64,000 nt of DNA from a bacterium. GTDB lineage: Bacteria; 4484-113; JAGGVC01. The position numbers and the translations under genes were made by a program. The stretch lies in assembly GCA_039961635.1 (NCBI GenBank), contig JABRWB010000008.1:30158-94157 (forward strand), in the 5' to 3' direction. Below, in pieces: positions 1 through 64,000 of the stretch. Under the pieces are notes generated by a model, which saw only the letters and a list, made by a program, of their open reading frames with translations, was not told where the DNA came from and searched no databases. Each line of letters starts with the position of its first letter. The first letter of the stretch is position 1.

Positions 1-277
1 GCGAAATACGCGAGCCATTTGGCGGTCGCGCGCGGGTCCGCAAGGTCGGCGCGGGAAAGAACGAAGCATTCCCGGCCGGCGAGCTTGTCGTCCAGCCACA
101 GGCACGCGGAAGGCGCGCGCGCGTCAAGCACGTACGCCGCGAGGTCTATGTATCTGGCGATTTCGGGCGGGAAAACTTCCTTACGGCTCGGACGCTGGGT
201 CACGGGGAAAGTATAGCAATGAGCGAGGTAGTGAGTAGTGAATAGTGAACAGGGAAAAATGAAATAAGCTGTGCCAA
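1..277 (-). CDS. Ribosome biogenesis GTPase RbgA/YlqF-like, N-terminal fragment. The gene runs off the left window edge; the N-terminus is near 277 and the start codon is uncertain.
   Basis: Minus-strand frame is open from position 1 to a stop at 278-280. The translation ...FPVTQRPSRKEVFPPEIARYIDLAAYVLDARAPSACLWLDDKLAGRECFVLSRADLADPRATAKWLAYF matches the N-terminal pattern of circularly permuted YlqF/RbgA GTPases (I-D-x-V-x-DAR-x-P ... NKADL-x-D ... W-x-x-YF). No in-frame ATG; TTG at 275-277 is a possible start. Confidence 0.4.
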
Positions 278-308
278 TCAAATTCGCAAGCGCAAAAATT
301 GCGCGCGC

Positions 309-1202
309 TTATTTATTTGTCAATTTCCTAATCAGCGCGATTGCCGCGCGTTTCGTGCGGATTTCGCGGCGGGCGCGCGCTTCCTCGACCGCATTCTGCA
401 GCCTGCCCACTTCCGGGCCTTCGGGAATACCGAGCGCGGTCATTATTTCGTCGCCCGAAAGAAGAGGCGGGATCACCGGCGCCGGCTCGTAATATTCCGC
501 AAGCACGCGCGCCGCGATTTTGAAATGCGCGTCGATCTGCTCCTGCGTGACCGCTTTTCCGCGCGACGCCAGCCTGTCCGCGAGCGAGAGCAAAATTTCA
601 TGAGGAACAAGCGATCCCAATGCGCGGATGAAACGGCGGACGAGACGCAGATCCGAACCCGCGTCGCGTTCGAGAAATCCGAGGCGCAGGTGATGACGGA
701 CGAGAAGAGCGACCGCGTCCGCCGCGGATTCAGACAATCCGAGGCGATGCGAAATCGCGCGCGCGGTTTGTGCGCCGCGCACGTCGTGGCCGTAAAACGT
801 TATCCGACCGTTTGCCTTTTTTTCGCTCGTCGCGGGTTTGTCAATATCATGCAAAAGCATCGCGAGCCGCAGGACGATGTGCGAATCCGAGCCGCCGATC
901 GGCGCGGCCAGCGATTCCCTGATGCGCGCGTAATACGGCGATACGATGTTTTCAGGAAAGGGAATCGAAGCAACCGCCGCGTCCACATTTCGCAACAGCA
1001 TTTCAAGATGCGCCATCGCTTCCAGTGTGTGTGCGAGCACGGGCTTGTGGTGGAACTCGTTCTGCACGCAATCGCGCGCCGCTTCGAGCTCCGGGATCGC
1101 TACGGTGAGTATCCCGCGCCGGTCGAGCTCCTCGAACGCGAACGGCGAGTCGGGAGAGGCGAGCGTGGAATGCAGGATTACGCGGGCATCGGATTGGCTC
1201 AT
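309..1202 (-). CDS. HD-domain protein. It resembles the C-terminal HD region of tRNA nucleotidyltransferase/poly(A) polymerase-family enzymes, but no polymerase head domain is present.
   Basis: 297-aa ORF with motifs HHKPVLAHTLE and LLHDIDKP (HD metal-binding dyad) and a C-terminal region of the kind found in CCA-adding enzymes. Starts with ATG. Confidence 0.7.
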   Translation of the reverse strand: MSQSDARVILHSTLASPDSPFAFEELDRRGILTVAIPELEAARDCVQNEFHHKPVLAHTLEAMAHLEMLLRNVDAAVASIPFPENIVSPYYARIRESLAAPIGGSDSHIVLRLAMLLHDIDKPATSEKKANGRITFYGHDVRGAQTARAISHRLGLSESAADAVALLVRHHLRLGFLERDAGSDLRLVRRFIRALGSLVPHEILLSLADRLASRGKAVTQEQIDAHFKIAARVLAEYYEPAPVIPPLLSGDEIMTALGIPEGPEVGRLQNAVEEARARREIRTKRAAIALIRKLTNK

Positions 1203-1407
1203 ATCGGGCGCGGCCTACTTTTGCATGAGCGAAACGAATTTAACGATGCCGAAAAACAGCCCGATAAACGCGGCCGCGACCGCCGCGGGGATGAAAACGT
1301 ACGCGCAAATTCGGACAAGGAACGCCACTCAAGAATTATAGCAATATTCTGGAGTATCCTCCGGGATTCCGGGATTCGCGGCGCCACGCGATGATAAAAT
1401 TCATCTC

Positions 1408-2430
1408 GTGCCCGACCTTCGCGACAGATACACCGGATGCTTCCTCGGACTAGCCGCGGGCGACGCGCTGGGCGCGCCCGTCGAGTTTTTCAGCGCGCGC
1501 CAGATCCGCGCGCGCTACGGAGCCGGCGGAATCCGCGAAATGGACACGTGGGGCGGATTCGATGCGGGCTGCTGGACGGACGACACACAGATGTCGCTTG
1601 CGACCGCGCGCGGGATACTCGCCGCGCACGAGCGCGGAATCGACCGCGGGATTTACCATCCGCCCTCTATGGTGTACGAGGAGTACAAAAATTGGCTCGC
1701 GAGCTTGGCCGATCCGGCGAACGACAGATTCCCCGGCCGCACCTGCGTAGGCGCGCTTCGCACCGGCAAAATGGGACAGGTTGACGAGCCGCTGAACGAA
1801 AGCAAGGGATGCGGCGGGGTGATGCGCGTCGCGCCCGCGGGGCTGGCTTACCCGCCGGAAGACGCGTGGCGGTACGCGGCCGCGTTCGCGGCTATCACCC
1901 ACGGACATCCGAGCGCGATCCTCCCGTCGGCGTTTTTGGCGGCGCTGATCGCGCACATCGAGGGGGGGGAGGGGCTGGAAGCGGCGATCGGCAAATGCCG
2001 CGGGATGCTTTCGGGATGCGACGGGCATGAGGAAACGAGCGCGATTGTGGAGCTGGCGGTGACGGCGGCGGGAATGCCGGGGATACCAGCCGGAGTTTCA
2101 GGCGAACCGGATTCTGTTTTCCTGTCCAATGAAATCGCCGGAATAGGAGAAGGCTGGACGGGGGAGGAAGCGCTTGCGATCGCGCTTTTCTGCGCGCTGC
2201 GGTTTCAGGACAGCTTCGAGGACGCGGTAGCCGCGGCCGCGAATCACGGCGGCGACAGCGACTCGACCGCATCCATCTGCGGCGCGATCATGGGAACGCT
2301 TCTGGGCGCGCGCGCGATTCCGGAAAGGTGGCTTGGAAAGCTCGAAAAGCGGGACGAGATAGATAAAATGGGAGACACGTTCTACCGCGTGTTCGCGCTG
2401 GGGCAAGCCGCGTTCGCTCCCGTGCCATAA
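1408..2430 (+). CDS. ADP-ribosylglycohydrolase family protein (DraG/ARH-like)
   Basis: 340 aa with a GTG start. Motifs GCFLGLAAGDALGAPVEF and CWTDDTQM near the N-terminus and GGDSDSTASICGAIMG near the C-terminus are the hallmark Mg-binding motifs of the ADP-ribosylglycohydrolase family. Confidence 0.85.
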   Translation: MPDLRDRYTGCFLGLAAGDALGAPVEFFSARQIRARYGAGGIREMDTWGGFDAGCWTDDTQMSLATARGILAAHERGIDRGIYHPPSMVYEEYKNWLASLADPANDRFPGRTCVGALRTGKMGQVDEPLNESKGCGGVMRVAPAGLAYPPEDAWRYAAAFAAITHGHPSAILPSAFLAALIAHIEGGEGLEAAIGKCRGMLSGCDGHEETSAIVELAVTAAGMPGIPAGVSGEPDSVFLSNEIAGIGEGWTGEEALAIALFCALRFQDSFEDAVAAAANHGGDSDSTASICGAIMGTLLGARAIPERWLGKLEKRDEIDKMGDTFYRVFALGQAAFAPVP

Positions 2431-2439
2431 TCCCCGTCC

Positions 2440-2787
2440 GTGGCTAAGATGTACGACGAATCCGCGATGCGCGACATCTGCGCGGCGTTCGAGGGCGCTG
2501 TCCTGCGCTGGCCGCTGGCGGACACCCGGAAGATGTTCGGCTGCCCGTGCTACCTGGCCGCCGACAAGATGTTCGCATTTCTGGTAACGGGCGGCGTCGT
2601 GCTTACCTGCACCAACCCGGAGATGCGGGAGCGGCTGGCCGCAAAGTTCGGCGCGCGGCCGTTTTCAAGCGGCGGAAAGAAAATCGGCGGATGGATGGAG
2701 TGCCCCGTCTCGGGCGAGGGCGACCTGGAAAAGTTGCTGCCTTTCGCGCTCGAAAGCTTCAACGCCGCGCTTGAGAAGGCGGGATGA
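2440..2787 (+). CDS. Small TfoX N-terminal-domain-like protein
   Basis: 115 aa. RKMFGCPCYLAADKMFAFLVTGGVVL ... FGARPF ... GGWMECP matches the TfoX_N pattern (MFGG..ylv.gkmFa.v.gd.l.lk). GTG at 2440 or ATG at 2449. Confidence 0.5.
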   Translation: MAKMYDESAMRDICAAFEGAVLRWPLADTRKMFGCPCYLAADKMFAFLVTGGVVLTCTNPEMRERLAAKFGARPFSSGGKKIGGWMECPVSGEGDLEKLLPFALESFNAALEKAG

Positions 2788-2955
2788 CAAGGTATCAGTC
2801 TGTTTATATCTTCGAGGAAAGTTATGTCCAAATTACCTACACTTATCGCTAAGTGTATGTAATTAGTTCCGGCCTGTATCAACCATTGCGCCCAGCGTGT
2901 TATTATTCCTGCTCCCGGCGGGGGAAGGACGCCGATTCTCAATGCAAGGAGTCAT

Positions 2956-3433
2956 CATGTCCGACGAAAAAACATATACAGAAAAGGAATGGCACAAGAA
3001 GACGGCGGTCGATGCGTTCAACGCGTGCTGGGATTTGATAGACAAGAAAGACCGCACGCTTCAGGAAGACCTCGAAATGATCCGCCGCGCGCACGTCTCC
3101 CGCTGGCACTGGCAGCACGTCGGCGAGCCGAAGAACTTCGCGGCGGGAGACTGGCAGTGCAGCCGGGTGTACGCGATCCTGGGACGCGGCGAGCCAGCGT
3201 TGATTTACGCCAAGGAGAGCCTGCGCGAATGCGAGGAGGGCGGCGTGACCGATTTCAACCTGCCGTTCGCGCACGAGGCATGCGCGCGCGCGTACGCGGC
3301 GCTCGGCGACAGGGCGAATTTCGAAAAGCACTACGCGGAGGCGAAGCGGCTGGGCGAAACTATCGAGGAAAAGGACGATCGGGATTATTTCTTTCAGGAT
3401 CTCGAAGCCGGAAACTGGTTCGGAATGAAGTAG
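2956..3433 (+). CDS. Hypothetical protein (159 aa)
   Basis: AAGGAG RBS followed by ATG at 2956 (MSDEKTYTEKEW...). The upstream part of track ORF 2897-3433 lacks an RBS. Ordinary amino-acid composition. Its stop codon (3431-3433) abuts the stop of the convergent kinase gene (3434-3436). Confidence 0.55.
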
Positions 3434-6400
3434 CTAAGTATCCAGCACCAGCCTGACTTTCCCCAGAAGCGTCGTTACGCTGTACGGCTTGGGCAGGAAC
3501 GCGACGTTCTGCTCCAGCACGCCGGAATGCGCGATTACATTTTGGGAATAACCTGACGTATACAACACCTTGATCGACGGACGAGCCTTAGAAATTTCGC
3601 CATACAGCTGTCGTCCGTCCATCTTGGGCAGGATCGTGTCGGTAAGCAGCAAATCAATCGGCCCGCGATGCGACTTCGCGATTTCGATCGCCGCGTCGGG
3701 ATGGCCGGCCTCGAGCACGGTGTATCCGTTCTTCTTGAGTATTTCCACCGCAAGGCTGCGGACGATATCCGAATCCTCCACCACCAAAACAGTCTCCGCT
3801 CCTTTCACCGATTTGATATCGCCCAGGCATGGCGCGAAAGCTTCCATAGATTCGTACACCCGCGGGAAGTACACCTTGAACGTCGTGCCCCGCCCCGGCT
3901 CGCTGTACACCCAGATGTGCCCCCCGTGCTGCTTGACGATGCCGTACACCGTCGCAAGCCCCAGGCCGGTACCCTTTCCCAATTCCTTCGTAGTATAGAA
4001 CGGCTCGAATATGCGGTCGATCTGCTCCTTGTCCATCCCTTTCCCCGTGTCGTGGAACGACAGCATCACGTACTCGCCTGGTGTCACTTCGGCATGGGAT
4101 TTCGCGTACTCGTCGTCCAGATGCTTCACCGCAGTTTCGACGATTATCGTTCCGTTGCCCTCGATTGCATCGCGCGAATTCGCCGCGAGATTTATAAGTA
4201 TCTGGTGAATTTGGTTCACGTCCGCTTTTATCCGCGCTCCATCGGCGCCCGGAAAGACGCGAAGCTCGATGTTTTCGCCGATCAGCCTCGACAGCATTCT
4301 TGTGCATTCGTTGACTATCACGTCGATGTCCAGCACCTTCACTTCGAGAACCTGCTTGCGTGAAAACGCCAGGAGCTGCGCAACCAGCGCGGCCGCGCGC
4401 TCGCCCGCGCGTTTGATCTCCTCCAGGTCCTGATAAAGCTGGTTATCCGGTGCAAGCTCCGAAAGAGCGAGGTCGGCGTATCCCATTATCGGAGTGAGCA
4501 GGTTGTTGAAATCGTGGGCGATGCCGCCCGCAAGCAGCCCTACGGATTCCAGTTTTTGCGACTGCCGAAGCTGCTCGGAAAGCTTCGCCTTTTCATCCTC
4601 CGCCCGCTTGCGCTCCGAAACGTCGGCAAGGATTACGGCGTAGTGCCCCGGCTCCGGACGGTAAATCGTGAAGTCGAACCACTTGCCCAGCGCTTCCGAA
4701 TATTCCTCGAACCGGTCGGATTCGCCGGTTTGCGCAACCTTTCCGCATCGCTCGATCCAGCCGGGGAGCGACTTTGGAAATACTTCGGTGAACCGCCTGC
4801 CGACGACATCCTCGCGGCGCAACCCGGTGAGTGTTTCGAACGCGCGGTTGACGTCCACGAATTCGGAATCCACCGGCCGGCCGTTTTCATCGGCGATGAT
4901 TTTATGAAGCGCGAAGCCGTCCGTCATCGATTCGAACAGCTTTGCAAAACGCTCCTCTGCAATCGCCTTTTCCGCGTGGGCGCGAAGCGAGTGTATGCCG
5001 TACGTCAAATCCTTGCCCAGTTCGCTCAAGAGCGCGACCTCCTCGTCGTCGAAGGCGTCCGGCTCGGCCGCGTAGATATTGAGCGCGCCGATTACACAGC
5101 CCCCCCATTCGAGCGGAATCGCGATGGAGGATTTGTACCCGCGCGAGAGCGCGAGTTCTCTCCACGGCGAATAGTCCGGACTCTCTTCGATTCGCGCGAT
5201 CTGAGTCCGCCCGGTGCGGATTGCTGTGCCCGTCGGGCCGCGGCCGTACTCGTCGTCCGCCCACGAAATCCGCGCCTTAGAAAGATAGCCCTCCTCGACG
5301 CCGCTCCAAGCTACCGGCTGGACGGTTTTATTCGCGTCGTCGCGCTTCAGCCCCACCCAAGCGAGCCTGTAACCCCCTTCCTCCACTATTATCCTGCAAA
5401 ATTCCCGCTTGAGCGACAACGAGTCGGTTTCGTGGACCAGCTGCTGGTTGCAAAGCGAGAGGACGCGGTACGCGCGCAAAAGCCTTTCCTTCGCCTGCTC
5501 GGCCCGCTTTTTGTCGGTGATGTCGACGAAATTAAAAGCTATATGCCCGGGCATAGGAGTGAAAACCAGCAGGTGGTACCAGCGGTCGAGCGGCGGCCAG
5601 TAGTTCTCGACGTACTTCGGCTCGCCGGTTATCGCAACATCGGCGAAAACGTCGAACCAGTTCGCGGGCGCGTCGGGATATATTTCCGTAACCCGCCTTC
5701 CCACGGCCTTTTCGCGCGGCAATCCCAATATCCGCTCGAACGCGGGATTCACATCAATAATCTGCGTGTCGTAGGGCTTGCCGTTCTCGTCGTAAAGTAC
5801 TTCGTGAAGCTGAAATCCGCTTACGCTCGTTTCGAAAAGCATCCGATAGCGGAAGTCCGCTTCCTCGCGCTCTTTGCGTATGCGAAGCATGTTTATTCCG
5901 TAGGCGAGATCGCCGGCAAGTTCCTTCAGAAGCGCGATCTCTGAATCGTCGAACGCGTCCGGCTCGCCGGCACCGATTGACAACGAACCGATCAAGTTGC
6001 CGTTCGATTTGAGCGGAAGAGCAGTCAAGGCGCGCAGCCCAAACTCCTCGATGATATCGCGCCAAGGCGCGATTCGCGTGTCGTTCGGCAAATCGTGCGA
6101 AATAAACGGCTTCCCGGTTTTAATCGCAGTCGCCGATGGACCTTCGCCCTTGGGACCTTCCCCCCAGGTGAGATCCAGAGATTCGACGAATTTGGCGGGC
6201 AGTCCCGCGTGTGCGACGATGCGAATCGTTTTGTTTTCGTCGTACTCGCGCAGGCCGACCATTGCCAGCTTGTATCCTCCAAATTCGACTATTACGTCGC
6301 AGAACGCCTGTTTGAGCGCCACGGGATCGCTCTCCCGCACGAGCCGCTGGTTGCATTCCGACAACACGCGGTACGCGCGCATAAGCCTCTTTTCAGCAGC

Positions 6401-7399
6401 CAGCGCTCTTTCGCGCTCGGTCACGTCCGCGAATACCACAGTGAATAGGCCGGGACCCTGGCTGAACGCGGACACCTCGTACCAGCGCTTCAGCTGGCTG
6501 GAGTAATTGACGAAGCTGATCGGCTCTCCGGTCAATGCAACCTTTCCGTATTTTTGGATCCACTCGTTTTCGATGCCGGGGATTACTTCTTTTACCGTTT
6601 TCCCTACAGCCCATTCGGGGCTGACCCCGGTCAAAGTTTCGAATGCGGGATTCAAATAGAGAAATCTGTAGTCGCATGGTTCGCCGTCGTCATCCAGAAT
6701 TATCTCGTGAATGCCGATTCCGAATATGCTTTGCTCCATCATTAGGCGTTTCTGCCGTTCGCTTTCGACGAGCCCCTGGAAGGCGGCCTCCCGTTCGCGC
6801 ACGACGCCGAACATGTGAACGGCTTCGGCGATTTCGCCGGCGAGGTCGCGCACGAGCCCGATTTCCTCGTCTCCGCCAGCGTTCGGATCGTTGGTTCGCA
6901 GCGTCAGAAGCCCGCGGATTGAATCGCCGTATTCGACCGTCGCCCTGATCGTAATCGCGCCGCCTTTTCCGCGCGCCACCGAAACGTCCCGCCCGGACGC
7001 AATGCCCGGCCATTCCGGCGCGCCCGCGGCGTCTGTGCCGGATTCCATTTGCCCCGCGGCTTCGGCGAAATCCTCCGTTTCGGGGGCGGGCGCGCCTTCG
7101 GGGGCGCTTGCCCGGCCCAACAGCTCGCCCCGCCCGTCAAGCAGCCAGACCGACGCCGATTCGAAAATCCCGCCGGACGTGATCGCATCGCAGGCTCGGC
7201 GCAGGAATTCCGCCATCGGACAGCCCGACTCGGAAATTCTGTGGACGGCGCGGTTGATCCGCAGTATGGCGTTAGCGCGCAGCCCGCGCGCGACGGCGGC
7301 CGCGTGGACATCCGCGTCGGACTCCAGGCCGGAAAGCCTGTTTCTGATCGCCTGAAGCTCCTGCTTGAGCCTGCCTTCGCTCTCCCCAGTGCCGCTCAA
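3434..7399 (-). CDS. Hybrid sensor histidine kinase/response regulator with a triplicated PAS-GAF sensory module
   Basis: 1321 aa. Three repeats of the PAS-like block (..[11 protein letters not shown] / [11 protein letters not shown] / [10 protein letters not shown]) alternate with GAF-like blocks, and there is an internal duplication ([21 protein letters not shown] vs [21 protein letters not shown]). H-box [17 protein letters not shown]. HATPase G-boxes DTGKGMD and [38 protein letters not shown]-terminal receiver [11 protein letters not shown]...[14 protein letters not shown]...KPY. Confidence 0.9.
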
Positions 7400-7613
7400 A
7401 TTTGCACCCCGTATATGGAATGGGCAACACCCGAAATCCCGCTTGGCGCGGGAACAAAACCAAATCCAACTTGTATCGACAACGCCTGGGGACTGGCATC
7501 CAGCAAGTCCGAAGGCGTTTTGGCAAACGCCGAAATTATAATGCCGGCCTGTGAAGGGTCTCGCGTCGATTATACCCAGCGTTGGGCATGGTAAGCAACA
7601 AATCAGTAACGCG

Positions 7614-10600
7614 CTACCCGTTTTCGAGAATGAATTTCACGTACGGCTCGGACTCTTTCAGCCGCATCGCGCCCAGCTTTTTCACAAGCGGCTCCAGCGC
7701 GTCACGGACTTCCGAATTCAGGCCGTACTCGGACTTCCAGCGCATCGCCAGCCGCGCCGCGTCCGCGCGCACGCCCCAGTCCGTATCGTCAAGGAGCAGC
7801 GAGACCGTGTAAATCATCGCTTCGTCGGGCTGCGCATCGATACGCGCGAACGCGGCCAAGAGCGAGCGCACGGCGCGCAAGGAAAGCGGCGGCAGGTCTT
7901 CGGGCGCGCGCGCGGAGCGGGCGATGTCAACAAGATCCTTTTTCATCTGCGCGCCGAAGAAATCGTAATTGGCGACGAGGAGGTTGACCGCCGCCTCCCG
8001 GACGGTCAGCTTCGGATAATCGAGGAGCGCGCGGAGCTGCGGCCAGCAGTCGGTTTTGAGCTGCACCAGCGCGGTTATCGCGGCGCGGATCATCGCCTCG
8101 TCCCGGTCGAGCGCGGCCATCGCGAAAAGCCGCTCGTCGCCGGCGTGGCTGCCCAGCGTGCCGAGGACGCCGGCCGCGCGCCGGACGAAGGCCGGGTCGG
8201 GATCGTCGAGATATTTCACAACCTCGTCCGCCAACTCGGTCAGCTTGAGGTCGTTTATTACGACAAGCGAGATGAGCTTGCGCTTTTCATTGGTTGATTG
8301 CGCGTTGCGGCGGATGACTTCGAGCACGCCCGCCCTGTCCGTCTCCAAAATCCTGCCCAGCACGTCGTCGAACGCGCGGATGGCAAGCCCCGACGCGTCG
8401 TTGTCCATCACCTTCTCGATATACGGCAGCACCGAGCTTCCGAACTCGATCAGCCGCTTGCGCGCCTCGGGAACGATGTAGCGGTTATCGCCCACCTCCC
8501 ACCGGATTGATATTTCCCATAGCTCGTCGAAAACTTCCTGCGTGATTTCGCCCTTGTAATTGCACACTTCGGGGATCGGCGCCTGGCCGGAGACCACGTT
8601 AGGGCCGCTCTGCGGCTCCGCATCCTTAGCGGGGGGGGGAGCAATATCAATGCCTGTGCCGAAGCTCGTGTTCGACCACGCGCCGTCGTCTTTCATCTTG
8701 CCGAGGTAATCGTCGGCGCCGCCGAGATCCACGAACACCCCGATGCTGGCCGTGCCGCGGTCCGGGCGCCCGCCGTTCATGTATCCGTCGCGCCTTCCGG
8801 CGTATATATCGTTTCCGCTCCTGTCGAAAAACAGCCCGACGCTGTTCGTGAGCCCGGTTCCGTTGCATGAGGTCAGGCCCATATAGTGGTCATCCCCGCC
8901 GCGATCCATCAGCACGCTCGCCGCAAAGTCGTGGCTTCCGCCCTGTCCCAGCCCGCTGTGCATTACGTAGGTGTCATGCCCCCCCCCGTCGATCAATCCG
9001 CCTATCGCCAGGTGGATGCCGCTGCCCTGACCGTACTGCGTCATTTCGTACACATCGTTGCCCGCGCCGTCCCACAGGAATCCCGCGCTGTACCAGTAGC
9101 CGACTCCTTGGTTGTATATGTCGCCGAGATACCGGTCGTTTCCCGCGTAATCAATGAGCATCGCGATACCGCCCGCGTAGTCTATGTCGCGCTCGCCGAT
9201 CGCGAATCCCTGGCTGAAGGATTGATAGCGATCCGCGAAGAGCGGCGCGTGCAGGTACACACCCCCGGCATGGTAAACCTCGTTTCCGCGCGTGTTCACA
9301 CAGAGCGCGACGGCCTTCGTGCGCGCGAACGCCTGCGCGTTCGTCCAGGCGAAGTAATAATCGTTGTCGAAGTCCGCGATCGCGACCGGATCCGGCGTCT
9401 CGACGTCCGTCGGGATGTCCGGCGCGGGCTCGACCGAATCGTCCACCATGATTCCGATTCCGAATCCCGCCGCGCCCTGGGTGTACACCTTGCTTTCGTA
9501 CGTATCGCTTCCGCCGTCGTCGTAGAACGTCGCGACCCCCCCCACCGCGGCGCCGAGCGTGCAGCTTCCCGCCACGTAGCGGTCGTTCCCTCCTCCGAGA
9601 TCGTAGAACGCGGCTATTCCAAGCACCGCCGCGCCGAGCGTGATGTTCGTTTCTCCGCAGTCGTAGAAGTCGTTTCCGCCGAGATCGGCGAAGAAGCCGA
9701 TCTGCCCCATTCCGATGCCGGTTTCGGGCGCGCCGTACGCAGCTCCGATGATGCAGTTTACGTAATGGTCGTTTCCGCCGGGATCTATCAGCGCCGCGAA
9801 ATTGCCGGTGTACGTGTCGTCTCCGGCGGTTCCGATTGCGATCCGTCCCGCTTTCGTTTCGTAAATCGCGGGCGCGGCTTTCGGAAACGCGTCCGCGGGA
9901 ATCAGCTCAAGCCAGTCCTGCGGGTATCCGAAAACGTACTCGTGGTTTATCGCGAACATTACGATGTCGATTTTCGACGCGAGCTTGTAAAGGTAATCCG
10001 CGGGCCTGTCCTCGAGCGCCGCGTCCCAGTCCTTGCCCTTCGCCGCGTCGAACGGCGACTTGAACACGTCGTGCCATGCCATCTGGTAGGGCAGCTTGTA
10101 CCGAAGCAGGTCGAACTCCGCGCCTTCCACGCCGTAAGTCATCGGGTAAGCGGCGAACGCCTCCAGAAGCGCCGCGAGGTCGTCAGTCGTTTCAATTTTG
10201 CGGACGCCGTTTATAAACTCCATCGGCAGGTTCCTGCCAGTCGGGCTGGGGGGAACCATCGGCTGCGAGCGCATATCTTCAAGCGCCTTCACGGCCTGAG
10301 CCATTTCCGAATACGGATGCGGACGCTTGCCGGGCTTGCTCCAGTCGGCGAATCCGTCCATCACGGGAGCTATGAGAAGCGGGTCGTCCATCAACCGCAG
10401 GACGACGGGCAGGCACTCGTACCCCTTCGTGTAGTCCTTCTTGAACCGCAGGTCTTCGCGGTTCATGTTGACTGCCGCGAGCGCCCGGTCGAGCGCGGCA
10501 AGCTCCTCCGGCGTGTAGCTTGGCGGAAAATACCCCAAGGCGGACGCGGCGTCGGGCGACTGAGCGGACGGCGTTGCTTGGCCGGAATCCTGCGCGGCGG

Positions 10601-10823
10601 CGGGAAGCGGGAAAAGCGCGGCGGCGGGAAGCGGGAAAAGCGCGGCGGCAACCAGAAAGACAACCGAAGCGAATGCAAAACGGCGGCGGATCATCGGAGC
10701 ACCTCCGGAAATGGCAAATGGTGTTTCACCGTGGAGGATTATACGCCGGGCGGCGACTGGCTTGGAGATACGATTGCAGCTTGGGATTTTGCCACGGATC
10801 TGGTCGCTACTCCTCCCCCGCAA
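7614..10823 (-). CDS. Large secreted repeat protein: signal peptide, central array of about 22-aa GGNDxY/GGDDHY/GGADDY repeats (beta-helix-like), C-terminal HEAT/armadillo-like repeats
   Basis: 1069-aa ORF. Probable real start at MIRRRFAFASVVFLVAAALFPLP (signal peptide). At least 12 Gly/Asp-rich repeats containing G-(G)-N/D/S-D-x-Y. C-terminal 300 aa are alpha-helical with HEAT-like repeats (LLDDTDWGVRADAARLA, LDDPDPAFVRRAAGVLG). The stop overlaps the start of the upstream gene by 17 nt. Confidence 0.7.
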   Translation of the reverse strand: MRGRSSDQIRGKIPSCNRISKPVAARRIILHGETPFAISGGAPMIRRRFAFASVVFLVAAALFPLPAAALFPLPAAAQDSGQATPSAQSPDAASALGYFPPSYTPEELAALDRALAAVNMNREDLRFKKDYTKGYECLPVVLRLMDDPLLIAPVMDGFADWSKPGKRPHPYSEMAQAVKALEDMRSQPMVPPSPTGRNLPMEFINGVRKIETTDDLAALLEAFAAYPMTYGVEGAEFDLLRYKLPYQMAWHDVFKSPFDAAKGKDWDAALEDRPADYLYKLASKIDIVMFAINHEYVFGYPQDWLELIPADAFPKAAPAIYETKAGRIAIGTAGDDTYTGNFAALIDPGGNDHYVNCIIGAAYGAPETGIGMGQIGFFADLGGNDFYDCGETNITLGAAVLGIAAFYDLGGGNDRYVAGSCTLGAAVGGVATFYDDGGSDTYESKVYTQGAAGFGIGIMVDDSVEPAPDIPTDVETPDPVAIADFDNDYYFAWTNAQAFARTKAVALCVNTRGNEVYHAGGVYLHAPLFADRYQSFSQGFAIGERDIDYAGGIAMLIDYAGNDRYLGDIYNQGVGYWYSAGFLWDGAGNDVYEMTQYGQGSGIHLAIGGLIDGGGHDTYVMHSGLGQGGSHDFAASVLMDRGGDDHYMGLTSCNGTGLTNSVGLFFDRSGNDIYAGRRDGYMNGGRPDRGTASIGVFVDLGGADDYLGKMKDDGAWSNTSFGTGIDIAPPPAKDAEPQSGPNVVSGQAPIPEVCNYKGEITQEVFDELWEISIRWEVGDNRYIVPEARKRLIEFGSSVLPYIEKVMDNDASGLAIRAFDDVLGRILETDRAGVLEVIRRNAQSTNEKRKLISLVVINDLKLTELADEVVKYLDDPDPAFVRRAAGVLGTLGSHAGDERLFAMAALDRDEAMIRAAITALVQLKTDCWPQLRALLDYPKLTVREAAVNLLVANYDFFGAQMKKDLVDIARSARAPEDLPPLSLRAVRSLLAAFARIDAQPDEAMIYTVSLLLDDTDWGVRADAARLAMRWKSEYGLNSEVRDALEPLVKKLGAMRLKESEPYVKFILENG
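10597..10644. repeat. Perfect 24-bp tandem duplication (2 copies) inside the signal-peptide region of CDS 7614-10823
   Basis: gcggcgggaagcgggaaaagcgcg occurs twice in tandem. It encodes AALFPLPA AALFPLPA on the minus strand. Confidence 0.8.
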
Positions 10824-12234
10824 GCCCGCGCTCGTCCAGCCACTTCGCGTACCACTCGCCGGGATTGGCGTAGTCGAGGGTGCTTATCAAGTCGATTTCT
10901 TTCGCAAGCGGGCCGTCCACCAGATTTTTCTCCGAATCCGCCGAATTTGCGCTCATATATGCAAGATAGCCCAGCGCGGTCGAGGCGACTTCCAATTTTG
11001 TAGCGTCGTTATTCGACTGGCCCTGGCTGGTTTTCATTGAAAGCTCCAGCGCGTCCTTGAAATCTCCTTCGGGCAGGCTTTCGATGTTTTCCAAAGTCCA
11101 AATGGCGAATGGAGCCAGCGCATCATATGAACCTCTGCCGCCTTCCGACCATCCGCGGATCAATGTCTTTATTGCATTGCACTCCGACACGACAGCGGCC
11201 GCCGCGTCCCGCAACACCTCGTCGCCGTTTGCAATCGCGATGTCGTTTGCCTCGCGTGCGCAAATTCCGATCATTACAATCGCGACAAGGCTGTATATCA
11301 TCCCGCGCGGCTCGTCGTTTTTCGCCATCCGGCATGCGGCGCGGTGGATCGAGGTAAACGGCCGCGTGTAATCGCATCCAAGCCGGGTTGCCATGGCCGC
11401 CGTTCTGCAGGCATCCTTCGCCCGAATGAAATTGGGAAGCGCAGTGCCGTATGTGCTTAGCAGGTAATACCGTTCCCCCATGGAAAGTCCCTCAAACGGC
11501 GGCTCGCCGGTCGCCAGCGCGTCGTTCCGCCACTTCACATAATCCATCGGAAACAGCTCCGGCTTGTAAAACCTCGGCGAGTCCGCGCACTTCTCGAACA
11601 GCTCCCACGCCCTGTCCAGCTCGCCCAGCCCGACGCGCTCGACGGCCTCGAAAAAAGGCAGGTATCCGTTGTCGGGATCGCCACGAGCAGCCCGCGCGTA
11701 TCCGTCCGCGATTGCGCTGTACATTTCCGGCGGCGGCGGAGTGTCGGACACCCCGCCGGTATGCTCCTCCTCGAAGGCTTTTTCCATAGACTCCCTGTCC
11801 ATCGCGGCAAGCTCGATTATCGCGGCGGAGCGCGACGGGTCAAGCTCCACTGCGCGCTCCAGGCACCGGCGGTTGAACATCGTCCTTGCGCCTCGCTCCT
11901 TGGCGAAAGAGGTTTGCGCGCGAAGCTCCCAATACTCGGGCATGTGGCCGAACCTCTCCAGATTCGCGGCCAGGTCTGCATCCAGCTTGCTTTGAATTCG
12001 GGACGCGCCGGCTGCGTGGAAATCCCCGAAGCCGAGCGACTTATCCCGGTGGTCTAGGTAGAACCTGAACAGGTCGTCAACAGTTGCGGCCGCGGCGGAA
12101 TCCAGCGCGGAGGGCGAGCCGCCGCTGTCCGAAGACGCGCCCTGGGCGCAAACTGATGCCGCCGGAGGGAAAACGAGCGCGAGAAGGATGATCGCCGCGC
12201 AAAGCGGCGGGCGGAAAGCGAATCTCCATTGCAT
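10807..12234 (-). CDS. Secreted hypothetical protein (475 aa), first gene of a minus-strand operon with 7614-10823 and the hybrid kinase
   Basis: N-terminal signal peptide MQWRFAFRPPLCAAIILLALVFPPAASVCAQG. Ordinary composition with no recognisable catalytic motif. Overlaps the downstream gene by 17 nt. Confidence 0.6.
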   Translation of the reverse strand: MQWRFAFRPPLCAAIILLALVFPPAASVCAQGASSDSGGSPSALDSAAAATVDDLFRFYLDHRDKSLGFGDFHAAGASRIQSKLDADLAANLERFGHMPEYWELRAQTSFAKERGARTMFNRRCLERAVELDPSRSAAIIELAAMDRESMEKAFEEEHTGGVSDTPPPPEMYSAIADGYARAARGDPDNGYLPFFEAVERVGLGELDRAWELFEKCADSPRFYKPELFPMDYVKWRNDALATGEPPFEGLSMGERYYLLSTYGTALPNFIRAKDACRTAAMATRLGCDYTRPFTSIHRAACRMAKNDEPRGMIYSLVAIVMIGICAREANDIAIANGDEVLRDAAAAVVSECNAIKTLIRGWSEGGRGSYDALAPFAIWTLENIESLPEGDFKDALELSMKTSQGQSNNDATKLEVASTALGYLAYMSANSADSEKNLVDGPLAKEIDLISTLDYANPGEWYAKWLDERGLAGEE

Positions 12235-12448
12235 ATTCGTGCCTCCGACAAGCGTGGTGCAATGCCGTACTTGTCCGATAAGATTTTAGCATGCGCAATT
12301 ACGCGAAGCTTCAGGAGTGCCGGCGCAATGCCGCCGCTTAATTCAAGGTCAAAATCGAGCGCAGGCAAGGCCTGCGCACTCCTGAATGGGCTTTTGGAAT
12401 ATCTTTCCTACTTCCGGTTTTCACACATTCCCCGCCATCCCGTGGTAC

Positions 12449-12470
12449 AATGTGAATGACCGTTCACATT
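12449..12470. promoter_or_regulatory. Candidate TetR-family operator: perfect 8-bp inverted repeat AATGTGAA-N6-TTCACATT just upstream of the TetR gene, overlapping a TACAAT -10-like hexamer
   Basis: aatgtgaatgaccgttcacatt. The arms are exact reverse complements. It lies 9-30 nt upstream of the most plausible TetR start (TTG 12476 or GTG 12479). Confidence 0.5.
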
Positions 12471-12478
12471 CCATTTTG

Positions 12479-13096
12479 GTGGGCGGCGGAGGAAGCTTGG
12501 CCGAGGAAAGGCTCTTGACGGACGCGCGGCGCGGCCAGATCGCCCGCGCGGCGCTCGAGATCATCACGGCGGGCGGCGTCGAGGCGCTCAGCATGGCGTC
12601 CGTCGCCGAGCGTTGCGGCATCGTGCCCTCGGCGATTTACCGCCACTTCCGCGGGCGCGACGAGATGGTCGCCGCGGCGGTTGACCACGTCGTCTCGCGC
12701 GCGCGCGCGAACGTCCGCGAGGCGGTAACGTCTTCCGGCGGCGCGCTGGACGCGCTGGAGCGGCTTTTGTACAAGCAGCTCGAACTCGTGGACGAGCTTG
12801 TGGCGATCCCGCGGATTCTATTCGCCGCGGGCGGCGGGCCTGCGGGCAATCCCGCATTCCGCAAGAAGCTGCGCCGGATGCTGTCCGGGCTTCTGGGCGA
12901 GCTTGAAAAGCTCATCCGCCGCGGCCAGGAGGCGGGCGAGATAAGGCGCGACGTCAACCCCGGCGTCGCGGCGCGTATGTACTGGGGGCTTCTTCCTACG
13001 GCGACGATTCTCACGATCCACTTCGGCCGTGACTTCGCGCGGGGCGAGTTTTCCCGCGAGGCGTGGAAGGTGGTGAGGAGGTCGCTCGAGGCGTGA
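12479..13096 (+). CDS. TetR/AcrR-family transcriptional regulator (putative repressor of the downstream efflux operon)
   Basis: HTH SMASVAERCGIVPSAIYRHFRGRDEMV sits 25 aa from the proposed start. The track ORF begins at 12386 but would then read through the palindromic operator. Start placed at GTG 12479 (TTG 12476 or TTG 12497 are alternatives). Confidence 0.8.
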   Translation: MGGGGSLAEERLLTDARRGQIARAALEIITAGGVEALSMASVAERCGIVPSAIYRHFRGRDEMVAAAVDHVVSRARANVREAVTSSGGALDALERLLYKQLELVDELVAIPRILFAAGGGPAGNPAFRKKLRRMLSGLLGELEKLIRRGQEAGEIRRDVNPGVAARMYWGLLPTATILTIHFGRDFARGEFSREAWKVVRRSLEA

Positions 13097-13110
13097 AATG
13101 AAATCGCAGC

Positions 13111-13166
13111 GGGGCGGCTTACCCGCCCCCGCCTTGGATGTGGGCGGGGGTAAATTCCCCCCCCCC
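13111..13166. repeat. REP-like GC-rich double-hairpin element, copy 1 (second copy at 44035-44085)
   Basis: ggggcggcttacccgccccc gccttggatg tgggcgggggtaaattcccccccccc, directly after the TetR stop codon. Copy 2 after ribH shares GGGGCGG-yTTACCCGCCCCC ... GTGGGCGGGG-AAA-CC. Confidence 0.55.
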
Positions 13167-13194
13167 GTACGGTTGATACTGGTGGTGATTTCCT

Positions 13195-14349
13195 ATGGCG
13201 CATCGTTTGAAATTCGTGATTCCGGTGCTTGTTATAGCCGCGGCCGCGTACTTCGTATGGAATTATCAGGCGAACAAGGCGCAGACCGGGAACGGTTCAA
13301 TTAAAATATCCGGCAACATCGAGGCGACCGAGCGCGATCTTTCGTTCAAGATCGCCGGACGGGTGATTGAGCGTGCCGCGTCCGAGGGCGACCGCATCGA
13401 GCCGGGCGCGCTTGTCGCGCGTCTCGACGACGCGGAGCTTTTGGCGGACGCCGCTATCCGGCGGGCGGAATTGGAAGCCGCGCGCGCGGCGCTGGAGGAG
13501 CTTAAGGCGGGTGCGCGTCCGCAGGAAATCGCTCAAGCGGCGGCGATTGTGAAACAGGCGGACGCGAAGGTGCGCGAACTCGAATCCGGCGCGCGGCCGC
13601 AGGAGCGCGAAACCGCGGAGGCCTCGGTGCGCCAGGCGCAGGCGGAAGTGGATCGGCTGAAAGCGGATTTTGAGCGGGCGGAAAAGCTTTTTAACGAGGG
13701 CGTGATTTCGGGGCAGGCTTTCGACGCGGCGAAAACGGCGCTTACCGTCGCAACCGAGCGGCTGAAAACGGCGCAGGAGCAGCGCGATCTTGTGGAAAGC
13801 GGGCCGAAAACCGAGCAGATAGACCAGGCCAGGGCGGCGCTGTCCCAGGCAAAAGAGTCGTATTCGCTGATCAAGGCGGGGCCGCGCGCGGAGCGGATCG
13901 CGCAGGCGGAGGCGCGCGTGAAGCAGGCGGAGGAAGCGCTTTCTCTCTCGGAAACGCGGCTTGGATACGCGGCGCTCGCATCGCCCGCGGGAGGAGTGGT
14001 TGTCAGCGAGAACGTCGAGCCCGGCGAGTACGTCGTGCCGGGGACGCCGGTCGTGACGCTTGCGGAACTTGATAAGGTTTACTTGCGCGGGTTTGTTTCG
14101 GAGACGGAGCTGGGCATAGTGAAGATCGGCCAGGTCGTCAAAGTGAGCGTGGACGCGTTTCCGGGAAAGACTTTCGACGGAAAGATCGTTTTCATATCGC
14201 CCGAATCCGAGTTCACACCCAAGACTGTGCAGACGAAGGAAGAGCGCACAAAGCTCGTGTACCGGATCAAGATCGAAATCGCGAATGCGGGGGGGGAGCT
14301 GAAGCCGGGGATGCCGGCCGACGCGGCGATCGAAATTAACGGGGAATGA
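13195..14349 (+). CDS. HlyD-family periplasmic adaptor (membrane fusion protein) of an ABC-type efflux system; YbhG-like
   Basis: N-terminal TM helix VIPVLVIAAAAYFVW, long Ala/Glu/Arg-rich coiled-coil hairpin, C-terminal beta-barrel region (VKIGQVVKVSVDAFPGKTFDGKIVFISP). Confidence 0.85.
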   Translation: MAHRLKFVIPVLVIAAAAYFVWNYQANKAQTGNGSIKISGNIEATERDLSFKIAGRVIERAASEGDRIEPGALVARLDDAELLADAAIRRAELEAARAALEELKAGARPQEIAQAAAIVKQADAKVRELESGARPQERETAEASVRQAQAEVDRLKADFERAEKLFNEGVISGQAFDAAKTALTVATERLKTAQEQRDLVESGPKTEQIDQARAALSQAKESYSLIKAGPRAERIAQAEARVKQAEEALSLSETRLGYAALASPAGGVVVSENVEPGEYVVPGTPVVTLAELDKVYLRGFVSETELGIVKIGQVVKVSVDAFPGKTFDGKIVFISPESEFTPKTVQTKEERTKLVYRIKIEIANAGGELKPGMPADAAIEINGE

Positions 14350-14350
14350 A

Positions 14351-15271
14351 ATGTCAAACGCGATTGAAACATCCGCATTGCGAAAGGAATTCCCAGGCGT
14401 AGTCGCCGTGGACTCGCTTACGTTCGCGGTGCCGGAAGGCGAGATATTCGGACTCGTCGGCCCGGACGGCGCGGGAAAGACGACGACGATGCGGATGCTC
14501 GCCGCGATAATGGATCCGACAGGGGGGGACGCGCGCGTCGCCGGGCTGTCCGTGCGCAAGGACGGGGACGCGGTGAAGAACCACATCGGATATATGAGTC
14601 AGCGGTTCGGGCTGTATCCGGATCTGACCGTCATCGAAAATCTGGATTTTTACGCGGATATCTACGGAATACCGGCGCGCGGCCGCGCGGAGAAAATCGA
14701 CGCGCTGCTTTCCTTTTCCGGACTGTTGCATTTCAAGAAGCGCCAGGCCGGGCGGCTTTCCGGCGGAATGAAGCAAAAGCTGGGCCTCGCGTGCGCGCTG
14801 GTGCATACACCTAAAGTGCTGCTATTGGACGAGCCGACGAACGGGGTGGATCCGGTTTCCCGCCGCGACTTCTGGCGGATTCTTTACCGGCTGCTATCGG
14901 AAAAGGTGACGATTCTGGTTTCCACCGCGTACCTTGACGAAGCCGAGCGGTGCAACGCGATCGGGCTGATGCACAATGGAAGGATGATTGCAACCGGCGA
15001 TCCCGGCGAAGTGAAAAAACTGATGAGGGGTTCCCTGATTGTAATTTCAACCGATGATCCGCGGCGCGGCGCGTCCGTGCTCAAGCGCGCCTTGCCGGAG
15101 GACGGCGTCGGTATTTTGGGCGGCGCGGTGCACGTAACGACGAATGACTTTGCGCGGACTATGCGCGAAGCGCCCCGGATTTTGCGCGAATCCGGAATCG
15201 CTATACTGGAAATAAAGGAGGAGGAGCCGTCGCTCGAAGACGTATTCGTTTCGATGATGGCGGAATCTTAA
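14351..15271 (+). CDS. ABC transporter ATP-binding protein (ABC-2 type), first of two
   Basis: Walker A GLVGPDGAGKTTT, signature LSGGMKQKL, Walker B VLLLDEPTNGVDP, H-loop region. Confidence 0.9.
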   Translation: MSNAIETSALRKEFPGVVAVDSLTFAVPEGEIFGLVGPDGAGKTTTMRMLAAIMDPTGGDARVAGLSVRKDGDAVKNHIGYMSQRFGLYPDLTVIENLDFYADIYGIPARGRAEKIDALLSFSGLLHFKKRQAGRLSGGMKQKLGLACALVHTPKVLLLDEPTNGVDPVSRRDFWRILYRLLSEKVTILVSTAYLDEAERCNAIGLMHNGRMIATGDPGEVKKLMRGSLIVISTDDPRRGASVLKRALPEDGVGILGGAVHVTTNDFARTMREAPRILRESGIAILEIKEEEPSLEDVFVSMMAES

Positions 15272-16243
15272 TTGAACGACAATCCCGCCGCCGCGGTGCG
15301 GTTGAAAAACCTCGAAATGAAATTCGGGACATTCACCGCCGTGAACAAAATCACCCTCGAAGTCGGCACCGGCGAAATTTTCGGCTTCCTGGGGCCGAAC
15401 GGCGCGGGCAAGTCCACCACCATCCGCATGCTCTGCGGCATTCTTACTCCCACGTCGGGGGAGGGGAGAGTCGCCGGATTCGACGTGATGCGCGAGCCTG
15501 AAAAGATAAAAAAACACATCGGATACATGAGCCAGAGGTTTTCGCTTTACGAAGATCTGACTGTCGAAGAGAATATCGATTTTTACGGGGGAATTTACGG
15601 ACTCAACGGCGGCAAGCACGTCGAGCGCAAGGAATGGGCGATCGAAATGGCGGGGCTTTCGGCTCACCGCAAAAAACGCGCGAAAACGCTCGCGGGCGGA
15701 TGGAAGCAGCGGCTGGCGCTCGGCTGCGCTATTCTGCACGAGCCGCCGGTGATATTTCTCGACGAGCCGACTTCGGGCGTTGACCCGCTCACGCGCCGGC
15801 GCTTCTGGGATGTTATCTACGAACTGGCGGAGCGCGGGACGACGGTTTTCGTCACGACGCATTACATGGACGAGGCCGAATTTTGCGACAGGGTAGCGCT
15901 GATTTACCGGGGGGAGCTGATCGCGGTGGGTGCGCCGTCGGAACTCAAGAAAACCGCGATGTCCCACTCGATAATCGAAGTCGCCTGCGCGCGGCCGCAG
16001 GATTTCATCGGCGAAATTGAACAGCTTCCAAGCGTAAGCGAAGCCGCGCTTTTCGGAAGCGGGCTGCATGTCACGACGGACGATGCGGATAGGGCTGCAG
16101 CGGAAATCCGGCGATTTTTCGAAGCGCGGATAGTTCCGACGGGCAAAATAGAAAAAGTCGCGCCGTCGATGGAGGATGTATTCGTATCGCTGATCGAAGC
16201 GCGCGACAAGCGCGAAAACGACAACCGCGAGGTGGAGCGGTGA
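15272..16243 (+). CDS. ABC transporter ATP-binding protein (ABC-2 type), second of two. The pair corresponds to the two halves of E. coli YbhF.
   Basis: Walker A GFLGPNGAGKSTT, signature LAGGWKQRL, Walker B IFLDEPTSGVDP. TTG at 15272 or ATG at 15317. Confidence 0.9.
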   Translation: MNDNPAAAVRLKNLEMKFGTFTAVNKITLEVGTGEIFGFLGPNGAGKSTTIRMLCGILTPTSGEGRVAGFDVMREPEKIKKHIGYMSQRFSLYEDLTVEENIDFYGGIYGLNGGKHVERKEWAIEMAGLSAHRKKRAKTLAGGWKQRLALGCAILHEPPVIFLDEPTSGVDPLTRRRFWDVIYELAERGTTVFVTTHYMDEAEFCDRVALIYRGELIAVGAPSELKKTAMSHSIIEVACARPQDFIGEIEQLPSVSEAALFGSGLHVTTDDADRAAAEIRRFFEARIVPTGKIEKVAPSMEDVFVSLIEARDKRENDNREVER

Positions 16244-17373
16244 GCTTCAGGCGTTTCGCCGCGGTCGCCCGCAAGGAATTCCTGCATGTATTGCGGGACG
16301 CGAGGAGCTTGGCGCTTGGACTGCTTATTCCTGCAGTTTTGATTTCGCTTTTCGGATGGGCGCTGACTTTGGACGTGGACGAAGTGCCGACGGTCGTATT
16401 CGATTCCAGCGAAACTCCGCAGAGCCGCGATTTTGTTTCATACTTTGACGGAACACCCTATTTCAATATCAAGAAGTACGTTTCGAGCTACCGGGAACTG
16501 GAATGCGAGATAGACCACGCGCGCGCGCTTGTCGCCGTCGTTATTCCGCATGATTTCGCGAGCAAAATAGCTTCCGGCAGAAACGCGGAGGTGCAGATTA
16601 TCGCGGACGGGAGCGACGCGAACACCGCTACGATCGCGACCGGTTACGCGAACGCGGTCGCCGCCGCGTATTCGCAAAAAATCGTAAGCGGGTACGCTCT
16701 GCGCGCTACCGGGCGCACGATATCCGCGCCGCTGGATTTCCGTCCGCGCGCCTGGTACAACCCGGAAATGAAATCGCAGAATTACATCATCCCCGGTTTG
16801 ATCGCGGTGATAATGATGATAATCGCCGCGATACTCACCTCGCTCACGGTCGCGCGCGAATGGGAGCGCGGCACGATGGAGCAGCTTATTTCAACTCCGG
16901 TGCGCGGCCCGGAGCTTATCCTCGGAAAGCTGGTTCCGTATTTCACAATCGGGATGATGAACCTCGTTCTTGCATACCTGCTCGGCCGGTACATCTTTCA
17001 TGTTCCGATGCGCGGGAGCGTCGCGCTTCTTTTCGCGCTTTCCGCCGTCTTTCTCGCGGGCGCGCTTTCGATGGGAATGATAATAAGCATCGTCGCAAAA
17101 AACCAGATGCTTGCAAGCCAGCTTGCGATGATAACGACGTTTCTGCCGTCGTATCTTCTTTCCGGGCTGATGTTCTCGATATTCCAGATGCCTGCACCGC
17201 TTCAATATCTGTCGCACATCGTGCCCGCGATGTATTACATAAGGATTTTGCGCGGAATTTACTTGAAGGGGCTCGGCACCGAAGCGCTGCTGTCCGAAGC
17301 CGCGCTCCTGGCCGTGTTCGGCGCGATCGTGCTTTTCGTCGCCAACCGGAAATTCAGGAGGAAGCTCGATTGA
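16240..17373 (+). CDS. ABC-2 family transporter permease (YbhS/YbhR-like)
   Basis: 377 aa. GTG start overlaps the upstream stop (GTGA). Six predicted TM helices with a long periplasmic loop after TM1, typical of ABC-2 permeases. Confidence 0.85.
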   Translation: MSFRRFAAVARKEFLHVLRDARSLALGLLIPAVLISLFGWALTLDVDEVPTVVFDSSETPQSRDFVSYFDGTPYFNIKKYVSSYRELECEIDHARALVAVVIPHDFASKIASGRNAEVQIIADGSDANTATIATGYANAVAAAYSQKIVSGYALRATGRTISAPLDFRPRAWYNPEMKSQNYIIPGLIAVIMMIIAAILTSLTVAREWERGTMEQLISTPVRGPELILGKLVPYFTIGMMNLVLAYLLGRYIFHVPMRGSVALLFALSAVFLAGALSMGMIISIVAKNQMLASQLAMITTFLPSYLLSGLMFSIFQMPAPLQYLSHIVPAMYYIRILRGIYLKGLGTEALLSEAALLAVFGAIVLFVANRKFRRKLD

Positions 17374-18506
17374 TATCGCGGACGCGCATCCTCCATATGC
17401 TTCGTAAGGAGTTCATCCAGATTTTCCGCGATCCGCGGATGCGCACGATAATTTTCGTGGTGCCGCTCGTCCAGATGTTCGTCTTCGCGTACGCGGCGAC
17501 GACCGATGTCGTGAATATCCCGATGGCGGTATACGACCTTGACGGCACGCCGGCATCGCGCGAGTTGGTGTCGAAATTCGAGGGTACCGGTCTTTTCAGG
17601 ATCGCGGCGCGCATCGCCGACGAAAACCAGGCGGAAAAGCTCCTTGACCACGGAGCGGTCAGCATTGTGCTGCATATCGCGCATGGATACGGCGCCGCGC
17701 TGAAAGCCGGGAAAGCGCCGCAGGTGCAGGTACTGGTGGACGGAACGGATTCAAACACCGGCGGAGTAGTTCTCCAGTACGGTTCCAGAATAATTACGGA
17801 ATATTCGCGCGACCTTCTTGAAAGCGCGATGAAAACGCGTTACGGCGCGGCCGCGGCCGCGCCCGGCGTCACGCTTGAAACGCGCTCATGGTTCAACGAG
17901 AACCTGCACAGCAGGTGGCACTTCCTCCCCGGACTGATGATGATTCTCGTCACGCTTATCAGCCTGCTGCTTACCGGAATGGCGGTCGTGCGCGAAAAGG
18001 AAATCGGGACGATCGAGCAAATCATCGTAACTCCGATAACGCGCCTCGAGTTCATCCTCGGCAAGACGCTGCCGTTCGCGATAATCGGCTACGCGGACAT
18101 GGCGATAGTCGTCGCGGTCGCGACCGGCTGGTTCAGGTTGCCCGTGCGCGGGAACCTCTTGCTGATTGTTCTCGCGGTCGCCTGCTACCTGCTTTGCACG
18201 CTGTCCATCGGCCTGTATATTTCGACTATAAGCGAGACGCAGCAGCAGGCTCTTATGAGCACGTTCCTGTTCATGTTTCCGGCGGTATTGCTTTCGGGAT
18301 TCATGTTCCCGATCGCAAACATGCCCGAGCCGGTGCAATGGCTTACCGCAGTCAATCCGATGAGGTATTTTCTGCTGATCATCCGCACGGTGTTTTTGAA
18401 GGGAGTCGGACTGGACGTTCTATGGCCGCAGTACGCGTCGCTCTTTGCGCTCGGCATCGCCATTGCGTCGTTCGCGATATCCAGGTTCAGGAAATCAATG
18501 AACTGA
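17370..18506 (+). CDS. ABC-2 family transporter permease, second copy
   Basis: Begins at TTG 17370 (overlapping the upstream TGA) or ATG 17397 (MLRKEFIQIFRDPRMRTIIFVVPL). Paralogous to 16240-17373. The track ORF 16860-18506 is an out-of-context 5' extension in the same frame. Confidence 0.85.
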   Translation: MISRTRILHMLRKEFIQIFRDPRMRTIIFVVPLVQMFVFAYAATTDVVNIPMAVYDLDGTPASRELVSKFEGTGLFRIAARIADENQAEKLLDHGAVSIVLHIAHGYGAALKAGKAPQVQVLVDGTDSNTGGVVLQYGSRIITEYSRDLLESAMKTRYGAAAAAPGVTLETRSWFNENLHSRWHFLPGLMMILVTLISLLLTGMAVVREKEIGTIEQIIVTPITRLEFILGKTLPFAIIGYADMAIVVAVATGWFRLPVRGNLLLIVLAVACYLLCTLSIGLYISTISETQQQALMSTFLFMFPAVLLSGFMFPIANMPEPVQWLTAVNPMRYFLLIIRTVFLKGVGLDVLWPQYASLFALGIAIASFAISRFRKSMN

Positions 18507-18547
18507 CGGATGGGAGCTATAATAGTCGCGGTCTTAAGGGGGCGCGC

Positions 18548-19006
18548 ATGCTTTACTTCGCTTACGCGAGCAACTTGTTCAAGGCGCAGATGGCGGTCCG
18601 CTGCCGGCAATCCGTTCCCGTCCGCGCCGCGGTGCTTGAGGGCTACCAACTCGCTTTCGTGGGAGAGAGCGTCAGGTGGGACGGCGGGGGAACCGCAACG
18701 ATAATTCCAAAGGAAGGCGCGTCGGTGCCCGGCGCGCTGTACGAGCTTTCCGTCACGGACGAGCGCTCGCTGGATCGGTTCGAAGGGGTGCCCACGGTTT
18801 ACGACCGGCTGGAAATCGAGATAGACGGGGAAAAGGCATACACGTACATCGGGCGATCCACGGACTTCCGCCCGCCCAGTGAACGGTATCTGGACACGAT
18901 CCGCAAGGGATACCGCGACTGGGGACATCCGGAGGATCCGCTCGACGCGATTATGACTCTCGAAGATTGCGGGAACTCCGAAAAGTCCAGATTCGCGGAT
19001 CCTTAG
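18548..19006 (+). CDS. Gamma-glutamylcyclotransferase/AIG2-like family protein
   Basis: MLYFAYASNL ... SVPGALYEL ... YDRLEIEI pattern (YGSL-like N-terminus, catalytic Glu region) typical of the GGCT/AIG2 fold. 152 aa. Confidence 0.65.
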   Translation: MLYFAYASNLFKAQMAVRCRQSVPVRAAVLEGYQLAFVGESVRWDGGGTATIIPKEGASVPGALYELSVTDERSLDRFEGVPTVYDRLEIEIDGEKAYTYIGRSTDFRPPSERYLDTIRKGYRDWGHPEDPLDAIMTLEDCGNSEKSRFADP

Positions 19007-20883
19007 GTGCCCTTGACGACCAGAATCGGGATGTCCCCGATCTCGTGCTGGACTACCGCGACCGTCGAGCCGAAAATCCAATCCTGCACCGCGCGGTGGC
19101 CGTGGCTGCCCAGAACCAGCAGGTCGAGCTTTTCCTCGGTGGCGATTTTGACCACGCCTTTGGCAGCGTTGCCGAATCCGAGCCTGTAACGTGCGGCTCT
19201 CCCGGACGCTTCGAGTTGCTGAACCAGATTTTTCAAGTATTCTTCGTCCTCGATCGCTTCCCTGTCTTCCGCGTAACCCTCGTACACCTGCGCGGTGGCG
19301 CTTTCCACTATGTGTATAAGTATCAGCTCCGCGCCGCACTGCGAGGCGATGGGCGCGGCCTTTTCCATTATCTTGATGTCGCTTTCCTTCACTTCGAGCG
19401 CGACGCCTATCTTTTTGTATTTGGGCGAAGCGGGCAGCTTTGCCAGGTCGAGGGAGGCGGGCTTTTGCGCCTTGGTTTCGAACAACCGCCGCAGAAGCGC
19501 ACGGAACGTCACGAACCCCAATAATATCACCAGCCCGATTGCAAGCGGCACGACCACAAAATCCACCCACGGCCCCGCCTTTCTCCATTCGTTTATAACC
19601 TGGTATGCGAGCCACATGTTCAATCCGATGATGACGAACGCGCATGCCCAGGCCAATACGTTAACCCAAACCGGATTTGCGAACTTGCCCATCCTTCTTT
19701 TGTCGCTCGTGAAATCTATAAGCGGCACAATCGCGAACGGAAGCTGAAGCGATAGAATCACCTGCGATAGAATGAGCAGCTTGTACGTGCCTTCGCTTCC
19801 CGAAATCCCCACCACGATAACCGCGGGGACGACCGCGATCATGCGAGAAACCAGCCGCCTCGCCCAAGGCTGCATTTTCACCCTGACGAAGCCCTCAAGG
19901 ACTATCTGGCCCGCGAGAGTGCCGGTGAGCGTGGATGATTGGCCGGCGGCAAGCAGCGCGACGGCGAACAACGTGGATGCCAGCGTGGTTCCAACAAGGG
20001 GCGCGAGCAGCTCGTGAGCCTGCTGGATTTCGGTGACCTCGATTCCGCGCGCGTGGAATACCGAAGCGGCAAGCGTAAGTATCGCCGCGTTGACGAAAAA
20101 CGCCGCGTTGAGCGCGATCACGGTGTCTATCAGATTGAATCGCATCGCGGCGCGTTTGCCTTCATCGGTGCGTTCAACCGCGCGGCTTTGCACGAGCGCG
20201 GAGTGGAGGTAAAGGTTGTGCGGCATCACTGTCGCGCCGAGCATTCCGAGCGCGACGTACAGGCTGTCTCCATCGATGCTGGGAATGAATCCCGCAATAA
20301 GGTCTCCCATCACCGGCGGGGAAAGCAGCATCTCGACGAAGAACGACGCGCCCACAATAAAAACGAGTGAAAGAATGAACGCTTCGAGCTTGCGGATTCC
20401 CCAGTGCTGCAGCAGCAGTATCAAAAGCGTGTCCGCAACCGTTATCGCGATGCCCCATATCAAAGGCATACCGAAAAGCAGATTGAGTCCGATCGCGGTT
20501 CCGAGCACTTCCGCCAGGTCGCACGCCGCGATCGCGAGCTCGCACAAAATCCACAGCGGGATGTTGACAATAGGCGGATAGGATTCTCTGCAAGCTTGCG
20601 CAAGGTCGCGCCTGCCCGCGATGCCCATACGGGCGCACAGCGTCTGAAGAAGGACGGCCATCAGGTTGCTCATCAGAAGAACCCAAATGAGCTGGTAGCC
20701 GAAGCGCGCGCCGCCCTCCAGATCGGTGGCCCAATTCCCGGGATCCATATACCCGACGCTTACCAGGTATGCCGGCCCCATAAACGCGAAAAGCCGGCGC
20801 CACCAACTTCCGAAAGCAGGAATCTTGACGGTGGAATGAACCTCGGACAGCGACAAGTCGTGCGATTTCGCGGTGGTTGTCAT
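19003..20883 (-). CDS. mntH: Nramp-family divalent metal (Mn2+/Fe2+) transporter MntH fused to a C-terminal universal stress protein (UspA) domain
   Basis: Nramp signature GPAYLVSVGYMDPGNWATDLEGGARFGYQLIWVLL with 11-12 TM helices. The last 150 aa (KIGVALEVKESD...LLVLGSHGHRAVQDWIFGSTVAVVQHEIGDIPILVV) match the Usp fold. Confidence 0.85.
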   Translation of the reverse strand: MTTTAKSHDLSLSEVHSTVKIPAFGSWWRRLFAFMGPAYLVSVGYMDPGNWATDLEGGARFGYQLIWVLLMSNLMAVLLQTLCARMGIAGRRDLAQACRESYPPIVNIPLWILCELAIAACDLAEVLGTAIGLNLLFGMPLIWGIAITVADTLLILLLQHWGIRKLEAFILSLVFIVGASFFVEMLLSPPVMGDLIAGFIPSIDGDSLYVALGMLGATVMPHNLYLHSALVQSRAVERTDEGKRAAMRFNLIDTVIALNAAFFVNAAILTLAASVFHARGIEVTEIQQAHELLAPLVGTTLASTLFAVALLAAGQSSTLTGTLAGQIVLEGFVRVKMQPWARRLVSRMIAVVPAVIVVGISGSEGTYKLLILSQVILSLQLPFAIVPLIDFTSDKRRMGKFANPVWVNVLAWACAFVIIGLNMWLAYQVINEWRKAGPWVDFVVVPLAIGLVILLGFVTFRALLRRLFETKAQKPASLDLAKLPASPKYKKIGVALEVKESDIKIMEKAAPIASQCGAELILIHIVESATAQVYEGYAEDREAIEDEEYLKNLVQQLEASGRAARYRLGFGNAAKGVVKIATEEKLDLLVLGSHGHRAVQDWIFGSTVAVVQHEIGDIPILVVKGT

Positions 20884-21371
20884 CAGTATCTGGCGCCTCT
20901 GTTCGATTTCGTTTCGAGTAGATTGAAATGGGGAGAATCCAATTTAGATACGGGGCTTGCCAGCAAGGCGCGCGTTTCGTCGGGAAGCTCGAACCATCGC
21001 AGGAGAAACTCGTGAAGCCGCTCCGCCGTCTCGTCGGCCAATCCATGCTCGATAACGCAGGCGTCCCTTTCGGCGCGCGAACGTTCGAGCCCCAGCACGT
21101 CAACGAGCAAAACGACGATGTCGCGGTGACGGTGGCGCAATTGCTCGGCCACACGCCGTCCGGCGTCGGTCAGATGCACAAGCCCGCGCTCTTCCTGCAC
21201 GGCGAAGCCGGCCGCGCGGAGCCGCGCGACGGTGCGGACGACCGTGGGCGGTTTGATCCCCATCTCGGAAGCAATGTCGGTCACGCGAACGCCCGCGTCG
21301 CCTTCCCCCGAAAGGCGGAGCATCAGTTCCAGATAATCCTGTTGCACCGGAGTAAGAGCGGAAGTCGGCAC
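20883..21371 (-). CDS. mntR: DtxR/MntR-family metal-dependent transcriptional repressor
   Basis: Winged HTH VRVTDIASEMGIKPPTVVRTVARLRAAG plus a metal-binding/dimerisation domain. Lies immediately upstream of mntH, with ATGA stop/start overlap. Confidence 0.8.
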   Translation of the reverse strand: MPTSALTPVQQDYLELMLRLSGEGDAGVRVTDIASEMGIKPPTVVRTVARLRAAGFAVQEERGLVHLTDAGRRVAEQLRHRHRDIVVLLVDVLGLERSRAERDACVIEHGLADETAERLHEFLLRWFELPDETRALLASPVSKLDSPHFNLLETKSNRGARY

Positions 21372-21525
21372 TTGTCACCCTGTTGCAATTACCCTTGGGT
21401 AATAGGCTTTATCGCATAAATTTTTTTATCCTTTTTCGATGCCCGGCGGAAGCGGTCCGGAGGCCGAGCTTGCGATATAATCGCTTGGCCAGCAGGATAT
21501 TTTTGTCCGACGGAGCTTTTGCCGG

Positions 21526-24273
21526 GTGAGTTTACGTCGCAGATTCAGGCATTCCCCCAGCATCCAGGACGTCTTCAGACGGTACTTTCTGTCGTTCACT
21601 CTTGGGCCTCTGATTCTGCTCGGCCTATATCTGGGATGGCAGTTTTACGCCGCGCTTGAACGGACTGCGATGCGCACCATTGAAGCGGACAGGCACATCG
21701 CGTCCAATTTGGCGGAGGAGTTTTTCCGCGAAAGCATGGACAGGCTGGATTTGCTTTCCAAAAGGACGACAGTGCGGGCGCTTTTCGGCGAATACGCGAA
21801 AAACTCCGGGGACGAGGGCAGCATCCTTGCCGGCTTGGAGCGCGAATTCAAACTCTTCGCACTCGAGCCGGATTCCCATGTAATGGAGCTTTTGGTTTTC
21901 GACGGCGCGACCGGCGACTGCATAATGGACATGGTTTTCAGGCCGGAGTTATCCGCTGACTCTGTCGGAAAGAATTTCAGGGAAGAGAGGCTGTTCGAAT
22001 ACGGCAAAACAGGCAGTTACAATCCGCCCCTGGCTTTCGACCGCAGGCTTTCGCAGGTCGCGTTATCGCAGAGCACGCCGGTTGTCCTTCCGAGCGGAAG
22101 AAGCTTCGTGATTGCGCAGCACGTGGACGCCGTGGGCTGGCTTAAAAGAACGCGCAAGCTGTTCGAAAAGAGCTGGAACACGAGCATCGCAATATTCACG
22201 ATTGACGGACGAAACCTGGAATGGTCCGAAAGCCAGTCCGCCACCGTCAGGGAGTCATTCGCGTACAGTCAGGCGATAGAGCGCGCGCGTCTCGGGGAAA
22301 CCGACTCCGCGCGATACTGGAATCACACGGGGGTGCTCGTCCTAGGCAGCTTCACCGTGCTTTCGGGCAAGCAGGCAATCGTCGTGGCGGAACTGCCCCT
22401 CGCCGCTTTTGTGGAAGAGATGAAAAGCACGGCAATAATTCTCGGGCCGCCCCTGCTTGTCCTTTTCCTTTCCATTTTCATTTTGACTGCGCTTCAGGCG
22501 CGCAGATTTTCCCGCCCCCTGATCCAGCTTGTTGCGCGCTGCCGCGAAATCGCCGAGGGCGACTGGGAGCGGATGGTCGCGATAAGCGGGGTAATGGAAC
22601 TTGAACTTCTCGGCAACAGCTTCAACGCGATGGCGCGCGATTTGTCCACCTCGTTCAAGGAACGCGAATCAATCAACAGGTCTCTGGAGGAGGCGAACCG
22701 GCTGTTAACCAAGAAAAACGAAGAGCTTTACGAGAGCGAAACCAAATACCGCGACTTGTACGAAAACAGCTTGGACGGGCTTTACACTTTCGATCCGGAT
22801 ACCGGAAAGTACATCATGTACAACCGCAAGTTCTGCGAAATAACCGGTTACAGTTTTGAAGAGCTGGGCGGAATCAGCGTTGACGATATCGTTCCACCGG
22901 AGGAGCGCGCGTACGCGGACGAGCAGCGGGAACTTCGCAGGCGCGGACAGAAGCTGGATTCCCCTTACGAGCTTTACATCAAGCGGAAGGATGGAACTTA
23001 TATTTACGTGGAAGTTTACAGCAGGCCGATTCCGGGAAGCCATTGCTTTGCGGGATCCGTCCGAGACGTGACGGAGAGGGTAAAACTCGAAAAAGACATC
23101 ATCGAAAAAAACCAGCAGCTTGAAAAGCTGAATGAAAGCCTGGAAACTCTGGTCCAGGAGCGCACAAGGACTCTGATCGCGCTTAAGGAGCTGCACGAAA
23201 AAATAATCGCAAACGCGCCGGTGGGGCTGATGGTGGTGGACACCGAGCTGGCCGTGACGTTCGCCAACGACCTTATTCTGAAGCTTTGCGCGCCGGGCAG
23301 GATGGCCGCCGAAATATTGGGGCGGCCGCTCGATACCGAACATCCCATTCTCCCCGACCGCGCCTTTGAAAAACTCGCGGATTGCCTGCGCGGCGAATCG
23401 TTCTACAGCGAGGAAATCAAGTTCACGCCGGAAGGCGAAGAAGGCGCGTCGTACCTGGACATATGGGGCGTCCCGCTCGTCGGAGAAAACGAGGAAATCG
23501 AAGGAGCGCTGGTCATCGCCGCCGATCGCACACGCCAGGTGCAGATCAGGGAAGAGCTGGTCAAAAACCGGCGGCTTGCCGCGACCGGACAGCTGGCCGC
23601 CAGCCTTGCGCATGAAATCAACAACCCTCTGAATTCGATTCGATACAACCTTGAGCTTGCGGAAATGGACCTCGAAGATTTTGCCGAAAAGCATGCCCAA
23701 AACGGGATAGGGGCAATCGAGGAGTACCTTCACACCGTCAACCGCGAAATCGACAGGATCGGCGACATAGTCCGCAACCTTCTCGACCTTCATCGTTCTT
23801 CAAGGCTGTCGCCGATTCCTCTGGACCTCAATGCCGTAATCAACGATGTCCTCGTTCTGATGCGCAAGCAAATTTTGGAGCAAGGCGCGAAAGTCGTGTT
23901 CGAGCCGAAACACGGATTGCCGGATATCAACGGATTGTCCGGCCCGATCAAGCAAATTGTCATCAACATGATTACAAATTCCCTGCAGTCATTCGATGAA
24001 AAGCCGGGCAGAATAGACATCGCCACCGGAAGCGAGGGCGATTTCGGCTACTTCGTTGTTTCCGACGACGGCTGCGGCATCCCGCCGGAAGTGCTCCCGC
24101 GGATTTTCGAGCCGTTTTTCAGCACGAAGGGCTTGTCGGGCGTGGGGCTTGGGCTTGCCATCTGCGAAAGCATCGTGAACCAGTTCGGGGGCAGAATCGA
24201 AGTCGAAAGCGAAGTTGGACAGGGTACGCGGTTTGCCGTATACTTGCCTCTCTACAAAGATGACGGAAAGTAA
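21526..24273 (+). CDS. Membrane sensor histidine kinase (periplasmic sensor - HAMP - PAS - HisKA - HATPase)
   Basis: GTG start. Two TM helices flank an extracytoplasmic domain of about 270 aa. HAMP RRFSRPLIQLVARCREIAEGDW. PAS with YRDLYENSLDGLYTFDPDTGKYIMYNRKFCEITG. H-box HEINNPLNSIRYNLELA. G-boxes DDGCGIP and GVGLGLAICESIVNQFGGRIEVESEVGQGTRFAVYLP. Confidence 0.9.
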   Translation: MSLRRRFRHSPSIQDVFRRYFLSFTLGPLILLGLYLGWQFYAALERTAMRTIEADRHIASNLAEEFFRESMDRLDLLSKRTTVRALFGEYAKNSGDEGSILAGLEREFKLFALEPDSHVMELLVFDGATGDCIMDMVFRPELSADSVGKNFREERLFEYGKTGSYNPPLAFDRRLSQVALSQSTPVVLPSGRSFVIAQHVDAVGWLKRTRKLFEKSWNTSIAIFTIDGRNLEWSESQSATVRESFAYSQAIERARLGETDSARYWNHTGVLVLGSFTVLSGKQAIVVAELPLAAFVEEMKSTAIILGPPLLVLFLSIFILTALQARRFSRPLIQLVARCREIAEGDWERMVAISGVMELELLGNSFNAMARDLSTSFKERESINRSLEEANRLLTKKNEELYESETKYRDLYENSLDGLYTFDPDTGKYIMYNRKFCEITGYSFEELGGISVDDIVPPEERAYADEQRELRRRGQKLDSPYELYIKRKDGTYIYVEVYSRPIPGSHCFAGSVRDVTERVKLEKDIIEKNQQLEKLNESLETLVQERTRTLIALKELHEKIIANAPVGLMVVDTELAVTFANDLILKLCAPGRMAAEILGRPLDTEHPILPDRAFEKLADCLRGESFYSEEIKFTPEGEEGASYLDIWGVPLVGENEEIEGALVIAADRTRQVQIREELVKNRRLAATGQLAASLAHEINNPLNSIRYNLELAEMDLEDFAEKHAQNGIGAIEEYLHTVNREIDRIGDIVRNLLDLHRSSRLSPIPLDLNAVINDVLVLMRKQILEQGAKVVFEPKHGLPDINGLSGPIKQIVINMITNSLQSFDEKPGRIDIATGSEGDFGYFVVSDDGCGIPPEVLPRIFEPFFSTKGLSGVGLGLAICESIVNQFGGRIEVESEVGQGTRFAVYLPLYKDDGK

Positions 24274-25420
24274 TCCTGAAACTCCCACAATTCTGGTGGT
24301 GGACGACGAGCTTGAAGCGCTCAAAGCGATGGCGCAGCTCCTCGAGCGCCGCGGCGGCTACCGGACGCTCATCGCGGCCAGCGGCGAGCAGGCAATGGAA
24401 GTTATGGCCGCGAACAAAGTTGACATCGTCATCACCGATTTGCGGATGCCGGGAATGGACGGGCTTGAAGTTCTTCGCCGAATCAATACGGAGTACCCGG
24501 CGGTTGACGTGATAATCTCCACGGCGTACGCAAGCGTGGACAGCGCGGTGGACGCTTTGCGCAAAGGAGCCACGGATTACCTGCAGAAGCCGAACAAACC
24601 CAAGGAAATGCTGGAAAAAGTGCGGGAAATCCTGGAGCGCCGCACCAAAACAAAGCGGCGCGAGGCCGAATTGGAAGCCGTACGAAAGCGCGACGTAACG
24701 CGTGAAAGCGAGCTTCGAAAGGCCGGCGCAATCCAGCAACGATGGATTCCCCAGGGCTACCAGGGAAGGCACATCAGCCTGGTAACGGGATACCAGAGCG
24801 CCGAGGAGCTTTCGGGCGACTTTATGGACGTGGTCGAGCTGGACGAACGCAGACTGGGTTTCGTCGTGGGCGACGTCGTCGGCCATGGACTTCCCGCGAG
24901 CCTCCAAACGGGCATCGTCCAGCGCCTTATAAAAAAAGAGATGTTGGACGGCAAGTCCGCCGCGCAGGCATTCACTTCCATCAACTCGTTCCTTTACGAC
25001 GAATACCACATGGACAGCGCCTTCACCGCTTTCGCGGGCGTGTTTGACGGCGAGGAATACGTTTTAAGGTACGCAATCGGAGGGCATCCCCCTCCGATTC
25101 AGGTCACTCCTGAAGGAAAATGCTCCTTCCTAGAAACAAGCTGCCCCGGACTGCTCGTTGTACCTTCGCACGAATACGTCGAGCACGTGCTTGCGCTTTA
25201 TCCCGGAGACAGGCTTTGCATTTACACGGACGGCGTGGTGGAAACCCGCAACTCGGGAGGGGATTTGTTCAGCGAAACGCGCCTGGCCACATCGCTGTTA
25301 AAGCACGCGAAAAGACCCCTTTCCGGGCTTATAGCCGCGATCGAAGACGACGTTCGCGAATTCAGGGCGGACGCGCCGATAATCGACGATTTTTCGCTTA
25401 TGCTTGTCGAAATTATTTGA
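24260..25420 (+). CDS. Response regulator with a PP2C/SpoIIE-type serine phosphatase output domain (RsbU-like)
   Basis: REC domain ILVVDDELEALKAM...DIVITDLRMPGMDG...ATDYLQKP. PP2C block SGDFMDVVELDERRLGFVVGDVVGHGLPAS ... CIYTDGVVE. Start overlaps the kinase stop by 14 nt. Confidence 0.85.
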   Translation: MTESNPETPTILVVDDELEALKAMAQLLERRGGYRTLIAASGEQAMEVMAANKVDIVITDLRMPGMDGLEVLRRINTEYPAVDVIISTAYASVDSAVDALRKGATDYLQKPNKPKEMLEKVREILERRTKTKRREAELEAVRKRDVTRESELRKAGAIQQRWIPQGYQGRHISLVTGYQSAEELSGDFMDVVELDERRLGFVVGDVVGHGLPASLQTGIVQRLIKKEMLDGKSAAQAFTSINSFLYDEYHMDSAFTAFAGVFDGEEYVLRYAIGGHPPPIQVTPEGKCSFLETSCPGLLVVPSHEYVEHVLALYPGDRLCIYTDGVVETRNSGGDLFSETRLATSLLKHAKRPLSGLIAAIEDDVREFRADAPIIDDFSLMLVEII

Positions 25421-25423
25421 ACG

Positions 25424-27433
25424 ATGAGTCCGGCAAGTTTTCCACATTCCATTTTCAAAGCAATGGCCGTCGCCGTGGTGTTTGCCGCGACCGTATGTTC
25501 CTCCGGCGCAATGTCCCGCTCGGGCGATGGTTTAAGTCTGACACCCGTCCTGCCCGCGAAAATCCGATGCGAGCCGGGGGAGTACATTTCCTTTTGGAGC
25601 CTACTCGGCGCTGGCGCAAACTGGACGGTTTATCCGCCAGAGCTCGGCGAAATCGCGGGAGGAGCTTTCCGGGGAGATGCTCCTGGAGATGGATTCATCC
25701 TTGGAAGGGACGGGGACAACGCCGCCGTCGCGTCGGTGAAGGTCGAAATACTCACGCCGAGCGACCATGATATTCTGGTCGGCATAAGAAACGAGCTTAC
25801 AAATCACAACCTGTTCATCAACCACATGCGCGATTCATCAGCCGCTTTCGATCGCGCGAACGCGAAGGCGGCTGCGCTTACCGGAGATTACACCGACCTC
25901 GAGGTGCGGATTGCCGCGGCGAGATTGGATTGTGATGAAGCGTATAACCTTCTTTTGATCGCCATCGAATCGTATAAAACGGACAGAAAAACGTTATTTG
26001 AATTGTTGGATGAATACGCGACGATATCGCCGCCGGGATTCAAAAAACCGGCGCCGGAGGATAAAGGAAAATCGCCGACGGTGATTCTGCCATCCGGCTT
26101 CGTTTCGGACGGAGGCATTGTCGTGTGGCCGGAACCGGTTGCCTTATACACCTGGGACGACTGGCTCGACTTTGCGTCATTGAAGATGGACATCGAATCA
26201 ATTCCGGATTACGCGAAGGACAAGCTGTCGTCGGCCGCATCTTCGCTGGTTGATAAAGCAAAGAACGTGAAAGCGGCCGCCGGGAATTATGCGAAATCGC
26301 TCTCGGCAGTTCTCGAATTGATCGACAGGCAGTCATCCCTACCGGAAGAAGCGTGGAATCTTCAAAAACAGCTGGATGCGGCGCGCGAATCCAAGCTGTC
26401 GGCCTTGTACGGACTCAAAGAGCACGACAGAAGGGTGGACGAATACAAGTTGTGGTACAGGTTCAGGCGGTGGATCGAATCGCGAACCATTGTCGGCAAA
26501 TCGGAGCGCGACCGGGAATTCGCGATTGATACCCAAGCCTTCCAAACCAGCCTGGAAATTTATAAGAAGGAATTGGCGGACAGCCTCGCCGCTTTGGAAA
26601 AAATCGATGCGCGTGTTGAATCCGCGCCCGCGCCGTTGCACCCGGAGCAGCTGCCTGAATTGCCTTTATCCGCCGAAATGAGGCGGCTCGTTTCGGATCC
26701 GCAAAGTTACTTCGGGCGGGGCGGATTGCTTTCATTGGAATCGCTCGACCGACTTACGAAATGGATTGAAGGGACAAGCGCGGGGCAGGTTCATGAAAAC
26801 ACGGGCGAAATCGCCGAGCCGGCAATCCCCGCGGGCGCGATAACCGCCGGCGGCTTGTCGGTCAATCCGATCACGCGCGAGGATTTTGCATCGCTTGAGA
26901 TGATCAATCCGGCGAATTTCATCGCCGTTGCGGCGGATGCGGATTCTCTCGCAAACGCAGCCGGGCCGGAAATTCCAAGACTGCACTCGACGGACAAGCC
27001 CGTGGAGTCGGCAAGGCGCAGGCGGTTCAAGGATTTCCTGGATATGCTTCAAAATTACAACCATGAGAGCGCAAAATGGATAGAAAAAAAGATAGCGACG
27101 CGGCTCAAAGAGGCCGTCGCCAGTTCGCTTTCCACGGTAGACGCGATTTTGTCGTACATGGACTGGCGCAGAGGGTACATCACGCTTGCGCATTCGGGGG
27201 ACTTGGATCGGCGGATGGCACTGGAAAGGCTTGACAGAGTCTGGCGGGAAGCCGGTGCAGGGCGAGCGTTGACCCGTAACGAGTTTTTGGATCTTTGGCG
27301 CACGCTTACATCCGTGGACGAGGGAGTCCCCCTGTCAAAAGCGCTTCTCGACGATGCGTTTGGACAGGAAGGCGGCTATTATTCCGGCGGCGGAAACCAG
27401 CGGGAGGATGCCCGGAATCATCCGCACGATTGA
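25424..27433 (+). CDS. Secreted hypothetical protein (669 aa) immediately downstream of the kinase/REC-PP2C pair
   Basis: Signal peptide MAVAVVFAATVCSSGAMS, mostly helical, no recognisable catalytic motif. The 4-nt gap from the upstream gene suggests co-transcription. Confidence 0.6.
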   Translation: MSPASFPHSIFKAMAVAVVFAATVCSSGAMSRSGDGLSLTPVLPAKIRCEPGEYISFWSLLGAGANWTVYPPELGEIAGGAFRGDAPGDGFILGRDGDNAAVASVKVEILTPSDHDILVGIRNELTNHNLFINHMRDSSAAFDRANAKAAALTGDYTDLEVRIAAARLDCDEAYNLLLIAIESYKTDRKTLFELLDEYATISPPGFKKPAPEDKGKSPTVILPSGFVSDGGIVVWPEPVALYTWDDWLDFASLKMDIESIPDYAKDKLSSAASSLVDKAKNVKAAAGNYAKSLSAVLELIDRQSSLPEEAWNLQKQLDAARESKLSALYGLKEHDRRVDEYKLWYRFRRWIESRTIVGKSERDREFAIDTQAFQTSLEIYKKELADSLAALEKIDARVESAPAPLHPEQLPELPLSAEMRRLVSDPQSYFGRGGLLSLESLDRLTKWIEGTSAGQVHENTGEIAEPAIPAGAITAGGLSVNPITREDFASLEMINPANFIAVAADADSLANAAGPEIPRLHSTDKPVESARRRRFKDFLDMLQNYNHESAKWIEKKIATRLKEAVASSLSTVDAILSYMDWRRGYITLAHSGDLDRRMALERLDRVWREAGAGRALTRNEFLDLWRTLTSVDEGVPLSKALLDDAFGQEGGYYSGGGNQREDARNHPHD

Positions 27434-27451
27434 AATTTCAAAAACCGGGCG

Positions 27452-28492
27452 CTAGTAAAAGCTGCGGTAAGTCAACGGATCTTCGATAATCGCCTGGGTT
27501 CCAAGGGCGACGGACAAAAGCGGCTCCTGCGACACTTTGGTTACAATTCCGGTGTCTTTGCTGATAAGCAGGTCTATGTCGCGCAACAGCGCCCCCCCCC
27601 CGGTGAGCATTATCCCCTGCTCGATGATGTCCGCCGCAAGCTCCGGAGGCGTGTCCTCAAGCGTTTCGCGCACCGCTTTGAGAATCAAGTCTATGTTCTC
27701 CTGCATGGCCTCGCGCACTTCCGCGCTGTTTATTTCAAGGCTCTTCGGGAGGCCGGTAACCTGGTCCATGCCGCGTATTTCGGTCGTCAGCACTTCGCTT
27801 GACGGATGCGCGCATCCGATTTCGATTTTGATTCGCTCCGCGGTGCGCTCTCCAATCTGCAGGTTGTAGCGCTTGCGGGCGTAGTCCATTATCGAGCGGT
27901 CTAGCTCGTCTCCCGCGACGCGGATGGAGGTCGAAGTCACGATGCCCTCCAGGCTGATCACGGCAACCTCGGTCGTGCCGCCGCCGATGTCCACGATCAT
28001 GTTGCCGGACGCCTCCGCGATGTCCATGTTGCATCCGATCGCGGCGGCCATCGGCTCCTCGATCAGGTGCGCGTGGCTCGCGCCGGCGTCCATGCACGCC
28101 TTCCAGACCGCGTCGCGCTCAACGTTCGTTATTCCGCTCGGTATTCCTATCACGACCCGGTACTTGAAAAGAAAGGTAAGAGGCTTCGCCCGCTTCGTGG
28201 CTTTGCGGATGAAGAAAGTGAGCATCGCCTTGGTTTTGTCGTAGTCGGCGATCACCCCGTCTTTGAGCGGCTTCATCGCGACGATGCGCCCGGGAGTCTT
28301 GCCGATCATGTTTCGCGCGTCCTCGCCGACCGCGAGCACCTCGTCCGTGCGCGTGTCGATCGCGACTACGGACGGCTCGCGAAGCACGATGCCGTGGCCC
28401 TTAACGTAAATGACGGTGTTGGCCGTGCCCAGGTCGACGCCGATCTCGTCGCGCATCGAAAAAACCCAGTCGCGGAGTCCGCCGAAGAGCAT
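27452..28492 (-). CDS. mreB: Rod-shape-determining protein MreB
   Basis: IGVDLGTANTVIYVKG, DIGGGTTEVAVISL, and the actin-fold phosphate and adenosine motifs. 346 aa. Confidence 0.95.
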   Translation of the reverse strand: MLFGGLRDWVFSMRDEIGVDLGTANTVIYVKGHGIVLREPSVVAIDTRTDEVLAVGEDARNMIGKTPGRIVAMKPLKDGVIADYDKTKAMLTFFIRKATKRAKPLTFLFKYRVVIGIPSGITNVERDAVWKACMDAGASHAHLIEEPMAAAIGCNMDIAEASGNMIVDIGGGTTEVAVISLEGIVTSTSIRVAGDELDRSIMDYARKRYNLQIGERTAERIKIEIGCAHPSSEVLTTEIRGMDQVTGLPKSLEINSAEVREAMQENIDLILKAVRETLEDTPPELAADIIEQGIMLTGGGALLRDIDLLISKDTGIVTKVSQEPLLSVALGTQAIIEDPLTYRSFY

Positions 28493-28499
28493 TTCGCGT

Positions 28500-29462
28500 T
28501 TACCGCATCCTCATTTCAGCCAGAAGTCCGTTAAGGTATAACACCGCCGCAAGCCTGGAAAGCGGGCTTTCCATTCCCTGGAACGTGGGAGGAAGCTTCG
28601 TCAATCCCGGATTCATGAAGAAATCCCAGAAGCTGGGGGGAGGAGGCTCGCGAAGCGTCAAATCCTCGTCGCAAAGCTCCTCGAGTTTCGCGAACGCGTC
28701 GTCGAAGCTCCCGACCTCGTCAATCAGGTGCAGCTCTTTGGCCTGCTCGCCGGTGAAAACCATGCCGGTTGCAATTTTGCGCACTTCCTCGACGGCGAGA
28801 TTGCGCCCCTCGGCGACGCGCCCGATGAATTGCTCGTGCACCTCGTCCAAAAGCGCCTGAAGCATCGCCTTTTCTTCCGCGGTCATCGGACGGTTGATCG
28901 AGCCGATGTCCTTATCTTTGCCGGCCTTGATGGTCGTCGTGCCGATTCCCAGCTTTTCGAAAAGCCCGGAGAATTCCATCCCTTCGAAAATCACGCCGAT
29001 GGAGCCGGTCAGTGTGCTTTGATTCGCGTAAATGAAATCTGCGGCCGTCGCGATGTAATAACCGCCGCTCGCCGCGACGTCGCCCATTGAAACGACGACT
29101 TTCTTCTTTTCCTTCGCTTTGCGGAGCGCGCTCCATATTTCATCGCTGGCCGCCGCGCTTCCGCCCGGGCTGTCAATGCGGACGATTATTCCTTTGATGG
29201 AATTGTCATCAACGTACTCGTTGATCTCCTTGACGACGCGCATGGAAGATACCCCGCCAGAGCCGCCGAACGCGCCTCCGTCCCCGCCGCTGGCCATTAT
29301 CACGCCCTCGATAGTTATAAGGCCCGCCTCCGCGCCGCCGAAGGACATGGACGGCCTTGCGAATCCCTCGCCCGAACGCATCAGCGCCGTTCCCCCTATC
29401 AGCAGGGCGCAGACAATCGCAAACACGAGGAGAGCGTTGAAAAATCTCACGTTTTGGCGCAT
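28500..29462 (-). CDS. sppA: Signal peptide peptidase SppA (36K type, S49 family)
   Basis: N-terminal TM anchor. VVVSMGDVAASGGYYIATAADFIYANQSTLTGSIGV contains the catalytic Ser region. The conserved Lys is in the ...GVIFEG block. Confidence 0.85.
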   Translation of the reverse strand: MRQNVRFFNALLVFAIVCALLIGGTALMRSGEGFARPSMSFGGAEAGLITIEGVIMASGGDGGAFGGSGGVSSMRVVKEINEYVDDNSIKGIIVRIDSPGGSAAASDEIWSALRKAKEKKKVVVSMGDVAASGGYYIATAADFIYANQSTLTGSIGVIFEGMEFSGLFEKLGIGTTTIKAGKDKDIGSINRPMTAEEKAMLQALLDEVHEQFIGRVAEGRNLAVEEVRKIATGMVFTGEQAKELHLIDEVGSFDDAFAKLEELCDEDLTLREPPPPSFWDFFMNPGLTKLPPTFQGMESPLSRLAAVLYLNGLLAEMRMR

Positions 29463-29490
29463 ATTTCCACCTCGGACGGATTATAGCCCA

Positions 29491-30033
29491 CTAGAGCACC
29501 ACCGAGTCTTTGTCGTAGCGCACGGACTTGAACCGGAACAGCCTGTAATCGGCCCCCAAATCTATTCCGGCCTTTTTGGCCGCCGATTCGAGCTGCTTTT
29601 CCACGGTGTCAATTCCGGGCTGGTTCGGGAGCATGACGGCGCGTTTCTCCCCCTGCTCAAGCACTATTCCGAACTCCGCGGGATCGAGGACTTCCTTCGT
29701 GCATTCGCGCGGCCGCTCCAGCACGTCAACTGTGATTTCGAGCGAGTCCAATTCCTTCAATGTCACAGGCGGAAAACGCGGATCCTTGGTGGCCGCCAAA
29801 ATCGCGTTGGAGATAATCTCCACACCGAGCGTGACTTCCTTGTATTCCACGGAACCCATGCAGCCGCGCAGCTGCCCTTTTTTGTGAAGCGTGACGAAAC
29901 AGGCGGACTTGCCTTCGAGAATCTTGTAATACGCATGCGGCGGCGATATCCGGACGCGCGCCTCCAGGTACGACTTTATGGCGTCGTATGCAAGCTGCAC
30001 GAGCGGGTTGTGAATCTTAATTTGGGCTTCCAC
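29491..30033 (-). CDS. AMMECR1-domain protein
   Basis: 180 aa with the conserved LRGCMGS motif characteristic of AMMECR1. Confidence 0.8.
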   Translation of the reverse strand: MEAQIKIHNPLVQLAYDAIKSYLEARVRISPPHAYYKILEGKSACFVTLHKKGQLRGCMGSVEYKEVTLGVEIISNAILAATKDPRFPPVTLKELDSLEITVDVLERPRECTKEVLDPAEFGIVLEQGEKRAVMLPNQPGIDTVEKQLESAAKKAGIDLGADYRLFRFKSVRYDKDSVVL

Positions 30034-30826
30034 CCTTCACCTCGATTTGAGCAACCAAGTATCCCACGCCGAACGGATCCTCGTATGAAAGCACACAAGG
30101 CGCGGCTTCGGCGCGGGAATAAAATCCCATTCCGGCGGCGAAACTGGGGGCACCGCACTGCATCGCCTTAACCAGCTCCGGTCCCGAAATTGACAGTATA
30201 GCGTCCGGATGCCAATCCCGCACCGCCGCGACCACTATTTCGTCAAACTTTTTTCCCCAAGGATCGTACTCGCGTCCCATTCCTTTCCTCGTACAATGGC
30301 TCAAATCGCCGCTGGCCACCCAGCTTAACCGCTTGGCCGGGAAGGCTTTTTGGAGAGCTTCCGCCAGCGCCGCGCCGAACTGGAAGCAAGCGATAAGCGG
30401 CGCCCATGCCAACGAAATAGGCAGAACGACCGGCCGGTACCCAAGTCTCGCCGCGGCGTCGAGGAACACCAAATAGCCCCAGTCAAGCTCGCCGGATTTG
30501 ATTTCGTGGGTCTCAAGCGGTAATACCGCCGCAAGAACCGCCGCCGCAAGCTCCGGCGAGCCATCTACGGAGCGAGATACATCGGGGCATCCAAAATCGG
30601 CGAAATCGCCTCGCAGCTTTGCAGCCGAGACCACTCCCGCCCTGCCGTGCCGCGCCCGCGGATGGTGCGGCCCGCTCATTATCACGACATCCGGCGAGGC
30701 GTCCCCAACGCGCGCGGCAAGGCGCGAGAGCGCCTCGGAAGTGGCCGCAACTTCGGCAAGCCTGTCGCAGCCAATTTCTGGAACGAGAACCGGGGGGTGC
30801 GGCACGATGCCGCCGGTCACAAGCAT
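30017..30826 (-). CDS. Memo-like protein (AmmeMemoRadiSam system protein B family; class III extradiol-dioxygenase-like fold)
   Basis: VVIMSGPHHP ... WVASGDLSHC metal-binding His/Asp/Cys pattern of Memo1 homologs. Overlaps the AMMECR1 gene by 17 nt, as in the conserved AMMECR1-Memo gene pairing. Confidence 0.7.
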   Translation of the reverse strand: MLVTGGIVPHPPVLVPEIGCDRLAEVAATSEALSRLAARVGDASPDVVIMSGPHHPRARHGRAGVVSAAKLRGDFADFGCPDVSRSVDGSPELAAAVLAAVLPLETHEIKSGELDWGYLVFLDAAARLGYRPVVLPISLAWAPLIACFQFGAALAEALQKAFPAKRLSWVASGDLSHCTRKGMGREYDPWGKKFDEIVVAAVRDWHPDAILSISGPELVKAMQCGAPSFAAGMGFYSRAEAAPCVLSYEDPFGVGYLVAQIEVKGGSPN

Positions 30827-30955
30827 CGGATGCGCCCTGAACCGGGCAGAACTATTTTAGCAAAGTCAGCAAGTTCGGTCCGCGCAAATCCCGCAAAGAC
30901 GCCACCGCAAGTGCTCCTAAAATCAAGAGAGGTCGCGGCCCGCGCGCGCGACCCG

Positions 30956-31780
30956 TCACCCGAACCGCACCCTGTCCAGCGGGATAACCGGGCCGTTGCG
31001 GCATGTCGTTATTCGCTTCTCCGTTCCGTCCTCGTCCACGACCGTCGCCACGCATCCGAAGCACGCGCCTATTCCGCACGCCATCCGCTCCTCCAGCGAC
31101 GCCTCGCCCGCAACCCGCCCCGCCGCCGTCCGCTGCACCGCCGCCATCATCGGGGTCGGCCCGCAGCATGCGACGTAGTCCAAATTTTCGTTTTCCAGGC
31201 AATTCGCGAGCAAGTCCACGACCGAGCCATGATGCCCGAAGCTCCCGTCATCCGTTGAGTATTTTGGAGCCATTTTTTCGCGTTCGAACAAAGGGATGCA
31301 AAGCGCCTCTTTTTTTCTGGCGCCCATGAAGAATTCCACCCGCACTTCCGGCCGCGTTTCACGCAATTTCCGGGCGAGAAAGATCAGCGGCGCGTTGCCC
31401 ACGCCGCCCGCCACGAGCGCAACCTTGCGGGCGCCTTCGGGCACCGTGAATCCTTTGCCCAGCGGAAGCAGAATCTTCAGTCCGGTGCCTTCCGGACGGG
31501 CCGCAAGCCATCTCGTCCCTGAGCCCGCCGCGTGGTAGTAAATCTCGATTTCATGCCGCTTTACGTCGTATCCGAGCACCGAAAACGGCCGGTAAAGCCT
31601 GCCCCACGGCGTGTCGTCGCACTTGAGGTTGACGAACTGGCCTGGCAGGAATCCGCCGCCGTAATCCGGGCACGCGAGCCTGATCAGATGGTGCCCCGCG
31701 GCGAATTCGAGTTGCGAAACCACCGTACAGCCCAAGTGCGAGTACTTCCTGGCCTCGATTGAGCGCTCCGCGTCATGCAT
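30956..31780 (-). CDS. PyrK-like FAD/NAD(P)-binding oxidoreductase with C-terminal [2Fe-2S] cluster (dihydroorotate dehydrogenase electron-transfer-subunit family)
   Basis: FNR-family FAD motif RLYRPFSV, NAD(P) motif ALVAGGVGNAPL, C-terminal cysteine cluster CGIGACFGC...C. Confidence 0.75.
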   Translation of the reverse strand: MHDAERSIEARKYSHLGCTVVSQLEFAAGHHLIRLACPDYGGGFLPGQFVNLKCDDTPWGRLYRPFSVLGYDVKRHEIEIYYHAAGSGTRWLAARPEGTGLKILLPLGKGFTVPEGARKVALVAGGVGNAPLIFLARKLRETRPEVRVEFFMGARKKEALCIPLFEREKMAPKYSTDDGSFGHHGSVVDLLANCLENENLDYVACCGPTPMMAAVQRTAAGRVAGEASLEERMACGIGACFGCVATVVDEDGTEKRITTCRNGPVIPLDRVRFG

Positions 31781-31935
31781 CGGCGGGATTCTAGCAGGCC
31801 GGACGGACTTTGCGACGCATCGGGCCGTTCGCCGGAAAGATGACGTGCCGGCCTAACGGAGGCTCTCCGGAAAAAAATCTTGACGGGGTTCGATAAACGG
31901 CCCAAGTTTGTGGTAGAATTGATTACTCCCAAAAT

Positions 31936-31987
31936 TCTCCCTCCTATTTTGTCCGAGGGAGGAGGGTAACCCCTCCTCCCTTTTTTT
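31936..31987 (+). terminator. Attenuator-like unit 1 of 3: two mutually exclusive hairpins. The second is followed by a T8 tract, giving an intrinsic-terminator form on the + strand.
   Basis: CTCCCTCC-tattttgtccga-GGGAGGAGGG-taac-CCCTCCTCCC-TTTTTTTT. Stem 1 pairs CTCCCTCC with GGGAGGAG; stem 2 pairs GGGAGGAGGG with CCCTCCTCCC and shares its 5' arm with stem 1. Confidence 0.6.
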
Positions 31988-32096
31988 TCGCTTGAACACT
32001 TCCGGAAGACGGCCATTCCCGTGAAAACCCGCACATCGCCCGCGGCGCGCCCAAGCCGCGTTCGCTTGTGATAAAATGTGGTCACAATTCAATTAA

Positions 32097-32144
32097 CTCC
32101 CTCCTATTTTGTCCAGGGGAGGAGGGCAAAACCCTCCTCCCTTT
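32097..32144 (+). terminator. Attenuator-like unit 2 of 3
   Basis: CTCCCTCC-tattttgtcca-GGGGAGGAGGG-caaaa-CCCTCCTCCC-TTT, 161 bp after unit 1. Confidence 0.55.
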
Positions 32145-32251
32145 GTTCCGTACGCTTGTGAATGGTTAGCAATCCGTTCCAAATCCCCCGCAATGACCAC
32201 GGCCAAGCATGTAACCGCATGTGGTGGTAAAATAAAACCAGAATGTAATTT

Positions 32252-32302
32252 CTCCCTCCTATTTTGTCCGAGGGAGGAGGGGAAAAACCCTCCTCCCTTT
32301 TT
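32252..32302 (+). terminator. Attenuator-like unit 3 of 3, about 30-60 nt upstream of the start of CDS 32332-33747
   Basis: CTCCCTCC-tattttgtccga-GGGAGGAGGG-gaaaaa-CCCTCCTCCC-TTTTT, 155 bp after unit 2. Confidence 0.6.
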
Positions 32303-32331
32303 GTCGCGGGGGCGCGGGATGGTGCAATCCG

Positions 32332-33747
32332 GTGAAACGTGATTCACCGCCGATACGGAGCTGTGTGGTGAATGAAATTTGGGCGCCTTTAATTGCTCTG
32401 ACATCGGCTCTCCGCTTTGCTAACATTCCAGCCGTGTCCATTCCCGACCACACGCTTCGCTTCAACCGCCGCTCGCCCGAGTTCGCGCTCGACTGGGCGT
32501 GGCTTGCGCTTGCCGATTCCCGCCCGCCGGAGAATCCCGACATTTCTTTCCGCCGGCTCGCCGATGCGAAGGAAACGGCCCGCGGCCTGTTCGTGAGCCG
32601 CCAGATGAAGCTCGCGGATTTGCAAATCCTTCGCGGCCGGGTAGAAAAAGCCGCCCGCGCAAAGACCGATGCCGAAGTGGAATACGAGTTGTTCCTGGAG
32701 AGCCTTGACGCTTCCGCCGCCGCGGCGAAGCGAACCGTCAATCCGCTCAAAAAGCTTTCGGAAGACAAAAAGCGCGAAGAGCTGCTCAAGAAAAAAGCCG
32801 GACCGGTCAAGGCCGCCCGCGAAGTGCACGCCGCGCTGGAAAAACAGCTCGCGGCACTTGAAGCGGAGATCGCGAAGCTCGAAGCCGGCAGGGAAGCCGC
32901 GCTCGCGAATTCAGCCGCACTGGAAGAGCGATGGATTGCCGCGGCGTCCGCCGAGGCGCTGTCGATGCTCGCATCGGAGGGGCCGGATTCGGCCGCGGCG
33001 GCGCTCGAAGCGCGGCTGGGACGGGATCCGCGGCGGATCGAATTCAATTTCCTGCTGTGGATGTGCGCGCAAATCGCATCCGGGCTGTCAGCCGATCCCG
33101 AAAAGCTATTGCATAAATCCCGCGCCGCGATCGCGGAGATACGCGCTTCGGACGCGCACGCGCTCGCAGCCGCGATGGAAGCCTGCGATTCGCCTTCCGC
33201 ACCGGAGTCGCCGCCCGCCACGCCGTCCGACATCGGCGCGCGCGCATACCCGCTTTATTCGCTGTGCCGCGTGATGGCCGGCGCGCCCGCGCCGGCGGAG
33301 CTCGAACCGCCCCGGCTCGCCGCGCTGGCCGAAATTGTCAATCTCGCCGTCGCGGCCGAAAAACGCAGTGCGAAAACCGGGCAATTCGGCGACATTGCCG
33401 GAAAATCCCGCGACGCGGCTGCGCGGATTCTCGAATCCGGAAGCGATTTTCCCGACTCCGCGCTTGCATTGGCGGGCCACGTGCATATCCTTTGCGGCGC
33501 GGCCTCGGATTGGATCGATTTCCTCACGTCCAAGTCCGTTGCGCTTACGCCCGCGCACCGTTTTTCGCTTGGAATACTCGCGCTCGCGCACAAATCCGCC
33601 GGGCGCGAAGTCCCGTCCGCGCTTTTGGATATGTTCCGCAGGGGAAGGCCGGATTCCTTCCTTTGGTATACTCTTTCCGCGGTGGAGGGTGTGCCGCGCC
33701 TGGAGCATCCATTCGAATTCTCCGGCGGACTATTCCTGATCCCTTGA
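32332..33747 (+). CDS. Hypothetical coiled-coil protein (about 460-471 aa), first gene of a three-gene operon with the AAA ATPase
   Basis: GTG start (32332 or 32365/32368). Central Ala/Glu/Lys-rich coiled coil (KLADLQILRGRVEKAARAKTDAEVEYELFLESLDASAAAAKRT...LEAEIAKLEAGREAALANSAALEERW). The C-terminal 200 aa are Ala-rich helical. No known motif recognised. Confidence 0.6.
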   Translation: MKRDSPPIRSCVVNEIWAPLIALTSALRFANIPAVSIPDHTLRFNRRSPEFALDWAWLALADSRPPENPDISFRRLADAKETARGLFVSRQMKLADLQILRGRVEKAARAKTDAEVEYELFLESLDASAAAAKRTVNPLKKLSEDKKREELLKKKAGPVKAAREVHAALEKQLAALEAEIAKLEAGREAALANSAALEERWIAAASAEALSMLASEGPDSAAAALEARLGRDPRRIEFNFLLWMCAQIASGLSADPEKLLHKSRAAIAEIRASDAHALAAAMEACDSPSAPESPPATPSDIGARAYPLYSLCRVMAGAPAPAELEPPRLAALAEIVNLAVAAEKRSAKTGQFGDIAGKSRDAAARILESGSDFPDSALALAGHVHILCGAASDWIDFLTSKSVALTPAHRFSLGILALAHKSAGREVPSALLDMFRRGRPDSFLWYTLSAVEGVPRLEHPFEFSGGLFLIP

Positions 33748-33766
33748 AACGCCGCGGGGCGCCCAG

Positions 33767-35329
33767 GTGGAAAAAGACTTCAGCATCGTGGACGAAATCG
33801 AGCTTCTCATCCGCGCGCGCTACCCCATCCTTTACGTCCAGAGCTTCGAGGAAGACCGCGTGATTCCCGCGCTTCGCCGCATCTGCGAAAAGCGCGGCAA
33901 GGAATATTTCGAGTGGGCGTGCACGGAAGGATTCACCAGCTTCAAGGCCGGCGAAAAGAAAATAGACTCCGCCACCCGCGACCCCGTCCAGGCGCTGGAG
34001 CATGTCGCGCAGTCGAAACTTAACGCGGTTTATTTGCTCAAGGACTTCCACCCGTTCCTGAACGACTTCACCGTGACGCGCAAGGTGCGGGACGTCGCGA
34101 TGGCGCTGAAAAGCAGCTACAAAACGATCGTCATCCTCTCGCCGGTGCTGCGCATCCCGACGGAGCTCGAAAAGGAAATAACCGTCGTGGATTTTCCGCT
34201 CCCGGATTCGAAAGAGCTTCTCGAAATCCTCGACAACATCGTCAAGCTTGTCGCGAAAGACCCGAAGGTCAAGGTAAACCTGACGCAGGCCGACCGCGAG
34301 AACATCGTCCAGGCCGCGCTGGGGCTGACCGCGAGCGAGGCCAAGCAGGCGTTCGCCAAGGCGATTGTCCACGACGCGTCCATTTCGTCCGCCGATATAA
34401 GCATGATCCTTTCGGAAAAGGAGCAGATCGTGCGCAAGGCGGGATACCTGGAATACTTCCGCTCGCAGGACGAGTTCGCGCACATCGGCGGGCTGGATTT
34501 GCTAAAAAGCTGGATGGCAAAGCGCGGCCGCGCGTTCGGCGAGGACGCGAAAAAATTCGGGCTGCCCGCGCCCAAAGGCGTGCTTTTGGTCGGCGTCCAG
34601 GGCTGCGGCAAGTCGCTGACCGCGAAGGCCGTCTCCGGATTGTGGCAGCTCCCGCTGCTGCGGCTCGACGTGGGCAAGCTTTTTTCCGGGGTAGTCGGCT
34701 CGTCCGAGGACAACGCGCGGCGCGCGATAAAGTCCGCCGAAGCAGTCTCGCCGTGCATCCTTTGGATTGACGAAATCGAAAAAGGGCTGTCTGGAGTGCA
34801 GTCAAGCTCGTTCTCGGACGCGGGCACGACCAGCCGCGTCTTCGGCACGATAATCACCTGGATGCAGGAGAAGGAAAAGCCCGTATTCATAATCGCGACG
34901 GCGAACGACATAACGCAGCTTCCGCCGGAGATGATGCGCAAGGGGCGCTTCGACGAGATATTTTTCGTGGATCTGCCGGAGCAAGGCGAGCGTGTCGAGA
35001 TTTTCGAAATCCACATCAAAAAGAAAAAGCGCGATCCGGAGAAGTACGACCTCGAAAAACTCGCGGAACTCGCCGTCGGATTTTCCGGCGCGGAAATCGA
35101 GCAGGCCGTTATCAGCGCGCTCTTCGACGCGTTCGACTCCGGCAAAGAGCTGACGCAGGCCAACCTGGAGCGCGCGATTACCGAAACCGTCCCGCTTTCG
35201 CGCACGATGAAGGAGCACATCGAGGCGCTGCGCGGCTGGGCGAAGACCCGCGCGCGGTTCGCGTCAAGCCGCGAAAACGTAGAGGAAATCCAGCCGCTGC
35301 CCGCCGGATTCAGCGCGCTCGAAATCTGA
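33767..35329 (+). CDS. Classical-clade AAA+ ATPase with an about 230-aa N-terminal domain (Ycf46-like family)
   Basis: Walker A LLVGVQGCGKSLTAKAV. Walker B ILWIDEIEKG. Sensor-1/arginine finger region IIATANDITQLPPEMMRKGRFDEIFFVDLP (classical AAA second-region-of-homology pattern). N-terminal ELLIRARYPILYVQSFEEDRV resembles the conserved N-terminus of cyanobacterial Ycf46-type ATPases (recalled from memory, not searched). GTG start 20 nt after the upstream stop. Confidence 0.8.
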   Translation: MEKDFSIVDEIELLIRARYPILYVQSFEEDRVIPALRRICEKRGKEYFEWACTEGFTSFKAGEKKIDSATRDPVQALEHVAQSKLNAVYLLKDFHPFLNDFTVTRKVRDVAMALKSSYKTIVILSPVLRIPTELEKEITVVDFPLPDSKELLEILDNIVKLVAKDPKVKVNLTQADRENIVQAALGLTASEAKQAFAKAIVHDASISSADISMILSEKEQIVRKAGYLEYFRSQDEFAHIGGLDLLKSWMAKRGRAFGEDAKKFGLPAPKGVLLVGVQGCGKSLTAKAVSGLWQLPLLRLDVGKLFSGVVGSSEDNARRAIKSAEAVSPCILWIDEIEKGLSGVQSSSFSDAGTTSRVFGTIITWMQEKEKPVFIIATANDITQLPPEMMRKGRFDEIFFVDLPEQGERVEIFEIHIKKKKRDPEKYDLEKLAELAVGFSGAEIEQAVISALFDAFDSGKELTQANLERAITETVPLSRTMKEHIEALRGWAKTRARFASSRENVEEIQPLPAGFSALEI

Positions 35330-36366
35330 TGGCTGGCATCCGCCCACTTGATTACCTTGCGGATTACTACCGCACGCGGCCGAACATATACGAGCTGCCG
35401 ATAGAGTCCTCGGGGCTTGCGGACGACGACCTGCATATAAAAACTTTCGGCAGGCTTGCCTCGCTCGCGATGCTGCGCCACGAGAAAACCGTCCTGCGCG
35501 GGATGAGACTGCTTGTCGAGGGAAGCTGGGAGGAATGCGCCGAAGAAATGAAACGCGCGCTGGCGACGATGCCGGGGCTGACCGACGCGCGGCTTTTGGC
35601 CGCGATCGCGTATTACATGCAGGGCAAGCCCGCGCTCGTCGCGAAAACGCTGGCGATTGAAATCGAGGGCGCGAATCCGGATCCCGCGGTGGGGCGGTAT
35701 TTCCGCGCGTGGCTCCCCTCGCTGCGAATACTCGTCCGGCTGGACGACGATCTGGTCGCGCCGTTTTATCCGAACCGGCTGGGGCTTTTCGCGCTCGCGA
35801 TCGCCGCGCAGCGCGAGCTGGGAAACTTCCGCGACGCGGGAATCGCAGTCGAGCAGGCGGCGGACGAGTTCGGTCTCACCGACGAGCTTTTATACTCCGC
35901 GCTGCTGCTGCACCTTCGCACGGGCGGGTACACCGAGGCGTGGCGGCTCGTCCAGACGCGGGAGTACAAGAACCGGGATTCGCTGGACGTCGGGCTTCTG
36001 ATGCTGCGCGCCGAGGCGATGATCGGCCCGCTGGGGATAAACCGCGCGCTCTCCGAATACCGCAGCGCGCTGCAATTCAGGGACAAGCGCTGCAAATGGC
36101 TGATGAACCGGGCGCGCTGGCGCATCGCGGAGCTGTACCAAATCGGGGGGTACTTCCCGGACGAGCGCGAAGCGCTTTGCGCGATAGAGCCGGAGTATTT
36201 TCCGGCGCACCTGAACGAAAGGCGGCTGGCCCGCATTGCCGAACTCCCCGCGCCCAAGGAAGAGCCGGAGGGACTTAAAACCGACGAGCGGTATTTCAAG
36301 CGGTTCGACTACGTCTGGCGAGGCAAGGTGCCGCCCGACGAGCCGGTGGATTTTCTGGAAGTGTGA
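35329..36366 (+). CDS. Hypothetical helical-repeat (TPR-like) protein, third gene of the AAA operon
   Basis: ATG overlaps the AAA gene stop (TGATG). 345 aa, all-alpha, with repeated A-x-x-Y-Y/A-x-x-L helical hairpins. Confidence 0.6.
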   Translation: MAGIRPLDYLADYYRTRPNIYELPIESSGLADDDLHIKTFGRLASLAMLRHEKTVLRGMRLLVEGSWEECAEEMKRALATMPGLTDARLLAAIAYYMQGKPALVAKTLAIEIEGANPDPAVGRYFRAWLPSLRILVRLDDDLVAPFYPNRLGLFALAIAAQRELGNFRDAGIAVEQAADEFGLTDELLYSALLLHLRTGGYTEAWRLVQTREYKNRDSLDVGLLMLRAEAMIGPLGINRALSEYRSALQFRDKRCKWLMNRARWRIAELYQIGGYFPDEREALCAIEPEYFPAHLNERRLARIAELPAPKEEPEGLKTDERYFKRFDYVWRGKVPPDEPVDFLEV

Positions 36367-37272
36367 GGGGCGCAATTTCATATCCCTCCGGTTTCCGGAA
36401 TGGCGCGCAGCGGAATTTTCGCAGGCGCGGCTGGCAGCCGCCCGTTTTCCCGCCGCGGAAATGCGCGGATTTTTCTGGGAGTACGCCGCGTGAGCGGCGT
36501 CCCGCATCGCCTGCGTGAGCGGGCGTGAAAGGACTATCTTTATTTTAGCCGCTTAAGCGGCACAAACCCGACGGCACTTACGTGCCGTACTCCCGGACGC
36601 TACGCGGATATTAGGTATTGATACCGGATACGGCTTGGCCTTCAGGAGTGCGAGAGCCGCGCTCTCGCTCGTTAACGGGAAGCCATGCTTCCCGGAAAAT
36701 AGGAATTCAAATTGCATTGCGCAAACATGAAATTAAAGGAAAAACAATTTCCCCGAAGCATGGCTTCGGGATATCGAGCGGCAGCATGGCCGCCGCAATC
36801 CGGACGCGACGCGGCATTATGAACCGCCGCGACGCGGGGCGCGGCATCCAGCGCGACATGCAGCCCATTCCGGCTCCGCTGTACCTACGCGGAACCTGCG
36901 CGTTATGGCGCGACGCGTGGGAAACGGAAGGCCGGGCGGCGGGCGAGCCGCCGCTCGCCCCTACGGGAAATTTGAGGCGGCTATGGTTTAATGCGGAACG
37001 TCGGAAAAGGCCCGGAAAATTCCCGCATCCCCTGAGTAAAACTGCGTTTGACAGTCCAAAGGGGGGGCGGCCTGCCCTTCCATTTTGGAACGTTGCCTGA
37101 ATGGTGGGATTAACATATTCTTCCTTCTACGAATAATGGCGGAATGTCAACATGGGAAGGCCATGGAAAGATCTGTTTTTGCATGCGAAGATTGTCTGAT
37201 ATTAATCCGTCCAGATCGCTTTTAGCAGTTCGGCTTTGGGGCGATGGTATGAAGAAATTGCCCAAAATATCA

Positions 37273-40170
37273 TCAGAGTTCGTCAGGATCAAGCCTTTGA
37301 ACCAGAAAATCCCGTGAACCTCCACCGACATCAAGTACACCCTCCCTCCAAGTTTGAATCCCATCGGAATCAACAAATATTCCGGATATATTCCCGGAAG
37401 TAACATTTAAATTAATAACTTCTCCCGACGGATGGCTGATGTATGGATTTCGTGCTTCAAATTTCAAACTAGCGCTATTGCAGTTACCCGCCAGCACCAG
37501 TTCGTCATGGCCAGCCTTTGCAATTACCATTCCATCCATATAGTCTTTAATATCACTCAATCCAAATGCCCATATTATGTTTTCATCTATGTCCATTTTG
37601 GCTAAAGATGCGCGCCAAAACGAAATGTATACCCCGTCAGAAGTCGGAACAATACCGCGAGTCCAATATGGTAGTTCCTGGAAGCACGCTGCTTTTTTTA
37701 GCTCACCTGAATCGCTAAATTTCAAAAGTATTGGCTTTTGAACCCCGTTGCTGTAGTACTCTGTTCCGCCGCCTAGGTAGATATCGCCTGTGTCGGATAT
37801 GGCCAGGTCGTTTCCATATTCCTTTGACGGAGTCTCCCATCTACGCGCCCAAATAAAGTTGCCATCCATATCAATTTTCATTATCTCCAAATCGCCTTGG
37901 CCTGCTTCGGCATCCCAATTGTATCCTCCTGCATACAAATATCCGTTTTGCTGGTCAATTTCGCTCGGATAAGCAACCGCGCCAGGATAGGCGCGCGCCC
38001 AGATTAGCTGGCCCGATGAATCAAGATTTAATATTATACAAATTTTATCGGCCGCATCGCTTATAAAACCCAACACGTAAACAAATCCATCTTCATTAAC
38101 GACAACACTTCTGGCGACCGATTCAACACCAGCCAAAAATAACTTGGACCACAGAATGTAGCCATATTCGTTATAGCGTTGAATTAACAAGTCATTATGA
38201 GGCTCTGGCTCAAAGCTGGTTGCTGTCCATCCAGCAACGTATACGCCGCCCTCATTGTCGGCGGCAATGCCTCCTGCACAATCGTTAAAAGTAGTATGGT
38301 AGGTAGTAGCCCAATAAAAGTTGCCATATTGATCAAAAGTAGCAAGCAATATGTCTCTAAAAGGATCATCCTCAACACTTATATCGCCAACTATGCATTC
38401 CGAGTCATTTGATGTGGATGTGACCTCTAGCGCGTACTCAGACAAAACGGAGCCCCAAGAATGGTACCAGTCCACATGCGATACCGCAAATGAAAAGGGA
38501 AAGCTGGCCATGCCAAAGGGACTAGTGAGTTCGAGCATTCCAACGTAATCTCCCGGCTCTCCAAGCATGACAACTGGTGTTGCTTCGGAAGATTGCGACG
38601 GCACAGCATAATCTCCAAATGTCCAATTGTATGCTAGTGGTTCTGACCCAACGACATCTGCAGAAAACTGAACTTGGGTTGCACGATATCCGCTTAAAGG
38701 CGAAACCGATAGTATTTGTGGAGGCGCGCCCGGGCCATAAACTGTAAAAGTAAAATGAAATTCATCCTCCCCCGAAGAATTCGTCGCCTTAAAAATACCA
38801 TCGTATTCGCCAGCGGTCGCAAATACAATTTGTGGCCAAAAATCGGATGAATGGTTCGGTACAGCTCCGCCTCCAAAATCCCAAGAATAGTACATTGGTT
38901 CTGTGCCATTTACCGATGCTGAAAATGTGGCCCGGTCGCCTTCAATGCCGAACAGTGGGGAAACAGACTTAATGTTGGGCACATATGGATTGGCAACAAC
39001 ATCAAGATTGAAATGCCTGGAATCGCTACCTGCTGGATTTGACACGGTAAGTAGGCAATCATATTCACCTTCTGAGCCAATTTGCTCGGTTGGTTGCTGC
39101 AGATTACTGGCAGATGGAGTGGCTGCATCTCCAAAACTCCAGCTGTAAATAAATGGCTGAGTTCCGGAAATTGCTGCCCGAAATACAACTGAATTTCCGG
39201 CAAGTGCACTCTGGGGTGCAATACTCATAATATTTGGCCTTATTAAGTTTGCCGGAATTTGGATTATATTGCTACTATCTCCCTCCGAATTATCACTGGC
39301 CACCGGAACGACGCATACAAAACCTTGTTGTCCCATCGGTAGGTTTAGAGTGATTTTATGTTGAGCTAGTACTTGCTGGCTTACGGGAGTTGGCGCGCCG
39401 ATTTGGATATATTCGCCTTGCTCAAGCGAAGAAGTCAAGACTACATAGCCCCATACTTCGTTTAGGAACCTTAATGCGATTGGTGTTATGTCGCTTATTC
39501 CAACCACGCCGTCACCATCGCCGTCTATCCATGCCTCCAGCGCGTCGTCGCCGATGCCGTCGTTTGTGAGCGCGCCGAAGTGGAGCGCGATCGGCGTGAT
39601 GTCGCTTACGCCCACCTCGCCGGAGACGTCGAAGTCGCCAAGGTTCACGTAGCTCCAGCTAAGCGTGTTCGTCCCCGGATCGTACGCGAGATCGGTCACC
39701 CGGCCGGCGTCGCCCTGGGGGGCTCTTGATACGATGCGGTTCCCGCTTGCGGAATTGCGCGAGCCGCCGCCCGCGATTCCCGATTCGCGCGTGCCGCCCG
39801 CGATTCCCGATTCGCGCGCGCCGCCCGCGATTCCCGATTCGCGCGCGCCGCCGCCCGGCGCTGCAGCTCCATTGCCATGTATTTCTTCGAGCCGGCGGAT
39901 GAGTTCGCTACGAAGCGTTTCGAATACCGCGGGATCGGCGCCGTCCGGAGTTTCGTAGCCGCGGATTTCGTCGAGCGCGGATTCGAGCGCGACGGATTTC
40001 GGTTCGGCGATTGCGATTCCCGTTTCGGGCGAGTCCCGCCAATCGCGGGAACGATGTCCGCCCGCGTCGCCTGCGGAGTTTCTATGCTTGCCCGCGGAGC
40101 AGGATGGGACAAGGAGCGATGCGGCCAAAAGCGCCGCGGCGATTGCGAATGCGGCAAGCGACTTTGTCAT
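37273..40170 (-). CDS. Secreted cell-surface protein: signal peptide, 3x ARESGIAGG repeat, dockerin-like Ca-binding repeat pair, 3 PKD domains, C-terminal SBBP-type beta-propeller
   Basis: 965 aa. Signal peptide MTKSLAAFAIAAALLAASLLVPSCSAG. Dockerin-like segments GDFDVSGEVGVSDITPIALHFGA and IDGDGDGVVGISDITPIALRF. Three PKD-like blocks (..YSWSFGDAATPSAS.., ..YYSWDFGGGAVP.., ..YNWTFGDYAVPS..). At least 6 SBBP-like repeats (DNEGGVYVAGWT, NEDGFVYVLGFI, QQNGYLYAGGYN, DTGDIYLGGGT ...). The DNA from about 37100 to 39450 is markedly AT-rich relative to the window. Confidence 0.75.
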   Translation of the reverse strand: MTKSLAAFAIAAALLAASLLVPSCSAGKHRNSAGDAGGHRSRDWRDSPETGIAIAEPKSVALESALDEIRGYETPDGADPAVFETLRSELIRRLEEIHGNGAAAPGGGARESGIAGGARESGIAGGTRESGIAGGGSRNSASGNRIVSRAPQGDAGRVTDLAYDPGTNTLSWSYVNLGDFDVSGEVGVSDITPIALHFGALTNDGIGDDALEAWIDGDGDGVVGISDITPIALRFLNEVWGYVVLTSSLEQGEYIQIGAPTPVSQQVLAQHKITLNLPMGQQGFVCVVPVASDNSEGDSSNIIQIPANLIRPNIMSIAPQSALAGNSVVFRAAISGTQPFIYSWSFGDAATPSASNLQQPTEQIGSEGEYDCLLTVSNPAGSDSRHFNLDVVANPYVPNIKSVSPLFGIEGDRATFSASVNGTEPMYYSWDFGGGAVPNHSSDFWPQIVFATAGEYDGIFKATNSSGEDEFHFTFTVYGPGAPPQILSVSPLSGYRATQVQFSADVVGSEPLAYNWTFGDYAVPSQSSEATPVVMLGEPGDYVGMLELTSPFGMASFPFSFAVSHVDWYHSWGSVLSEYALEVTSTSNDSECIVGDISVEDDPFRDILLATFDQYGNFYWATTYHTTFNDCAGGIAADNEGGVYVAGWTATSFEPEPHNDLLIQRYNEYGYILWSKLFLAGVESVARSVVVNEDGFVYVLGFISDAADKICIILNLDSSGQLIWARAYPGAVAYPSEIDQQNGYLYAGGYNWDAEAGQGDLEIMKIDMDGNFIWARRWETPSKEYGNDLAISDTGDIYLGGGTEYYSNGVQKPILLKFSDSGELKKAACFQELPYWTRGIVPTSDGVYISFWRASLAKMDIDENIIWAFGLSDIKDYMDGMVIAKAGHDELVLAGNCNSASLKFEARNPYISHPSGEVINLNVTSGNISGIFVDSDGIQTWREGVLDVGGGSRDFLVQRLDPDEL
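39765..39845. repeat. Three tandem 27-bp repeats inside CDS 37273-40170 (encode ARESGIAGG x3)
   Basis: gccgcccgcgattcccgattcgcgcg(t/c) repeated three times, head to tail. Confidence 0.8.
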
Positions 40171-40437
40171 CCCTGCACCTCCGGCGGGCGTTTATTCCGC
40201 CAAAACCAGCAAATTATAGACGGAAAGATTATTGCGGAAAATTGGGGAAATGTCAAATGTGCAGAGCGAAGTGTGAAGAGTGAAGAGGGATGAGCCATAA
40301 GGCAAAAGGGAAAAAGAAAGACGGAATCGAGCGTTGAGAAATCAAGGTTGACGGCCGGGCGCCTTTCCGGAGAACTGCGCATTACGACCCTGGCAGGCGG
40401 ATTATTTTGAATATTCAAAATATTCAAAAAACCGACT

Positions 40438-41361
40438 ATGCTAACATCGCGCGCCTTGAGAAACGACGCGACAAAGCATCTGCTGGCCGCACGGCATGAG
40501 CAGGCTCCATTTTTCGGACTCGAAATGACGCTCGCGGACAGGCGGCTGGCCCGGCGTGGGCGCGGTTTTTTGAAATGGCTCGGAACGTTCAAGGGCGTCG
40601 TCTATTCGGTGCTGTTCGTTTCCGCGGCGGCGTACGCATACTTGATGGCCACCGCGTTTCCCGGCGGGGGGGAGGACTTCCGCGAGCTTTTTTTCGGGAT
40701 AGTGTGCTTCTGGGTTACGCCGATTTACGCGTGCTTCAACGCGCTCGCGGCGGGCGCGTCCACGCTTTCGCAGACTTTGGAGTATAACCAGCCGTCCGAG
40801 TTCGCGCTGTCGGGGCATGCGCCCGAGCGCGTGGGCGCGGAGATTTACGCCTGCCGGGCGTACAGGCACTTTCCCGCGGCGATCCTGTACGCCGGGCTTG
40901 TCGCCGGCGCGATCGCGTACCTGGAATTCAGGGGCGAGGGTGTTTTCAACGATTTCAATCCCGCGTTTTACCCGCTGTTCATGCTGGCGGCCCTTGTCAT
41001 GCAGTATGGACTGTTTGCCGCCGCCGCGTTCATCGGGGTGCTGATTTCGAATCACGCGTGGCGGTTCATAGCGGTTTTCGGTTATTTCATCGTCCAGATG
41101 GCTCTGCCCGTTTTCACGGCGGTGCTTTTGTCCGTTTCCTTCCAGTCGTCGGTCAACGAGGAAGCGGCGGAGCTTGCGGCGATGTGCGCGGCGCCGTACG
41201 GCCCCGTTTATTACTCGATCAACCTCGCCGAGGCGTCGGGCGGATTCTCGGCCTACGACGCGGCGACCGGATACGCGCTGTCCATGGGCGCGCAGATCGC
41301 GATCGCGATCGCGTGGTATCTGGGGACGATCGCGCTGTTCAGGCGCCGCGTGCTGTCGTGA
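40438..41361 (+). CDS. Integral membrane protein, hypothetical (about 6-7 TM helices)
   Basis: ATG start. Hydrophobic segments VYSVLFVSAAAYAYLMA, FFGIVCFWVTPIYACFNALAAGA, AILYAGLVAGAIAYL, LFMLAALVMQYGLFAAAAFIGVLI, FIAVFGYFIVQMALPVFTAVLL, AQIAIAIAWYLGTIALF. Confidence 0.6.
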   Translation: MLTSRALRNDATKHLLAARHEQAPFFGLEMTLADRRLARRGRGFLKWLGTFKGVVYSVLFVSAAAYAYLMATAFPGGGEDFRELFFGIVCFWVTPIYACFNALAAGASTLSQTLEYNQPSEFALSGHAPERVGAEIYACRAYRHFPAAILYAGLVAGAIAYLEFRGEGVFNDFNPAFYPLFMLAALVMQYGLFAAAAFIGVLISNHAWRFIAVFGYFIVQMALPVFTAVLLSVSFQSSVNEEAAELAAMCAAPYGPVYYSINLAEASGGFSAYDAATGYALSMGAQIAIAIAWYLGTIALFRRRVLS

Positions 41362-41401
41362 TTTGAATCGCGGGAGTAATCAATTTCGTGCGCGCGCGGA
41401 T

Positions 41402-42181
41402 TCAGAAAAGCAGGTTGTTGTTCAGCCACGCCATGATTATCCGGTCGAGGCCGTTGCCCGCGGACAGGATATCGGTGCCGTGCCGGTTGCCGGGGTACAT
41501 CTTGAGCTTCGGCGGGTCGGCGGTGTCGAGAAGCCGCTCGTACAGCGCGCGAGAATCCGCGGCGGACGGGTTGTCGCTTTCGCTTGCGACGATCATAATC
41601 GCCCGAGTGCCGTATCGTTCGGCGGCGGGCATCGTCTCGATTCCGCGGTAGTTCAGCCCAGGCGACAAAAGCACGACCGTGCGCACGTGCCTGTCCTGCG
41701 CGGCGTAGTTTATCGCAAGGTTCGCGCCGATGCTTGCGCCGATTATCGCTATTCTGTCCGTGTTCACTTCCTTGCGCGTTGCGAGGTAGGAAACCGCGCC
41801 CGACACGTCCAAAAGCATCGAGCGGAAGTCGCCGTCCCCGAACTCCCGCCATGTGCGGCCCGCCTGGTCGAACTCCAGGCTCTCTCCATGGCCGCGCAGG
41901 TCTATCGCGAGCGCGCAGTAACCCTCCGCCATCACCAGCGGGGCGATCGCGTTCCAGTCGTTGCGCGAGCGCGAAAGCATGTGCAGCATTATCACCACGG
42001 GTACCTTTTGCATCCGCAGCTTCGCCGGGCGGAAGAATGTGCCCGCGATGTTGACGCCGTCGCTTGTGCGGTAGGTTATCCGCTCGGTCGTGTATTCCTC
42101 GTCCGCAAGCGCGCGCGGGGGCGCAAAAACCGCGCCGCTGAACGCGGCCAAAAAAGCCAAAAGCAAAAAATGCCGTCGCAA
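41402..42181 (-). CDS. Secreted alpha/beta-hydrolase (dienelactone hydrolase / esterase-like)
   Basis: Signal peptide MRRHFLLLAFLAAFSGAVFA. Nucleophile elbow IAIIGASIGANLA (G-x-S-x-G). HGESL and a C-terminal His (GNRHGTD) fit a Ser-Asp-His triad. Confidence 0.75.
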   Translation of the reverse strand: MRRHFLLLAFLAAFSGAVFAPPRALADEEYTTERITYRTSDGVNIAGTFFRPAKLRMQKVPVVIMLHMLSRSRNDWNAIAPLVMAEGYCALAIDLRGHGESLEFDQAGRTWREFGDGDFRSMLLDVSGAVSYLATRKEVNTDRIAIIGASIGANLAINYAAQDRHVRTVVLLSPGLNYRGIETMPAAERYGTRAIMIVASESDNPSAADSRALYERLLDTADPPKLKMYPGNRHGTDILSAGNGLDRIIMAWLNNNLLF

Positions 42182-42202
42182 CGAAACCTCGCGGGCGTAA
42201 TG

Positions 42203-42406
42203 CTATCCGCCGCCCACGAATGTTACCACCTCGACTCTGTCTCCGTCCCGTAATTCGGTTTTTTCCCAGTCTTCGCGGTAAACCACCGCGCCGTTCACTT
42301 CGACGACCACAAGACGTTCCGGCGCGCCGATTTCGGCCAAAATCCCAGGAATCGCAGGAGCGGATTCGTAGCTCCGCTTCTTTCCGTTGACGGTGATTTC
42401 GATCAC
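42203..42406 (-). CDS. thiS: ThiS/MoaD-family sulfur-carrier protein
   Basis: 67 aa. MIEITVNGKK...VAVEVNGAVVYREDWEKTELRDGDRVEVVTFVGGG with a C-terminal Gly-Gly. Classic ThiS length and pattern. Confidence 0.75.
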   Translation of the reverse strand: MIEITVNGKKRSYESAPAIPGILAEIGAPERLVVVEVNGAVVYREDWEKTELRDGDRVEVVTFVGGG

Positions 42407-42493
42407 GCCGCGATGATATCACGGCGCTTGTGAAAAATTGCGATTCCGATTGCGCCGTTTGCCGCCTCCGGCACTAATGGTAAACTAAAGGCG

Positions 42494-42715
42494 ATGGACA
42501 AAACTCCGTTGCCACTTAAAGGAGACGAGCTTACCGAGCGCGTCGCCAAAGATTACCCGAAGGCCGAGAAATTCCTATCGGCTCGCGGCATCCGGCTGAA
42601 ACAGGCCGGAGCACCGGTTGTCTACGGAACGCTTTGGGATCTGCTGCGCGCGCATGAAGGCAGAGAAGGGGCCGCGCGCCTTTTGGAAGAACTCAACGAA
42701 AAGCTCGCGACGTAA
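42494..42715 (+). CDS. Small hypothetical protein (73 aa), DUF1858-like fold lacking the CxxC pair
   Basis: ATG start. DELTERVAKDYPKAEKFLSARGI ... LWDLLRAHEGREGAARLLEELNEKL resembles the DUF1858 helical domain. The call is tentative. Confidence 0.35.
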   Translation: MDKTPLPLKGDELTERVAKDYPKAEKFLSARGIRLKQAGAPVVYGTLWDLLRAHEGREGAARLLEELNEKLAT

Positions 42716-42773
42716 TCCGACCCGGACGCGAACCGGCCCCGCAAGGCGGGATCGGCGATACGTTGGGAGGCCC

Positions 42774-43352
42774 CTAGACTTTGGCCAGCAATGCGAGACG
42801 GGATTCGCTGACGCCGATTTGGCCCAGCCCGCCCACCTCGACGATCACGCGCCCGTCGTCGCTGATGAAGCCGATAGGCACGTAAACGTAACTCGGAAGC
42901 TCGATACCCTCGCGGGTGAAACCCACGCGGACGCCGGAAATCACGAACTCCTCGTCCGTCTGCGGATTCTTGACCGCGACGCGCACCTCGCCGCTGGTAG
43001 GCTTGCCGCCGCGGTCGGGCCGCTGGGTGTACGCGGGAATCAGCATTTTGACCACGAAATGATCACCGGCGAACATGTTCCTCGACAGCTTGTCGAAGTA
43101 CCACTGGCCGGAGAACCGCTTCTTGAATTTGAACGGGTTGGATGTGGACAGCCACCAGATGTCGTTCTTTTCGTCGTAGCTGCCGTCGCAGTCGAAGTTG
43201 TACGCGCGGATGTACGCGGCCTGATCGGCGGGGCTTGAAAGGTCCACCTGCCCCGGCGCTTTAAGCACACCCGGCGTATCCTGCGCGAAAAGCGCATGCG
43301 GCGCGATGAGCGCGGCCGCCAGAAGTAGCGCGAGCGATATTCCCCTTGACAT
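42774..43352 (-). CDS. Secreted hypothetical protein (192 aa)
   Basis: Signal peptide MSRGISLALLLAAALIAPHALFAQ. Ordinary composition. Preferred over the antisense Arg-rich ORF 42618-43238. Confidence 0.55.
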   Translation of the reverse strand: MSRGISLALLLAAALIAPHALFAQDTPGVLKAPGQVDLSSPADQAAYIRAYNFDCDGSYDEKNDIWWLSTSNPFKFKKRFSGQWYFDKLSRNMFAGDHFVVKMLIPAYTQRPDRGGKPTSGEVRVAVKNPQTDEEFVISGVRVGFTREGIELPSYVYVPIGFISDDGRVIVEVGGLGQIGVSESRLALLAKV

Positions 43353-43514
43353 GGCCTGATTCTAAATGCGCCCGCGGGCGTTGTCAATCTCGTCCGGCGG
43401 AACGGTTGCTCCCGGAGCAATTTCGCTCAATCCTTCGCGCTGTTGACCGGAGCGCTGCAAAAGGGGGATAATGACGGCGGTGCGCCTCTGGCGCGGGGAA
43501 AGGCGGTGGCAAAG

Positions 43515-44003
43515 ATGCACAGGGAATTCAGCGGAAAGCGGATGGCGGCCGAGCTTCGGGTCGGGATCGTCGTCTCGCGGTTCAACGATATGGTGACGAA
43601 GCGCCTGCTTGAAGGGGCGCTCGACGCGCTTGCGCGCCACACGTCCGGCGAGGGCGGCAGCGCGGACGTGTTCTGGGTGCCGGGCAGCTTCGAGCTTCCG
43701 ATGACGGCGCGCCGCGTCGTCAACACGAAGCAGTACGAGGCGGTGGTCGCGCTCGGATGCCTGGTGCGCGGCCAGACCGACCACTACGAGCTTTTGGCGC
43801 ATGAAGTGACTAAAGGGCTGGCGCAAATCGCGATAAAAAGCGTCATCCCGGTCACGTTCGGAGTGGTGACCGCGGACACGGTCGAGCAGGCGCTGGAGCG
43901 CGCGGGGCTGAAGCAGGGCAACAAAGGCTTCGACGCGATGGTGTCCGCGATCGAGGTGGTCAGCCTGTACCGCCAGATCGCGGAAGTGGAAGCGGAGCAG
44001 TAG
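43515..44003 (+). CDS. ribH: 6,7-dimethyl-8-ribityllumazine synthase
   Basis: LRVGIVVSRFNDMVTKRLLEGALDAL, WVPGSFELP, LGCLVRGQTDHYELLAHEV. Start at ATG 43515 (ATG 43542 is an alternative). Confidence 0.9.
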   Translation: MHREFSGKRMAAELRVGIVVSRFNDMVTKRLLEGALDALARHTSGEGGSADVFWVPGSFELPMTARRVVNTKQYEAVVALGCLVRGQTDHYELLAHEVTKGLAQIAIKSVIPVTFGVVTADTVEQALERAGLKQGNKGFDAMVSAIEVVSLYRQIAEVEAEQ

Positions 44004-44034
44004 GGGCGTGCGGCGCACGCCCGGTGAGTGGTAG

Positions 44035-44085
44035 GGGGCGGTTTACCCGCCCCCACAATTAGGTGGGCGGGGATAAACCCAGCCC
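44035..44085. repeat. REP-like GC-rich double-hairpin element, copy 2. A separate palindrome GGGCGTGCGGCGCACGCCC lies at 44004-44023.
   Basis: gggggcggtttacccgccccc acaattag gtgggcggggataaacccagccc, directly after the ribH stop. It matches the element at 13111-13166. Confidence 0.55.
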
Positions 44086-44094
44086 GTACAATTT

Positions 44095-44868
44095 ATGAGA
44101 AAAAAACTGCTTGCGGCGAACTGGAAGCTGTACAAGACCTTCGAGGAGGCGGACGGCTACGCAGCGAAACTCAAAGCCGCATTCGGCGGAACGCAGCCAG
44201 AAATAGACGTCGCGGTTTGCGCGAGCTTTCCGTACCTGCGCGATTTGATTCGCGCGTTCGAGGGCACCGGCATCGCCGTCGGCGCGCAGAACGTGTCGGA
44301 ATACGTCGAGGGCGCGTATACCGGCGAGGTCGGGGTGCGCCAGCTTTCGGGCTACGGGCTGCGCTACGCGATACTCGGCCACAGCGAGCGGCGAAACGTC
44401 TTCGGGGAAAGCGACAAGCTGATACGGAAGAAGCTTGAGCTTGTCCTTGCGGAAAGCGAGCTTTGCCCGATCCTGTGCGTCGGCGAGCCCTTGGAAGTGC
44501 GCGAGGGGGGGGAGGCGGCGGCTTTCGTCGCGAACCAGCTTGACGGCGCGCTGTCGGGGATTCATCGGGAGCGGGTGCGGCGGCTGGTGATCGCCTACGA
44601 GCCGATATGGGCAATCGGCACCGGAGTCAACGCGAAGCCGGAGGACGCGCAGGAGATGTGCGCGTGGGTGCGCACGGTGGCGTCGGATTTCCTGTCGGCG
44701 GAAGTCGCCGCGGAAATGCGCGTGCTTTACGGCGGGAGCATCAAGCCCGCAAACTGGGCGGCGATAGCCGCGGGCGCGGACGTGGACGGCGGACTTGTCG
44801 GGGGCGCGTCGCTGGACGCGGACGCGTTTTTCGAGCTGTACCGGATTACCGCGGGGCGTGTTGGATAG
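44095..44868 (+). CDS. tpiA: Triosephosphate isomerase
   Basis: AANWKL, ILGHSERR, AYEPIWAIGTG signature and catalytic Glu. 257 aa. Confidence 0.95.
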   Translation: MRKKLLAANWKLYKTFEEADGYAAKLKAAFGGTQPEIDVAVCASFPYLRDLIRAFEGTGIAVGAQNVSEYVEGAYTGEVGVRQLSGYGLRYAILGHSERRNVFGESDKLIRKKLELVLAESELCPILCVGEPLEVREGGEAAAFVANQLDGALSGIHRERVRRLVIAYEPIWAIGTGVNAKPEDAQEMCAWVRTVASDFLSAEVAAEMRVLYGGSIKPANWAAIAAGADVDGGLVGGASLDADAFFELYRITAGRVG

Positions 44869-44889
44869 GTTTGTCGAGGACTCCTCGGA

Positions 44890-45114
44890 TCACTTCGCCG
44901 CAGCCTGGTAAATCGCAGGGCGGTATCTGGGCTTCGGAATCCGTTTCCCCGACGCCTGCGCCGCTTCAATCCATGCGGATTTCGCGATAAGCACCTCGCG
45001 CAGAGCCTTCTCCGGCGTCGAGCCGAAGGCCGAGCAGAATTTGAGGTCCGGAATGTCCGCGACATAACATCCGTCCTCGTCACTGTAAAACACGTTGACG
45101 TGGTAATCTTTCAT
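44890..45114 (-). CDS. hicB: HicB-family antitoxin (type II TA)
   Basis: 74 aa. YSDEDGCYVADIPDLKFCSAFGSTPEKALREV fits the HicB/UPF0150 RNase-H-like fold. Overlaps the upstream hicA by 4 nt. Confidence 0.7.
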   Translation of the reverse strand: MKDYHVNVFYSDEDGCYVADIPDLKFCSAFGSTPEKALREVLIAKSAWIEAAQASGKRIPKPRYRPAIYQAAAK

Positions 45115-45368
45115 TTGCCGTCACCCACATCCAGCCCATAACGCTCAATAATCGAGACAAGCTGCCTGAGCTGGTACGTCTTTATTTTACCCCCGAAGTT
45201 CTGGATATTGATCAGTTCGTTAACACCCGCGCGCCGAAAAATATGGTGGCTTCCCTTTTTTCGGGCAAGGCGAAATCCTAGAGCATCGAGCAGGGTTAAG
45301 ACGTCTGCAAAGGAGACGTTGCCTGAACCGCGCAACACCTGTTCCAGCAATTTTCGTATCTTGGTCAT
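45111..45368 (-). CDS. hicA: HicA-family mRNA interferase toxin
   Basis: 85 aa. LGFRLARKKGSHHIFRR (the KGSHH motif of HicA dsRBD-like toxins). Confidence 0.75.
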   Translation of the reverse strand: MTKIRKLLEQVLRGSGNVSFADVLTLLDALGFRLARKKGSHHIFRRAGVNELINIQNFGGKIKTYQLRQLVSIIERYGLDVGDGK

Positions 45369-45751
45369 TAAGCGTCAAAATACGGGTAACCGAGTCATTC
45401 TATCTTAATTTAACTTAGATATTTCTAATAAGCGCCTCTACCCGCCGTAATTCACGATCGTGAACTGGATCGGGAAGGGCGCGCTGCCGTGCCAGAACGG
45501 AGCCGGCTCCTGATTTAGCCGCGCCGTGGACATAAAAGCAAATTGAGCCGGCGGCATGTCGCTCGCGAAAAAAACGCGGCGTCGGCTTTTCCAGTCCCCG
45601 TCCCGCTTGCCCCGATTGTCACAAAGATTTTTCCGCCGCAGGCTGTCCATTTCCGGCAATACTTGACAAATGTTGGCTATAATAAGCGATGGAGGCGTAA
45701 CCGAGCCAAGCCCGTTTTCCGGGCGGGGCGCCCGGCCTCCCGGAGGTTATT

Positions 45752-47119
45752 TTGAGCGATACTTTGAATTACCTTGATTCGGCGGAAGGGCGAAGTGAAT
45801 CGTACATGCGCAGGCGGCGGTGCGCGCTGTACGACGCGTACTTTTCGGGCAGGCCGTACGAGAACGAGCGGGAGTGGCGCAGCCTGCTCGGGTACTCGGC
45901 GGAAGTTTCCGCACCCGCGATTGTAGTCAACTATCCGCGGCTGGTCGTGGAGCGTCCGGCGCACTTCGCGTTCGACCGGGTCGCGGGCGTGGAGGCGGCT
46001 GACCCCGCGGCGCAGGAATTCGTCGAGCGGGCAATCGCCGGACTGGAGATCGGCGGTATAAGCTCGCTGGATGCGCTTTTAAGCGAAGCGGCGATAGAGG
46101 CGTCCATCAAGGGTGACGCGCTGCTTGTGTTCGATCCGTCGGGATTGGTGAGCGCGGGAAATGCAGGCGAGACGCCGGCCCTCCCTGTTTCAGTCATCCC
46201 CGCGGAGGATTACACGCTTGAATGCGATCCCCACGACGCGTCGAAAATTGCGTTCATCCGCATCGAGTACCGGATCTCCGATGGGAACGGGAAAGAAACC
46301 CGGCACAGGCGGGAGCTGCATCCCGACCGGATTCTTGAATTCATCGGCGACGCGCCGAAGGGCCGCAGGATTTGGTTCGGCGGAAACGCGGCGCACCTTG
46401 CGGGCGCCGCGCCGGACGAGCCGAAGGAATGGCGGCTCGTCTCCGCCGCGAAAAATCCGCTGGGCGAGATACCCGCGGTCGTCGTGCGCAACCGGCCGCG
46501 CGTCGGGCGGGCTTACGGCGAAAGCGACTTCGCGGATCTGCTGACGATATTCGACGACATCAACTGGAAATACTCGCAGAGGTCGCGCAACATCAGCCGG
46601 ACGATGAACGCGATTCTGAAATCAGTGAACGGCCGGATTCTGAACGACGTGATTTCCGAAAACGGCGTGCTGTCGGTGATCGGCGAGGGCGCGGAAGTCG
46701 GGTATCTCATCAACGACGCGGACATGAGGGAGATCTCGACGCATATCGCGGAGCTGCGCCGGGCGCTTTTCGAAATAAGCGGGGTGACGGTGCTGGACGC
46801 GGAGAAGCTTTCCGGATACGGCGCGCTGTCCGGATTCGCGCTGTCCGTTTTGTATGAGCCATTGATCGCGCTTGCGGAGAAAAAGCGCCGGACGATCGGC
46901 GGCGCGGTGGAGCGGTTCCTGTCGAAGATCGTCCGGGCGGGATGGAAGCTGGGATTGATCGAAACCGAGCCGGAAAGCTTCGGCGTGCGGATCAAGTACG
47001 GCGCGATGTTCCGCGAAAGCGAGCGCGAGCTTGCGGAAAAGCAGTCGAGATTGCTCGCCGCGATCGACGCGGGACTTTTGACGAAGGAGCAGGCGGGGAA
47101 GGCAATGGAAACAAGTTGA
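45752..47119 (+). CDS. Phage portal-like protein
   Basis: TTG start 8 nt after GGAGG. 455 aa. Size and position immediately upstream of the capsid gene fit a portal; the family was not verified. Confidence 0.5.
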   Translation: MSDTLNYLDSAEGRSESYMRRRRCALYDAYFSGRPYENEREWRSLLGYSAEVSAPAIVVNYPRLVVERPAHFAFDRVAGVEAADPAAQEFVERAIAGLEIGGISSLDALLSEAAIEASIKGDALLVFDPSGLVSAGNAGETPALPVSVIPAEDYTLECDPHDASKIAFIRIEYRISDGNGKETRHRRELHPDRILEFIGDAPKGRRIWFGGNAAHLAGAAPDEPKEWRLVSAAKNPLGEIPAVVVRNRPRVGRAYGESDFADLLTIFDDINWKYSQRSRNISRTMNAILKSVNGRILNDVISENGVLSVIGEGAEVGYLINDADMREISTHIAELRRALFEISGVTVLDAEKLSGYGALSGFALSVLYEPLIALAEKKRRTIGGAVERFLSKIVRAGWKLGLIETEPESFGVRIKYGAMFRESERELAEKQSRLLAAIDAGLLTKEQAGKAMETS

Positions 47120-47213
47120 CAGTTGGACAGTTGACAGTTCGACAGTTAACTGCGGTTGTTCGACAAAATACACCGGACATGCGAAGCAACTGTCAACTGT
47201 TAACTGTCAACTC
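47115..47213. repeat. Iteron-like inverted-repeat array between the portal and capsid genes
   Basis: Left arm GTTGACAGTTGGACAGTTGACAGTTCGACAGTTAACTG (4 x ACAGTTN). A 26-nt spacer follows. The right arm CAACTGTCAACTGTTAACTGTCAACTC is the inverted complement. Confidence 0.7.
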
Positions 47214-47286
47214 TGAACTTGATTACAGATGCAATCCGGATTATCAACCGGAAAAAGAAACTATGTAATTTTAAGGAGGATCGTGT

Positions 47287-48198
47287 ATGGCACTGACTTT
47301 GGCGGACGCCGCGAAGCTTGAAACGGACGCGCTTAAAAAGGGGGTGATCGAAACCTTCGGCGAGTTCTCGCCTGTCTTGGAAGACCTTCCCTTCATCGAG
47401 GTGCAGGGCAACAGCTACAAGTACGCGATCGAATCGTCGCTGCCCGCGGTGGAATTCCGCGAGGTGAATTCGGCGTACACCGAGAGCGCGGGCGAGTTCA
47501 CGCAGGCGAGCGAACCGCTCGTCATATTCGGCGGCGTCGTGGACGTGGACCGCTACCTGCAGCAAACGCGCGGCAGCATAAACGACCAGCGCGCGATCCA
47601 GACGCGGATGAAGGTGAAGAGCCTGGCGCTCGCGTTCACGCGCAACTTTTTCGAGGGCGACACCACGGCCGACCCGAATTCGTTCGAAGGGCTTTCGAAA
47701 AGGCTGACCGGCGCGCAGGTGATAACCGCGGACGACGGCGGGCACAACGGCGACGACCTTTCCATGGATTACATGGACATGCTGATAGACGCTGTGTGGG
47801 GCGGGCCGGACGTGATTTACATGAGCCGCCACAACAGGCGCAAACTGACGCAGATCGCGCGCGAAACGAACTTCCTCGAAGTGTACCTGGACGACTTCGG
47901 CAGGCAGGTGACGCGCTACGACGGAATTCCGGTGAAGATAATCGGGAAGGACGAGACGAACGAGGAAATCCTGGGCAACGACGAAACCGAGGGCGAAAAC
48001 GACGAAACGAGCAGCATCTACGCCGTCAAATACGGAGCGGACGAGTTCGTGTGCGGGATTACGAACGGCGGAATCCAGGTGGACGACCTGGGGCTTATCC
48101 CCTCCCCCCCCGTGTACCGCACGCTTATCGAGTTCTACTGCGGACTGGCGGTGTTCCATCCGCAGGCCGCGGCTAGGCTGAAGGGGATAAACAAGTAA
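47287..48198 (+). CDS. Phage major capsid-like protein
   Basis: TAAGGAGGATCGTGT-ATG. 303 aa starting MALTLADAAKLETDALKKGVIE, with an acidic patch DETNEEILGNDETEGENDETS. Position and expression signal fit a major capsid protein; the fold was not verified. Confidence 0.55.
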   Translation: MALTLADAAKLETDALKKGVIETFGEFSPVLEDLPFIEVQGNSYKYAIESSLPAVEFREVNSAYTESAGEFTQASEPLVIFGGVVDVDRYLQQTRGSINDQRAIQTRMKVKSLALAFTRNFFEGDTTADPNSFEGLSKRLTGAQVITADDGGHNGDDLSMDYMDMLIDAVWGGPDVIYMSRHNRRKLTQIARETNFLEVYLDDFGRQVTRYDGIPVKIIGKDETNEEILGNDETEGENDETSSIYAVKYGADEFVCGITNGGIQVDDLGLIPSPPVYRTLIEFYCGLAVFHPQAAARLKGINK

Positions 48199-48572
48199 TG
48201 GTCAACCCCGGTTACCTGATGCTCGGCGGGAAAGTGCTTTTCGACGATCCGTACGCGCTCGCGCTCCGCGGAAGCGGCGCGGGCGCGCCCGCCGGGCGCG
48301 GGTTAAGGACGAGGCGGATGGCGGCGCGGCGCGCTGTTGATTTATCTTCCCGCAAAAGCAATGCAACAGGCGAAACCGCGGACGCGGAACCCGATTTGCC
48401 GCCTTTGAAAAAGCTGTTCGTGGCAAGGACGCGCAACCGGCGCTACACGGGCGAAATTTGCGGCGTCTGGTTTTCGGACGGGGAAGCGCTGTGCGCCAAA
48501 GAAGAGGCCGAGGCGCTTTTGGAAGCGGGATGCGAAGTTACGGTATGCGGAGGAACAGATGACTTTGAGTGA
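48198..48572 (+). CDS. Phage-cluster hypothetical protein (124 aa)
   Basis: ATG overlaps the capsid gene stop (TAATG). Continues the gene run. Confidence 0.45.
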   Translation: MVNPGYLMLGGKVLFDDPYALALRGSGAGAPAGRGLRTRRMAARRAVDLSSRKSNATGETADAEPDLPPLKKLFVARTRNRRYTGEICGVWFSDGEALCAKEEAEALLEAGCEVTVCGGTDDFE

Positions 48573-49143
48573 ATACATTCGGCTGGCATGCGGCGACGCT
48601 ACGGAGGGCGAGCAGGCGCTGTCGGACGGCGATATCGCGGACGTGCTTGCGGGCGCGGTGCTTTCTCCGGTCAGCCGGAATTTCATCCGCGCGATCCTGG
48701 AAAGCGGCGCGCGGGCGAGCGTCCTGAACCGCGCGGGCTGGGTGGAGCTGCCGCTTTCCGCGCTAAGTCCCGACCACAGGAAGTGGGGTTGCGGCCTGGG
48801 CGGCTGGCTGGACGGGCTGACCGACGTTTACATCGGCGGCGGGTTGCATCCGCTCGGCGAAAACGAAAGCATAAACAACCTGACCGGAATCGTGACGCTT
48901 TTGGCGGATCCGGGGGAGGGGGCGGCGGTCAGCGTGCGCACCTATCTTGTAGATCTGCCGCGGGCGGTCCACGACGCGCTGATGCTTATCGCGGGAAGCG
49001 AATCGCGGCTCGCGATCAAAGCGGGCGCGGGCGGTGCGGACGTGGACTTGTCCGGGCTCGCGGAGGCGCTGCGCAGGCAGGCGCGCGAGGTGATGGGCGC
49101 GGCGCCGGTCGAAATCGAGCAGCGGGGGGACTACCCGCACTAG
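48559..49143 (+). CDS. Phage-cluster hypothetical protein (194 aa; head-tail connector/adaptor-size)
   Basis: ATG start overlaps the upstream gene by 14 nt. Ordinary composition. Confidence 0.45.
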   Translation: MTLSEYIRLACGDATEGEQALSDGDIADVLAGAVLSPVSRNFIRAILESGARASVLNRAGWVELPLSALSPDHRKWGCGLGGWLDGLTDVYIGGGLHPLGENESINNLTGIVTLLADPGEGAAVSVRTYLVDLPRAVHDALMLIAGSESRLAIKAGAGGADVDLSGLAEALRRQAREVMGAAPVEIEQRGDYPH

Positions 49144-49151
49144 GAGCTGAA

Positions 49152-49550
49152 ATGCCGGACGGAACCAGACTAAAAGCGTTGTTCGAGCGGATGATACGCG
49201 TGCTCGGCGGAAGCGCGGAGGAAGTCTTCATCCGCACGTACGAGGAAACGGGCGGGCATCCCGAAAGCGGGATGCCGCCGGCGCGGATCGCGACCGATGT
49301 TCCGATTTCGCCGCGGCCGATTGTTCTGGCTGCGGATCAACAATTTTACGTTTTCAAAACGCGCGAAATCGAATCGGTGCGCATCGAGGCGGGCGACGTG
49401 AAAATCGTGATGGACGCGGATGAAGGCGTCGAGGCGGAAACGATCCTGCATTTCCGCGGCGCGGACTGGCGCGTGTATCGCGTCGACGCACCCGTGTTAT
49501 TCGGAAGCGTGCAGGTGAAGATCGCGTACGCAAGGAAGGTGCAGGGATGA
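49152..49550 (+). CDS. Phage-cluster hypothetical protein (132 aa)
   Basis: GGAGCTGAA-ATG at 49152 (MPDGTRLKALFERM...). The track ORF 48588-49550 is a 5' over-extension in the same frame. Confidence 0.5.
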   Translation: MPDGTRLKALFERMIRVLGGSAEEVFIRTYEETGGHPESGMPPARIATDVPISPRPIVLAADQQFYVFKTREIESVRIEAGDVKIVMDADEGVEAETILHFRGADWRVYRVDAPVLFGSVQVKIAYARKVQG

Positions 49551-49993
49551 GGGACGCGATTACATCTCTTAACGCGTGGATTTCGGAAAAGCTGCCGGAC
49601 GTGGCGCACAGCTTCGCGCCCGGCTCGCCTGTGAGCTTTCCATGCGTCGTCGTCGTGCCGCGGACGTTGGGAGGAAAAACGAAGCCCGCGGGCGGGCCGG
49701 CCGCGCTGGCGACTGTCACGTTCCAGGCGGACTGCTGGGCGGACGGCGGCGACGCTTTGGCCGCGCGGACAATCGCGCAGCGGATACTCGCGGCGCTGCT
49801 TGGCGACACCGACCGCGGCGCGCGGATACCGCGACACCGGTGGATTTACGGGGAGGGGGAGCCGGTGCGGGCGGAGATGCGCGACGAGATGGTTGTGACG
49901 GACGCGCGGATAGCAGAAATTCCGATACGAGACGCGCCGGAGCTGCGGCTGTGCCGCGCGATTTTCGATCTGCGGTTTGTTTTGACGGCTTAA
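49547..49993 (+). CDS. Phage-cluster hypothetical protein (148 aa; tail-completion-size)
   Basis: ATGA overlap with the upstream gene. Confidence 0.45.
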   Translation: MRDAITSLNAWISEKLPDVAHSFAPGSPVSFPCVVVVPRTLGGKTKPAGGPAALATVTFQADCWADGGDALAARTIAQRILAALLGDTDRGARIPRHRWIYGEGEPVRAEMRDEMVVTDARIAEIPIRDAPELRLCRAIFDLRFVLTA

Positions 49994-50026
49994 CTAGAAA
50001 GTTAAGTCCATTTAAGGAGGATTTTA

Positions 50027-50841
50027 TGACGAACAACGTAAGCGCGCTGACGGTGGGGTCGGCGGAGATTTACATAAACGGCGAAAAGTGCGGCTGGGCG
50101 ACGGATGTCGAAATCGAAAAGCGCGTCGAGGTTCTGCGCCATGAAAGCAATGTGGGGCTTGAATTCGCGACCGACCACGTCGTGCCGCTGCGTCGAAGCT
50201 TCATCGTGCGAGGGCGCTTCGGCGAAGTGGACCCGCCCACGATCAACAACGCGCTGGGGCTGTCCGGGCTTTCCGCGCAGGAGACCGCGAGCGCGCAGGG
50301 GATGACCGAGTACGCGAGGTTGTATCCCGGCAGGTGGTACACGCTGCGGTTCCCGTCCACCGGAACGAGCATCGTTTTGAAAACGGCGGACGGTCAGACG
50401 ACGTTCGTGAAGAACACGGATTACGAAGTATCCGCCGCGCTCGACGCGATCAAGTTGAAGGACAATTCGGCGATTGCTCCGGGAGAGCTGCTTTTGCTCA
50501 GCTATTCGTATCAGCGCCCGCCGTACAGCGAGGTCGCGCTTTCCGCTCCTGGATTCGCTCGGCCCGTGCATCTCGTTTTGGTCCACCGCTATCCGGACGG
50601 CGCGAGCTTTTTCGAGCTGACGCTGCCGCGCGTGCTTCTCGAAGCCGACGTGTCGCTCGCGTTCGACGAAAAGGACTGGATCGGAATCGAGTTTTCCGGC
50701 GAGTGCCTGCCCGACGAAAGCGACGCGGCCGCGCCTTTCGGACGCCAGAAATTCTTCGGCCCGATATTCGAGAACATGGGGCTTGCCGCGGGCGACGTGG
50801 AGAGCAACCCTTACGTGCCGGAAATCGGCCCGACGTACTAG
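50027..50841 (+). CDS. Phage major tail (tube)-like protein
   Basis: TAAGGAGGATTTT-ATG, the same strong RBS as the capsid gene. 271 aa. Located between head-completion ORFs and chaperone/tape-measure ORFs. Confidence 0.5.
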
Positions 50842-50850
50842 GAGGACGAA

Positions 50851-51240
50851 ATGAACGAAACGGTTTTGGAAATCGAGCGCGACGTGTTTTTGGGCGAAGG
50901 GACGCCTCTCGTCCTGCGCGACGGGCGCAAACTGACCGTGCCGCGGTGGAGCGCGCGAAAAGCGCTGTCTCTGGGACGCAAGATCGCGGAGGCCGTGTCA
51001 ATCGCATCGCAGGCGGAGGGCGGCGGCGGCGGAAAGGCGATTCTGTTTTCGCTGCCGCTAATCGGCGAGGTTGTGTGCGAAACGCTTGGCGAGGATGAAT
51101 CGTTCCTGGACACGATCACGAAAGACGACCTTGCCGAAATCGCGCTTGCGATCGTGAAGCAGGAATTTATGTCCGAGCATTTCCTTTCGCTCTCAAAAAA
51201 AGCCGCGGCGCTCCTTCGCAGCTCTCGATCGGCGGATTGA
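50851..51240 (+). CDS. Phage-cluster protein, tail-assembly-chaperone position (129 aa)
   Basis: GGAGGACGAA-ATG. Followed by an overlapping small ORF, as in chaperone G/GT pairs of siphoviruses. Confidence 0.45.
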   Translation: MNETVLEIERDVFLGEGTPLVLRDGRKLTVPRWSARKALSLGRKIAEAVSIASQAEGGGGGKAILFSLPLIGEVVCETLGEDESFLDTITKDDLAEIALAIVKQEFMSEHFLSLSKKAAALLRSSRSAD

Positions 51241-51494
51241 TCGATCTCATCGCGTCCGAGTACGGATGGACGGCTGCGGAAATTCTCGACGCGCAGACGA
51301 TGCGCGGCCTGGAAATTCTCGCGGCGCATATCCGGGCGCGGAAAGCGGAGGAGCGCGTGGTGCACGCCGTCGCGTTCGGAGCGGACAGGAAGGAAGCGGA
51401 GCGGGCGATAAAGCGCATCCGCGAAAAGCTGATTGAAGAAATTTGCGGAAAAAACGAGGAGCCGAAATTCGATCCCGCGTTTTTTTCGGCGTGA
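51237..51494 (+). CDS. Phage-cluster small protein (85 aa), second chaperone-position ORF
   Basis: Overlaps the previous ORF by 4 nt in a different frame. Confidence 0.4.
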   Translation: MIDLIASEYGWTAAEILDAQTMRGLEILAAHIRARKAEERVVHAVAFGADRKEAERAIKRIREKLIEEICGKNEEPKFDPAFFSA

Positions 51495-51503
51495 GGCAAA
51501 AAG

Positions 51504-52130
51504 ATGAGCGATTTTGAAATTGGCGGCGAAATGGACGACGCGATGGCGGAGCTTGCCGCGCAGTTCGCGAAGCTGGCGGAGGGGACGCGCGACGTGCTGG
51601 ATGCGTTCTCCAAATTCGCCGGGATTGATGCGGGCGGCGCGCGGAGCGATTCGCCGTTCGGAAGCTGGGAGCGGCTGGGCGACGAAGTATTGGGCAGCGT
51701 GCGCGGAATCGGAAACGCGCTTTGGCGCGGCGGATTCGACGATGCGGGGCGCAGGTTCCTGCGCAACTTCGCGGGAAAAATCGGCGACGACGTTTCCGGC
51801 GCGGTGAGTGAAGCGCTGGGCGGCTCGTTTTTCGCAGATTTGTTCGGCGGACTTTTGGGAGAGCTGGTGCGCGGCCTGGGAGGGCTTTTCGGAAAGGACA
51901 AGAAAGCGAAGCTTCCGCCCGCAAAGCTGCCGGAGCTATTCAGTCCGCCGGAAATGATGAGCGCGCCGCTTTCGCTTTTGCCGTCGTCCGCGTTTCTTTC
52001 CGGGCGTGCGCCTAGGGCGACGATAAACGTGACGGTGAACGGAATCGTCGGCTCGCCGCGGGACGTCGCGGACGAAATAACGCGCATCGTAACGCGTACG
52101 CTTGTCGATCTGACGAGGAGGGGCGCGTAA
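51504..52130 (+). CDS. Short Gly-rich tape-measure-like protein (208 aa)
   Basis: Gly/Leu-rich central region (GGSFFADLFGGLLGELVRGLGGLFGKD). Position directly after the chaperone-position ORFs. Confidence 0.4.
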   Translation: MSDFEIGGEMDDAMAELAAQFAKLAEGTRDVLDAFSKFAGIDAGGARSDSPFGSWERLGDEVLGSVRGIGNALWRGGFDDAGRRFLRNFAGKIGDDVSGAVSEALGGSFFADLFGGLLGELVRGLGGLFGKDKKAKLPPAKLPELFSPPEMMSAPLSLLPSSAFLSGRAPRATINVTVNGIVGSPRDVADEITRIVTRTLVDLTRRGA

Positions 52131-52576
52131 TGCTCAAATTTTGGACAACGGGCGCGGACGCCGATACGTTCGTGCTGTCGAGCGTGAAATCGCGCGTCGA
52201 GCACTCGCCGTGCGCGGCGATTGTTTTGGACCGCAGCGGAATTCCCCACAGGATCGCGGGCGAATATCAGCCGCGGCCGGTGCGCATCGAAATCGAATTT
52301 CCCGAAAACGCGCTTTCGCTTGAAAACACCCAGCCGATACGGTTCGACAATCTCCTTATCACGCTGTTCGAAACCAACCAGCCGGTCGTATTTTTTGAAA
52401 GCACGCGCGCCAGGGCGTACCAGGGATTTATCGAAGAGCTCGATCCGCGCATCGCGGCGAGGCGCGACCGGCTTGCGGGCGAAGACGATTTCGTCCGCGT
52501 CGTTTTCTGGCTGGAACGTTTCGGCACGTATTCGGACTGGACCAATCTGGCGAGCGTGGAATGGGAGGACGAGTGA
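52130..52576 (+). CDS. Phage-cluster protein (148 aa; distal-tail-size)
   Basis: ATGA overlap on both sides. Confidence 0.45.
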   Translation: MLKFWTTGADADTFVLSSVKSRVEHSPCAAIVLDRSGIPHRIAGEYQPRPVRIEIEFPENALSLENTQPIRFDNLLITLFETNQPVVFFESTRARAYQGFIEELDPRIAARRDRLAGEDDFVRVVFWLERFGTYSDWTNLASVEWEDE

Positions 52577-54504
52577 TGAGCTTCACCGAAACCGCGCGCG
52601 CGGCGCTCGCCGCGAGAAACAAACGCATCGTTTTTCGCGCGCGCCTCAAAACATCGCATCCCGAATCGAACGAGTGGAGGGAATATCCACTTGCGGAAAA
52701 CGGATTCAGGCTCGTGCGCGAAAGCGGTCTTCCCGCGCGGCTGGAGCTGGATCCGGTTCCGCCGGACGGCGGTTTCGGAGCGGAAAGCGATCCATCCGAG
52801 CGCTGGCAGCTCTTCGCGCAGTGCGAGCTGTGGTGCGACGTGTACACCGGCCCGGCGGAATACGAGTCGCAGCGGCTGTTCGACGGAATTCTGACCGAGA
52901 TAACGCCGCGGGATTACGGGCTGCCCGCGGTCGCGCTGGACAGGCTGCACATTTTGTCGCGCACCGTGTGCGCGGTCGCGATGGAAGCGGAGCAAATCCC
53001 GATTGTTGACGGCGCGCCGCTTGCGCGTGCGGAAGAATTTGACGACCACACTTTCGGATTGGTAATGGCGGAGACGCCGGACGGATTTTCGGCCGAGGGT
53101 GAAAGACGCGCATGGCAGCCGGGCGACATCCGCGTTTTTGATTCCGCGGGGGGGGAGCTTCCGCCTGGAAGTTACGCCGTTTATCCGGACAGCGGAGTCG
53201 TACGGTTTCATTCGATACCGGAAGACGATGTTTTCATTTCCGGCGTGCGCTGCTACATCGAGGGAACGAACGATGTTTCAAATGTCCTGCTTTCGGCGCT
53301 GACGTATCCGAAGGAAAAAGGCGGGCCGGGGCTGTCCGTCGCGCAACTCGATCTGCCGGCGCTTGGACTCGACCTGAACCGCGTAGAGTGGGCGGAAGCG
53401 GACGGGAGCGTCGCGGATTTTATTTCGCACCTGCGCGGCGCGCTGCCAGGAAACGTTTCGCTTTCGTACGACAGCGATTCCGGCAGGTTCAAACTGCGCG
53501 CAATCGAGCAGAGCGAAACGCCGGATCTGACGCTTTTGAATCCGGTTTCTGTATCCGGGCCGCGGGACGCGCACGAGGTATACACGCGCGTGATAATCCG
53601 CGGCGAAAATCCCGCGCCCGCGCCACTCTCGGACGATGCGGAAATAACCGACTTGCAGGAAGGAGTCGGCGAGACATTCAAGTGGGAAGGCAACAAGAAA
53701 ACGTTCGACGCGGGAACGATCGCGCTTGTATCGGACGGCGGCGCGAACACGGGATTCGGGCGGCACAACCTTCCGGGCGAGCCGTACGACTGGCGGGATT
53801 TCGCGCTGCTCGACCTCGGCGCTCCGGAGGGGGGAGGGTTCTTCCGGATTTCGCGCGTCGACGTGGTTGCGGCGAACAGCGCGAATCCGAATTCGCAAAG
53901 CGGCGCGAATTTGATTTTCCTTTACGGCGTCGAGCTTTTGGGAAGCAGGGACGGAGTCGGGTTCGTACGCATAGCACCGGGCGCGAAGTGTTTTCTCAAG
54001 GCGCTCGAAGTGCGCACGTTCGATTCGCTTTCGTTCGACCGGTTCCGGTATCTCAAGGTGCGCGTCAAACCGGCCAAAGACGGACTGTCCAACCAGAGCG
54101 ATCCGGGGCTTGCGCTGAACGAAATCCGAATTTGGGGCGCTCTCGAATACGAAATCGAGTCGTGCGTCCAGGACGACGATCCCGATGCGCCGTTTTACTT
54201 CCCCGCCCTGCTGGAGAAAACATCGGCGATCGGACATCTGACATACATCGAGGACGCGGGAAACGCGCTTGACCGGTACGCGGCCAAGGCGCGCGCGGAC
54301 GCGCTGCTGTCGGAGTTCATCCGCGCGTTCCAAGCTGTCGAGTATTCATGCATCGTCGATCCGACGGCGGACGTGGATATGACCGCGGCGGTGGAAGACG
54401 CGGCGACGGGAATAGAAATGAGTTTTCTTATCCACCGCGTCGTAATCGAAGGCACGCGGACCGTCGTATCCGGCGTGGATTATCTATCCGCGCCGCTTTC
54501 TTAG
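52576..54504 (+). CDS. Phage tail protein (642 aa; tail fibre/host-specificity-size)
   Basis: ATG at 52576 overlaps the upstream stop (MSFTETARAALAARNKRIVF...). Confidence 0.5.
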   Translation: MSFTETARAALAARNKRIVFRARLKTSHPESNEWREYPLAENGFRLVRESGLPARLELDPVPPDGGFGAESDPSERWQLFAQCELWCDVYTGPAEYESQRLFDGILTEITPRDYGLPAVALDRLHILSRTVCAVAMEAEQIPIVDGAPLARAEEFDDHTFGLVMAETPDGFSAEGERRAWQPGDIRVFDSAGGELPPGSYAVYPDSGVVRFHSIPEDDVFISGVRCYIEGTNDVSNVLLSALTYPKEKGGPGLSVAQLDLPALGLDLNRVEWAEADGSVADFISHLRGALPGNVSLSYDSDSGRFKLRAIEQSETPDLTLLNPVSVSGPRDAHEVYTRVIIRGENPAPAPLSDDAEITDLQEGVGETFKWEGNKKTFDAGTIALVSDGGANTGFGRHNLPGEPYDWRDFALLDLGAPEGGGFFRISRVDVVAANSANPNSQSGANLIFLYGVELLGSRDGVGFVRIAPGAKCFLKALEVRTFDSLSFDRFRYLKVRVKPAKDGLSNQSDPGLALNEIRIWGALEYEIESCVQDDDPDAPFYFPALLEKTSAIGHLTYIEDAGNALDRYAAKARADALLSEFIRAFQAVEYSCIVDPTADVDMTAAVEDAATGIEMSFLIHRVVIEGTRTVVSGVDYLSAPLS

Positions 54505-54512
54505 GAGGACAG

Positions 54513-55913
54513 ATGGCGAAGCAAATCCGAAATCTCGCATCCGAAATCGACGCGCGTATCGCGCGCTCTTCCGCGCGGGGGAAACGCGGCGCTGTGCCGC
54601 ATCCGCCGTCCAACCGCGACTGGCGGGCCGAGCCCGCCGCCGACAATCCCGATCCGTCGTTCGATTTCGGCGTGCTTTCTCTCGGCGAATACGGCGACGA
54701 AACCGCGCTCTCCGGCGACGTGAAATTGAGCGAAGCCGCGGGAATCGAAATCGCGCGCATCGACGCCGACAACGCGCTTTCGGTCGGATTCACCGCGGAA
54801 GCGGCGGAAATGCTGGGATTGCTTGCGAGCGCAGGGCCGGGCAAACTCACGACGAACAACATAGGCGCTCCGCTCATTACCGTTTTCCGGCTGGGAACGC
54901 AGATTTACGCGCTGACCGCCGGGCAGATTTACCGCGTCGGCGAAACCACGGGAACGCTCGTCGCGATTCCCGGATGCGCGCCGGGGCCGGGCGAGCAGTT
55001 CACGTGCGCACGCGTATTTTCACCGTACGCTTTCATCGGTACGAGCACGAACAACCGGCCTTTCTTGAATATTTACAGGTTTGACGGCTCGGTTATAGCG
55101 GGGGAGCCCGTTCTTCCGGCAATCGGACAAAACTATTTCGTCGCGGGGATGACGGTATGCGCGGCTTCGCTTTACGCGCTCGCCGGCGACCTCGCCGCGC
55201 CGAATTACGGATGGACGGTGCTCCAGCGCGCCGCTCCCGGTGCTTGGGTTCAGCTTCTTCCCTGGCAGAGCGGCGAGCAGGCGGGGACTATCGGTGCATC
55301 GTCGGAGCTTCTCGTGACCGCCAACGCGGGCGCGGCGGGACGCGTTTACAGCGTGCAGCTCGGAGCCGGTCAGGCCGCGCCCATGCCCGTCGTGAACCTT
55401 CCCGGCGGCGCGCCTCTGGCAACCCTCGCGGGCGCGGAAATCGCGGTGCGCGGATGCGAAGCGTACGTTTCGGACGGCAGCAATATCTGGGGAATCGCGG
55501 ACACCCAGCCGAAGACGCACTCGGCAGCGCCTGTCAATCTTGCCGCGTTTTTCGCCGCGCCGTCGCGGTTCACGGCGCCCGCATCGTACATCGCGGTGGA
55601 CTCTACGGGCACGGCGTTCGGAATCGAGGCGGGCGGGCTTTTCGTTTTCGGTGTCGAGGTGCGCTTCCGGATTGATGCAACGCCGACGTTCGAGGACTGG
55701 TGCTACCTGCTCGGATACGACGGCGCGGAACTTATCGAAATCGCGGCGGGAAAGTCGCCGCCCGCGCCGTATTTCCGTCCGGTCGAGGTTGACCGCGGCG
55801 GGAGGATTCTGTTCGCCGCGCTCACCGCGGCGGACGCGCCGTATGTCTGGAAGATGCGGATGAGCCTGAAGCACATTCTCGGATTCGCGGGAAGAAAACT
55901 CGGAGTGAAATGA
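54513..55913 (+). CDS. Phage tail fibre/receptor-binding-like protein (466 aa), Gly/Ala-rich beta-structure
   Basis: TTAGGAGGACAG-ATG. Repetitive G/A-rich C-terminal half (VTANAGAAGRVYSVQLGAGQAAPMPVVNLPGGAPLATLAGAEI). Confidence 0.5.
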   Translation: MAKQIRNLASEIDARIARSSARGKRGAVPHPPSNRDWRAEPAADNPDPSFDFGVLSLGEYGDETALSGDVKLSEAAGIEIARIDADNALSVGFTAEAAEMLGLLASAGPGKLTTNNIGAPLITVFRLGTQIYALTAGQIYRVGETTGTLVAIPGCAPGPGEQFTCARVFSPYAFIGTSTNNRPFLNIYRFDGSVIAGEPVLPAIGQNYFVAGMTVCAASLYALAGDLAAPNYGWTVLQRAAPGAWVQLLPWQSGEQAGTIGASSELLVTANAGAAGRVYSVQLGAGQAAPMPVVNLPGGAPLATLAGAEIAVRGCEAYVSDGSNIWGIADTQPKTHSAAPVNLAAFFAAPSRFTAPASYIAVDSTGTAFGIEAGGLFVFGVEVRFRIDATPTFEDWCYLLGYDGAELIEIAAGKSPPAPYFRPVEVDRGGRILFAALTAADAPYVWKMRMSLKHILGFAGRKLGVK

Positions 55914-55949
55914 AATCGCGTCACGCGAGGCGTGACTAAGGAGAAATCA

Positions 55950-56222
55950 ATGAAGGTCTTGAAGTTTTTAAAAATCGGATTGAAGGAAGTCTGGCGGTAC
56001 GCGAAGTGGCTGTGGAAGCATTACGACGAGATCGCACCGGTGATCGAAATAATCCGCAGGCTCGCGGGCGAGGCCGAGGAGGCGTTCGACTCCGGCGAGG
56101 ACAAACGCCGGTTCGTCGCGCGGCGCGCCGCGCGGGCGCTCGCCTGCAGCGGGACGGCGAAGACGACGCGTAATCTTTTGATCGAGCGCGCGGCGGCGGA
56201 CGCGAAGGACGGTGCGCTGTGA
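55950..56222 (+). CDS. Small basic amphipathic protein (90 aa), holin/lysis-accessory position
   Basis: CTAAGGAGAAATCA-ATG. N-terminal amphipathic helix KVLKFLKIGLKEVWRYAKWLWKHY. Confidence 0.4.
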   Translation: MKVLKFLKIGLKEVWRYAKWLWKHYDEIAPVIEIIRRLAGEAEEAFDSGEDKRRFVARRAARALACSGTAKTTRNLLIERAAADAKDGAL

Positions 56223-56548
56223 ATCCGGAAATCACGACGACGGGAGCGATACTTGCGGGTCTCGCGGCGCTCGTCACCGCGGCAAGCGCCGGGATGGCGC
56301 GTGTAATCGCGGAGCTGCGCAAAATATCCAACGGCAACATGCAGCGGATCGACGAGAGGCTGGCCGAGATTGCGAAACTGGAGCGCGCGAATTTGATGAT
56401 GGGGGGGAAGATATTGCGGGCCATCCGCGGCCTCGGCGCGGACGGCAATTCGCCCCCCGTCAAAAAACGCGCGGGGCGCGCGGAGGGCGCGCCCGCTCTG
56501 ATTCCGCATCCATCTACAATGGAGGGCGATGGCAGGAATGACGGATAA
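56219..56548 (+). CDS. Small membrane protein (109 aa), holin-like
   Basis: One clear TM segment GAILAGLAALVTAASAGMARVIA followed by a charged tail. It sits immediately before the endolysin and overlaps it. Confidence 0.45.
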   Translation: MNPEITTTGAILAGLAALVTAASAGMARVIAELRKISNGNMQRIDERLAEIAKLERANLMMGGKILRAIRGLGADGNSPPVKKRAGRAEGAPALIPHPSTMEGDGRNDG

Positions 56549-57077
56549 ATTCGCATCGCCGCTGATGCGCGGAACGCTTGAGGTCGCGCGCGGATTCGTC
56601 GGCGTGCGCGAGGAGCCGCCCGGCTCCAACTGGGGCAAGGAAATCGAGCGGTTTCTCGCGAGCACCGGGATAAGGACGCCCGCGCCATGGTGCGCCGCGT
56701 TCGTATATTTCTGCGTTAAGAGCGCGGCGACGGAACTCCGCGTCGAAAATCCGTTCGCGAAAATCAAGCTCAAGGCGTACACGCCCGCGTGGCTCGAATG
56801 GGCGGATGCGCACGGGGAAAAGCTGACGGGTGGAAAGGCTGCGGCGCTTTCGCCGGCGGAATTCGCTCGCGAAATTCCGCCCGGAACGATATTCCTTCTT
56901 TATTATCCGAAGCTCAAGCGCGTCGGACACATTGGATTCATAGCGGGCGCGCCGGACGAATCGGGTTACATCCCGACTATCGAGGGAAACACGGATCTGC
57001 GCGGATCGCGCACAGGCGGCGGCGTAATTCTGCGAACGCGCAGACTGCGCGGGATATACAGGCTTGTCCGGTATTGA
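56529..57077 (+). CDS. CHAP-domain peptidoglycan hydrolase (endolysin)
   Basis: Catalytic Cys in APWCAAFVYFC, His in RVGHIGFIAG, and EGNTD as the polar third residue. 182 aa. Confidence 0.7.
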   Translation: MAGMTDKFASPLMRGTLEVARGFVGVREEPPGSNWGKEIERFLASTGIRTPAPWCAAFVYFCVKSAATELRVENPFAKIKLKAYTPAWLEWADAHGEKLTGGKAAALSPAEFAREIPPGTIFLLYYPKLKRVGHIGFIAGAPDESGYIPTIEGNTDLRGSRTGGGVILRTRRLRGIYRLVRY

Positions 57078-57106
57078 ACAGCCTGGAGTAAAATTGAGTC
57101 GGTGAC

Positions 57107-58036
57107 TTGCGATTGAGTCCTTCAATTAAAAAACGGATTTTGCTTTTATCCATCGCTTTCGCCATGCTGGCGGCGCTAACGGCCGCGGCGTTTTCGCAGA
57201 CGGGCGAGCGCATCCGCGGGCTTCTGCGCGATTTCAAATACGTCGCGAATGTCAGGTACGCTGAAGGCGGCGGAAAGTACCACCTTCTGGATGTATTCGC
57301 CCCTAGGATAGTCCCCGATTCGCCGATGCCCGTCGTCGTCTATATCCACGGCGGCGGATGGCGCAGGGGCGACAAGATAAGCGGCAAGACTTTTATGGCC
57401 GCGCTTGCCGAGGCCGGATTCATCGTCGTTTCGATCAACTACCGGCTGGCGCCTGACTCCAAATGGCCGGCGCAGATCGAGGATTGCAAGGCCGCGATAC
57501 GCTGGGTGCGGAAGAACATCGCGTCCTACGGCGGCGATCCGCGGCGCATCGGCGTGTTCGGGCTTTCCGCGGGAGGCCACCTCGCCGCGCTTCTGGGCAC
57601 ATCCGGCGGCGTTGCCGCACTAGAAGGCGATCTGGGAGAGCGCAACATGTCCAGCCGCGTAGACGCCGTGTGCGACTGGTTCGGGCCGTCCGATTTCACC
57701 ATCCTGGGCAGGCGCGCGAGCAAAGAACACAAAGGGATCCTGGAGGGCTTCCTGGGCGGAAAGCTTGATGAAGTCCGTGACAGGGCGATTGCGGCGTCGC
57801 CGGTCACGTACATAGACCGCGACGACCCGCCGTTTCTGATCATCCACGGCGATTCGGACCCGCTGGTTCCGGTGGAGCAGTCCGAGCGGCTGCACGGGCT
57901 GCTTGCGGAGGCGGGCGTCGAAAGCGAGCTAATCGTGGTACCGGGAGGAAAGCACGGAGATTTCCGCGGCACCCATCCGGACGGGCGCGAACTGACGGCG
58001 CTGATGGTCGAGTTTTTCGAAAAGCATCTGAAATAG
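57107..58036 (+). CDS. Secreted alpha/beta-hydrolase-fold esterase/lipase (HGGG-type carboxylesterase family)
   Basis: Signal peptide. Oxyanion-hole motif VVVYIHGGGW. Nucleophile elbow GLSAGGHLAA. IIHGDSDPLVP and HGDF supply the Asp and His of the triad. TTG start. Confidence 0.85.
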   Translation: MRLSPSIKKRILLLSIAFAMLAALTAAAFSQTGERIRGLLRDFKYVANVRYAEGGGKYHLLDVFAPRIVPDSPMPVVVYIHGGGWRRGDKISGKTFMAALAEAGFIVVSINYRLAPDSKWPAQIEDCKAAIRWVRKNIASYGGDPRRIGVFGLSAGGHLAALLGTSGGVAALEGDLGERNMSSRVDAVCDWFGPSDFTILGRRASKEHKGILEGFLGGKLDEVRDRAIAASPVTYIDRDDPPFLIIHGDSDPLVPVEQSERLHGLLAEAGVESELIVVPGGKHGDFRGTHPDGRELTALMVEFFEKHLK

Positions 58037-58127
58037 TCCCGTTCCCTTTTTGCGCCGTTCCGGATAACCGCCGTAAATTGAAGGTACAATAATTGCGGCC
58101 GAGTTTTGCGGCCGGACAAATATTCAA

Positions 58128-60704
58128 ATGGCCCGTGGCCGGAAGAAACTTGCGCGACCAGCCGCGTCAAAAGGCGCAAAAGCTTCAATTTGCGCTTTGC
58201 TTTTAACCGCTGCGCTTTCCTGCGGGGGCGGGAATGCACCGCCGCGGAAGGATTCCCATTTTGCAATGGATGGAAGTCTCTCACAGGAGGCATCGCAACT
58301 TTTCGCGTCAATTTCGAACGAAAGTCCCGATCCCGCGATAATGGCGTTGCTGCTTGACGCGCTTGACGACAAGTTGAAGGAATTCCATCCCGAAGGGAAA
58401 ATCCGGTCCTCCGTCCCCAAAGGAGAAGCCGGCAAGGTTTACGACCTTTCGTACGACCAGGGTACGAAAACCTTGTCCTGGAGCTACGTCAACCGAGGGG
58501 ATTACGATTTTTCGGGCGAGGTCGGGCTGTCCGATCTGACTCCCATCGCGATTTATTACCAAGCCAAAACCGGAGACGGCATCGGAGACGACCAACGCGA
58601 GCGCACGGTGGATGGAAACGGCGACGGAGAGGTGGATATAAAGGACATAAATCCAATCGCTCTCTCTTACCTTGCCGATGTTGCGTCGTACCGGATACTC
58701 ACTTCGTCCGAAGCTGGCGGCGAATACACCGCAATCGGAGAAATCGAATACGCGCAAAACGGCGGCGGCCATCCGCCGAAATTCGTCATACCCCTTCCGG
58801 ACGCGGCACACGCGTTCGTCGCGGTCGTGCCGCTCGACGGAAGCGGTACGCCCGGAGAACAAAGCGATCCGGTTCAGGTGGGACAGAGGCCGCTGATTTT
58901 TGAAGTCGGCCCGTCCGGGGGAAAATCCGGCGCGGCGGTGGTTTTTTCGGCCAGCGTCGCGGGCACGCCGCCGCTGTCGTACGCTTGGAGTTTCGGCGAT
59001 GCCGCGTCGCCGTCCGTTGCGGCTGTGCCTTCCCCTACCGTCGTGCTGGGAGCAGCGGGCGAATATTCGTGCAGCCTCGCGGTTACCAATAAGTACGGCC
59101 TGGCGGAATATGATTTCGAGGTTTCGGTTTATTCCGCCCCATCCGCGCAAATCAGGGCCACTCCCGCATCGGGGAATCCTCCCCTAGTAGTGCTGCTCGA
59201 CGCGTCGGGCAGCACGGCCGGCTCCGGTGCGATCGTGCTTTACGAATGGGACGCGGACGGCGACGGCGCGTACGAGTCGACATCGGGAAGCACGCCGGAA
59301 ATATCCGCGACCTACAATACTCCGGGCGTTTATTTCCCCGCCGTCAGAATCACGGATTCCATGGCGAACCAAGCGACCGCCTCCACGCAGGTTCGGGCCA
59401 ACTCGGCGCCTTTCGCCGATTTATCGGTTGATCCCCGGTCGGGCGCCGCGCCGCTGACCGTCGTGCTGGACGCTTCCTCAAGCCTCGACCCGGACGGGAC
59501 TATTGTTTCGTACGAATTCGATTTCGACGGCGACGGTGCGTGGGACACTCCTCGGCAACCGCAAAGTTCGATCCAACATCAGTATTCCGTACCCGGATTT
59601 TATCTGCCGTCAGTGCGCGTGACGGATTCCGACGGCGCGTCGGACGTCGAAATCGCCGCGGACGAGCTGTACATTTCCGGATGGCGGAAGAGGACTTTGG
59701 ATTCCCAAGGCTTTGTCGGAAAATACTGCTCGCTTGCGGAAATCGGGGGTGTACCGGCGGTTTCGTATTTCGACATCGGCGCCGGCGACTTGAAATTCAT
59801 CGCCGCGCTTGACGAACTGGGCGAAGCCTGGCGCCCGCCAGTCCTGGTGGATTCCGCCGGAACCGTCGGCTCGTACAGCTCCCTCGCGGAAATAGCGGAT
59901 GCGCCGGCGATTTCGTATTTCGACGCTTCAAACTCCGCAGCGAAATATGTCCGCGCCCTGGACAGCGCGGGAAGCGCTTGGGGCGAGCCGGTCATGCTTG
60001 CATCCCAAGGAAGCGTGGGCGCGAACACATCCTTGGCCGTGATAGACGGAAGGCCCGGGGTGAGCTATCTGGATATTTCGAATCACAATTTCATGTACGT
60101 AAGCTCCTTTGACGAAACCGGCGCGGCCTGGGACGCTCCGCACGTTGCGGCGGCGGGCGCGTCCGCGGGCGAGCGCAACTCGCTGACCGAGGTCGCCGGA
60201 CATCCCGCAATCACATTCGTGGAAGAATCCTCCGCGTCGCTCGCCTTCGTGCGCGCGATGGATCCGCAAGGCACGTCCTGGCCGGAGCCGGTGACAATTG
60301 ACGGAACACTCGGCGCGGGGCTTTATTCTTCGCTTGCATTCGTCGGGGGCGCTCCGGCGGTCAGCTATTTCGAAAACAACCAGTCGCGGCTGATGTTCGC
60401 AGGGGCTCTTGATCCATCCGGCTCCGAATGGAAAACGCCGCTTGGTTTGGAGTTCGGCGGGGCGGGGCTTTGGTCGTCGCTCGCCACCTATCAGGCGAAA
60501 CCGGCAATCGCGTATTTCGACTCTTCCATCAACAGGATCAAGTTCGTCGCCGCGCTCGATACAGCGGGAACCATGTGGGCGGCGCCAGAAGTCGTTGCGC
60601 AGGAAGAGGCGGAGCACCTGTCGCTTGCGATAATCGCCGGCAGGCCGGCGCTCGCGTACTACGATCCGCTCCAACTCGACCTGCGGTTCGTCGTACTTTA
60701 CTGA
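58128..60704 (+). CDS. Secreted cell-surface protein, paralog of 37273-40170: same N-terminal dockerin-like module and three PKD-like domains, fused to a different C-terminal propeller of eight repeats of about 44 aa
   Basis: 858 aa. KVYDLSYDQGTKTLSWSYVNRGDYDFSGEVGLSDLTPIAIYY...VDGNGDGEVDIKDINPIALSYL aligns by eye with RVTDLAYDPGTNTLSWSYVNLGDFDVSGEVGVSDITPIALHF...IDGDGDGVVGISDITPIALRFL of the other gene. PKD blocks (SYAWSFGDAASPS, LYEWDADGDGAYES, SYEFDFDGDGAWDT). The C-terminal repeats follow the pattern G-x-Y-SLA-x-I-x-G-x-PAISYFD-x-x-N-x-x-L-K/R-F/Y-V-x-A-L-D-x-x-G-x-x-W. Confidence 0.75.
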   Translation: MARGRKKLARPAASKGAKASICALLLTAALSCGGGNAPPRKDSHFAMDGSLSQEASQLFASISNESPDPAIMALLLDALDDKLKEFHPEGKIRSSVPKGEAGKVYDLSYDQGTKTLSWSYVNRGDYDFSGEVGLSDLTPIAIYYQAKTGDGIGDDQRERTVDGNGDGEVDIKDINPIALSYLADVASYRILTSSEAGGEYTAIGEIEYAQNGGGHPPKFVIPLPDAAHAFVAVVPLDGSGTPGEQSDPVQVGQRPLIFEVGPSGGKSGAAVVFSASVAGTPPLSYAWSFGDAASPSVAAVPSPTVVLGAAGEYSCSLAVTNKYGLAEYDFEVSVYSAPSAQIRATPASGNPPLVVLLDASGSTAGSGAIVLYEWDADGDGAYESTSGSTPEISATYNTPGVYFPAVRITDSMANQATASTQVRANSAPFADLSVDPRSGAAPLTVVLDASSSLDPDGTIVSYEFDFDGDGAWDTPRQPQSSIQHQYSVPGFYLPSVRVTDSDGASDVEIAADELYISGWRKRTLDSQGFVGKYCSLAEIGGVPAVSYFDIGAGDLKFIAALDELGEAWRPPVLVDSAGTVGSYSSLAEIADAPAISYFDASNSAAKYVRALDSAGSAWGEPVMLASQGSVGANTSLAVIDGRPGVSYLDISNHNFMYVSSFDETGAAWDAPHVAAAGASAGERNSLTEVAGHPAITFVEESSASLAFVRAMDPQGTSWPEPVTIDGTLGAGLYSSLAFVGGAPAVSYFENNQSRLMFAGALDPSGSEWKTPLGLEFGGAGLWSSLATYQAKPAIAYFDSSINRIKFVAALDTAGTMWAAPEVVAQEEAEHLSLAIIAGRPALAYYDPLQLDLRFVVLY

Positions 60705-60738
60705 CGATCCCGCGGCGCCGCGCTTATAATTCAATCCC

Positions 60739-62124
60739 TTGAAAGATTCAATCAAAACGTTTCGCGAAACTCCGGGCGCGGGATCGGGATTGCACGTAGA
60801 TCTGTACGAGATTACGATGGCCGCGGGGTATTATTTCAGCGGCCGCGCCGATGAAATCGCCCACTTCGAGCTGTTCATCCGGGGAGGCGGGCCTAATCGA
60901 ATCCACGCGCGAAATTACTACGTATACGCCGGGCTGGAAGCCGCCCTGGATTTCATCCGCGGGTGGGGATTTTCGGACGACGACGTCCGCTATTTGAAAA
61001 ACCTGCCGGCCCTTTCGCACCTGGACGATTCGTTTTTTTCGCTCCTGCGGGGGCTCGAATTCACGGGCGACGTTTTTTCGTTCCCGGAAGGCAGCGTCGT
61101 TTTCCCTGACGAGCCGATATTGCGCGTCCGCGCTCCGATAATCCAGGCGCAGCTTTTGGAAACCGCGCTTTTGGCGATAGTCAACCACCAGACCACGATC
61201 GCCACCAAGGCGGCCCGCGTCGCGCATGCCGCGCGCGGGCGCGCCGTCGCGGAGTTCGGCGCGAGGCGCGCGCACGGTTTGGGCGCGGCGGAGTGGGGCG
61301 CACGCGCGGCTTATATCGGAGGCTGCGCGTCCACATCGAATTGCGCGGCCGGACGACGGTTCGGCATCCCTGTGGTCGGCACGCTAGCCCACTCGTGGAT
61401 AATGAGCTTCGAAAGCGAGCAAGAGGCGTTCGAAGCCTACGCCGGGGTGTTTCCGGACGGCATTGTTTTGCTGATAGACACTTACGACACGCTGGAAGGC
61501 GCGAAGCTCGCCGCCGGATTCGGAGCGAAGCTGAAGGGCGTGAGGCTGGACAGCGGCGACATCGCCGCGCTCTCGAAGGAAGTGCGCGGGATACTTGACG
61601 CGGGGGGGGCGAAGCAGGCGATCATCTTCGCCAGCGGAGACCTGAACGAAGACAAGATTTCGTCGCTTATCGAAGGCGGCGCGCCCGTGGACGCGTTCGG
61701 AGTGGGAACGGATTTGATAACAAGCCGCGACCTTCCCGCGCTGGGCGGAGTTTACAAGCTTGTCGCGCTCGAAAATCCGCTCACCGGCGAAATGGAATAC
61801 AAACGCAAGCTTTCGCGCGACAAGGCCACGCTTCCCGGCCCGAAGCAGGTGGGACGCTCAACTGACGCGGACGGTTTTTATGCGGCGGACTTGTTGCTTC
61901 TTTATGGCGAGGAGCCGCCGCAGGGTTATGCGCCGCAGCATGTCAAAGTTCTGGAGAACGGCCGAGCTTTGCTCGAACCTCCCGTCACAGCCGAAGTCCG
62001 CGAACGCGCCATGGGCGAGCTGGCCAAGCTTCCGCCGCGTCTTCACGAGCGGTCCGCGCAGCCTTACCCGGTCGAGATGGGCGCCGCGTTGGCAAGGCTA
62101 GTGGCCGACGGGGTTGGCTGTTAA
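60739..62124 (+). CDS. pncB: Nicotinate phosphoribosyltransferase
   Basis: VDLYEITMAAGYY N-terminal motif, HSWIMSFESEQEAFEAY, and the conserved TLAHSW His region. 461 aa. Confidence 0.85.
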   Translation: MKDSIKTFRETPGAGSGLHVDLYEITMAAGYYFSGRADEIAHFELFIRGGGPNRIHARNYYVYAGLEAALDFIRGWGFSDDDVRYLKNLPALSHLDDSFFSLLRGLEFTGDVFSFPEGSVVFPDEPILRVRAPIIQAQLLETALLAIVNHQTTIATKAARVAHAARGRAVAEFGARRAHGLGAAEWGARAAYIGGCASTSNCAAGRRFGIPVVGTLAHSWIMSFESEQEAFEAYAGVFPDGIVLLIDTYDTLEGAKLAAGFGAKLKGVRLDSGDIAALSKEVRGILDAGGAKQAIIFASGDLNEDKISSLIEGGAPVDAFGVGTDLITSRDLPALGGVYKLVALENPLTGEMEYKRKLSRDKATLPGPKQVGRSTDADGFYAADLLLLYGEEPPQGYAPQHVKVLENGRALLEPPVTAEVRERAMGELAKLPPRLHERSAQPYPVEMGAALARLVADGVGC

Positions 62125-62155
62125 AGGGAAGTGAAGTAATATTTCCGGCGGTGAA

Positions 62156-62791
62156 GTGAAGATGAAGCCGATTTACATAGACATCGACACCCAACATGAT
62201 TTTATGGACTCGGACGGAGCGCTTAGCGTGCCCGGCGCGGCCAAGCTTGTGCCGAACATCGCCCGGTTGTACGCGGCTGCAAGGGAACGCGGCATACCGG
62301 TGATTGCAACCATGGACGCGCACTCGCAAAACGATCCGGAGTTCGAGGAGTACGGCTTTCCGCCGCACTGCGTGAGGGGCACCCACGGCCAGGAAAAGAT
62401 TCCCGCGACGATCGGAATGAAAAACTCGCTTATCACGCGCGAGGGAACGGGGGAACTGTCGTATTTGCCGCCTCAGGTGATAATCGAAAAAGTCGCGTTC
62501 AGCGTTTTCACCAATCCGCACGCGGAAAACCTGATACTTCGCCGGGTGCCGCAGCTTGCGGGCATAACTCCCGGCGAGGCCGCGTACGTGGTGTTCGGCG
62601 TCGCGACGGACTATTGCGTCAAGGCGGCGGCTATTGGGCTGGCGGAGCGCGGAGCGAAGGTTTTCGTGGTCGAGGATGCGATCGCGCCGGTAGAGGAAGA
62701 ATCGGGGAAAAGCGCGGTGGATGAAATGAAATCCGCGGGCGTGGTTTTTATAAGCACGGACGAAGCATTGTCCCTGGGAACCGAAGAGTAA
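62156..62791 (+). CDS. pncA: Nicotinamidase/pyrazinamidase (isochorismatase family)
   Basis: IDIDTQHDFMDSDGALSVPGAA (Asp of the triad), ATMDAHS (metal His), FGVATDYCVKAAA (catalytic Cys). Adjacent to pncB, forming the NAD salvage pair. Confidence 0.85.
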   Translation: MKMKPIYIDIDTQHDFMDSDGALSVPGAAKLVPNIARLYAAARERGIPVIATMDAHSQNDPEFEEYGFPPHCVRGTHGQEKIPATIGMKNSLITREGTGELSYLPPQVIIEKVAFSVFTNPHAENLILRRVPQLAGITPGEAAYVVFGVATDYCVKAAAIGLAERGAKVFVVEDAIAPVEEESGKSAVDEMKSAGVVFISTDEALSLGTEE

Positions 62792-62837
62792 GTCCTTCAG
62801 CCCCGTCGCCGTCGCGCCAAGCCAAAGCGGAAGCGGA

Positions 62838-63842
62838 TTACTTTTTGCCGAACGGCCAAAAACCCTTTTTGGCGCCGCCCCTTTCGCCCTCGATCTGCGC
62901 GACCAACTGCTCGGCGTTGAGGTTGCGCCACTGCTGCTCTTTGAGACAGGCAAGCACGTGATCCTTCAACGCCGGCTTGGGCTTGCCAAGCAGGTCGGTG
63001 AACTGCATCCCGGATGCGATCGCGCCTTTGAAGTTGCTGTCGCGTATGAAAACTATCTGGCCGCGGAACGCGACCTTGTCGAAACGCGCGTTGACGAACT
63101 GGCACTTCTGGATTTTTTTCGGATTCTGTATGACCGCGCCGGTGAAGTTGGCGCCCGTGAAGTTGCATTCGGTGAACTCGCAATCGTAAAAAACCGTTCC
63201 CTGAAGGTTGGCGCCAGTCAGGTTGCAGGAGCGGAAATTGATTTTTTCAAGGACGGTGTCCGAAATATTGGCGCCGCTCAACTCCACGTCGTACAGGTCG
63301 AGGTTGTCCGTCTCCACTCCGATTTGGGTTTTCCCGCCGTTGGACGGCCGCCCCAGCCATTCCCTCAGATCGGCGTTGGACCAGTTCAGGCGTATCCGGC
63401 TGGAGTGAATCGCGTAGTATTTCTCGATAAGGCGCTTGAACTCCGCGCGATCCTTGAGAAGTTTCAAAAATTCTTCGTCGCTGAAGGACGTGTCGCTCGA
63501 GCGCTTCCTCACTCCTTCCTCGCTCGACCACGGCTCCGGACTGTCCTTGCCGCCCGGATCTTTGCCGATCTTGGGCTCGTCGTGCTTGGGCTCCTGCTTG
63601 TACGTGATCACCTTTTCGCCGCGGAGCCTAAGCAGGTTGTCGTAGTCGGCGCGCTTTTTCGGATCGCTTAGCACCCTGTAAGCTTCGTTGATCTCGGCGG
63701 ATTTGATCGTCGCTTCTTCGCGCGGCAGCTCCGAGAGGTCGGGATGGTACTTGCGCATCAACTTGCGGAACGCTTCCCTGATCTCGTCGGGGGTCGCATC
63801 GGTTTTGAGGCCGAGAATCTGGTAGTAATTGAGTGTCGCCAT
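62838..63842 (-). CDS. DnaJ (J-domain) protein with C-terminal pentapeptide-repeat domain
   Basis: J domain YYQILGL...KYHPDLS (HPD motif). The C-terminal tandem pentapeptide repeats are CNLTGANLQGTVFYDCEFTECNFTGANFTGAVIQN. Confidence 0.85.
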   Translation of the reverse strand: MATLNYYQILGLKTDATPDEIREAFRKLMRKYHPDLSELPREEATIKSAEINEAYRVLSDPKKRADYDNLLRLRGEKVITYKQEPKHDEPKIGKDPGGKDSPEPWSSEEGVRKRSSDTSFSDEEFLKLLKDRAEFKRLIEKYYAIHSSRIRLNWSNADLREWLGRPSNGGKTQIGVETDNLDLYDVELSGANISDTVLEKINFRSCNLTGANLQGTVFYDCEFTECNFTGANFTGAVIQNPKKIQKCQFVNARFDKVAFRGQIVFIRDSNFKGAIASGMQFTDLLGKPKPALKDHVLACLKEQQWRNLNAEQLVAQIEGERGGAKKGFWPFGKK

Positions 63843-63940
63843 ACGACCTTGCCCGGTTATTGCGGGGCTGGCGGATTATATAGACTGCCGCTTGCAGTGT
63901 CAAACGGTTGGCGGACGCGCATCGTCGCGGCGCCGGCCGG

Positions 63941-63972
63941 AAAATGAACGGCCCGGCGTTTCGGCCGGGCCG
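63941..63972 (-). terminator. Intrinsic-terminator-like hairpin, oriented for a minus-strand transcript entering from beyond the right window edge
   Basis: CGGCCCGGC-gttt-CGGCCGGGCCG stem, followed on the minus strand by TTCATTTT. Confidence 0.3.
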
Positions 63973-64000
63973 TCTTGTACACTGGCTTTAGGTCAAGGCT

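Follow-up and report, generated by a model that had tools for sequence, protein, structure and literature searches.

Both gene transfer agents (GTAs) compared here carry TerL in their head clusters: in RcGTA it is gene g2 (PMC9662315), and in FpGTA both TerS and TerL lie inside the head cluster (PMC12946183). The locus described in the present study, 16 + strand ORFs occupying 11.3 kb in one uncultivated bacterium (positions 45752-57077 of the window, which is the whole 64 kb stretch of DNA analysed), differs from both in having no terminase. An earlier note on this DNA had stated that GTAs keep exactly this subset of genes, often with the terminase genes elsewhere, and this does not agree with the organisation of RcGTA and FpGTA. 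The tape measure of RcGTA has 216 aa (PMC7296036), which resembles the 208 aa of our candidate.

The nearest phages, with capsids of 54% identity or less, possess TerL, portal, minor head protein, scaffold, capsid and a tape measure of 796-1019 aa, while our cluster lacks TerL and the tape-measure counterparts in all related clusters have 159-238 aa. The lysis genes of RcGTA are reportedly located outside its main cluster.

About 15 other metagenome genomes were found to possess the same collinear cluster, none with a terminase. We distinguish group A (our cluster, L006/L014, L031, L034 and L015), group B (L009, L012, L016, L017, L018, L020, L021, L024, L026, L027 and L036) and group C (L037).

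Gene content of the cluster

All 16 ORFs are intact and together make up a full set of head, tail and lysis genes. Their tight packing on one strand from portal to CHAP gene, as well as the flanking tpiA/HicAB and esterase genes, had been described before and were confirmed (Table 1): apart from the 167 nt between portal and capsid, which is the sole large gap, the junctions measure -1, -14, +8, -4, +32, +9, -4, +9, -1, -1, +8, +18, -4 and -20 nt. In tetranucleotide use the cluster stands out more than any other 11-kb segment of the window (about 1.9 sd), and its GC is 0.619 vs 0.592, a mild compositional difference that counts against a host-owned, GTA-like element.

Table 1. Features of the cluster and its flanks (positions in the window).
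Feature	Position	Strand	Remarks
tpiA	44095-44868		flank
HicB + HicA	44890-45368	-	flank, adjoins the cluster
Promoter-like bipartite motif CTTGACAAATGTTGGCTATAAT	45662..45683	+	TTGACA, 9 nt, TATAAT; 69 nt before portal start
Portal, 455 aa	45752..47119	+	PF05133 SPP1_portal 8.9e-15; phrog_64 8.6e-23
Long hairpin	47112..47222	+	GACAGTT repeats; portal-capsid spacer
Major capsid protein, 303 aa	47287..48198	+	epsilon15/BPP-1 type; TAAGGAGGAT before, at 47272
124-aa protein	48198..48572	+	no family match; same-position homologues in groups A and B
194-aa protein	48559..49143	+	putative head-tail adaptor, by position
Head closure (Hc1-like), 132 aa	49152..49550	+	phrog_161 3.7e-5; kept in groups A and B
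Tail completion/terminator, gp17-like, 148 aa	49547..49993	+	PF11367 1.7e-5
Major tail tube, 271 aa	50026..50841	+	TAAGGAGGAT before, at 50013
Tail assembly chaperone pair	50851..51494	+	G 50851-51240 (129 aa); T extension 51237-51494, -1 frame
Tape-measure-position protein, 208 aa	51504..52130	+	between chaperone ORFs and Dit-position ORF
Dit-position protein, 148 aa	52130..52576	+	kept in all groups
Baseplate hub/tail-tip protein, 642 aa	52576..54504	+	inserted CBM32/discoidin-like sugar-binding domain
466-aa protein	54513..55913	+	group A only; putative fibre/receptor-binding
Amphipathic helical protein, 96 (or 90) aa	55932..56222	+	opens putative lysis cassette
109-aa protein	56219..56548	+	N-terminal transmembrane helix + coiled coil; holin- or spanin-like
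CHAP-type peptidoglycan peptidase, 182 aa	56529..57077	+	PF05257, phrog_9589
BD-FAE esterase	57107-58036		flank

The first two head genes had been suspected to encode a portal and a capsid, and both assignments hold. The portal is of the SPP1 type according to PF05133 and phrog_64; its gene starts with TTG, preceded by GGAGG at 7 nt (an alternative ATG lies at 45806), and the protein shares 57-59% identity with the group A portals and 35-39% with those of L009 and L012 from group B. The capsid is of the epsilon15/BPP-1 type (phrog_212, 3.9e-83; PF20911, 5e-20; NCBIfam NF045672 MCP_gp7_epsi_15, 9.5e-74; PDB 3j4u of BPP-1, 5e-9). It is the most conserved gene product, with 63-83% identity between the terminase-less clusters and ours, and a neighbour-joining tree, which lacks bootstrap support, places the capsids of these clusters in a single clade.

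Judged from position alone, the 124-aa protein may decorate or cement the head. The 194-aa protein had no match in Pfam, PHROG, NCBIfam or PDB and is kept in all groups (23-59% identity), its position pointing to a head-tail adaptor. The PF11367 match of the tail completion protein reaches 25.4 bits, with a cut-off of 24.5. In groups B and C a small gene separates portal and capsid, and group A lacks it; without a scaffold gene the way in which group A capsids would assemble is not accounted for, which counts against the host-owned, GTA-like reading.

The tail tube matches phrog_807 (2.2e-16), NF052337 tail_tube_6XGR (4.8e-18) and, weakly, PF27730. Within chaperone gene G there is a slippery A AAA AAG at 51196-51202, and the in-frame heptamer AAAAAAG is kept in our cluster, L006 and L031; ORF2, in the -1 frame, is open from 51099 and resembles the tail assembly chaperone family phrog_33493 (2e-3). 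Long-tailed phages follow the G/GT frameshift rule, by analogy with which a -1 frameshift is predicted for this pair. The 208-aa ORF lies at the tape-measure position, as had been proposed, with the chaperones before it and the Dit-position ORF and hub after it. Searches of family libraries gave no match, and it is a candidate tape measure on account of its position and a Gly-rich hydrophobic stretch, GGSFFADLFGGLLGELVRGLGGLFG. The Dit-position protein, which had no significant family or PDB match, is by its position probably a distal-tail protein.

An AlphaFold model of the hub (pLDDT 77.5) was related by Foldseek to T5 pb3 (7zqp_b, 7e-8), the Mu/MuSo2 hub (3cdd), VgrG, an RcGTA virion chain (6tba_7A, 3e-5) and CBM32 modules (4a41/2w1u, ~1e-5), and to siphovirus tail proteins in BFVD with scores down to 1e-17. 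The hub sequence had zero matches among 50,697 phage records and zero confirmed relatives in an IMG/VR pattern scan, and its family has only 139 representatives among 1.84 billion. The following 466-aa protein shares 37-46% identity with proteins at the same position in L006 and L031, a place taken in group B by an unrelated 264-aa gene; family searches gave nothing, and a single-sequence structure model had a pLDDT of 36.8, too low for use. It may be a fibre or receptor-binding protein.

The small protein that opens the putative lysis cassette has no predicted transmembrane segment; homologues occur in L006 and L031, and group B has a similar small protein at the equivalent position. Hydropathy places a transmembrane segment at about residues 8-30 of the 109-aa protein in our cluster, L006, L031, L009 and L012, suggesting the holin- or spanin-like role. 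The match of the last gene product to the CHAP family PF05257 (2.7e-4, 21.8 bits) is below the 26-bit Pfam cut-off, and the endolysin families phrog_9589 (4e-9), phrog_21825 and phrog_21357 were also matched. Both an endolysin and a virion-associated wall peptidase are possible roles. At its position group B has an Amidase_2 gene and L031 has nothing.

Upstream of the portal, the TTGnCn-N9-11-TATAAT arrangement occurs at 11 loci of groups A and B, with TGCTATAATGTAAA invariant in group B; the window holds only one exact copy of our motif. Canonical sigma-70 promoters have a wider spacing than the 9 nt of this motif, so its promoter role is putative. The hairpin in the portal-capsid spacer (RNA fold -59 kcal/mol, z = -5.2 vs shuffles) was not found in the other group A loci, where this spacer measures 49-83 nt; it may have a part in processing or stability, or be a palindrome inserted there. 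The ribosome-binding site that capsid and tail tube had been said to share is indeed common to both: TAAGGAGGAT has exactly two copies in 64 kb, directly before the two ATGs.

Packaging and mobility genes

Terminase, protease, integrase, repressor and replication genes had been reported as lacking, and further searches agree. They turned up neither in the cluster nor among the window ORFs that were compared with Pfam or PHROGs (most, not all, of those over about 200 aa), and the JGI precomputed Pfam calls for 37.3-58.2 kb and for the 5.6 kb to the right end of the contig include none either. A terminase HMM made from the nearest phages had zero matches in the whole window, searched in six frames, and in 350 kb of related loci. 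No terminase or integrase was thus found nearby, in the window or towards the contig right end, and the cluster borders have neither att-like repeats nor a tRNA. The lack of a terminase in the searched window, contig end and related loci counts against the GTA-like reading, as a GTA requires one and, if none exists, the particle cannot be a GTA.

As a terminase is linked in none of the ~15 loci, packaging possibly lies outside the cluster's own programme. This would suit a domesticated particle with no part in host-DNA transfer, being either an empty or protein-loaded device (bacteriocin-like, or for adhesion or defence) or one that an invading phage fills with its own terminase, as would the lectin-like domain on the hub and the wall peptidase. 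We regard this as a possible but rather doubtful explanation. The portal, adaptor and head closure proteins of tailed phages function in packaging and retaining the DNA, and as a rule only filled heads receive tails. Known tail-only bacteriocins have discarded their head genes. Here portal, adaptor and head-closure genes are all kept, and constraint is strongest on the capsid gene (dN/dS 0.06, L009 vs L017).

Conservation in related genomes

Group A comprises at least four lineages in four unrelated chromosomal contexts. Comparison of our cluster with those of L006, L031 and L034 gave a saturated dS (~1 or more) and a dN/dS of 0.14-0.51, with no ORF disrupted. Group B, with at least 9 lineages, always has a response-regulator/HATPase_c_2 gene on one side and a PHP-domain gene on the other. 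In L009 vs L017, 17/17 genes have dN/dS of 0.06-0.39 with dS of 0.46-1.2, the flanking host genes having dS of 0.78-1.6, and over 26 locus pairs of this sister subgroup the identity of the host flanks correlates with that of the cluster (r = 0.88). The clusters are thus under purifying selection, and those of group B co-diverge with their flanks at a fixed position. Vertical inheritance is evident for group B only, because the four group A loci sit in unrelated contexts; synteny, proposed as a check for domestication, accordingly speaks for it in the sister subgroup and not in that of our cluster. Pseudogenisation, likewise proposed as a check, is absent from most relatives; in L020 the hub and the next gene are frameshifted and in L015 the tube gene contains a stop, which could be MAG errors or real decay. 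These disruptions, and the missing lysin of L031, count against the GTA-like reading.

The scattered group A copies, the lack of a terminase of their own and the HicAB toxin-antitoxin pair next to our copy could be explained by a mobile element that depends on a helper, a satellite-like "virion cassette" obtaining terminase, replication and excision from a co-infecting phage. We consider this improbable, as no integrase, excisionase, primase/replicase, att repeat or tRNA target was found, and group B stays at one locus, co-diverging with its flanks. Known satellites carry integrase/replication-type genes and usually borrow tails, the reverse of the gene set found here. Furthermore, IMG/VR pattern scans returned no capsid, portal or hub of the cluster type.

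It is very improbable that the cluster is an inert prophage remnant which has lost its left arm (with the terminase) and early genes while the rest decays. Such a remnant would account for the missing terminase, integrase, repressor and replication genes, the slightly atypical composition and the disrupted genes in two relatives. It is largely refuted by the conservation data, as neutral decay would not keep 16/16 ORFs intact and collinear across four or more group A lineages at the divergence given above, the same portal-to-lysin boundaries in ~15 lineages, the group B clusters at one locus with such low dN/dS, or the upstream motif and frameshift site. Of the two possibilities left by the earlier note, a GTA-like locus or a prophage remnant, the former is strongly favoured by intactness, collinearity and purifying selection, together with the fixed place of group B and its co-divergence with the flanks, and decay is not supported.

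Proposed function

We favour, with a probability of roughly 0.6, a reading of the locus as a tailed-phage particle kit that the host has domesticated and now owns, a GTA-like "viriform" with its packaging motor probably encoded elsewhere. The label "GTA" is a functional hypothesis, as DNA packaging by the particle and the unlinked terminase for it are predictions.

The cluster would be transcribed as a single operon from the promoter-like motif upstream of the portal gene. A head would be built from the portal, the epsilon15/BPP-1-type capsid and connector proteins, and joined to a very short non-contractile tail made of the tube, with G/GT chaperones produced by -1 frameshift and a tape measure of ~200 aa; the tip would consist of the Dit-position protein, the hub with its sugar-binding domain and the fibre-like protein. 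The strong, identical ribosome-binding sites may raise the output of the high-copy capsid and tube proteins, and particles would be released by the holin-like protein and the peptidoglycan peptidase. Without replication, integration or excision, the element would be passed on with the chromosome. The cluster looks like a new gene-transfer-agent-like element, not a dead prophage, whose particles, their DNA packaged by a terminase from another locus, would deliver host DNA to other cells.

A conserved operon that probably makes phage-like particles

The head-tail-lysis cluster is one member of a family of operons that are conserved, under selection and devoid of a linked terminase; it is more than a prophage remnant. 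The reading we favour is a domesticated particle resembling a gene transfer agent. To the broader interpretation, a functional particle locus maintained by its host, we assign a probability of about 85%.

Sixteen genes on the + strand overlap by 1-20 nt at eight junctions and are separated by 8-32 nt at seven, with one spacer of 167 nt. By family searches, the cluster encodes an SPP1-type portal, a major capsid protein of the epsilon15/BPP-1 type (phrog_212, 3.9e-83; NF045672, 9.5e-74; PDB 3j4u; PF20911), a head-closure protein, a gp17-like tail completion protein, a tail tube protein (phrog_807; NF052337) and a CHAP/endolysin-like peptidase. Gene map and family searches agree with the earlier note, which from the sequence alone had described 16 packed genes, flanks of tpiA and HicAB on one side and an esterase gene (here identified as BD-FAE) on the other, a 208-aa ORF at the tape-measure position, a portal-like ORF at the head of the operon, and a ribosome-binding site shared by the capsid and tube genes. 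The latter, TAAGGAGGAT, occurs only twice in the 64 kb, preceding exactly these two genes.

The hub protein was modelled (pLDDT 77.5) and matches baseplate hubs of siphoviruses, myoviruses and contractile injection systems, among them T5 pb3, Mu/MuSo2, VgrG and a virion chain of the Rhodobacter capsulatus gene transfer agent RcGTA (6tba_7A, 3e-5); a CBM32/discoidin-like lectin module is inserted in the model. The 208-aa ORF occupies the exact tape-measure position and has a glycine-rich hydrophobic stretch, while family searches with it returned no match. Sequence-profile searches of the PDB with the hub, portal, Dit-position and adaptor-position proteins gave nothing significant, and a single-sequence structure model of the 466-aa protein was unusable (pLDDT 36.8).

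Some features are peculiar to this copy. In this genome alone, the HicB/HicA toxin-antitoxin pair immediately precedes the cluster; it is outside the conserved element. A hairpin of GACAGTT repeats in the portal-capsid spacer is likewise unique; the corresponding spacers of other loci in the same subgroup are just 49-83 nt. No Rfam element was matched in the window. Independent Logan assemblies of this organism match the window at 100% identity; the shared ends of some of them probably reflect an assembly or coverage artefact, although strain variation could also be responsible.

Positions of features in the window and of disruptions in related loci
Feature	Sequence	Position	Strand	Remarks
TfoX_N-like small gene	window	2440-2787		weak Pfam match (competence regulator), JGI precomputed
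PKD-repeat protein gene, large	window	37273-40170	-	sharply low-GC island, 0.46 vs ~0.60
Start of two Logan assemblies	window	44020
HicB/HicA pair	window	44890-45368	-	toxin-antitoxin
Conserved upstream motif	window	45662-45683		CTTGACAAATGTTGGCTATAAT
Head-tail-lysis cluster	window	45752-57077	+	16 genes
Portal gene	window	45752-47119	+	SPP1-type
GACAGTT-repeat hairpin	window	47112-47222		~100 nt; -59 kcal/mol, z = -5.2
A AAA AAG heptamer	window	51196-51202		end of first tail-chaperone ORF
Tape-measure-position gene	window	51504-52130	+	208 aa
Hub gene	window	52576-54504	+	642 aa
End of three Logan assemblies	window	56118-56123		inside 96-aa gene, GC-rich palindrome
PKD-repeat protein gene, large	window	58128-60704	+
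Hub gene, frameshifted	L020	2927-4857
Gene after hub, frameshifted	L020	4854-5647
Tube gene with stop	L015	1217-2035
No lysin gene	L031	13859 onward

Packaging and mobility genes

Neither the cluster itself nor, by Pfam or PHROGs, the 32 flanking ORFs of the window yielded a terminase, prohead protease, integrase, repressor or replication gene; this set comprises most, not all, ORFs over ~200 aa. These 32 are just housekeeping, signalling and transporter genes, and the surroundings are those of an ordinary chromosome (MreB, SppA, histidine kinases, ABC transporters, Nramp, NAPRTase, YbeY, HU). The metagenome contig to which the window belongs is 99.8 kb long (JGI 3300028461, Ga0307753_100040); its precomputed JGI Pfam annotation lists none of the five kinds of gene named above between 37.3 and 58.2 kb or in the last 5.6 kb of the contig rightward. 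There is no tRNA in the window, and neither att-like nor other flanking direct repeats occur at the cluster borders.

Against the entire window and 350 kb of related loci, searches with phmmer and with an HMM of terminases from the nearest phages gave zero matches. The HMM was built from nine candidates taken from phages with the most similar capsids, one of which was confirmed (PF03354+PF20441) and one of which, from L042, is a portal. A tblastn search of the cluster loci with the terminase of Paenibacillus phage Tripp also found nothing, and the right flanks of one subgroup (B) hold host genes only. No terminase, which a functional gene transfer agent (GTA) requires, was found in the window, at the right end of the contig or in the 350 kb of related loci. 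The absences listed in the earlier note are upheld by these scans, and the terminase or integrase that might have lain just outside the inspected region, like the att sites, did not appear in the flanks scanned.

A functional temperate prophage was rejected, as integrase, repressor, replication module and terminase, all of which Tripp has, are missing from the scanned ORFs of the 64-kb window. We infer a second locus that carries the terminase, and consider a full GTA-like system with such an unlinked terminase somewhat probable. That the particle is instead free of DNA, or depends on the terminase of a phage, is unlikely. In a still less probable variant, the carrier genomes would have no terminase at all, and the cluster would be an ancient, chromosomally fixed 'virion kit', producing either a decoy or hitch-hiker that is filled by the terminase of an invading phage and so diverts packaging, or a DNA-free tailed particle; this would represent a kind of domesticated phage element so far undescribed.

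Several flanking genes deserve mention. Two large PKD-repeat proteins bracket the region, and the sharply low GC content around the left one suggests a separate horizontal acquisition. The small gene with a weak TfoX_N match could matter if the particles deliver DNA via the competence machinery, as with RcGTA.

Relatives and subgroups

Relatives were gathered from the contigs of capsid matches and by a scan of species-representative genomes and metagenomes with the hub. The closest capsids are 63-83% identical and all metagenomic, within a capsid family that is itself very large among phages. The same collinear cluster was found in ~15 further lineages, in none of them with an adjoining terminase, and falls into three subgroups and a further variant. 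In a neighbour-joining tree (no bootstrap), every terminase-less cluster falls by its capsid into a single clade, to which a phage clade from IMG/VR is sister.

Subgroups of the terminase-less clusters
Subgroup	Loci	Gene content	Lysin
A	the window, L006/L014, L015, L031, L034	642-aa hub, then a 464-469-aa gene; no gene between portal and capsid	CHAP-type homologue of that in the window; none in L031
B	L009, L012, L016, L017, L018, L020, L021, L024, L026, L027, L036	extra 91-183-aa gene between portal and capsid; 264-aa gene after hub	Amidase_2
C	L037	similar; 159-aa tape-measure-position protein
Further variant	L062	238-aa tape-measure-position protein

The hub family is rare: 1.84 billion clustered proteins include just 139 representatives, and none of 50,697 phage records matches the hub in sequence. 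When IMG/VR was scanned for patterns of hub and portal, no close relative was confirmed, the portal giving two matches at 26%. The nearest relative of the hub outside the clusters is an 887-aa tail protein (25% identity) on the phage-like contig L033 (ERZ27247828 k141_1140392), which also encodes DnaB and RecD-like helicases; for this reason, the tail tip may stem from the phage lineage to which L033 belongs.

The carriers are all assembled from metagenomes, and the labels given by their submitters include Planctomycetales, Planctomycetia, Riflebacteria, Chloroflexi and plain 'bacterium'. The closest matches of the MreB protein from the window (85-92%) are also metagenome-assembled genomes (MAGs), named relatives (Firmicutes) reaching just ~60%. 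A literature search for GTA-like elements in Planctomycetes retrieved nothing relevant.

Selection and inheritance

In group B, the cluster occupies a fixed locus in at least nine lineages. Its left neighbours are a Ser/Thr kinase gene and, in divergent orientation, a response-regulator/HATPase_c_2 gene; to the right lie a PHP-domain gene, a 132-aa gene and the CCA-adding enzyme. This placement is constant even though, from genome to genome, identity of the flanking proteins is just 50-92%. Comparison of two of its members (L009 and L017) gave dN/dS values of 0.06-0.39 (dS 0.46-1.2) for all 17 cluster genes, and of 0.04-0.15 (dS 0.78-1.6) for flanking host genes. Protein identity of the cluster tracks that of the host flanks (Pearson r = 0.88 for 26 locus pairs); since the pairs are non-independent, the coefficient describes a pattern and is no test of significance. 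The capsid is the most constrained gene of the cluster.

Between the window and three other group A loci (L006, L031, L034), synonymous sites are saturated (dS ~1-2), dN/dS is 0.14-0.51, all ORFs are intact and the gene order is identical. The copies of group A sit in four unrelated chromosomal contexts; either extensive rearrangement has affected their genomes, or the cluster itself has changed place. Co-diversification with the host is seen for group B. A comparison of synteny, proposed in the earlier note as a means of telling domestication from a prophage, speaks for domestication in group B; group A shows no such conserved synteny. The differing contexts of group A could be taken to indicate a mobile element dependent on a helper, a reading we regard as very improbable for a locus that has neither integrase nor att-like repeats and stays fixed in group B.

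The cluster is mildly distinct in tetranucleotide composition. A few related loci show disruptions (frameshifts in L020, a stop in L015, the missing lysin gene in L031), which are either errors of the MAGs or the start of decay or modular loss. The earlier note left the choice between a GTA-like locus and a decayed prophage; the conserved, selected, terminase-less family argues for the former, and it is extremely unlikely that the locus is an inert remnant.

Regulatory features

A bipartite motif, TTGnCn-N9-11-TATAAT, precedes the portal gene in 11 loci of groups A and B (the window, L006, L031, L034, L009, L012, L017, L018, L026, L027 and L036); in group B, TGCTATAATGTAAA is invariant. It is kept across two subgroups whose divergence is saturated, its TTGACA-like and TATAAT-like hexamers lying just 9-11 nt apart. 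As the motif is upstream of the portal in both groups, a transcription unit beginning with the portal seems to be ancestral to both and not the product of truncation. A canonical sigma-70 promoter was rejected, as a scan gave nothing significant and the spacer of the conserved motif is 9-11 nt. Because this is not canonical sigma-70 geometry, the motif may be an unusual promoter or the site of a regulator.

In long-tailed phages, an in-frame slippery heptamer followed by an ORF in the -1 frame is the classical arrangement for the frameshift that joins the tail assembly chaperones G and GT. The first tail-chaperone ORF of group A ends with an in-frame A AAA AAG, the next ORF is in the -1 frame, and this arrangement is kept in the window, L006 and L031. 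The upstream motif and the frameshift site make sense only in a working operon.

The divergently oriented response-regulator/HATPase_c_2 gene always precedes the clusters of group B (L009, L012, L017, L018, L026, L027, L036). Further upstream there are the Ser/Thr kinase and, where the flank reaches, an ECF sigma/anti-sigma pair (L009, L012 and partly L036). These left-flank genes are candidate regulators of the operon.

Comparison with phages, satellites and tailocins

Phage Tripp and five IMG/VR contigs (L043, L047, L048, L051, L055) share with the cluster the SPP1-type portal, the PF20911 capsid, a siphovirus tail module and a lysis cassette. Their capsids are ~45-54.6% identical to that of the window (Tripp 54.6%, IMG/VR at most 51%). 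In the module of these nearest phages, a large terminase gene (TerL, 546-588 aa) is directly upstream of the portal, followed by a VG15/MuF-like minor head protein (290-326 aa), a scaffold of ~200 aa, the capsid and a tape measure of 796-1019 aa; Tripp has, downstream, integrase, repressor and other early genes too. Compared with these phages, terminase and minor head protein are gone from the cluster, and the scaffold is lost or shrunk. The tape measure, whose 208 aa had already been noticed, is 4-5 times shorter and, in the family as a whole, 159-238 aa long. The lost or shrunk scaffold is an indirect hint that the head may be too small for the genes of the cluster itself.

Capsid-forming phage-inducible chromosomal islands (cf-PICIs) retain integrase, small terminase and replication genes but rely on borrowed tails, whereas tailocins have neither capsid nor portal. 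Both resemble the cluster in being reduced, phage-derived gene sets kept in bacterial chromosomes. A phage satellite (PICI, cf-PICI or P4-like) was rejected, as integrase, replication initiator and att sites are missing and a full virion is encoded. A tailocin can be excluded because head genes are present, namely a portal and a capsid, the latter being the most constrained gene.

Comparison with gene transfer agents

Viriforms of the GTA type have been defined by six features (Kogay et al. 2022, PMC9662315): caudovirion-like particles built from caudoviricete-derived proteins, packaging of mostly random host DNA, an endogenized genome that often comprises several loci, a head too small for the element's own genes, mostly vertical inheritance with co-diversification, and delivery of the DNA to other cells. 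Caudoviricete-derived virion proteins are present, known from the genes alone: portal, capsid, head closure, tail completion, tube and hub are recognised by sequence or fold. Endogenization is complete, without integrase, excisionase, replication gene, att repeat or tRNA and with housekeeping genes on either side. Vertical co-diversification is seen for group B.

RcGTA (Rhodogtaviriformidae) resembles the cluster in having a compact operon of similar gene order, with portal, capsid, connectors, tube, two chaperones, a short tape measure, Dit and hub, and both lack integrase and replication genes; vertical co-divergence is here a property of group B. RcGTA further encodes a small terminase (g1), a prohead protease (g4) and a capsid of the HK97 type (g5), with lysis functions at another locus. 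The cluster differs in having no terminase or protease, an epsilon15/BPP-1 (PF20911) capsid and lysis-like genes within the operon. Its tape measure of 208 aa is close to that of RcGTA, which the earlier note called unusually short and which is 216 aa long (PMC7296036); RcGTA also has a small wall peptidase (g14, 150 aa; PMC7296036), and its cluster includes the large terminase g2 (PMC9662315). No sequence-level relationship to RcGTA was detected, just the fold-level resemblance of the hub, and the cluster is therefore of independent origin. Membership in the RcGTA family was rejected: the gene families differ (capsid PF20911/NF045672, no protease or terminase), so that the similarity is convergent.

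PBSX of Bacillus subtilis has its own terminase and a contractile tail. Together with FpGTA of Faecalibacterium, it exemplifies phage-derived, chromosomally fixed particle operons of ~10-28 kb outside the Alphaproteobacteria (PMC12946183). FpGTA I is podovirus-like, its TerS (small terminase) and TerL genes adjoining portal, scaffold and capsid (PMC12946183). Both elements thus have a terminase, unlike the cluster. To judge from the title of Stanton et al. 2009 (cited in PMC11841831), VSH-1 of Brachyspira hyodysenteriae has a 'divided genome' with GTA genes split between loci, and would be a precedent for placing genes essential to the particle apart from the main head-tail-lysis cluster. VSH-1 differs from the cluster in host phylum and gene families.

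Proposed mechanism

In the process we envisage, a single operon would be transcribed from the conserved upstream element, the strong, identical Shine-Dalgarno sites yielding more capsid and tube protein. Heads would assemble on the portal, and connectors (194 aa, 132 aa and 148 aa) would join them to a short non-contractile tail, for which an alpha-helical tape measure of 208 aa predicts a length of ~30 nm (a rule-of-thumb estimate at ~1.5 angstroms per residue). The tail tip would consist of the Dit-position protein, the lectin-bearing hub and the 466-aa fibre-like protein. DNA would be packaged by a terminase encoded elsewhere, the weakest link of the scheme. Release may be the task of the CHAP peptidase together with the 109-aa protein, which spans the membrane once; alternatively, the peptidase may be carried in the tail, as is g14 of RcGTA (PMC7296036).

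Significance

Very few GTA-like elements are known outside the Alphaproteobacteria (PMC12946183). To our knowledge, each known case arose by a separate domestication, and the family described here would be one more, in uncultivated bacteria of which little is known. Scans of viral databases did not retrieve these clusters, and automated tools could call them defective prophages. The family follows the same trend as RcGTA, with mobility genes lost, the tape measure very short and the scaffold reduced, and is a natural replicate for asking which steps of phage domestication are repeatable. Having no linked terminase, unlike RcGTA, it raises the testable question of how the particle is filled.

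Follow-up and report, generated by a model that had tools for sequence, protein, structure and literature searches.

Palindromes and short repeats between the genes of bacteria and their phages are known in several well-described arrangements. The REP/BIME elements of E. coli and the Correia/NEMIS elements of Neisseria are extragenic palindromes that lie just past stop codons in operons and fold in the mRNA, where they alter the stability or processing of the flanking cistrons, the Correia elements through cleavage by RNase III. REP elements near stop codons lower the expression of the upstream gene, and when they lie within about 15 nt of the stop codon, upstream translation is lowered as well. 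All of these form high-copy, dispersed families with conserved sequences, and MITEs are accompanied by target-site duplications. In phages, the T7 R sites and lambda sib are long stem-loops placed, on a polycistronic transcript, between genes that are needed in very different amounts; related phages share these sites, whose internal loops are characteristic. Contiguous units of 6-7 bp, either direct and inverted or four plus three around a centre, make up the heptad operators of the omega repressor (pSM19035) and the pac site of P1. The omega operators sit at promoters and P1 pac in or near the packaging genes, and the cognate protein is encoded nearby.

Repeats of a 7-nt unit are the over-represented class among the longer simple repeats of bacterial intergenic DNA, where they lie near the upstream open reading frame, vary from one close relative to the next and serve no established function (PMC4679880; PMC4692102). 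Such heptanucleotide repeats include the cyanobacterial STRR sequences, TAACTGA in Beggiatoaceae, Cyanobacteria and Bacteroidetes, and GGGAATC in Xanthomonas (PMC4679880; PMC4692102). In Caulobacter crescentus, a repeat and inverted-repeat element that follows the first GTA gene, terGTA, consists of three 150-bp GC-rich direct repeats with proven activity as a strong terminator, which is bypassed with the antiterminator GafZ (PMC11150451).

Here we describe an imperfect palindrome with arms made of heptamer repeats, located between the portal and major capsid genes of a phage-like cluster in a planctomycete. By the window we mean the whole 64-kb stretch of DNA that was analysed, and the features at this locus, in window coordinates, are as follows.

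45752..47119, + strand: portal gene (SPP1-type), the first in the phage-like cluster (PF05133 at 8.9e-15; phrog_64 at 8.6e-23)
47111..47221, + strand: whole imperfect palindrome, a predicted 42-bp RNA hairpin (MFE -48.9 kcal/mol)
47114..47152, + strand: left arm, with GACAGTT four times in direct orientation and the local palindrome CAGTTAACTG at its end (sequence, TRF)
47117..47119, + strand: portal stop codon TGA, supplied by the first heptad (GTTGACAG) and placed within the stem base (sequence, pair list)
47153..47186, + strand: spacer, 34 nt, partly self-complementary (10 further pairs), with the apical loop at 47163-47173 (pair list)
47187..47221, + strand: right arm, AACTGTC, AACTGTT and AACTCT(G) at a spacing of 7, plus the stem-closing AACTTG (sequence, TRF, pair list)
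47222..47286, + strand: ancestral intergenic segment, comprising CCGGATTATCAACCGG as a small hairpin (47236-47251), a tract rich in A and T, and the ribosome-binding site AAGGAGG (47274-47280); aligns with the entire gaps of relatives
47287..48198, + strand: major capsid gene (GP7-family; PF20911; phrog_212 at 3.9e-83)

The cluster runs from the portal gene (45752) to a weakly matched CHAP-domain protein that ends at 57077, with tpiA and a hicAB pair upstream and an esterase gene downstream. No terminase, protease, integrase or lysis gene was recognised within it. A first, sequence-only reading of this DNA had remarked on the missing terminase, and the remark holds beyond the cluster itself: none was found in the 64-kb window or beside homologous clusters, and TerL queries from Firmicutes prophages that share the capsid family gave no tblastn matches in the window or in eleven related loci. 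Neither the cluster proteins, many of which are unannotated, nor the 70-aa upstream ORF yielded a DNA-binding domain, and the short HicB-like antitoxin is the only recognised DNA-binding candidate in or next to the cluster; among the cluster and neighbour proteins no antiterminator candidate was identified.

The same reading had described a long, imperfect, heptamer-based palindrome in the portal-capsid gap, which proves to be correct, and the palindrome extends further than had been seen, covering 111 nt (47111-47221) and taking in the last two portal codons as well as the stop codon. Four heptads had been counted in each arm. On the left, GACAGTT does occur four times on the + strand (47118, 47126, 47133 and 47141; spacing 8, 7, 8), but on the right the tally is three exact inverted heptads and one degenerate unit: the complement AACTGTC stands at 47188 and 47202, and its variants AACTGTT and AACTCT at 47195 and 47209. 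The spacer, given as 26 nt, is 34 nt long. The stated distance of 60 nt to the capsid ribosome-binding site holds, with 61 nt from the right arm (47213) to AAGGAGG (47274), which is 53 nt past the end of the stem. Both arms were called as period-7/8 arrays by TRF. Taking at least three head-to-tail 7-nt units as a heptad repeat, the left arm has four, with two 1-nt insertions, and the right arm three to four. Six of the seven exact GACAGTT heptads in the window fall inside this stretch of about 100 nt, and no array of at least three heptads arose in 300 shuffles of the window.

The element is alone in its surroundings. A search for the heptamer elsewhere, which the sequence-only reading had proposed, found no other heptad pair in the 64 kb, the cluster promoter included, and, in the 64 kb together with 15.8 kb of contig flanks, no other array of this heptad and only one further exact GACAGTT; a second copy of the element itself is absent from the same sequence of about 80 kb in total. 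In size and in its terminal inverted repeats (47111-47152 and 47187-47221) it resembles a MITE, a category of about 100-150 bp, and no target-site duplication is visible in the flanks (GGAAA / ATTAC). REP and REPIN sequences are palindromes of about 20-40 nt in many dispersed copies, and the element, at 111 nt and single-copy in about 80 kb, is not of this kind. Since the sequence is 100% identical in four independent Logan assemblies and a JGI contig, an assembly artefact is ruled out; assemblies L161-L165 come from one and the same strain, being 100% identical across 8-21 kb, and so are uninformative about evolution. The element is real, highly non-random, lineage-specific and locally single-copy.

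Homologous clusters were gathered from a capsid search, two collection scans and look-ups of the closest proteins. Seven have the same portal-capsid-tail order, with a capsid identity of 78-83% (L001/L082, L081, L092, L466, L468 and L469); in more distant clusters (64-72% identity), portal and capsid are separated by a scaffold-like gene. Each homologous cluster starts with the portal gene and lies beside different cellular genes, and the portal C-terminus is equal in length across all clusters. In the seven relatives the portal-capsid gap measures 49-83 nt, against 167 nt in the window, and not one of these seven gaps contains a heptad array. The 65 nt after the palindrome (47222-47286) align with the whole of the relatives' gaps, including a small hairpin (CCGGATTATCAACCGG in the window, GGCCGAAATTATACGGCC in the relatives) and the TAATTTTRAGGAGGA ribosome-binding region, and the palindrome is therefore a lineage-specific addition. 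It is well supported that the palindrome was added exactly at the portal stop codon, ahead of an otherwise intact, conserved short gap, and equally well supported that the element is a palindrome of about 100-111 nt made of tandem 7-nt units of the TTGACAG type, first direct and then inverted. Like the heptamer repeats of other bacteria it lies between genes, close to where the upstream ORF ends, and varies between relatives, starting at the portal stop and being absent from seven gaps. Because all seven homologous clusters do without it, the element is dispensable for the cluster and is no conserved functional module of it. A small stem-loop stands at the same place in all seven relatives, followed by a T-run in three of them (L082, L468, L081), although these small folds are not significant against shuffles; the window has retained the homologous small hairpin downstream of the palindrome.

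Searches for known signals in the gap returned little. At E <= 10, Rfam gave for the gap region only sub-threshold matches to generic long-hairpin models (miRNA precursors, plastid 3'UTR), and at gathering scores the whole window matched no family. Among 50,697 phage records, BLAST with the gap as query found one 33-nt match at chance level, the spacer sequence had no match in viral contigs, and a literature search with the exact repeat strings found nothing relevant. No + strand promoter is predicted in the portal-capsid gap, no -10 element lies 16-19 nt from any heptad TTGACA core when checked by eye, and a scan of the gap found no canonical terminator, that is, a GC-rich stem-loop with a U-tract; the 3' flank of the stem reads AUUACAGAUGC. 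Given the lack of both a predicted promoter and a U-tract terminator, portal and capsid are probably co-transcribed. Recoding of the portal UGA, for instance as selenocysteine, was considered and rejected, as in-frame read-through meets TGA after 4 codons and TAA after 9. A small ORF from an ATG in the loop (47170) across the right arm is likewise not supported, there being no usable ribosome-binding site. This frame is open only because AACTGTC is free of stops, and it is seen only within an overlapping frame.

The sequence-only reading had expected a very stable RNA stem-loop, and RNA folding agrees. As sense RNA, 47111-47221 has a predicted MFE of -48.9 kcal/mol; shuffled versions give -25.5 +/- 3.2, and none of 200 was as stable (z = -7.2). 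Folding is less favourable for the antisense RNA (-42.6 kcal/mol, z = -5.2), and for the same segment as DNA the value is -27 kcal/mol (z = -5.6). In the sense fold there are 42 base pairs (23 AU, 17 GC, 2 GU) and an 11-nt loop, and the pairs consist of a 32-bp main stem with four single-nucleotide defects (two 1x1 mismatches and two 1-nt bulges) plus 10 further pairs. By this model, then, a very stable hairpin can form in the sense transcript. Near-continuous double-stranded RNA of about 20 bp or more is the kind of substrate that RNase III-type enzymes cut, and the predicted stem reaches this length in a transcript that the operon layout leads us to expect. Strand bias of G-U pairs was tried as a test of RNA function and set aside as uninformative: the main stem offers a single G-U pair that speaks for the sense strand, and the wobbles in a viral element of the same design (L253, below) favour the strand opposite to the genes.

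Viral contigs were scanned for two tandem heptads, which yielded at least 120 loci, and two composition-matched control heptads were treated in the same way, with the following counts.

GACAGTT: 120 loci scanned; arrays of at least three heptads, 28; two or more arrays, 13; convergent pair, 4
GATGCTA (composition-matched control): 120 loci scanned; arrays of at least three heptads, 5; two or more arrays, 0; convergent pair, 0
GTAGACT (composition-matched control): 54 loci scanned; arrays of at least three heptads, 5; two or more arrays, 2; convergent pair, 0

Arrays and inverted pairs of the TTGACAG heptad are much commoner than those of the two controls. The design of a direct array, a core and an inverted array was found in L213, L241, L253 and L194, in contigs of 42-66% G+C; as RNA, these heptad-armed hairpins are predicted to fold at -45 to -70 kcal/mol (z -5.9 to -10), and they are located in gaps of late structural genes, flanked by co-directional or convergent genes and often with their start at a stop codon. 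The TGA of the major head gene is the starting point in both L241 and L180, a tail gene precedes the element of L253, and in L207 arrays stand ahead of the tape-measure gene. The cores of L253 and L213 hold canonical GC-stem/T-run terminator hairpins in both directions, and the phage contig L253 has two copies of one heptad-armed element with unrelated flanks. L241 and L180 are related phages whose spacers have drifted apart through indels, whereas both arms keep their heptads and have changed in concert from one variant to the other (GACAGTT, GACAATT). When viral contigs were scanned with strict two-arm patterns, only L213 and L253 matched, so exact copies of the design are rare. Heptad arrays that stand alone and cannot pair also occur in viral contigs. 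Perhaps the TTGACAG heptad-armed hairpins are an undescribed class of small cassettes, with inverted heptad-array termini around a variable, often terminator-carrying core, that spread inside and among tailed-phage genomes and phage-derived clusters of widely differing G+C and host and insert at late structural-gene stop codons as intercistronic insulators, their recurrence being due to a heptad-specific protein or to a universal -35-like TTGACA core; we offer this as a speculation with a small chance of being right.

What might such an element do between a portal and a capsid gene? The reading that we tentatively prefer, at somewhat below even probability, is that of a heptamer-repeat palindromic insertion which acts, if it acts at all, as an intercistronic hairpin in the portal-capsid mRNA and lowers portal relative to capsid. 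In the proposed mechanism the element would fold in this mRNA as a 42-bp hairpin of -49 kcal/mol, and a stem of such length would be a typical RNase III-type substrate and a barrier to exonucleases, so that the portal and capsid portions of the message would meet different fates. Since the portal UGA and the two codons before it are paired in the stem base of the predicted fold, the hairpin should also hinder ribosomes that are completing the portal. The capsid ribosome-binding site downstream would remain free, and the overall outcome would be a lower portal-to-capsid ratio, in line with what virion stoichiometry demands. Consistent with this are a predicted stability far past that of shuffles, the better fold of the sense strand, the stop codon within the stem, and a gap with neither a + strand promoter nor a hairpin-plus-T-run terminator; the small stem-loop at this place in all seven relatives, the analogous hairpins in viral late-gene gaps, the terminators in L253 and L213 and the joint arm changes of L241 and L180 point the same way. 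Against it stand the absence of the element from all seven homologous clusters, the non-significance of their small hairpins and the fact that no more than one G-U pair of the main stem speaks for the sense strand. An RNA hairpin also has no need of internally repeated arms, and the solitary arrays may mean that the repeat itself matters, or merely that it is prone to slippage; gene conversion, or a shared binding protein, would produce the coordinated arm changes of L241 and L180 equally well. The sequence-only reading had offered three roles, namely a hairpin that sets the capsid-to-portal ratio, a binding array for a late-gene activator or repressor, and a pac-like packaging site, and the hairpin seems to us the most plausible of them.

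The hairpin must be weighed against the idea that the element has no adaptive function, being a heptamer simple repeat or small mobile palindrome that arose at the portal stop by slippage and template switching, or by insertion, and is tolerated there. We consider this somewhat less likely, though it is compatible with the same origin story. It would account for the absence of the element from seven close homologous clusters with the ancestral gap left intact downstream, and heptamer repeats are, as described above, over-represented among long bacterial intergenic simple repeats, near the upstream ORF and variable between relatives (PMC4679880; PMC4692102). The window also has two other short heptamer arrays called by TRF (229-249 and 40259-40287) and a second, unrelated family of palindromic elements (12310-12386 and 36642-36804), and the two copies in L253 show one heptad-armed element in unrelated surroundings. 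A mobile or slippage-born repeat is harder to reconcile with a single copy in about 80 kb of its own contig and no visible target-site duplication, and a 42-bp stem across a stop codon, once transcribed, would hardly be without effect; the arms kept while the spacer diverges in L241 and L180, and the excess of TTGACAG arrays and inverted pairs over the control heptads, likewise speak against a repeat without function.

The remaining readings give the element a role in transcription or packaging. A transcription attenuator, or lock, placed after the first gene of a GTA-like cluster, with the hairpin stopping or pausing RNA polymerase and a dedicated antiterminator permitting read-through to the capsid and tail genes, would fit a position just behind the gene that opens a terminase-less phage-like cluster, the hairpin with T-run at the same site in three relatives, the canonical terminators in two viral cores, and the Caulobacter precedent (PMC11150451); with no U-tract after the stem, an empty terminator scan there, an AU-rich stem and no antiterminator candidate, we judge it improbable. 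Only slightly different in standing, and also improbable, is a protein-binding array at the DNA level, in which a multimerising regulator, for example a ribbon-helix-helix protein like omega, would bind the heptads and control capsid or late transcription. The contiguous 7-8-bp repeats in direct and inverted orientation, the repeated occurrence of GACAGTT arrays, unpaired ones included, at several places within some viral contigs, and the co-variation of both arms in L241 and L180 are what such a protein would predict, but no promoter that such an array might overlap or abut is predicted in the gap, no other heptad pair occurs in the 64 kb or at the cluster promoter, and no DNA-binding protein except the short HicB-like antitoxin is recognised in or next to the cluster; moreover, the palindromic spacer would be needless in a pure two-array site. 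A packaging-recognition site for a terminase encoded elsewhere is very improbable indeed. Its four plus three or four short repeats around a central segment resemble the layout of P1 pac, and a terminase is locally missing; however, no terminase gene adjoins the element, and GTA-type particles are not known to need a specific site for packaging. Both the binding array and the pac-like site meet the same obstacle, which the sequence-only reading had itself named as telling against its proposals: seven homologous clusters, terminase-less as well, have no heptad array, which makes it unlikely that the element serves clusters of this type as a pac site or an obligatory late-gene operator. Since the element does not belong to the conserved parts of the terminase-less cluster, it offers no explanation of how DNA is packaged there.

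If the hairpin does tune portal against capsid, a phage-derived cluster would have gained control of stoichiometry through a repeat-built palindrome, and not through the evolution of a promoter or terminator. The recurrence of the heptad-armed design in a few unrelated viral contigs hints at a small, undescribed kind of insulator in late operons.

Set beside the known systems, the element shares something with each. Like terGTA, it is a non-coding element of repeats and inverted repeats directly after the first gene of a phage-derived cluster, but it is 111 nt long, AU-rich and without a U-tract. With the omega operators and P1 pac it has in common short contiguous units in direct and inverted orientation, although neither a promoter nor a packaging gene nor a cognate protein was found nearby. 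As with the T7 R sites and lambda sib, a long stem-loop is predicted between two phage genes, here portal and capsid; unlike them, the element is not conserved in homologous clusters, and cleavage is here a prediction. REP/BIME and MITE-type elements offer the parallel of a palindrome at a stop codon between co-directional cistrons, whereas this one has no second copy in about 80 kb, no duplication, and arms that are internally repetitive heptads. The heptanucleotide repeats come close in their tandem 7-nt units, their intergenic place near the end of the upstream ORF and their absence from the gap of relatives; they occasionally form inverted sets capable of a stem-loop, and their TAACTGA unit resembles the (C/T)AACTG(T/A) unit found here. 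They differ in that they number dozens to hundreds per genome, while the present element is single-copy in about 80 kb, in a planctomycete phage-like cluster, with only four plus four units and an arm complementarity strict enough for one 42-bp hairpin. The finding is therefore genuine but modest, a variant of known intergenic palindromic and heptamer-repeat elements; more unusual are the recurrence of the heptad-armed hairpin design in unrelated phage contigs and the terminase-less cluster itself.

The phage-like cluster in which the heptad palindrome lies runs from the portal and capsid genes through head-tail adaptors, tail tube and chaperones to two tail proteins of 642 and 466 amino acids and a weak CHAP peptidase, and no gene for a terminase, a protease, an integrase or lysis was found within it. 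Queries with TerL proteins of related Firmicutes prophages likewise returned no match in the window or within 7 kb on either side of eleven relatives, and the cluster looks GTA-like or domesticated. Syntenic copies are found on seven or more further MAG contigs of planctomycetes, the loci grouped with it being L082, L092, L081, L466, L468, L469 and L083-L089; each copy begins with the portal gene, while the adjoining cellular genes differ from copy to copy.

45752-57077: phage-like cluster
45663-45683: perfect TTGACA and perfect TATAAT, separated by only 9 nt, upstream of the portal gene
44890-45368, minus strand: hicB-like/hicA toxin-antitoxin pair, between tpiA and the portal gene

The TTGACA/TATAAT pair is possibly the promoter of the cluster, in a non-canonical geometry; it is absent from the output of the promoter scan. 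The left border of the cluster is occupied by the hicB-like/hicA pair.

The window holds repeats of other kinds.

12310-12386: palindromic intergenic element, 77 nt
36642-36804: palindromic intergenic element, 163 nt
229-249: short intergenic heptamer array, TAGTGAA x3
40259-40287: short intergenic heptamer array, GTGAAGA x4
10592-10649: 2.4 tandem copies of a 24-nt unit, 100% matches
39765-39852: 3.3 tandem copies of a 27-nt unit, 96% matches

The two palindromic elements, one a short and one a long form, have the same terminal sequences (TTCAGGAGTGC...GCACTCCTGAA) and also share blocks in their interior (ATCGAGCG), and neither has a match in Rfam; they are a second palindromic repeat family in this genome, unrelated to the heptad palindrome. 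Since arrays of TAGTGAA and GTGAAGA also occur, heptamer simple repeats of other sequences are present in the genome as well. The 27-nt repeat lies close to the 5' end of a minus-strand gene for a 965-aa PKD-domain protein.

Heptad-armed elements and mixed heptamer runs also occur in other contigs.

L253 (IMGVR_UViG_2820259584_000002), 3688-3804 and 8825-8945: two element copies, ~120 nt each
L241, 9800-9975, and L180, 5118-5290: an element pair in related podovirus-like contigs
L228, 600-760 and 1450-1600, and L222, 8820-8910: mixed heptamer runs, contigs of ~46% G+C

In L253, a phage contig of 42% G+C, the two copies are of one element and are set in unrelated flanks; in each, a bidirectional terminator core is preceded by five TTGACAG-type heptads and followed by five inverted ones. 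A solitary third arm is located at 8061-8095. In both L241 and L180 the element begins at the major head gene's TGA; between the two contigs the spacer has diverged with indels, and the two arms have changed in step between GACAGTT and GACAATT units. The runs of L228 and L222, which set different units (AACTATC, AATTCCT, CAATCCT and AACTTTC) next to one another, resemble mixed heptamer repeats reported from cyanobacteria.
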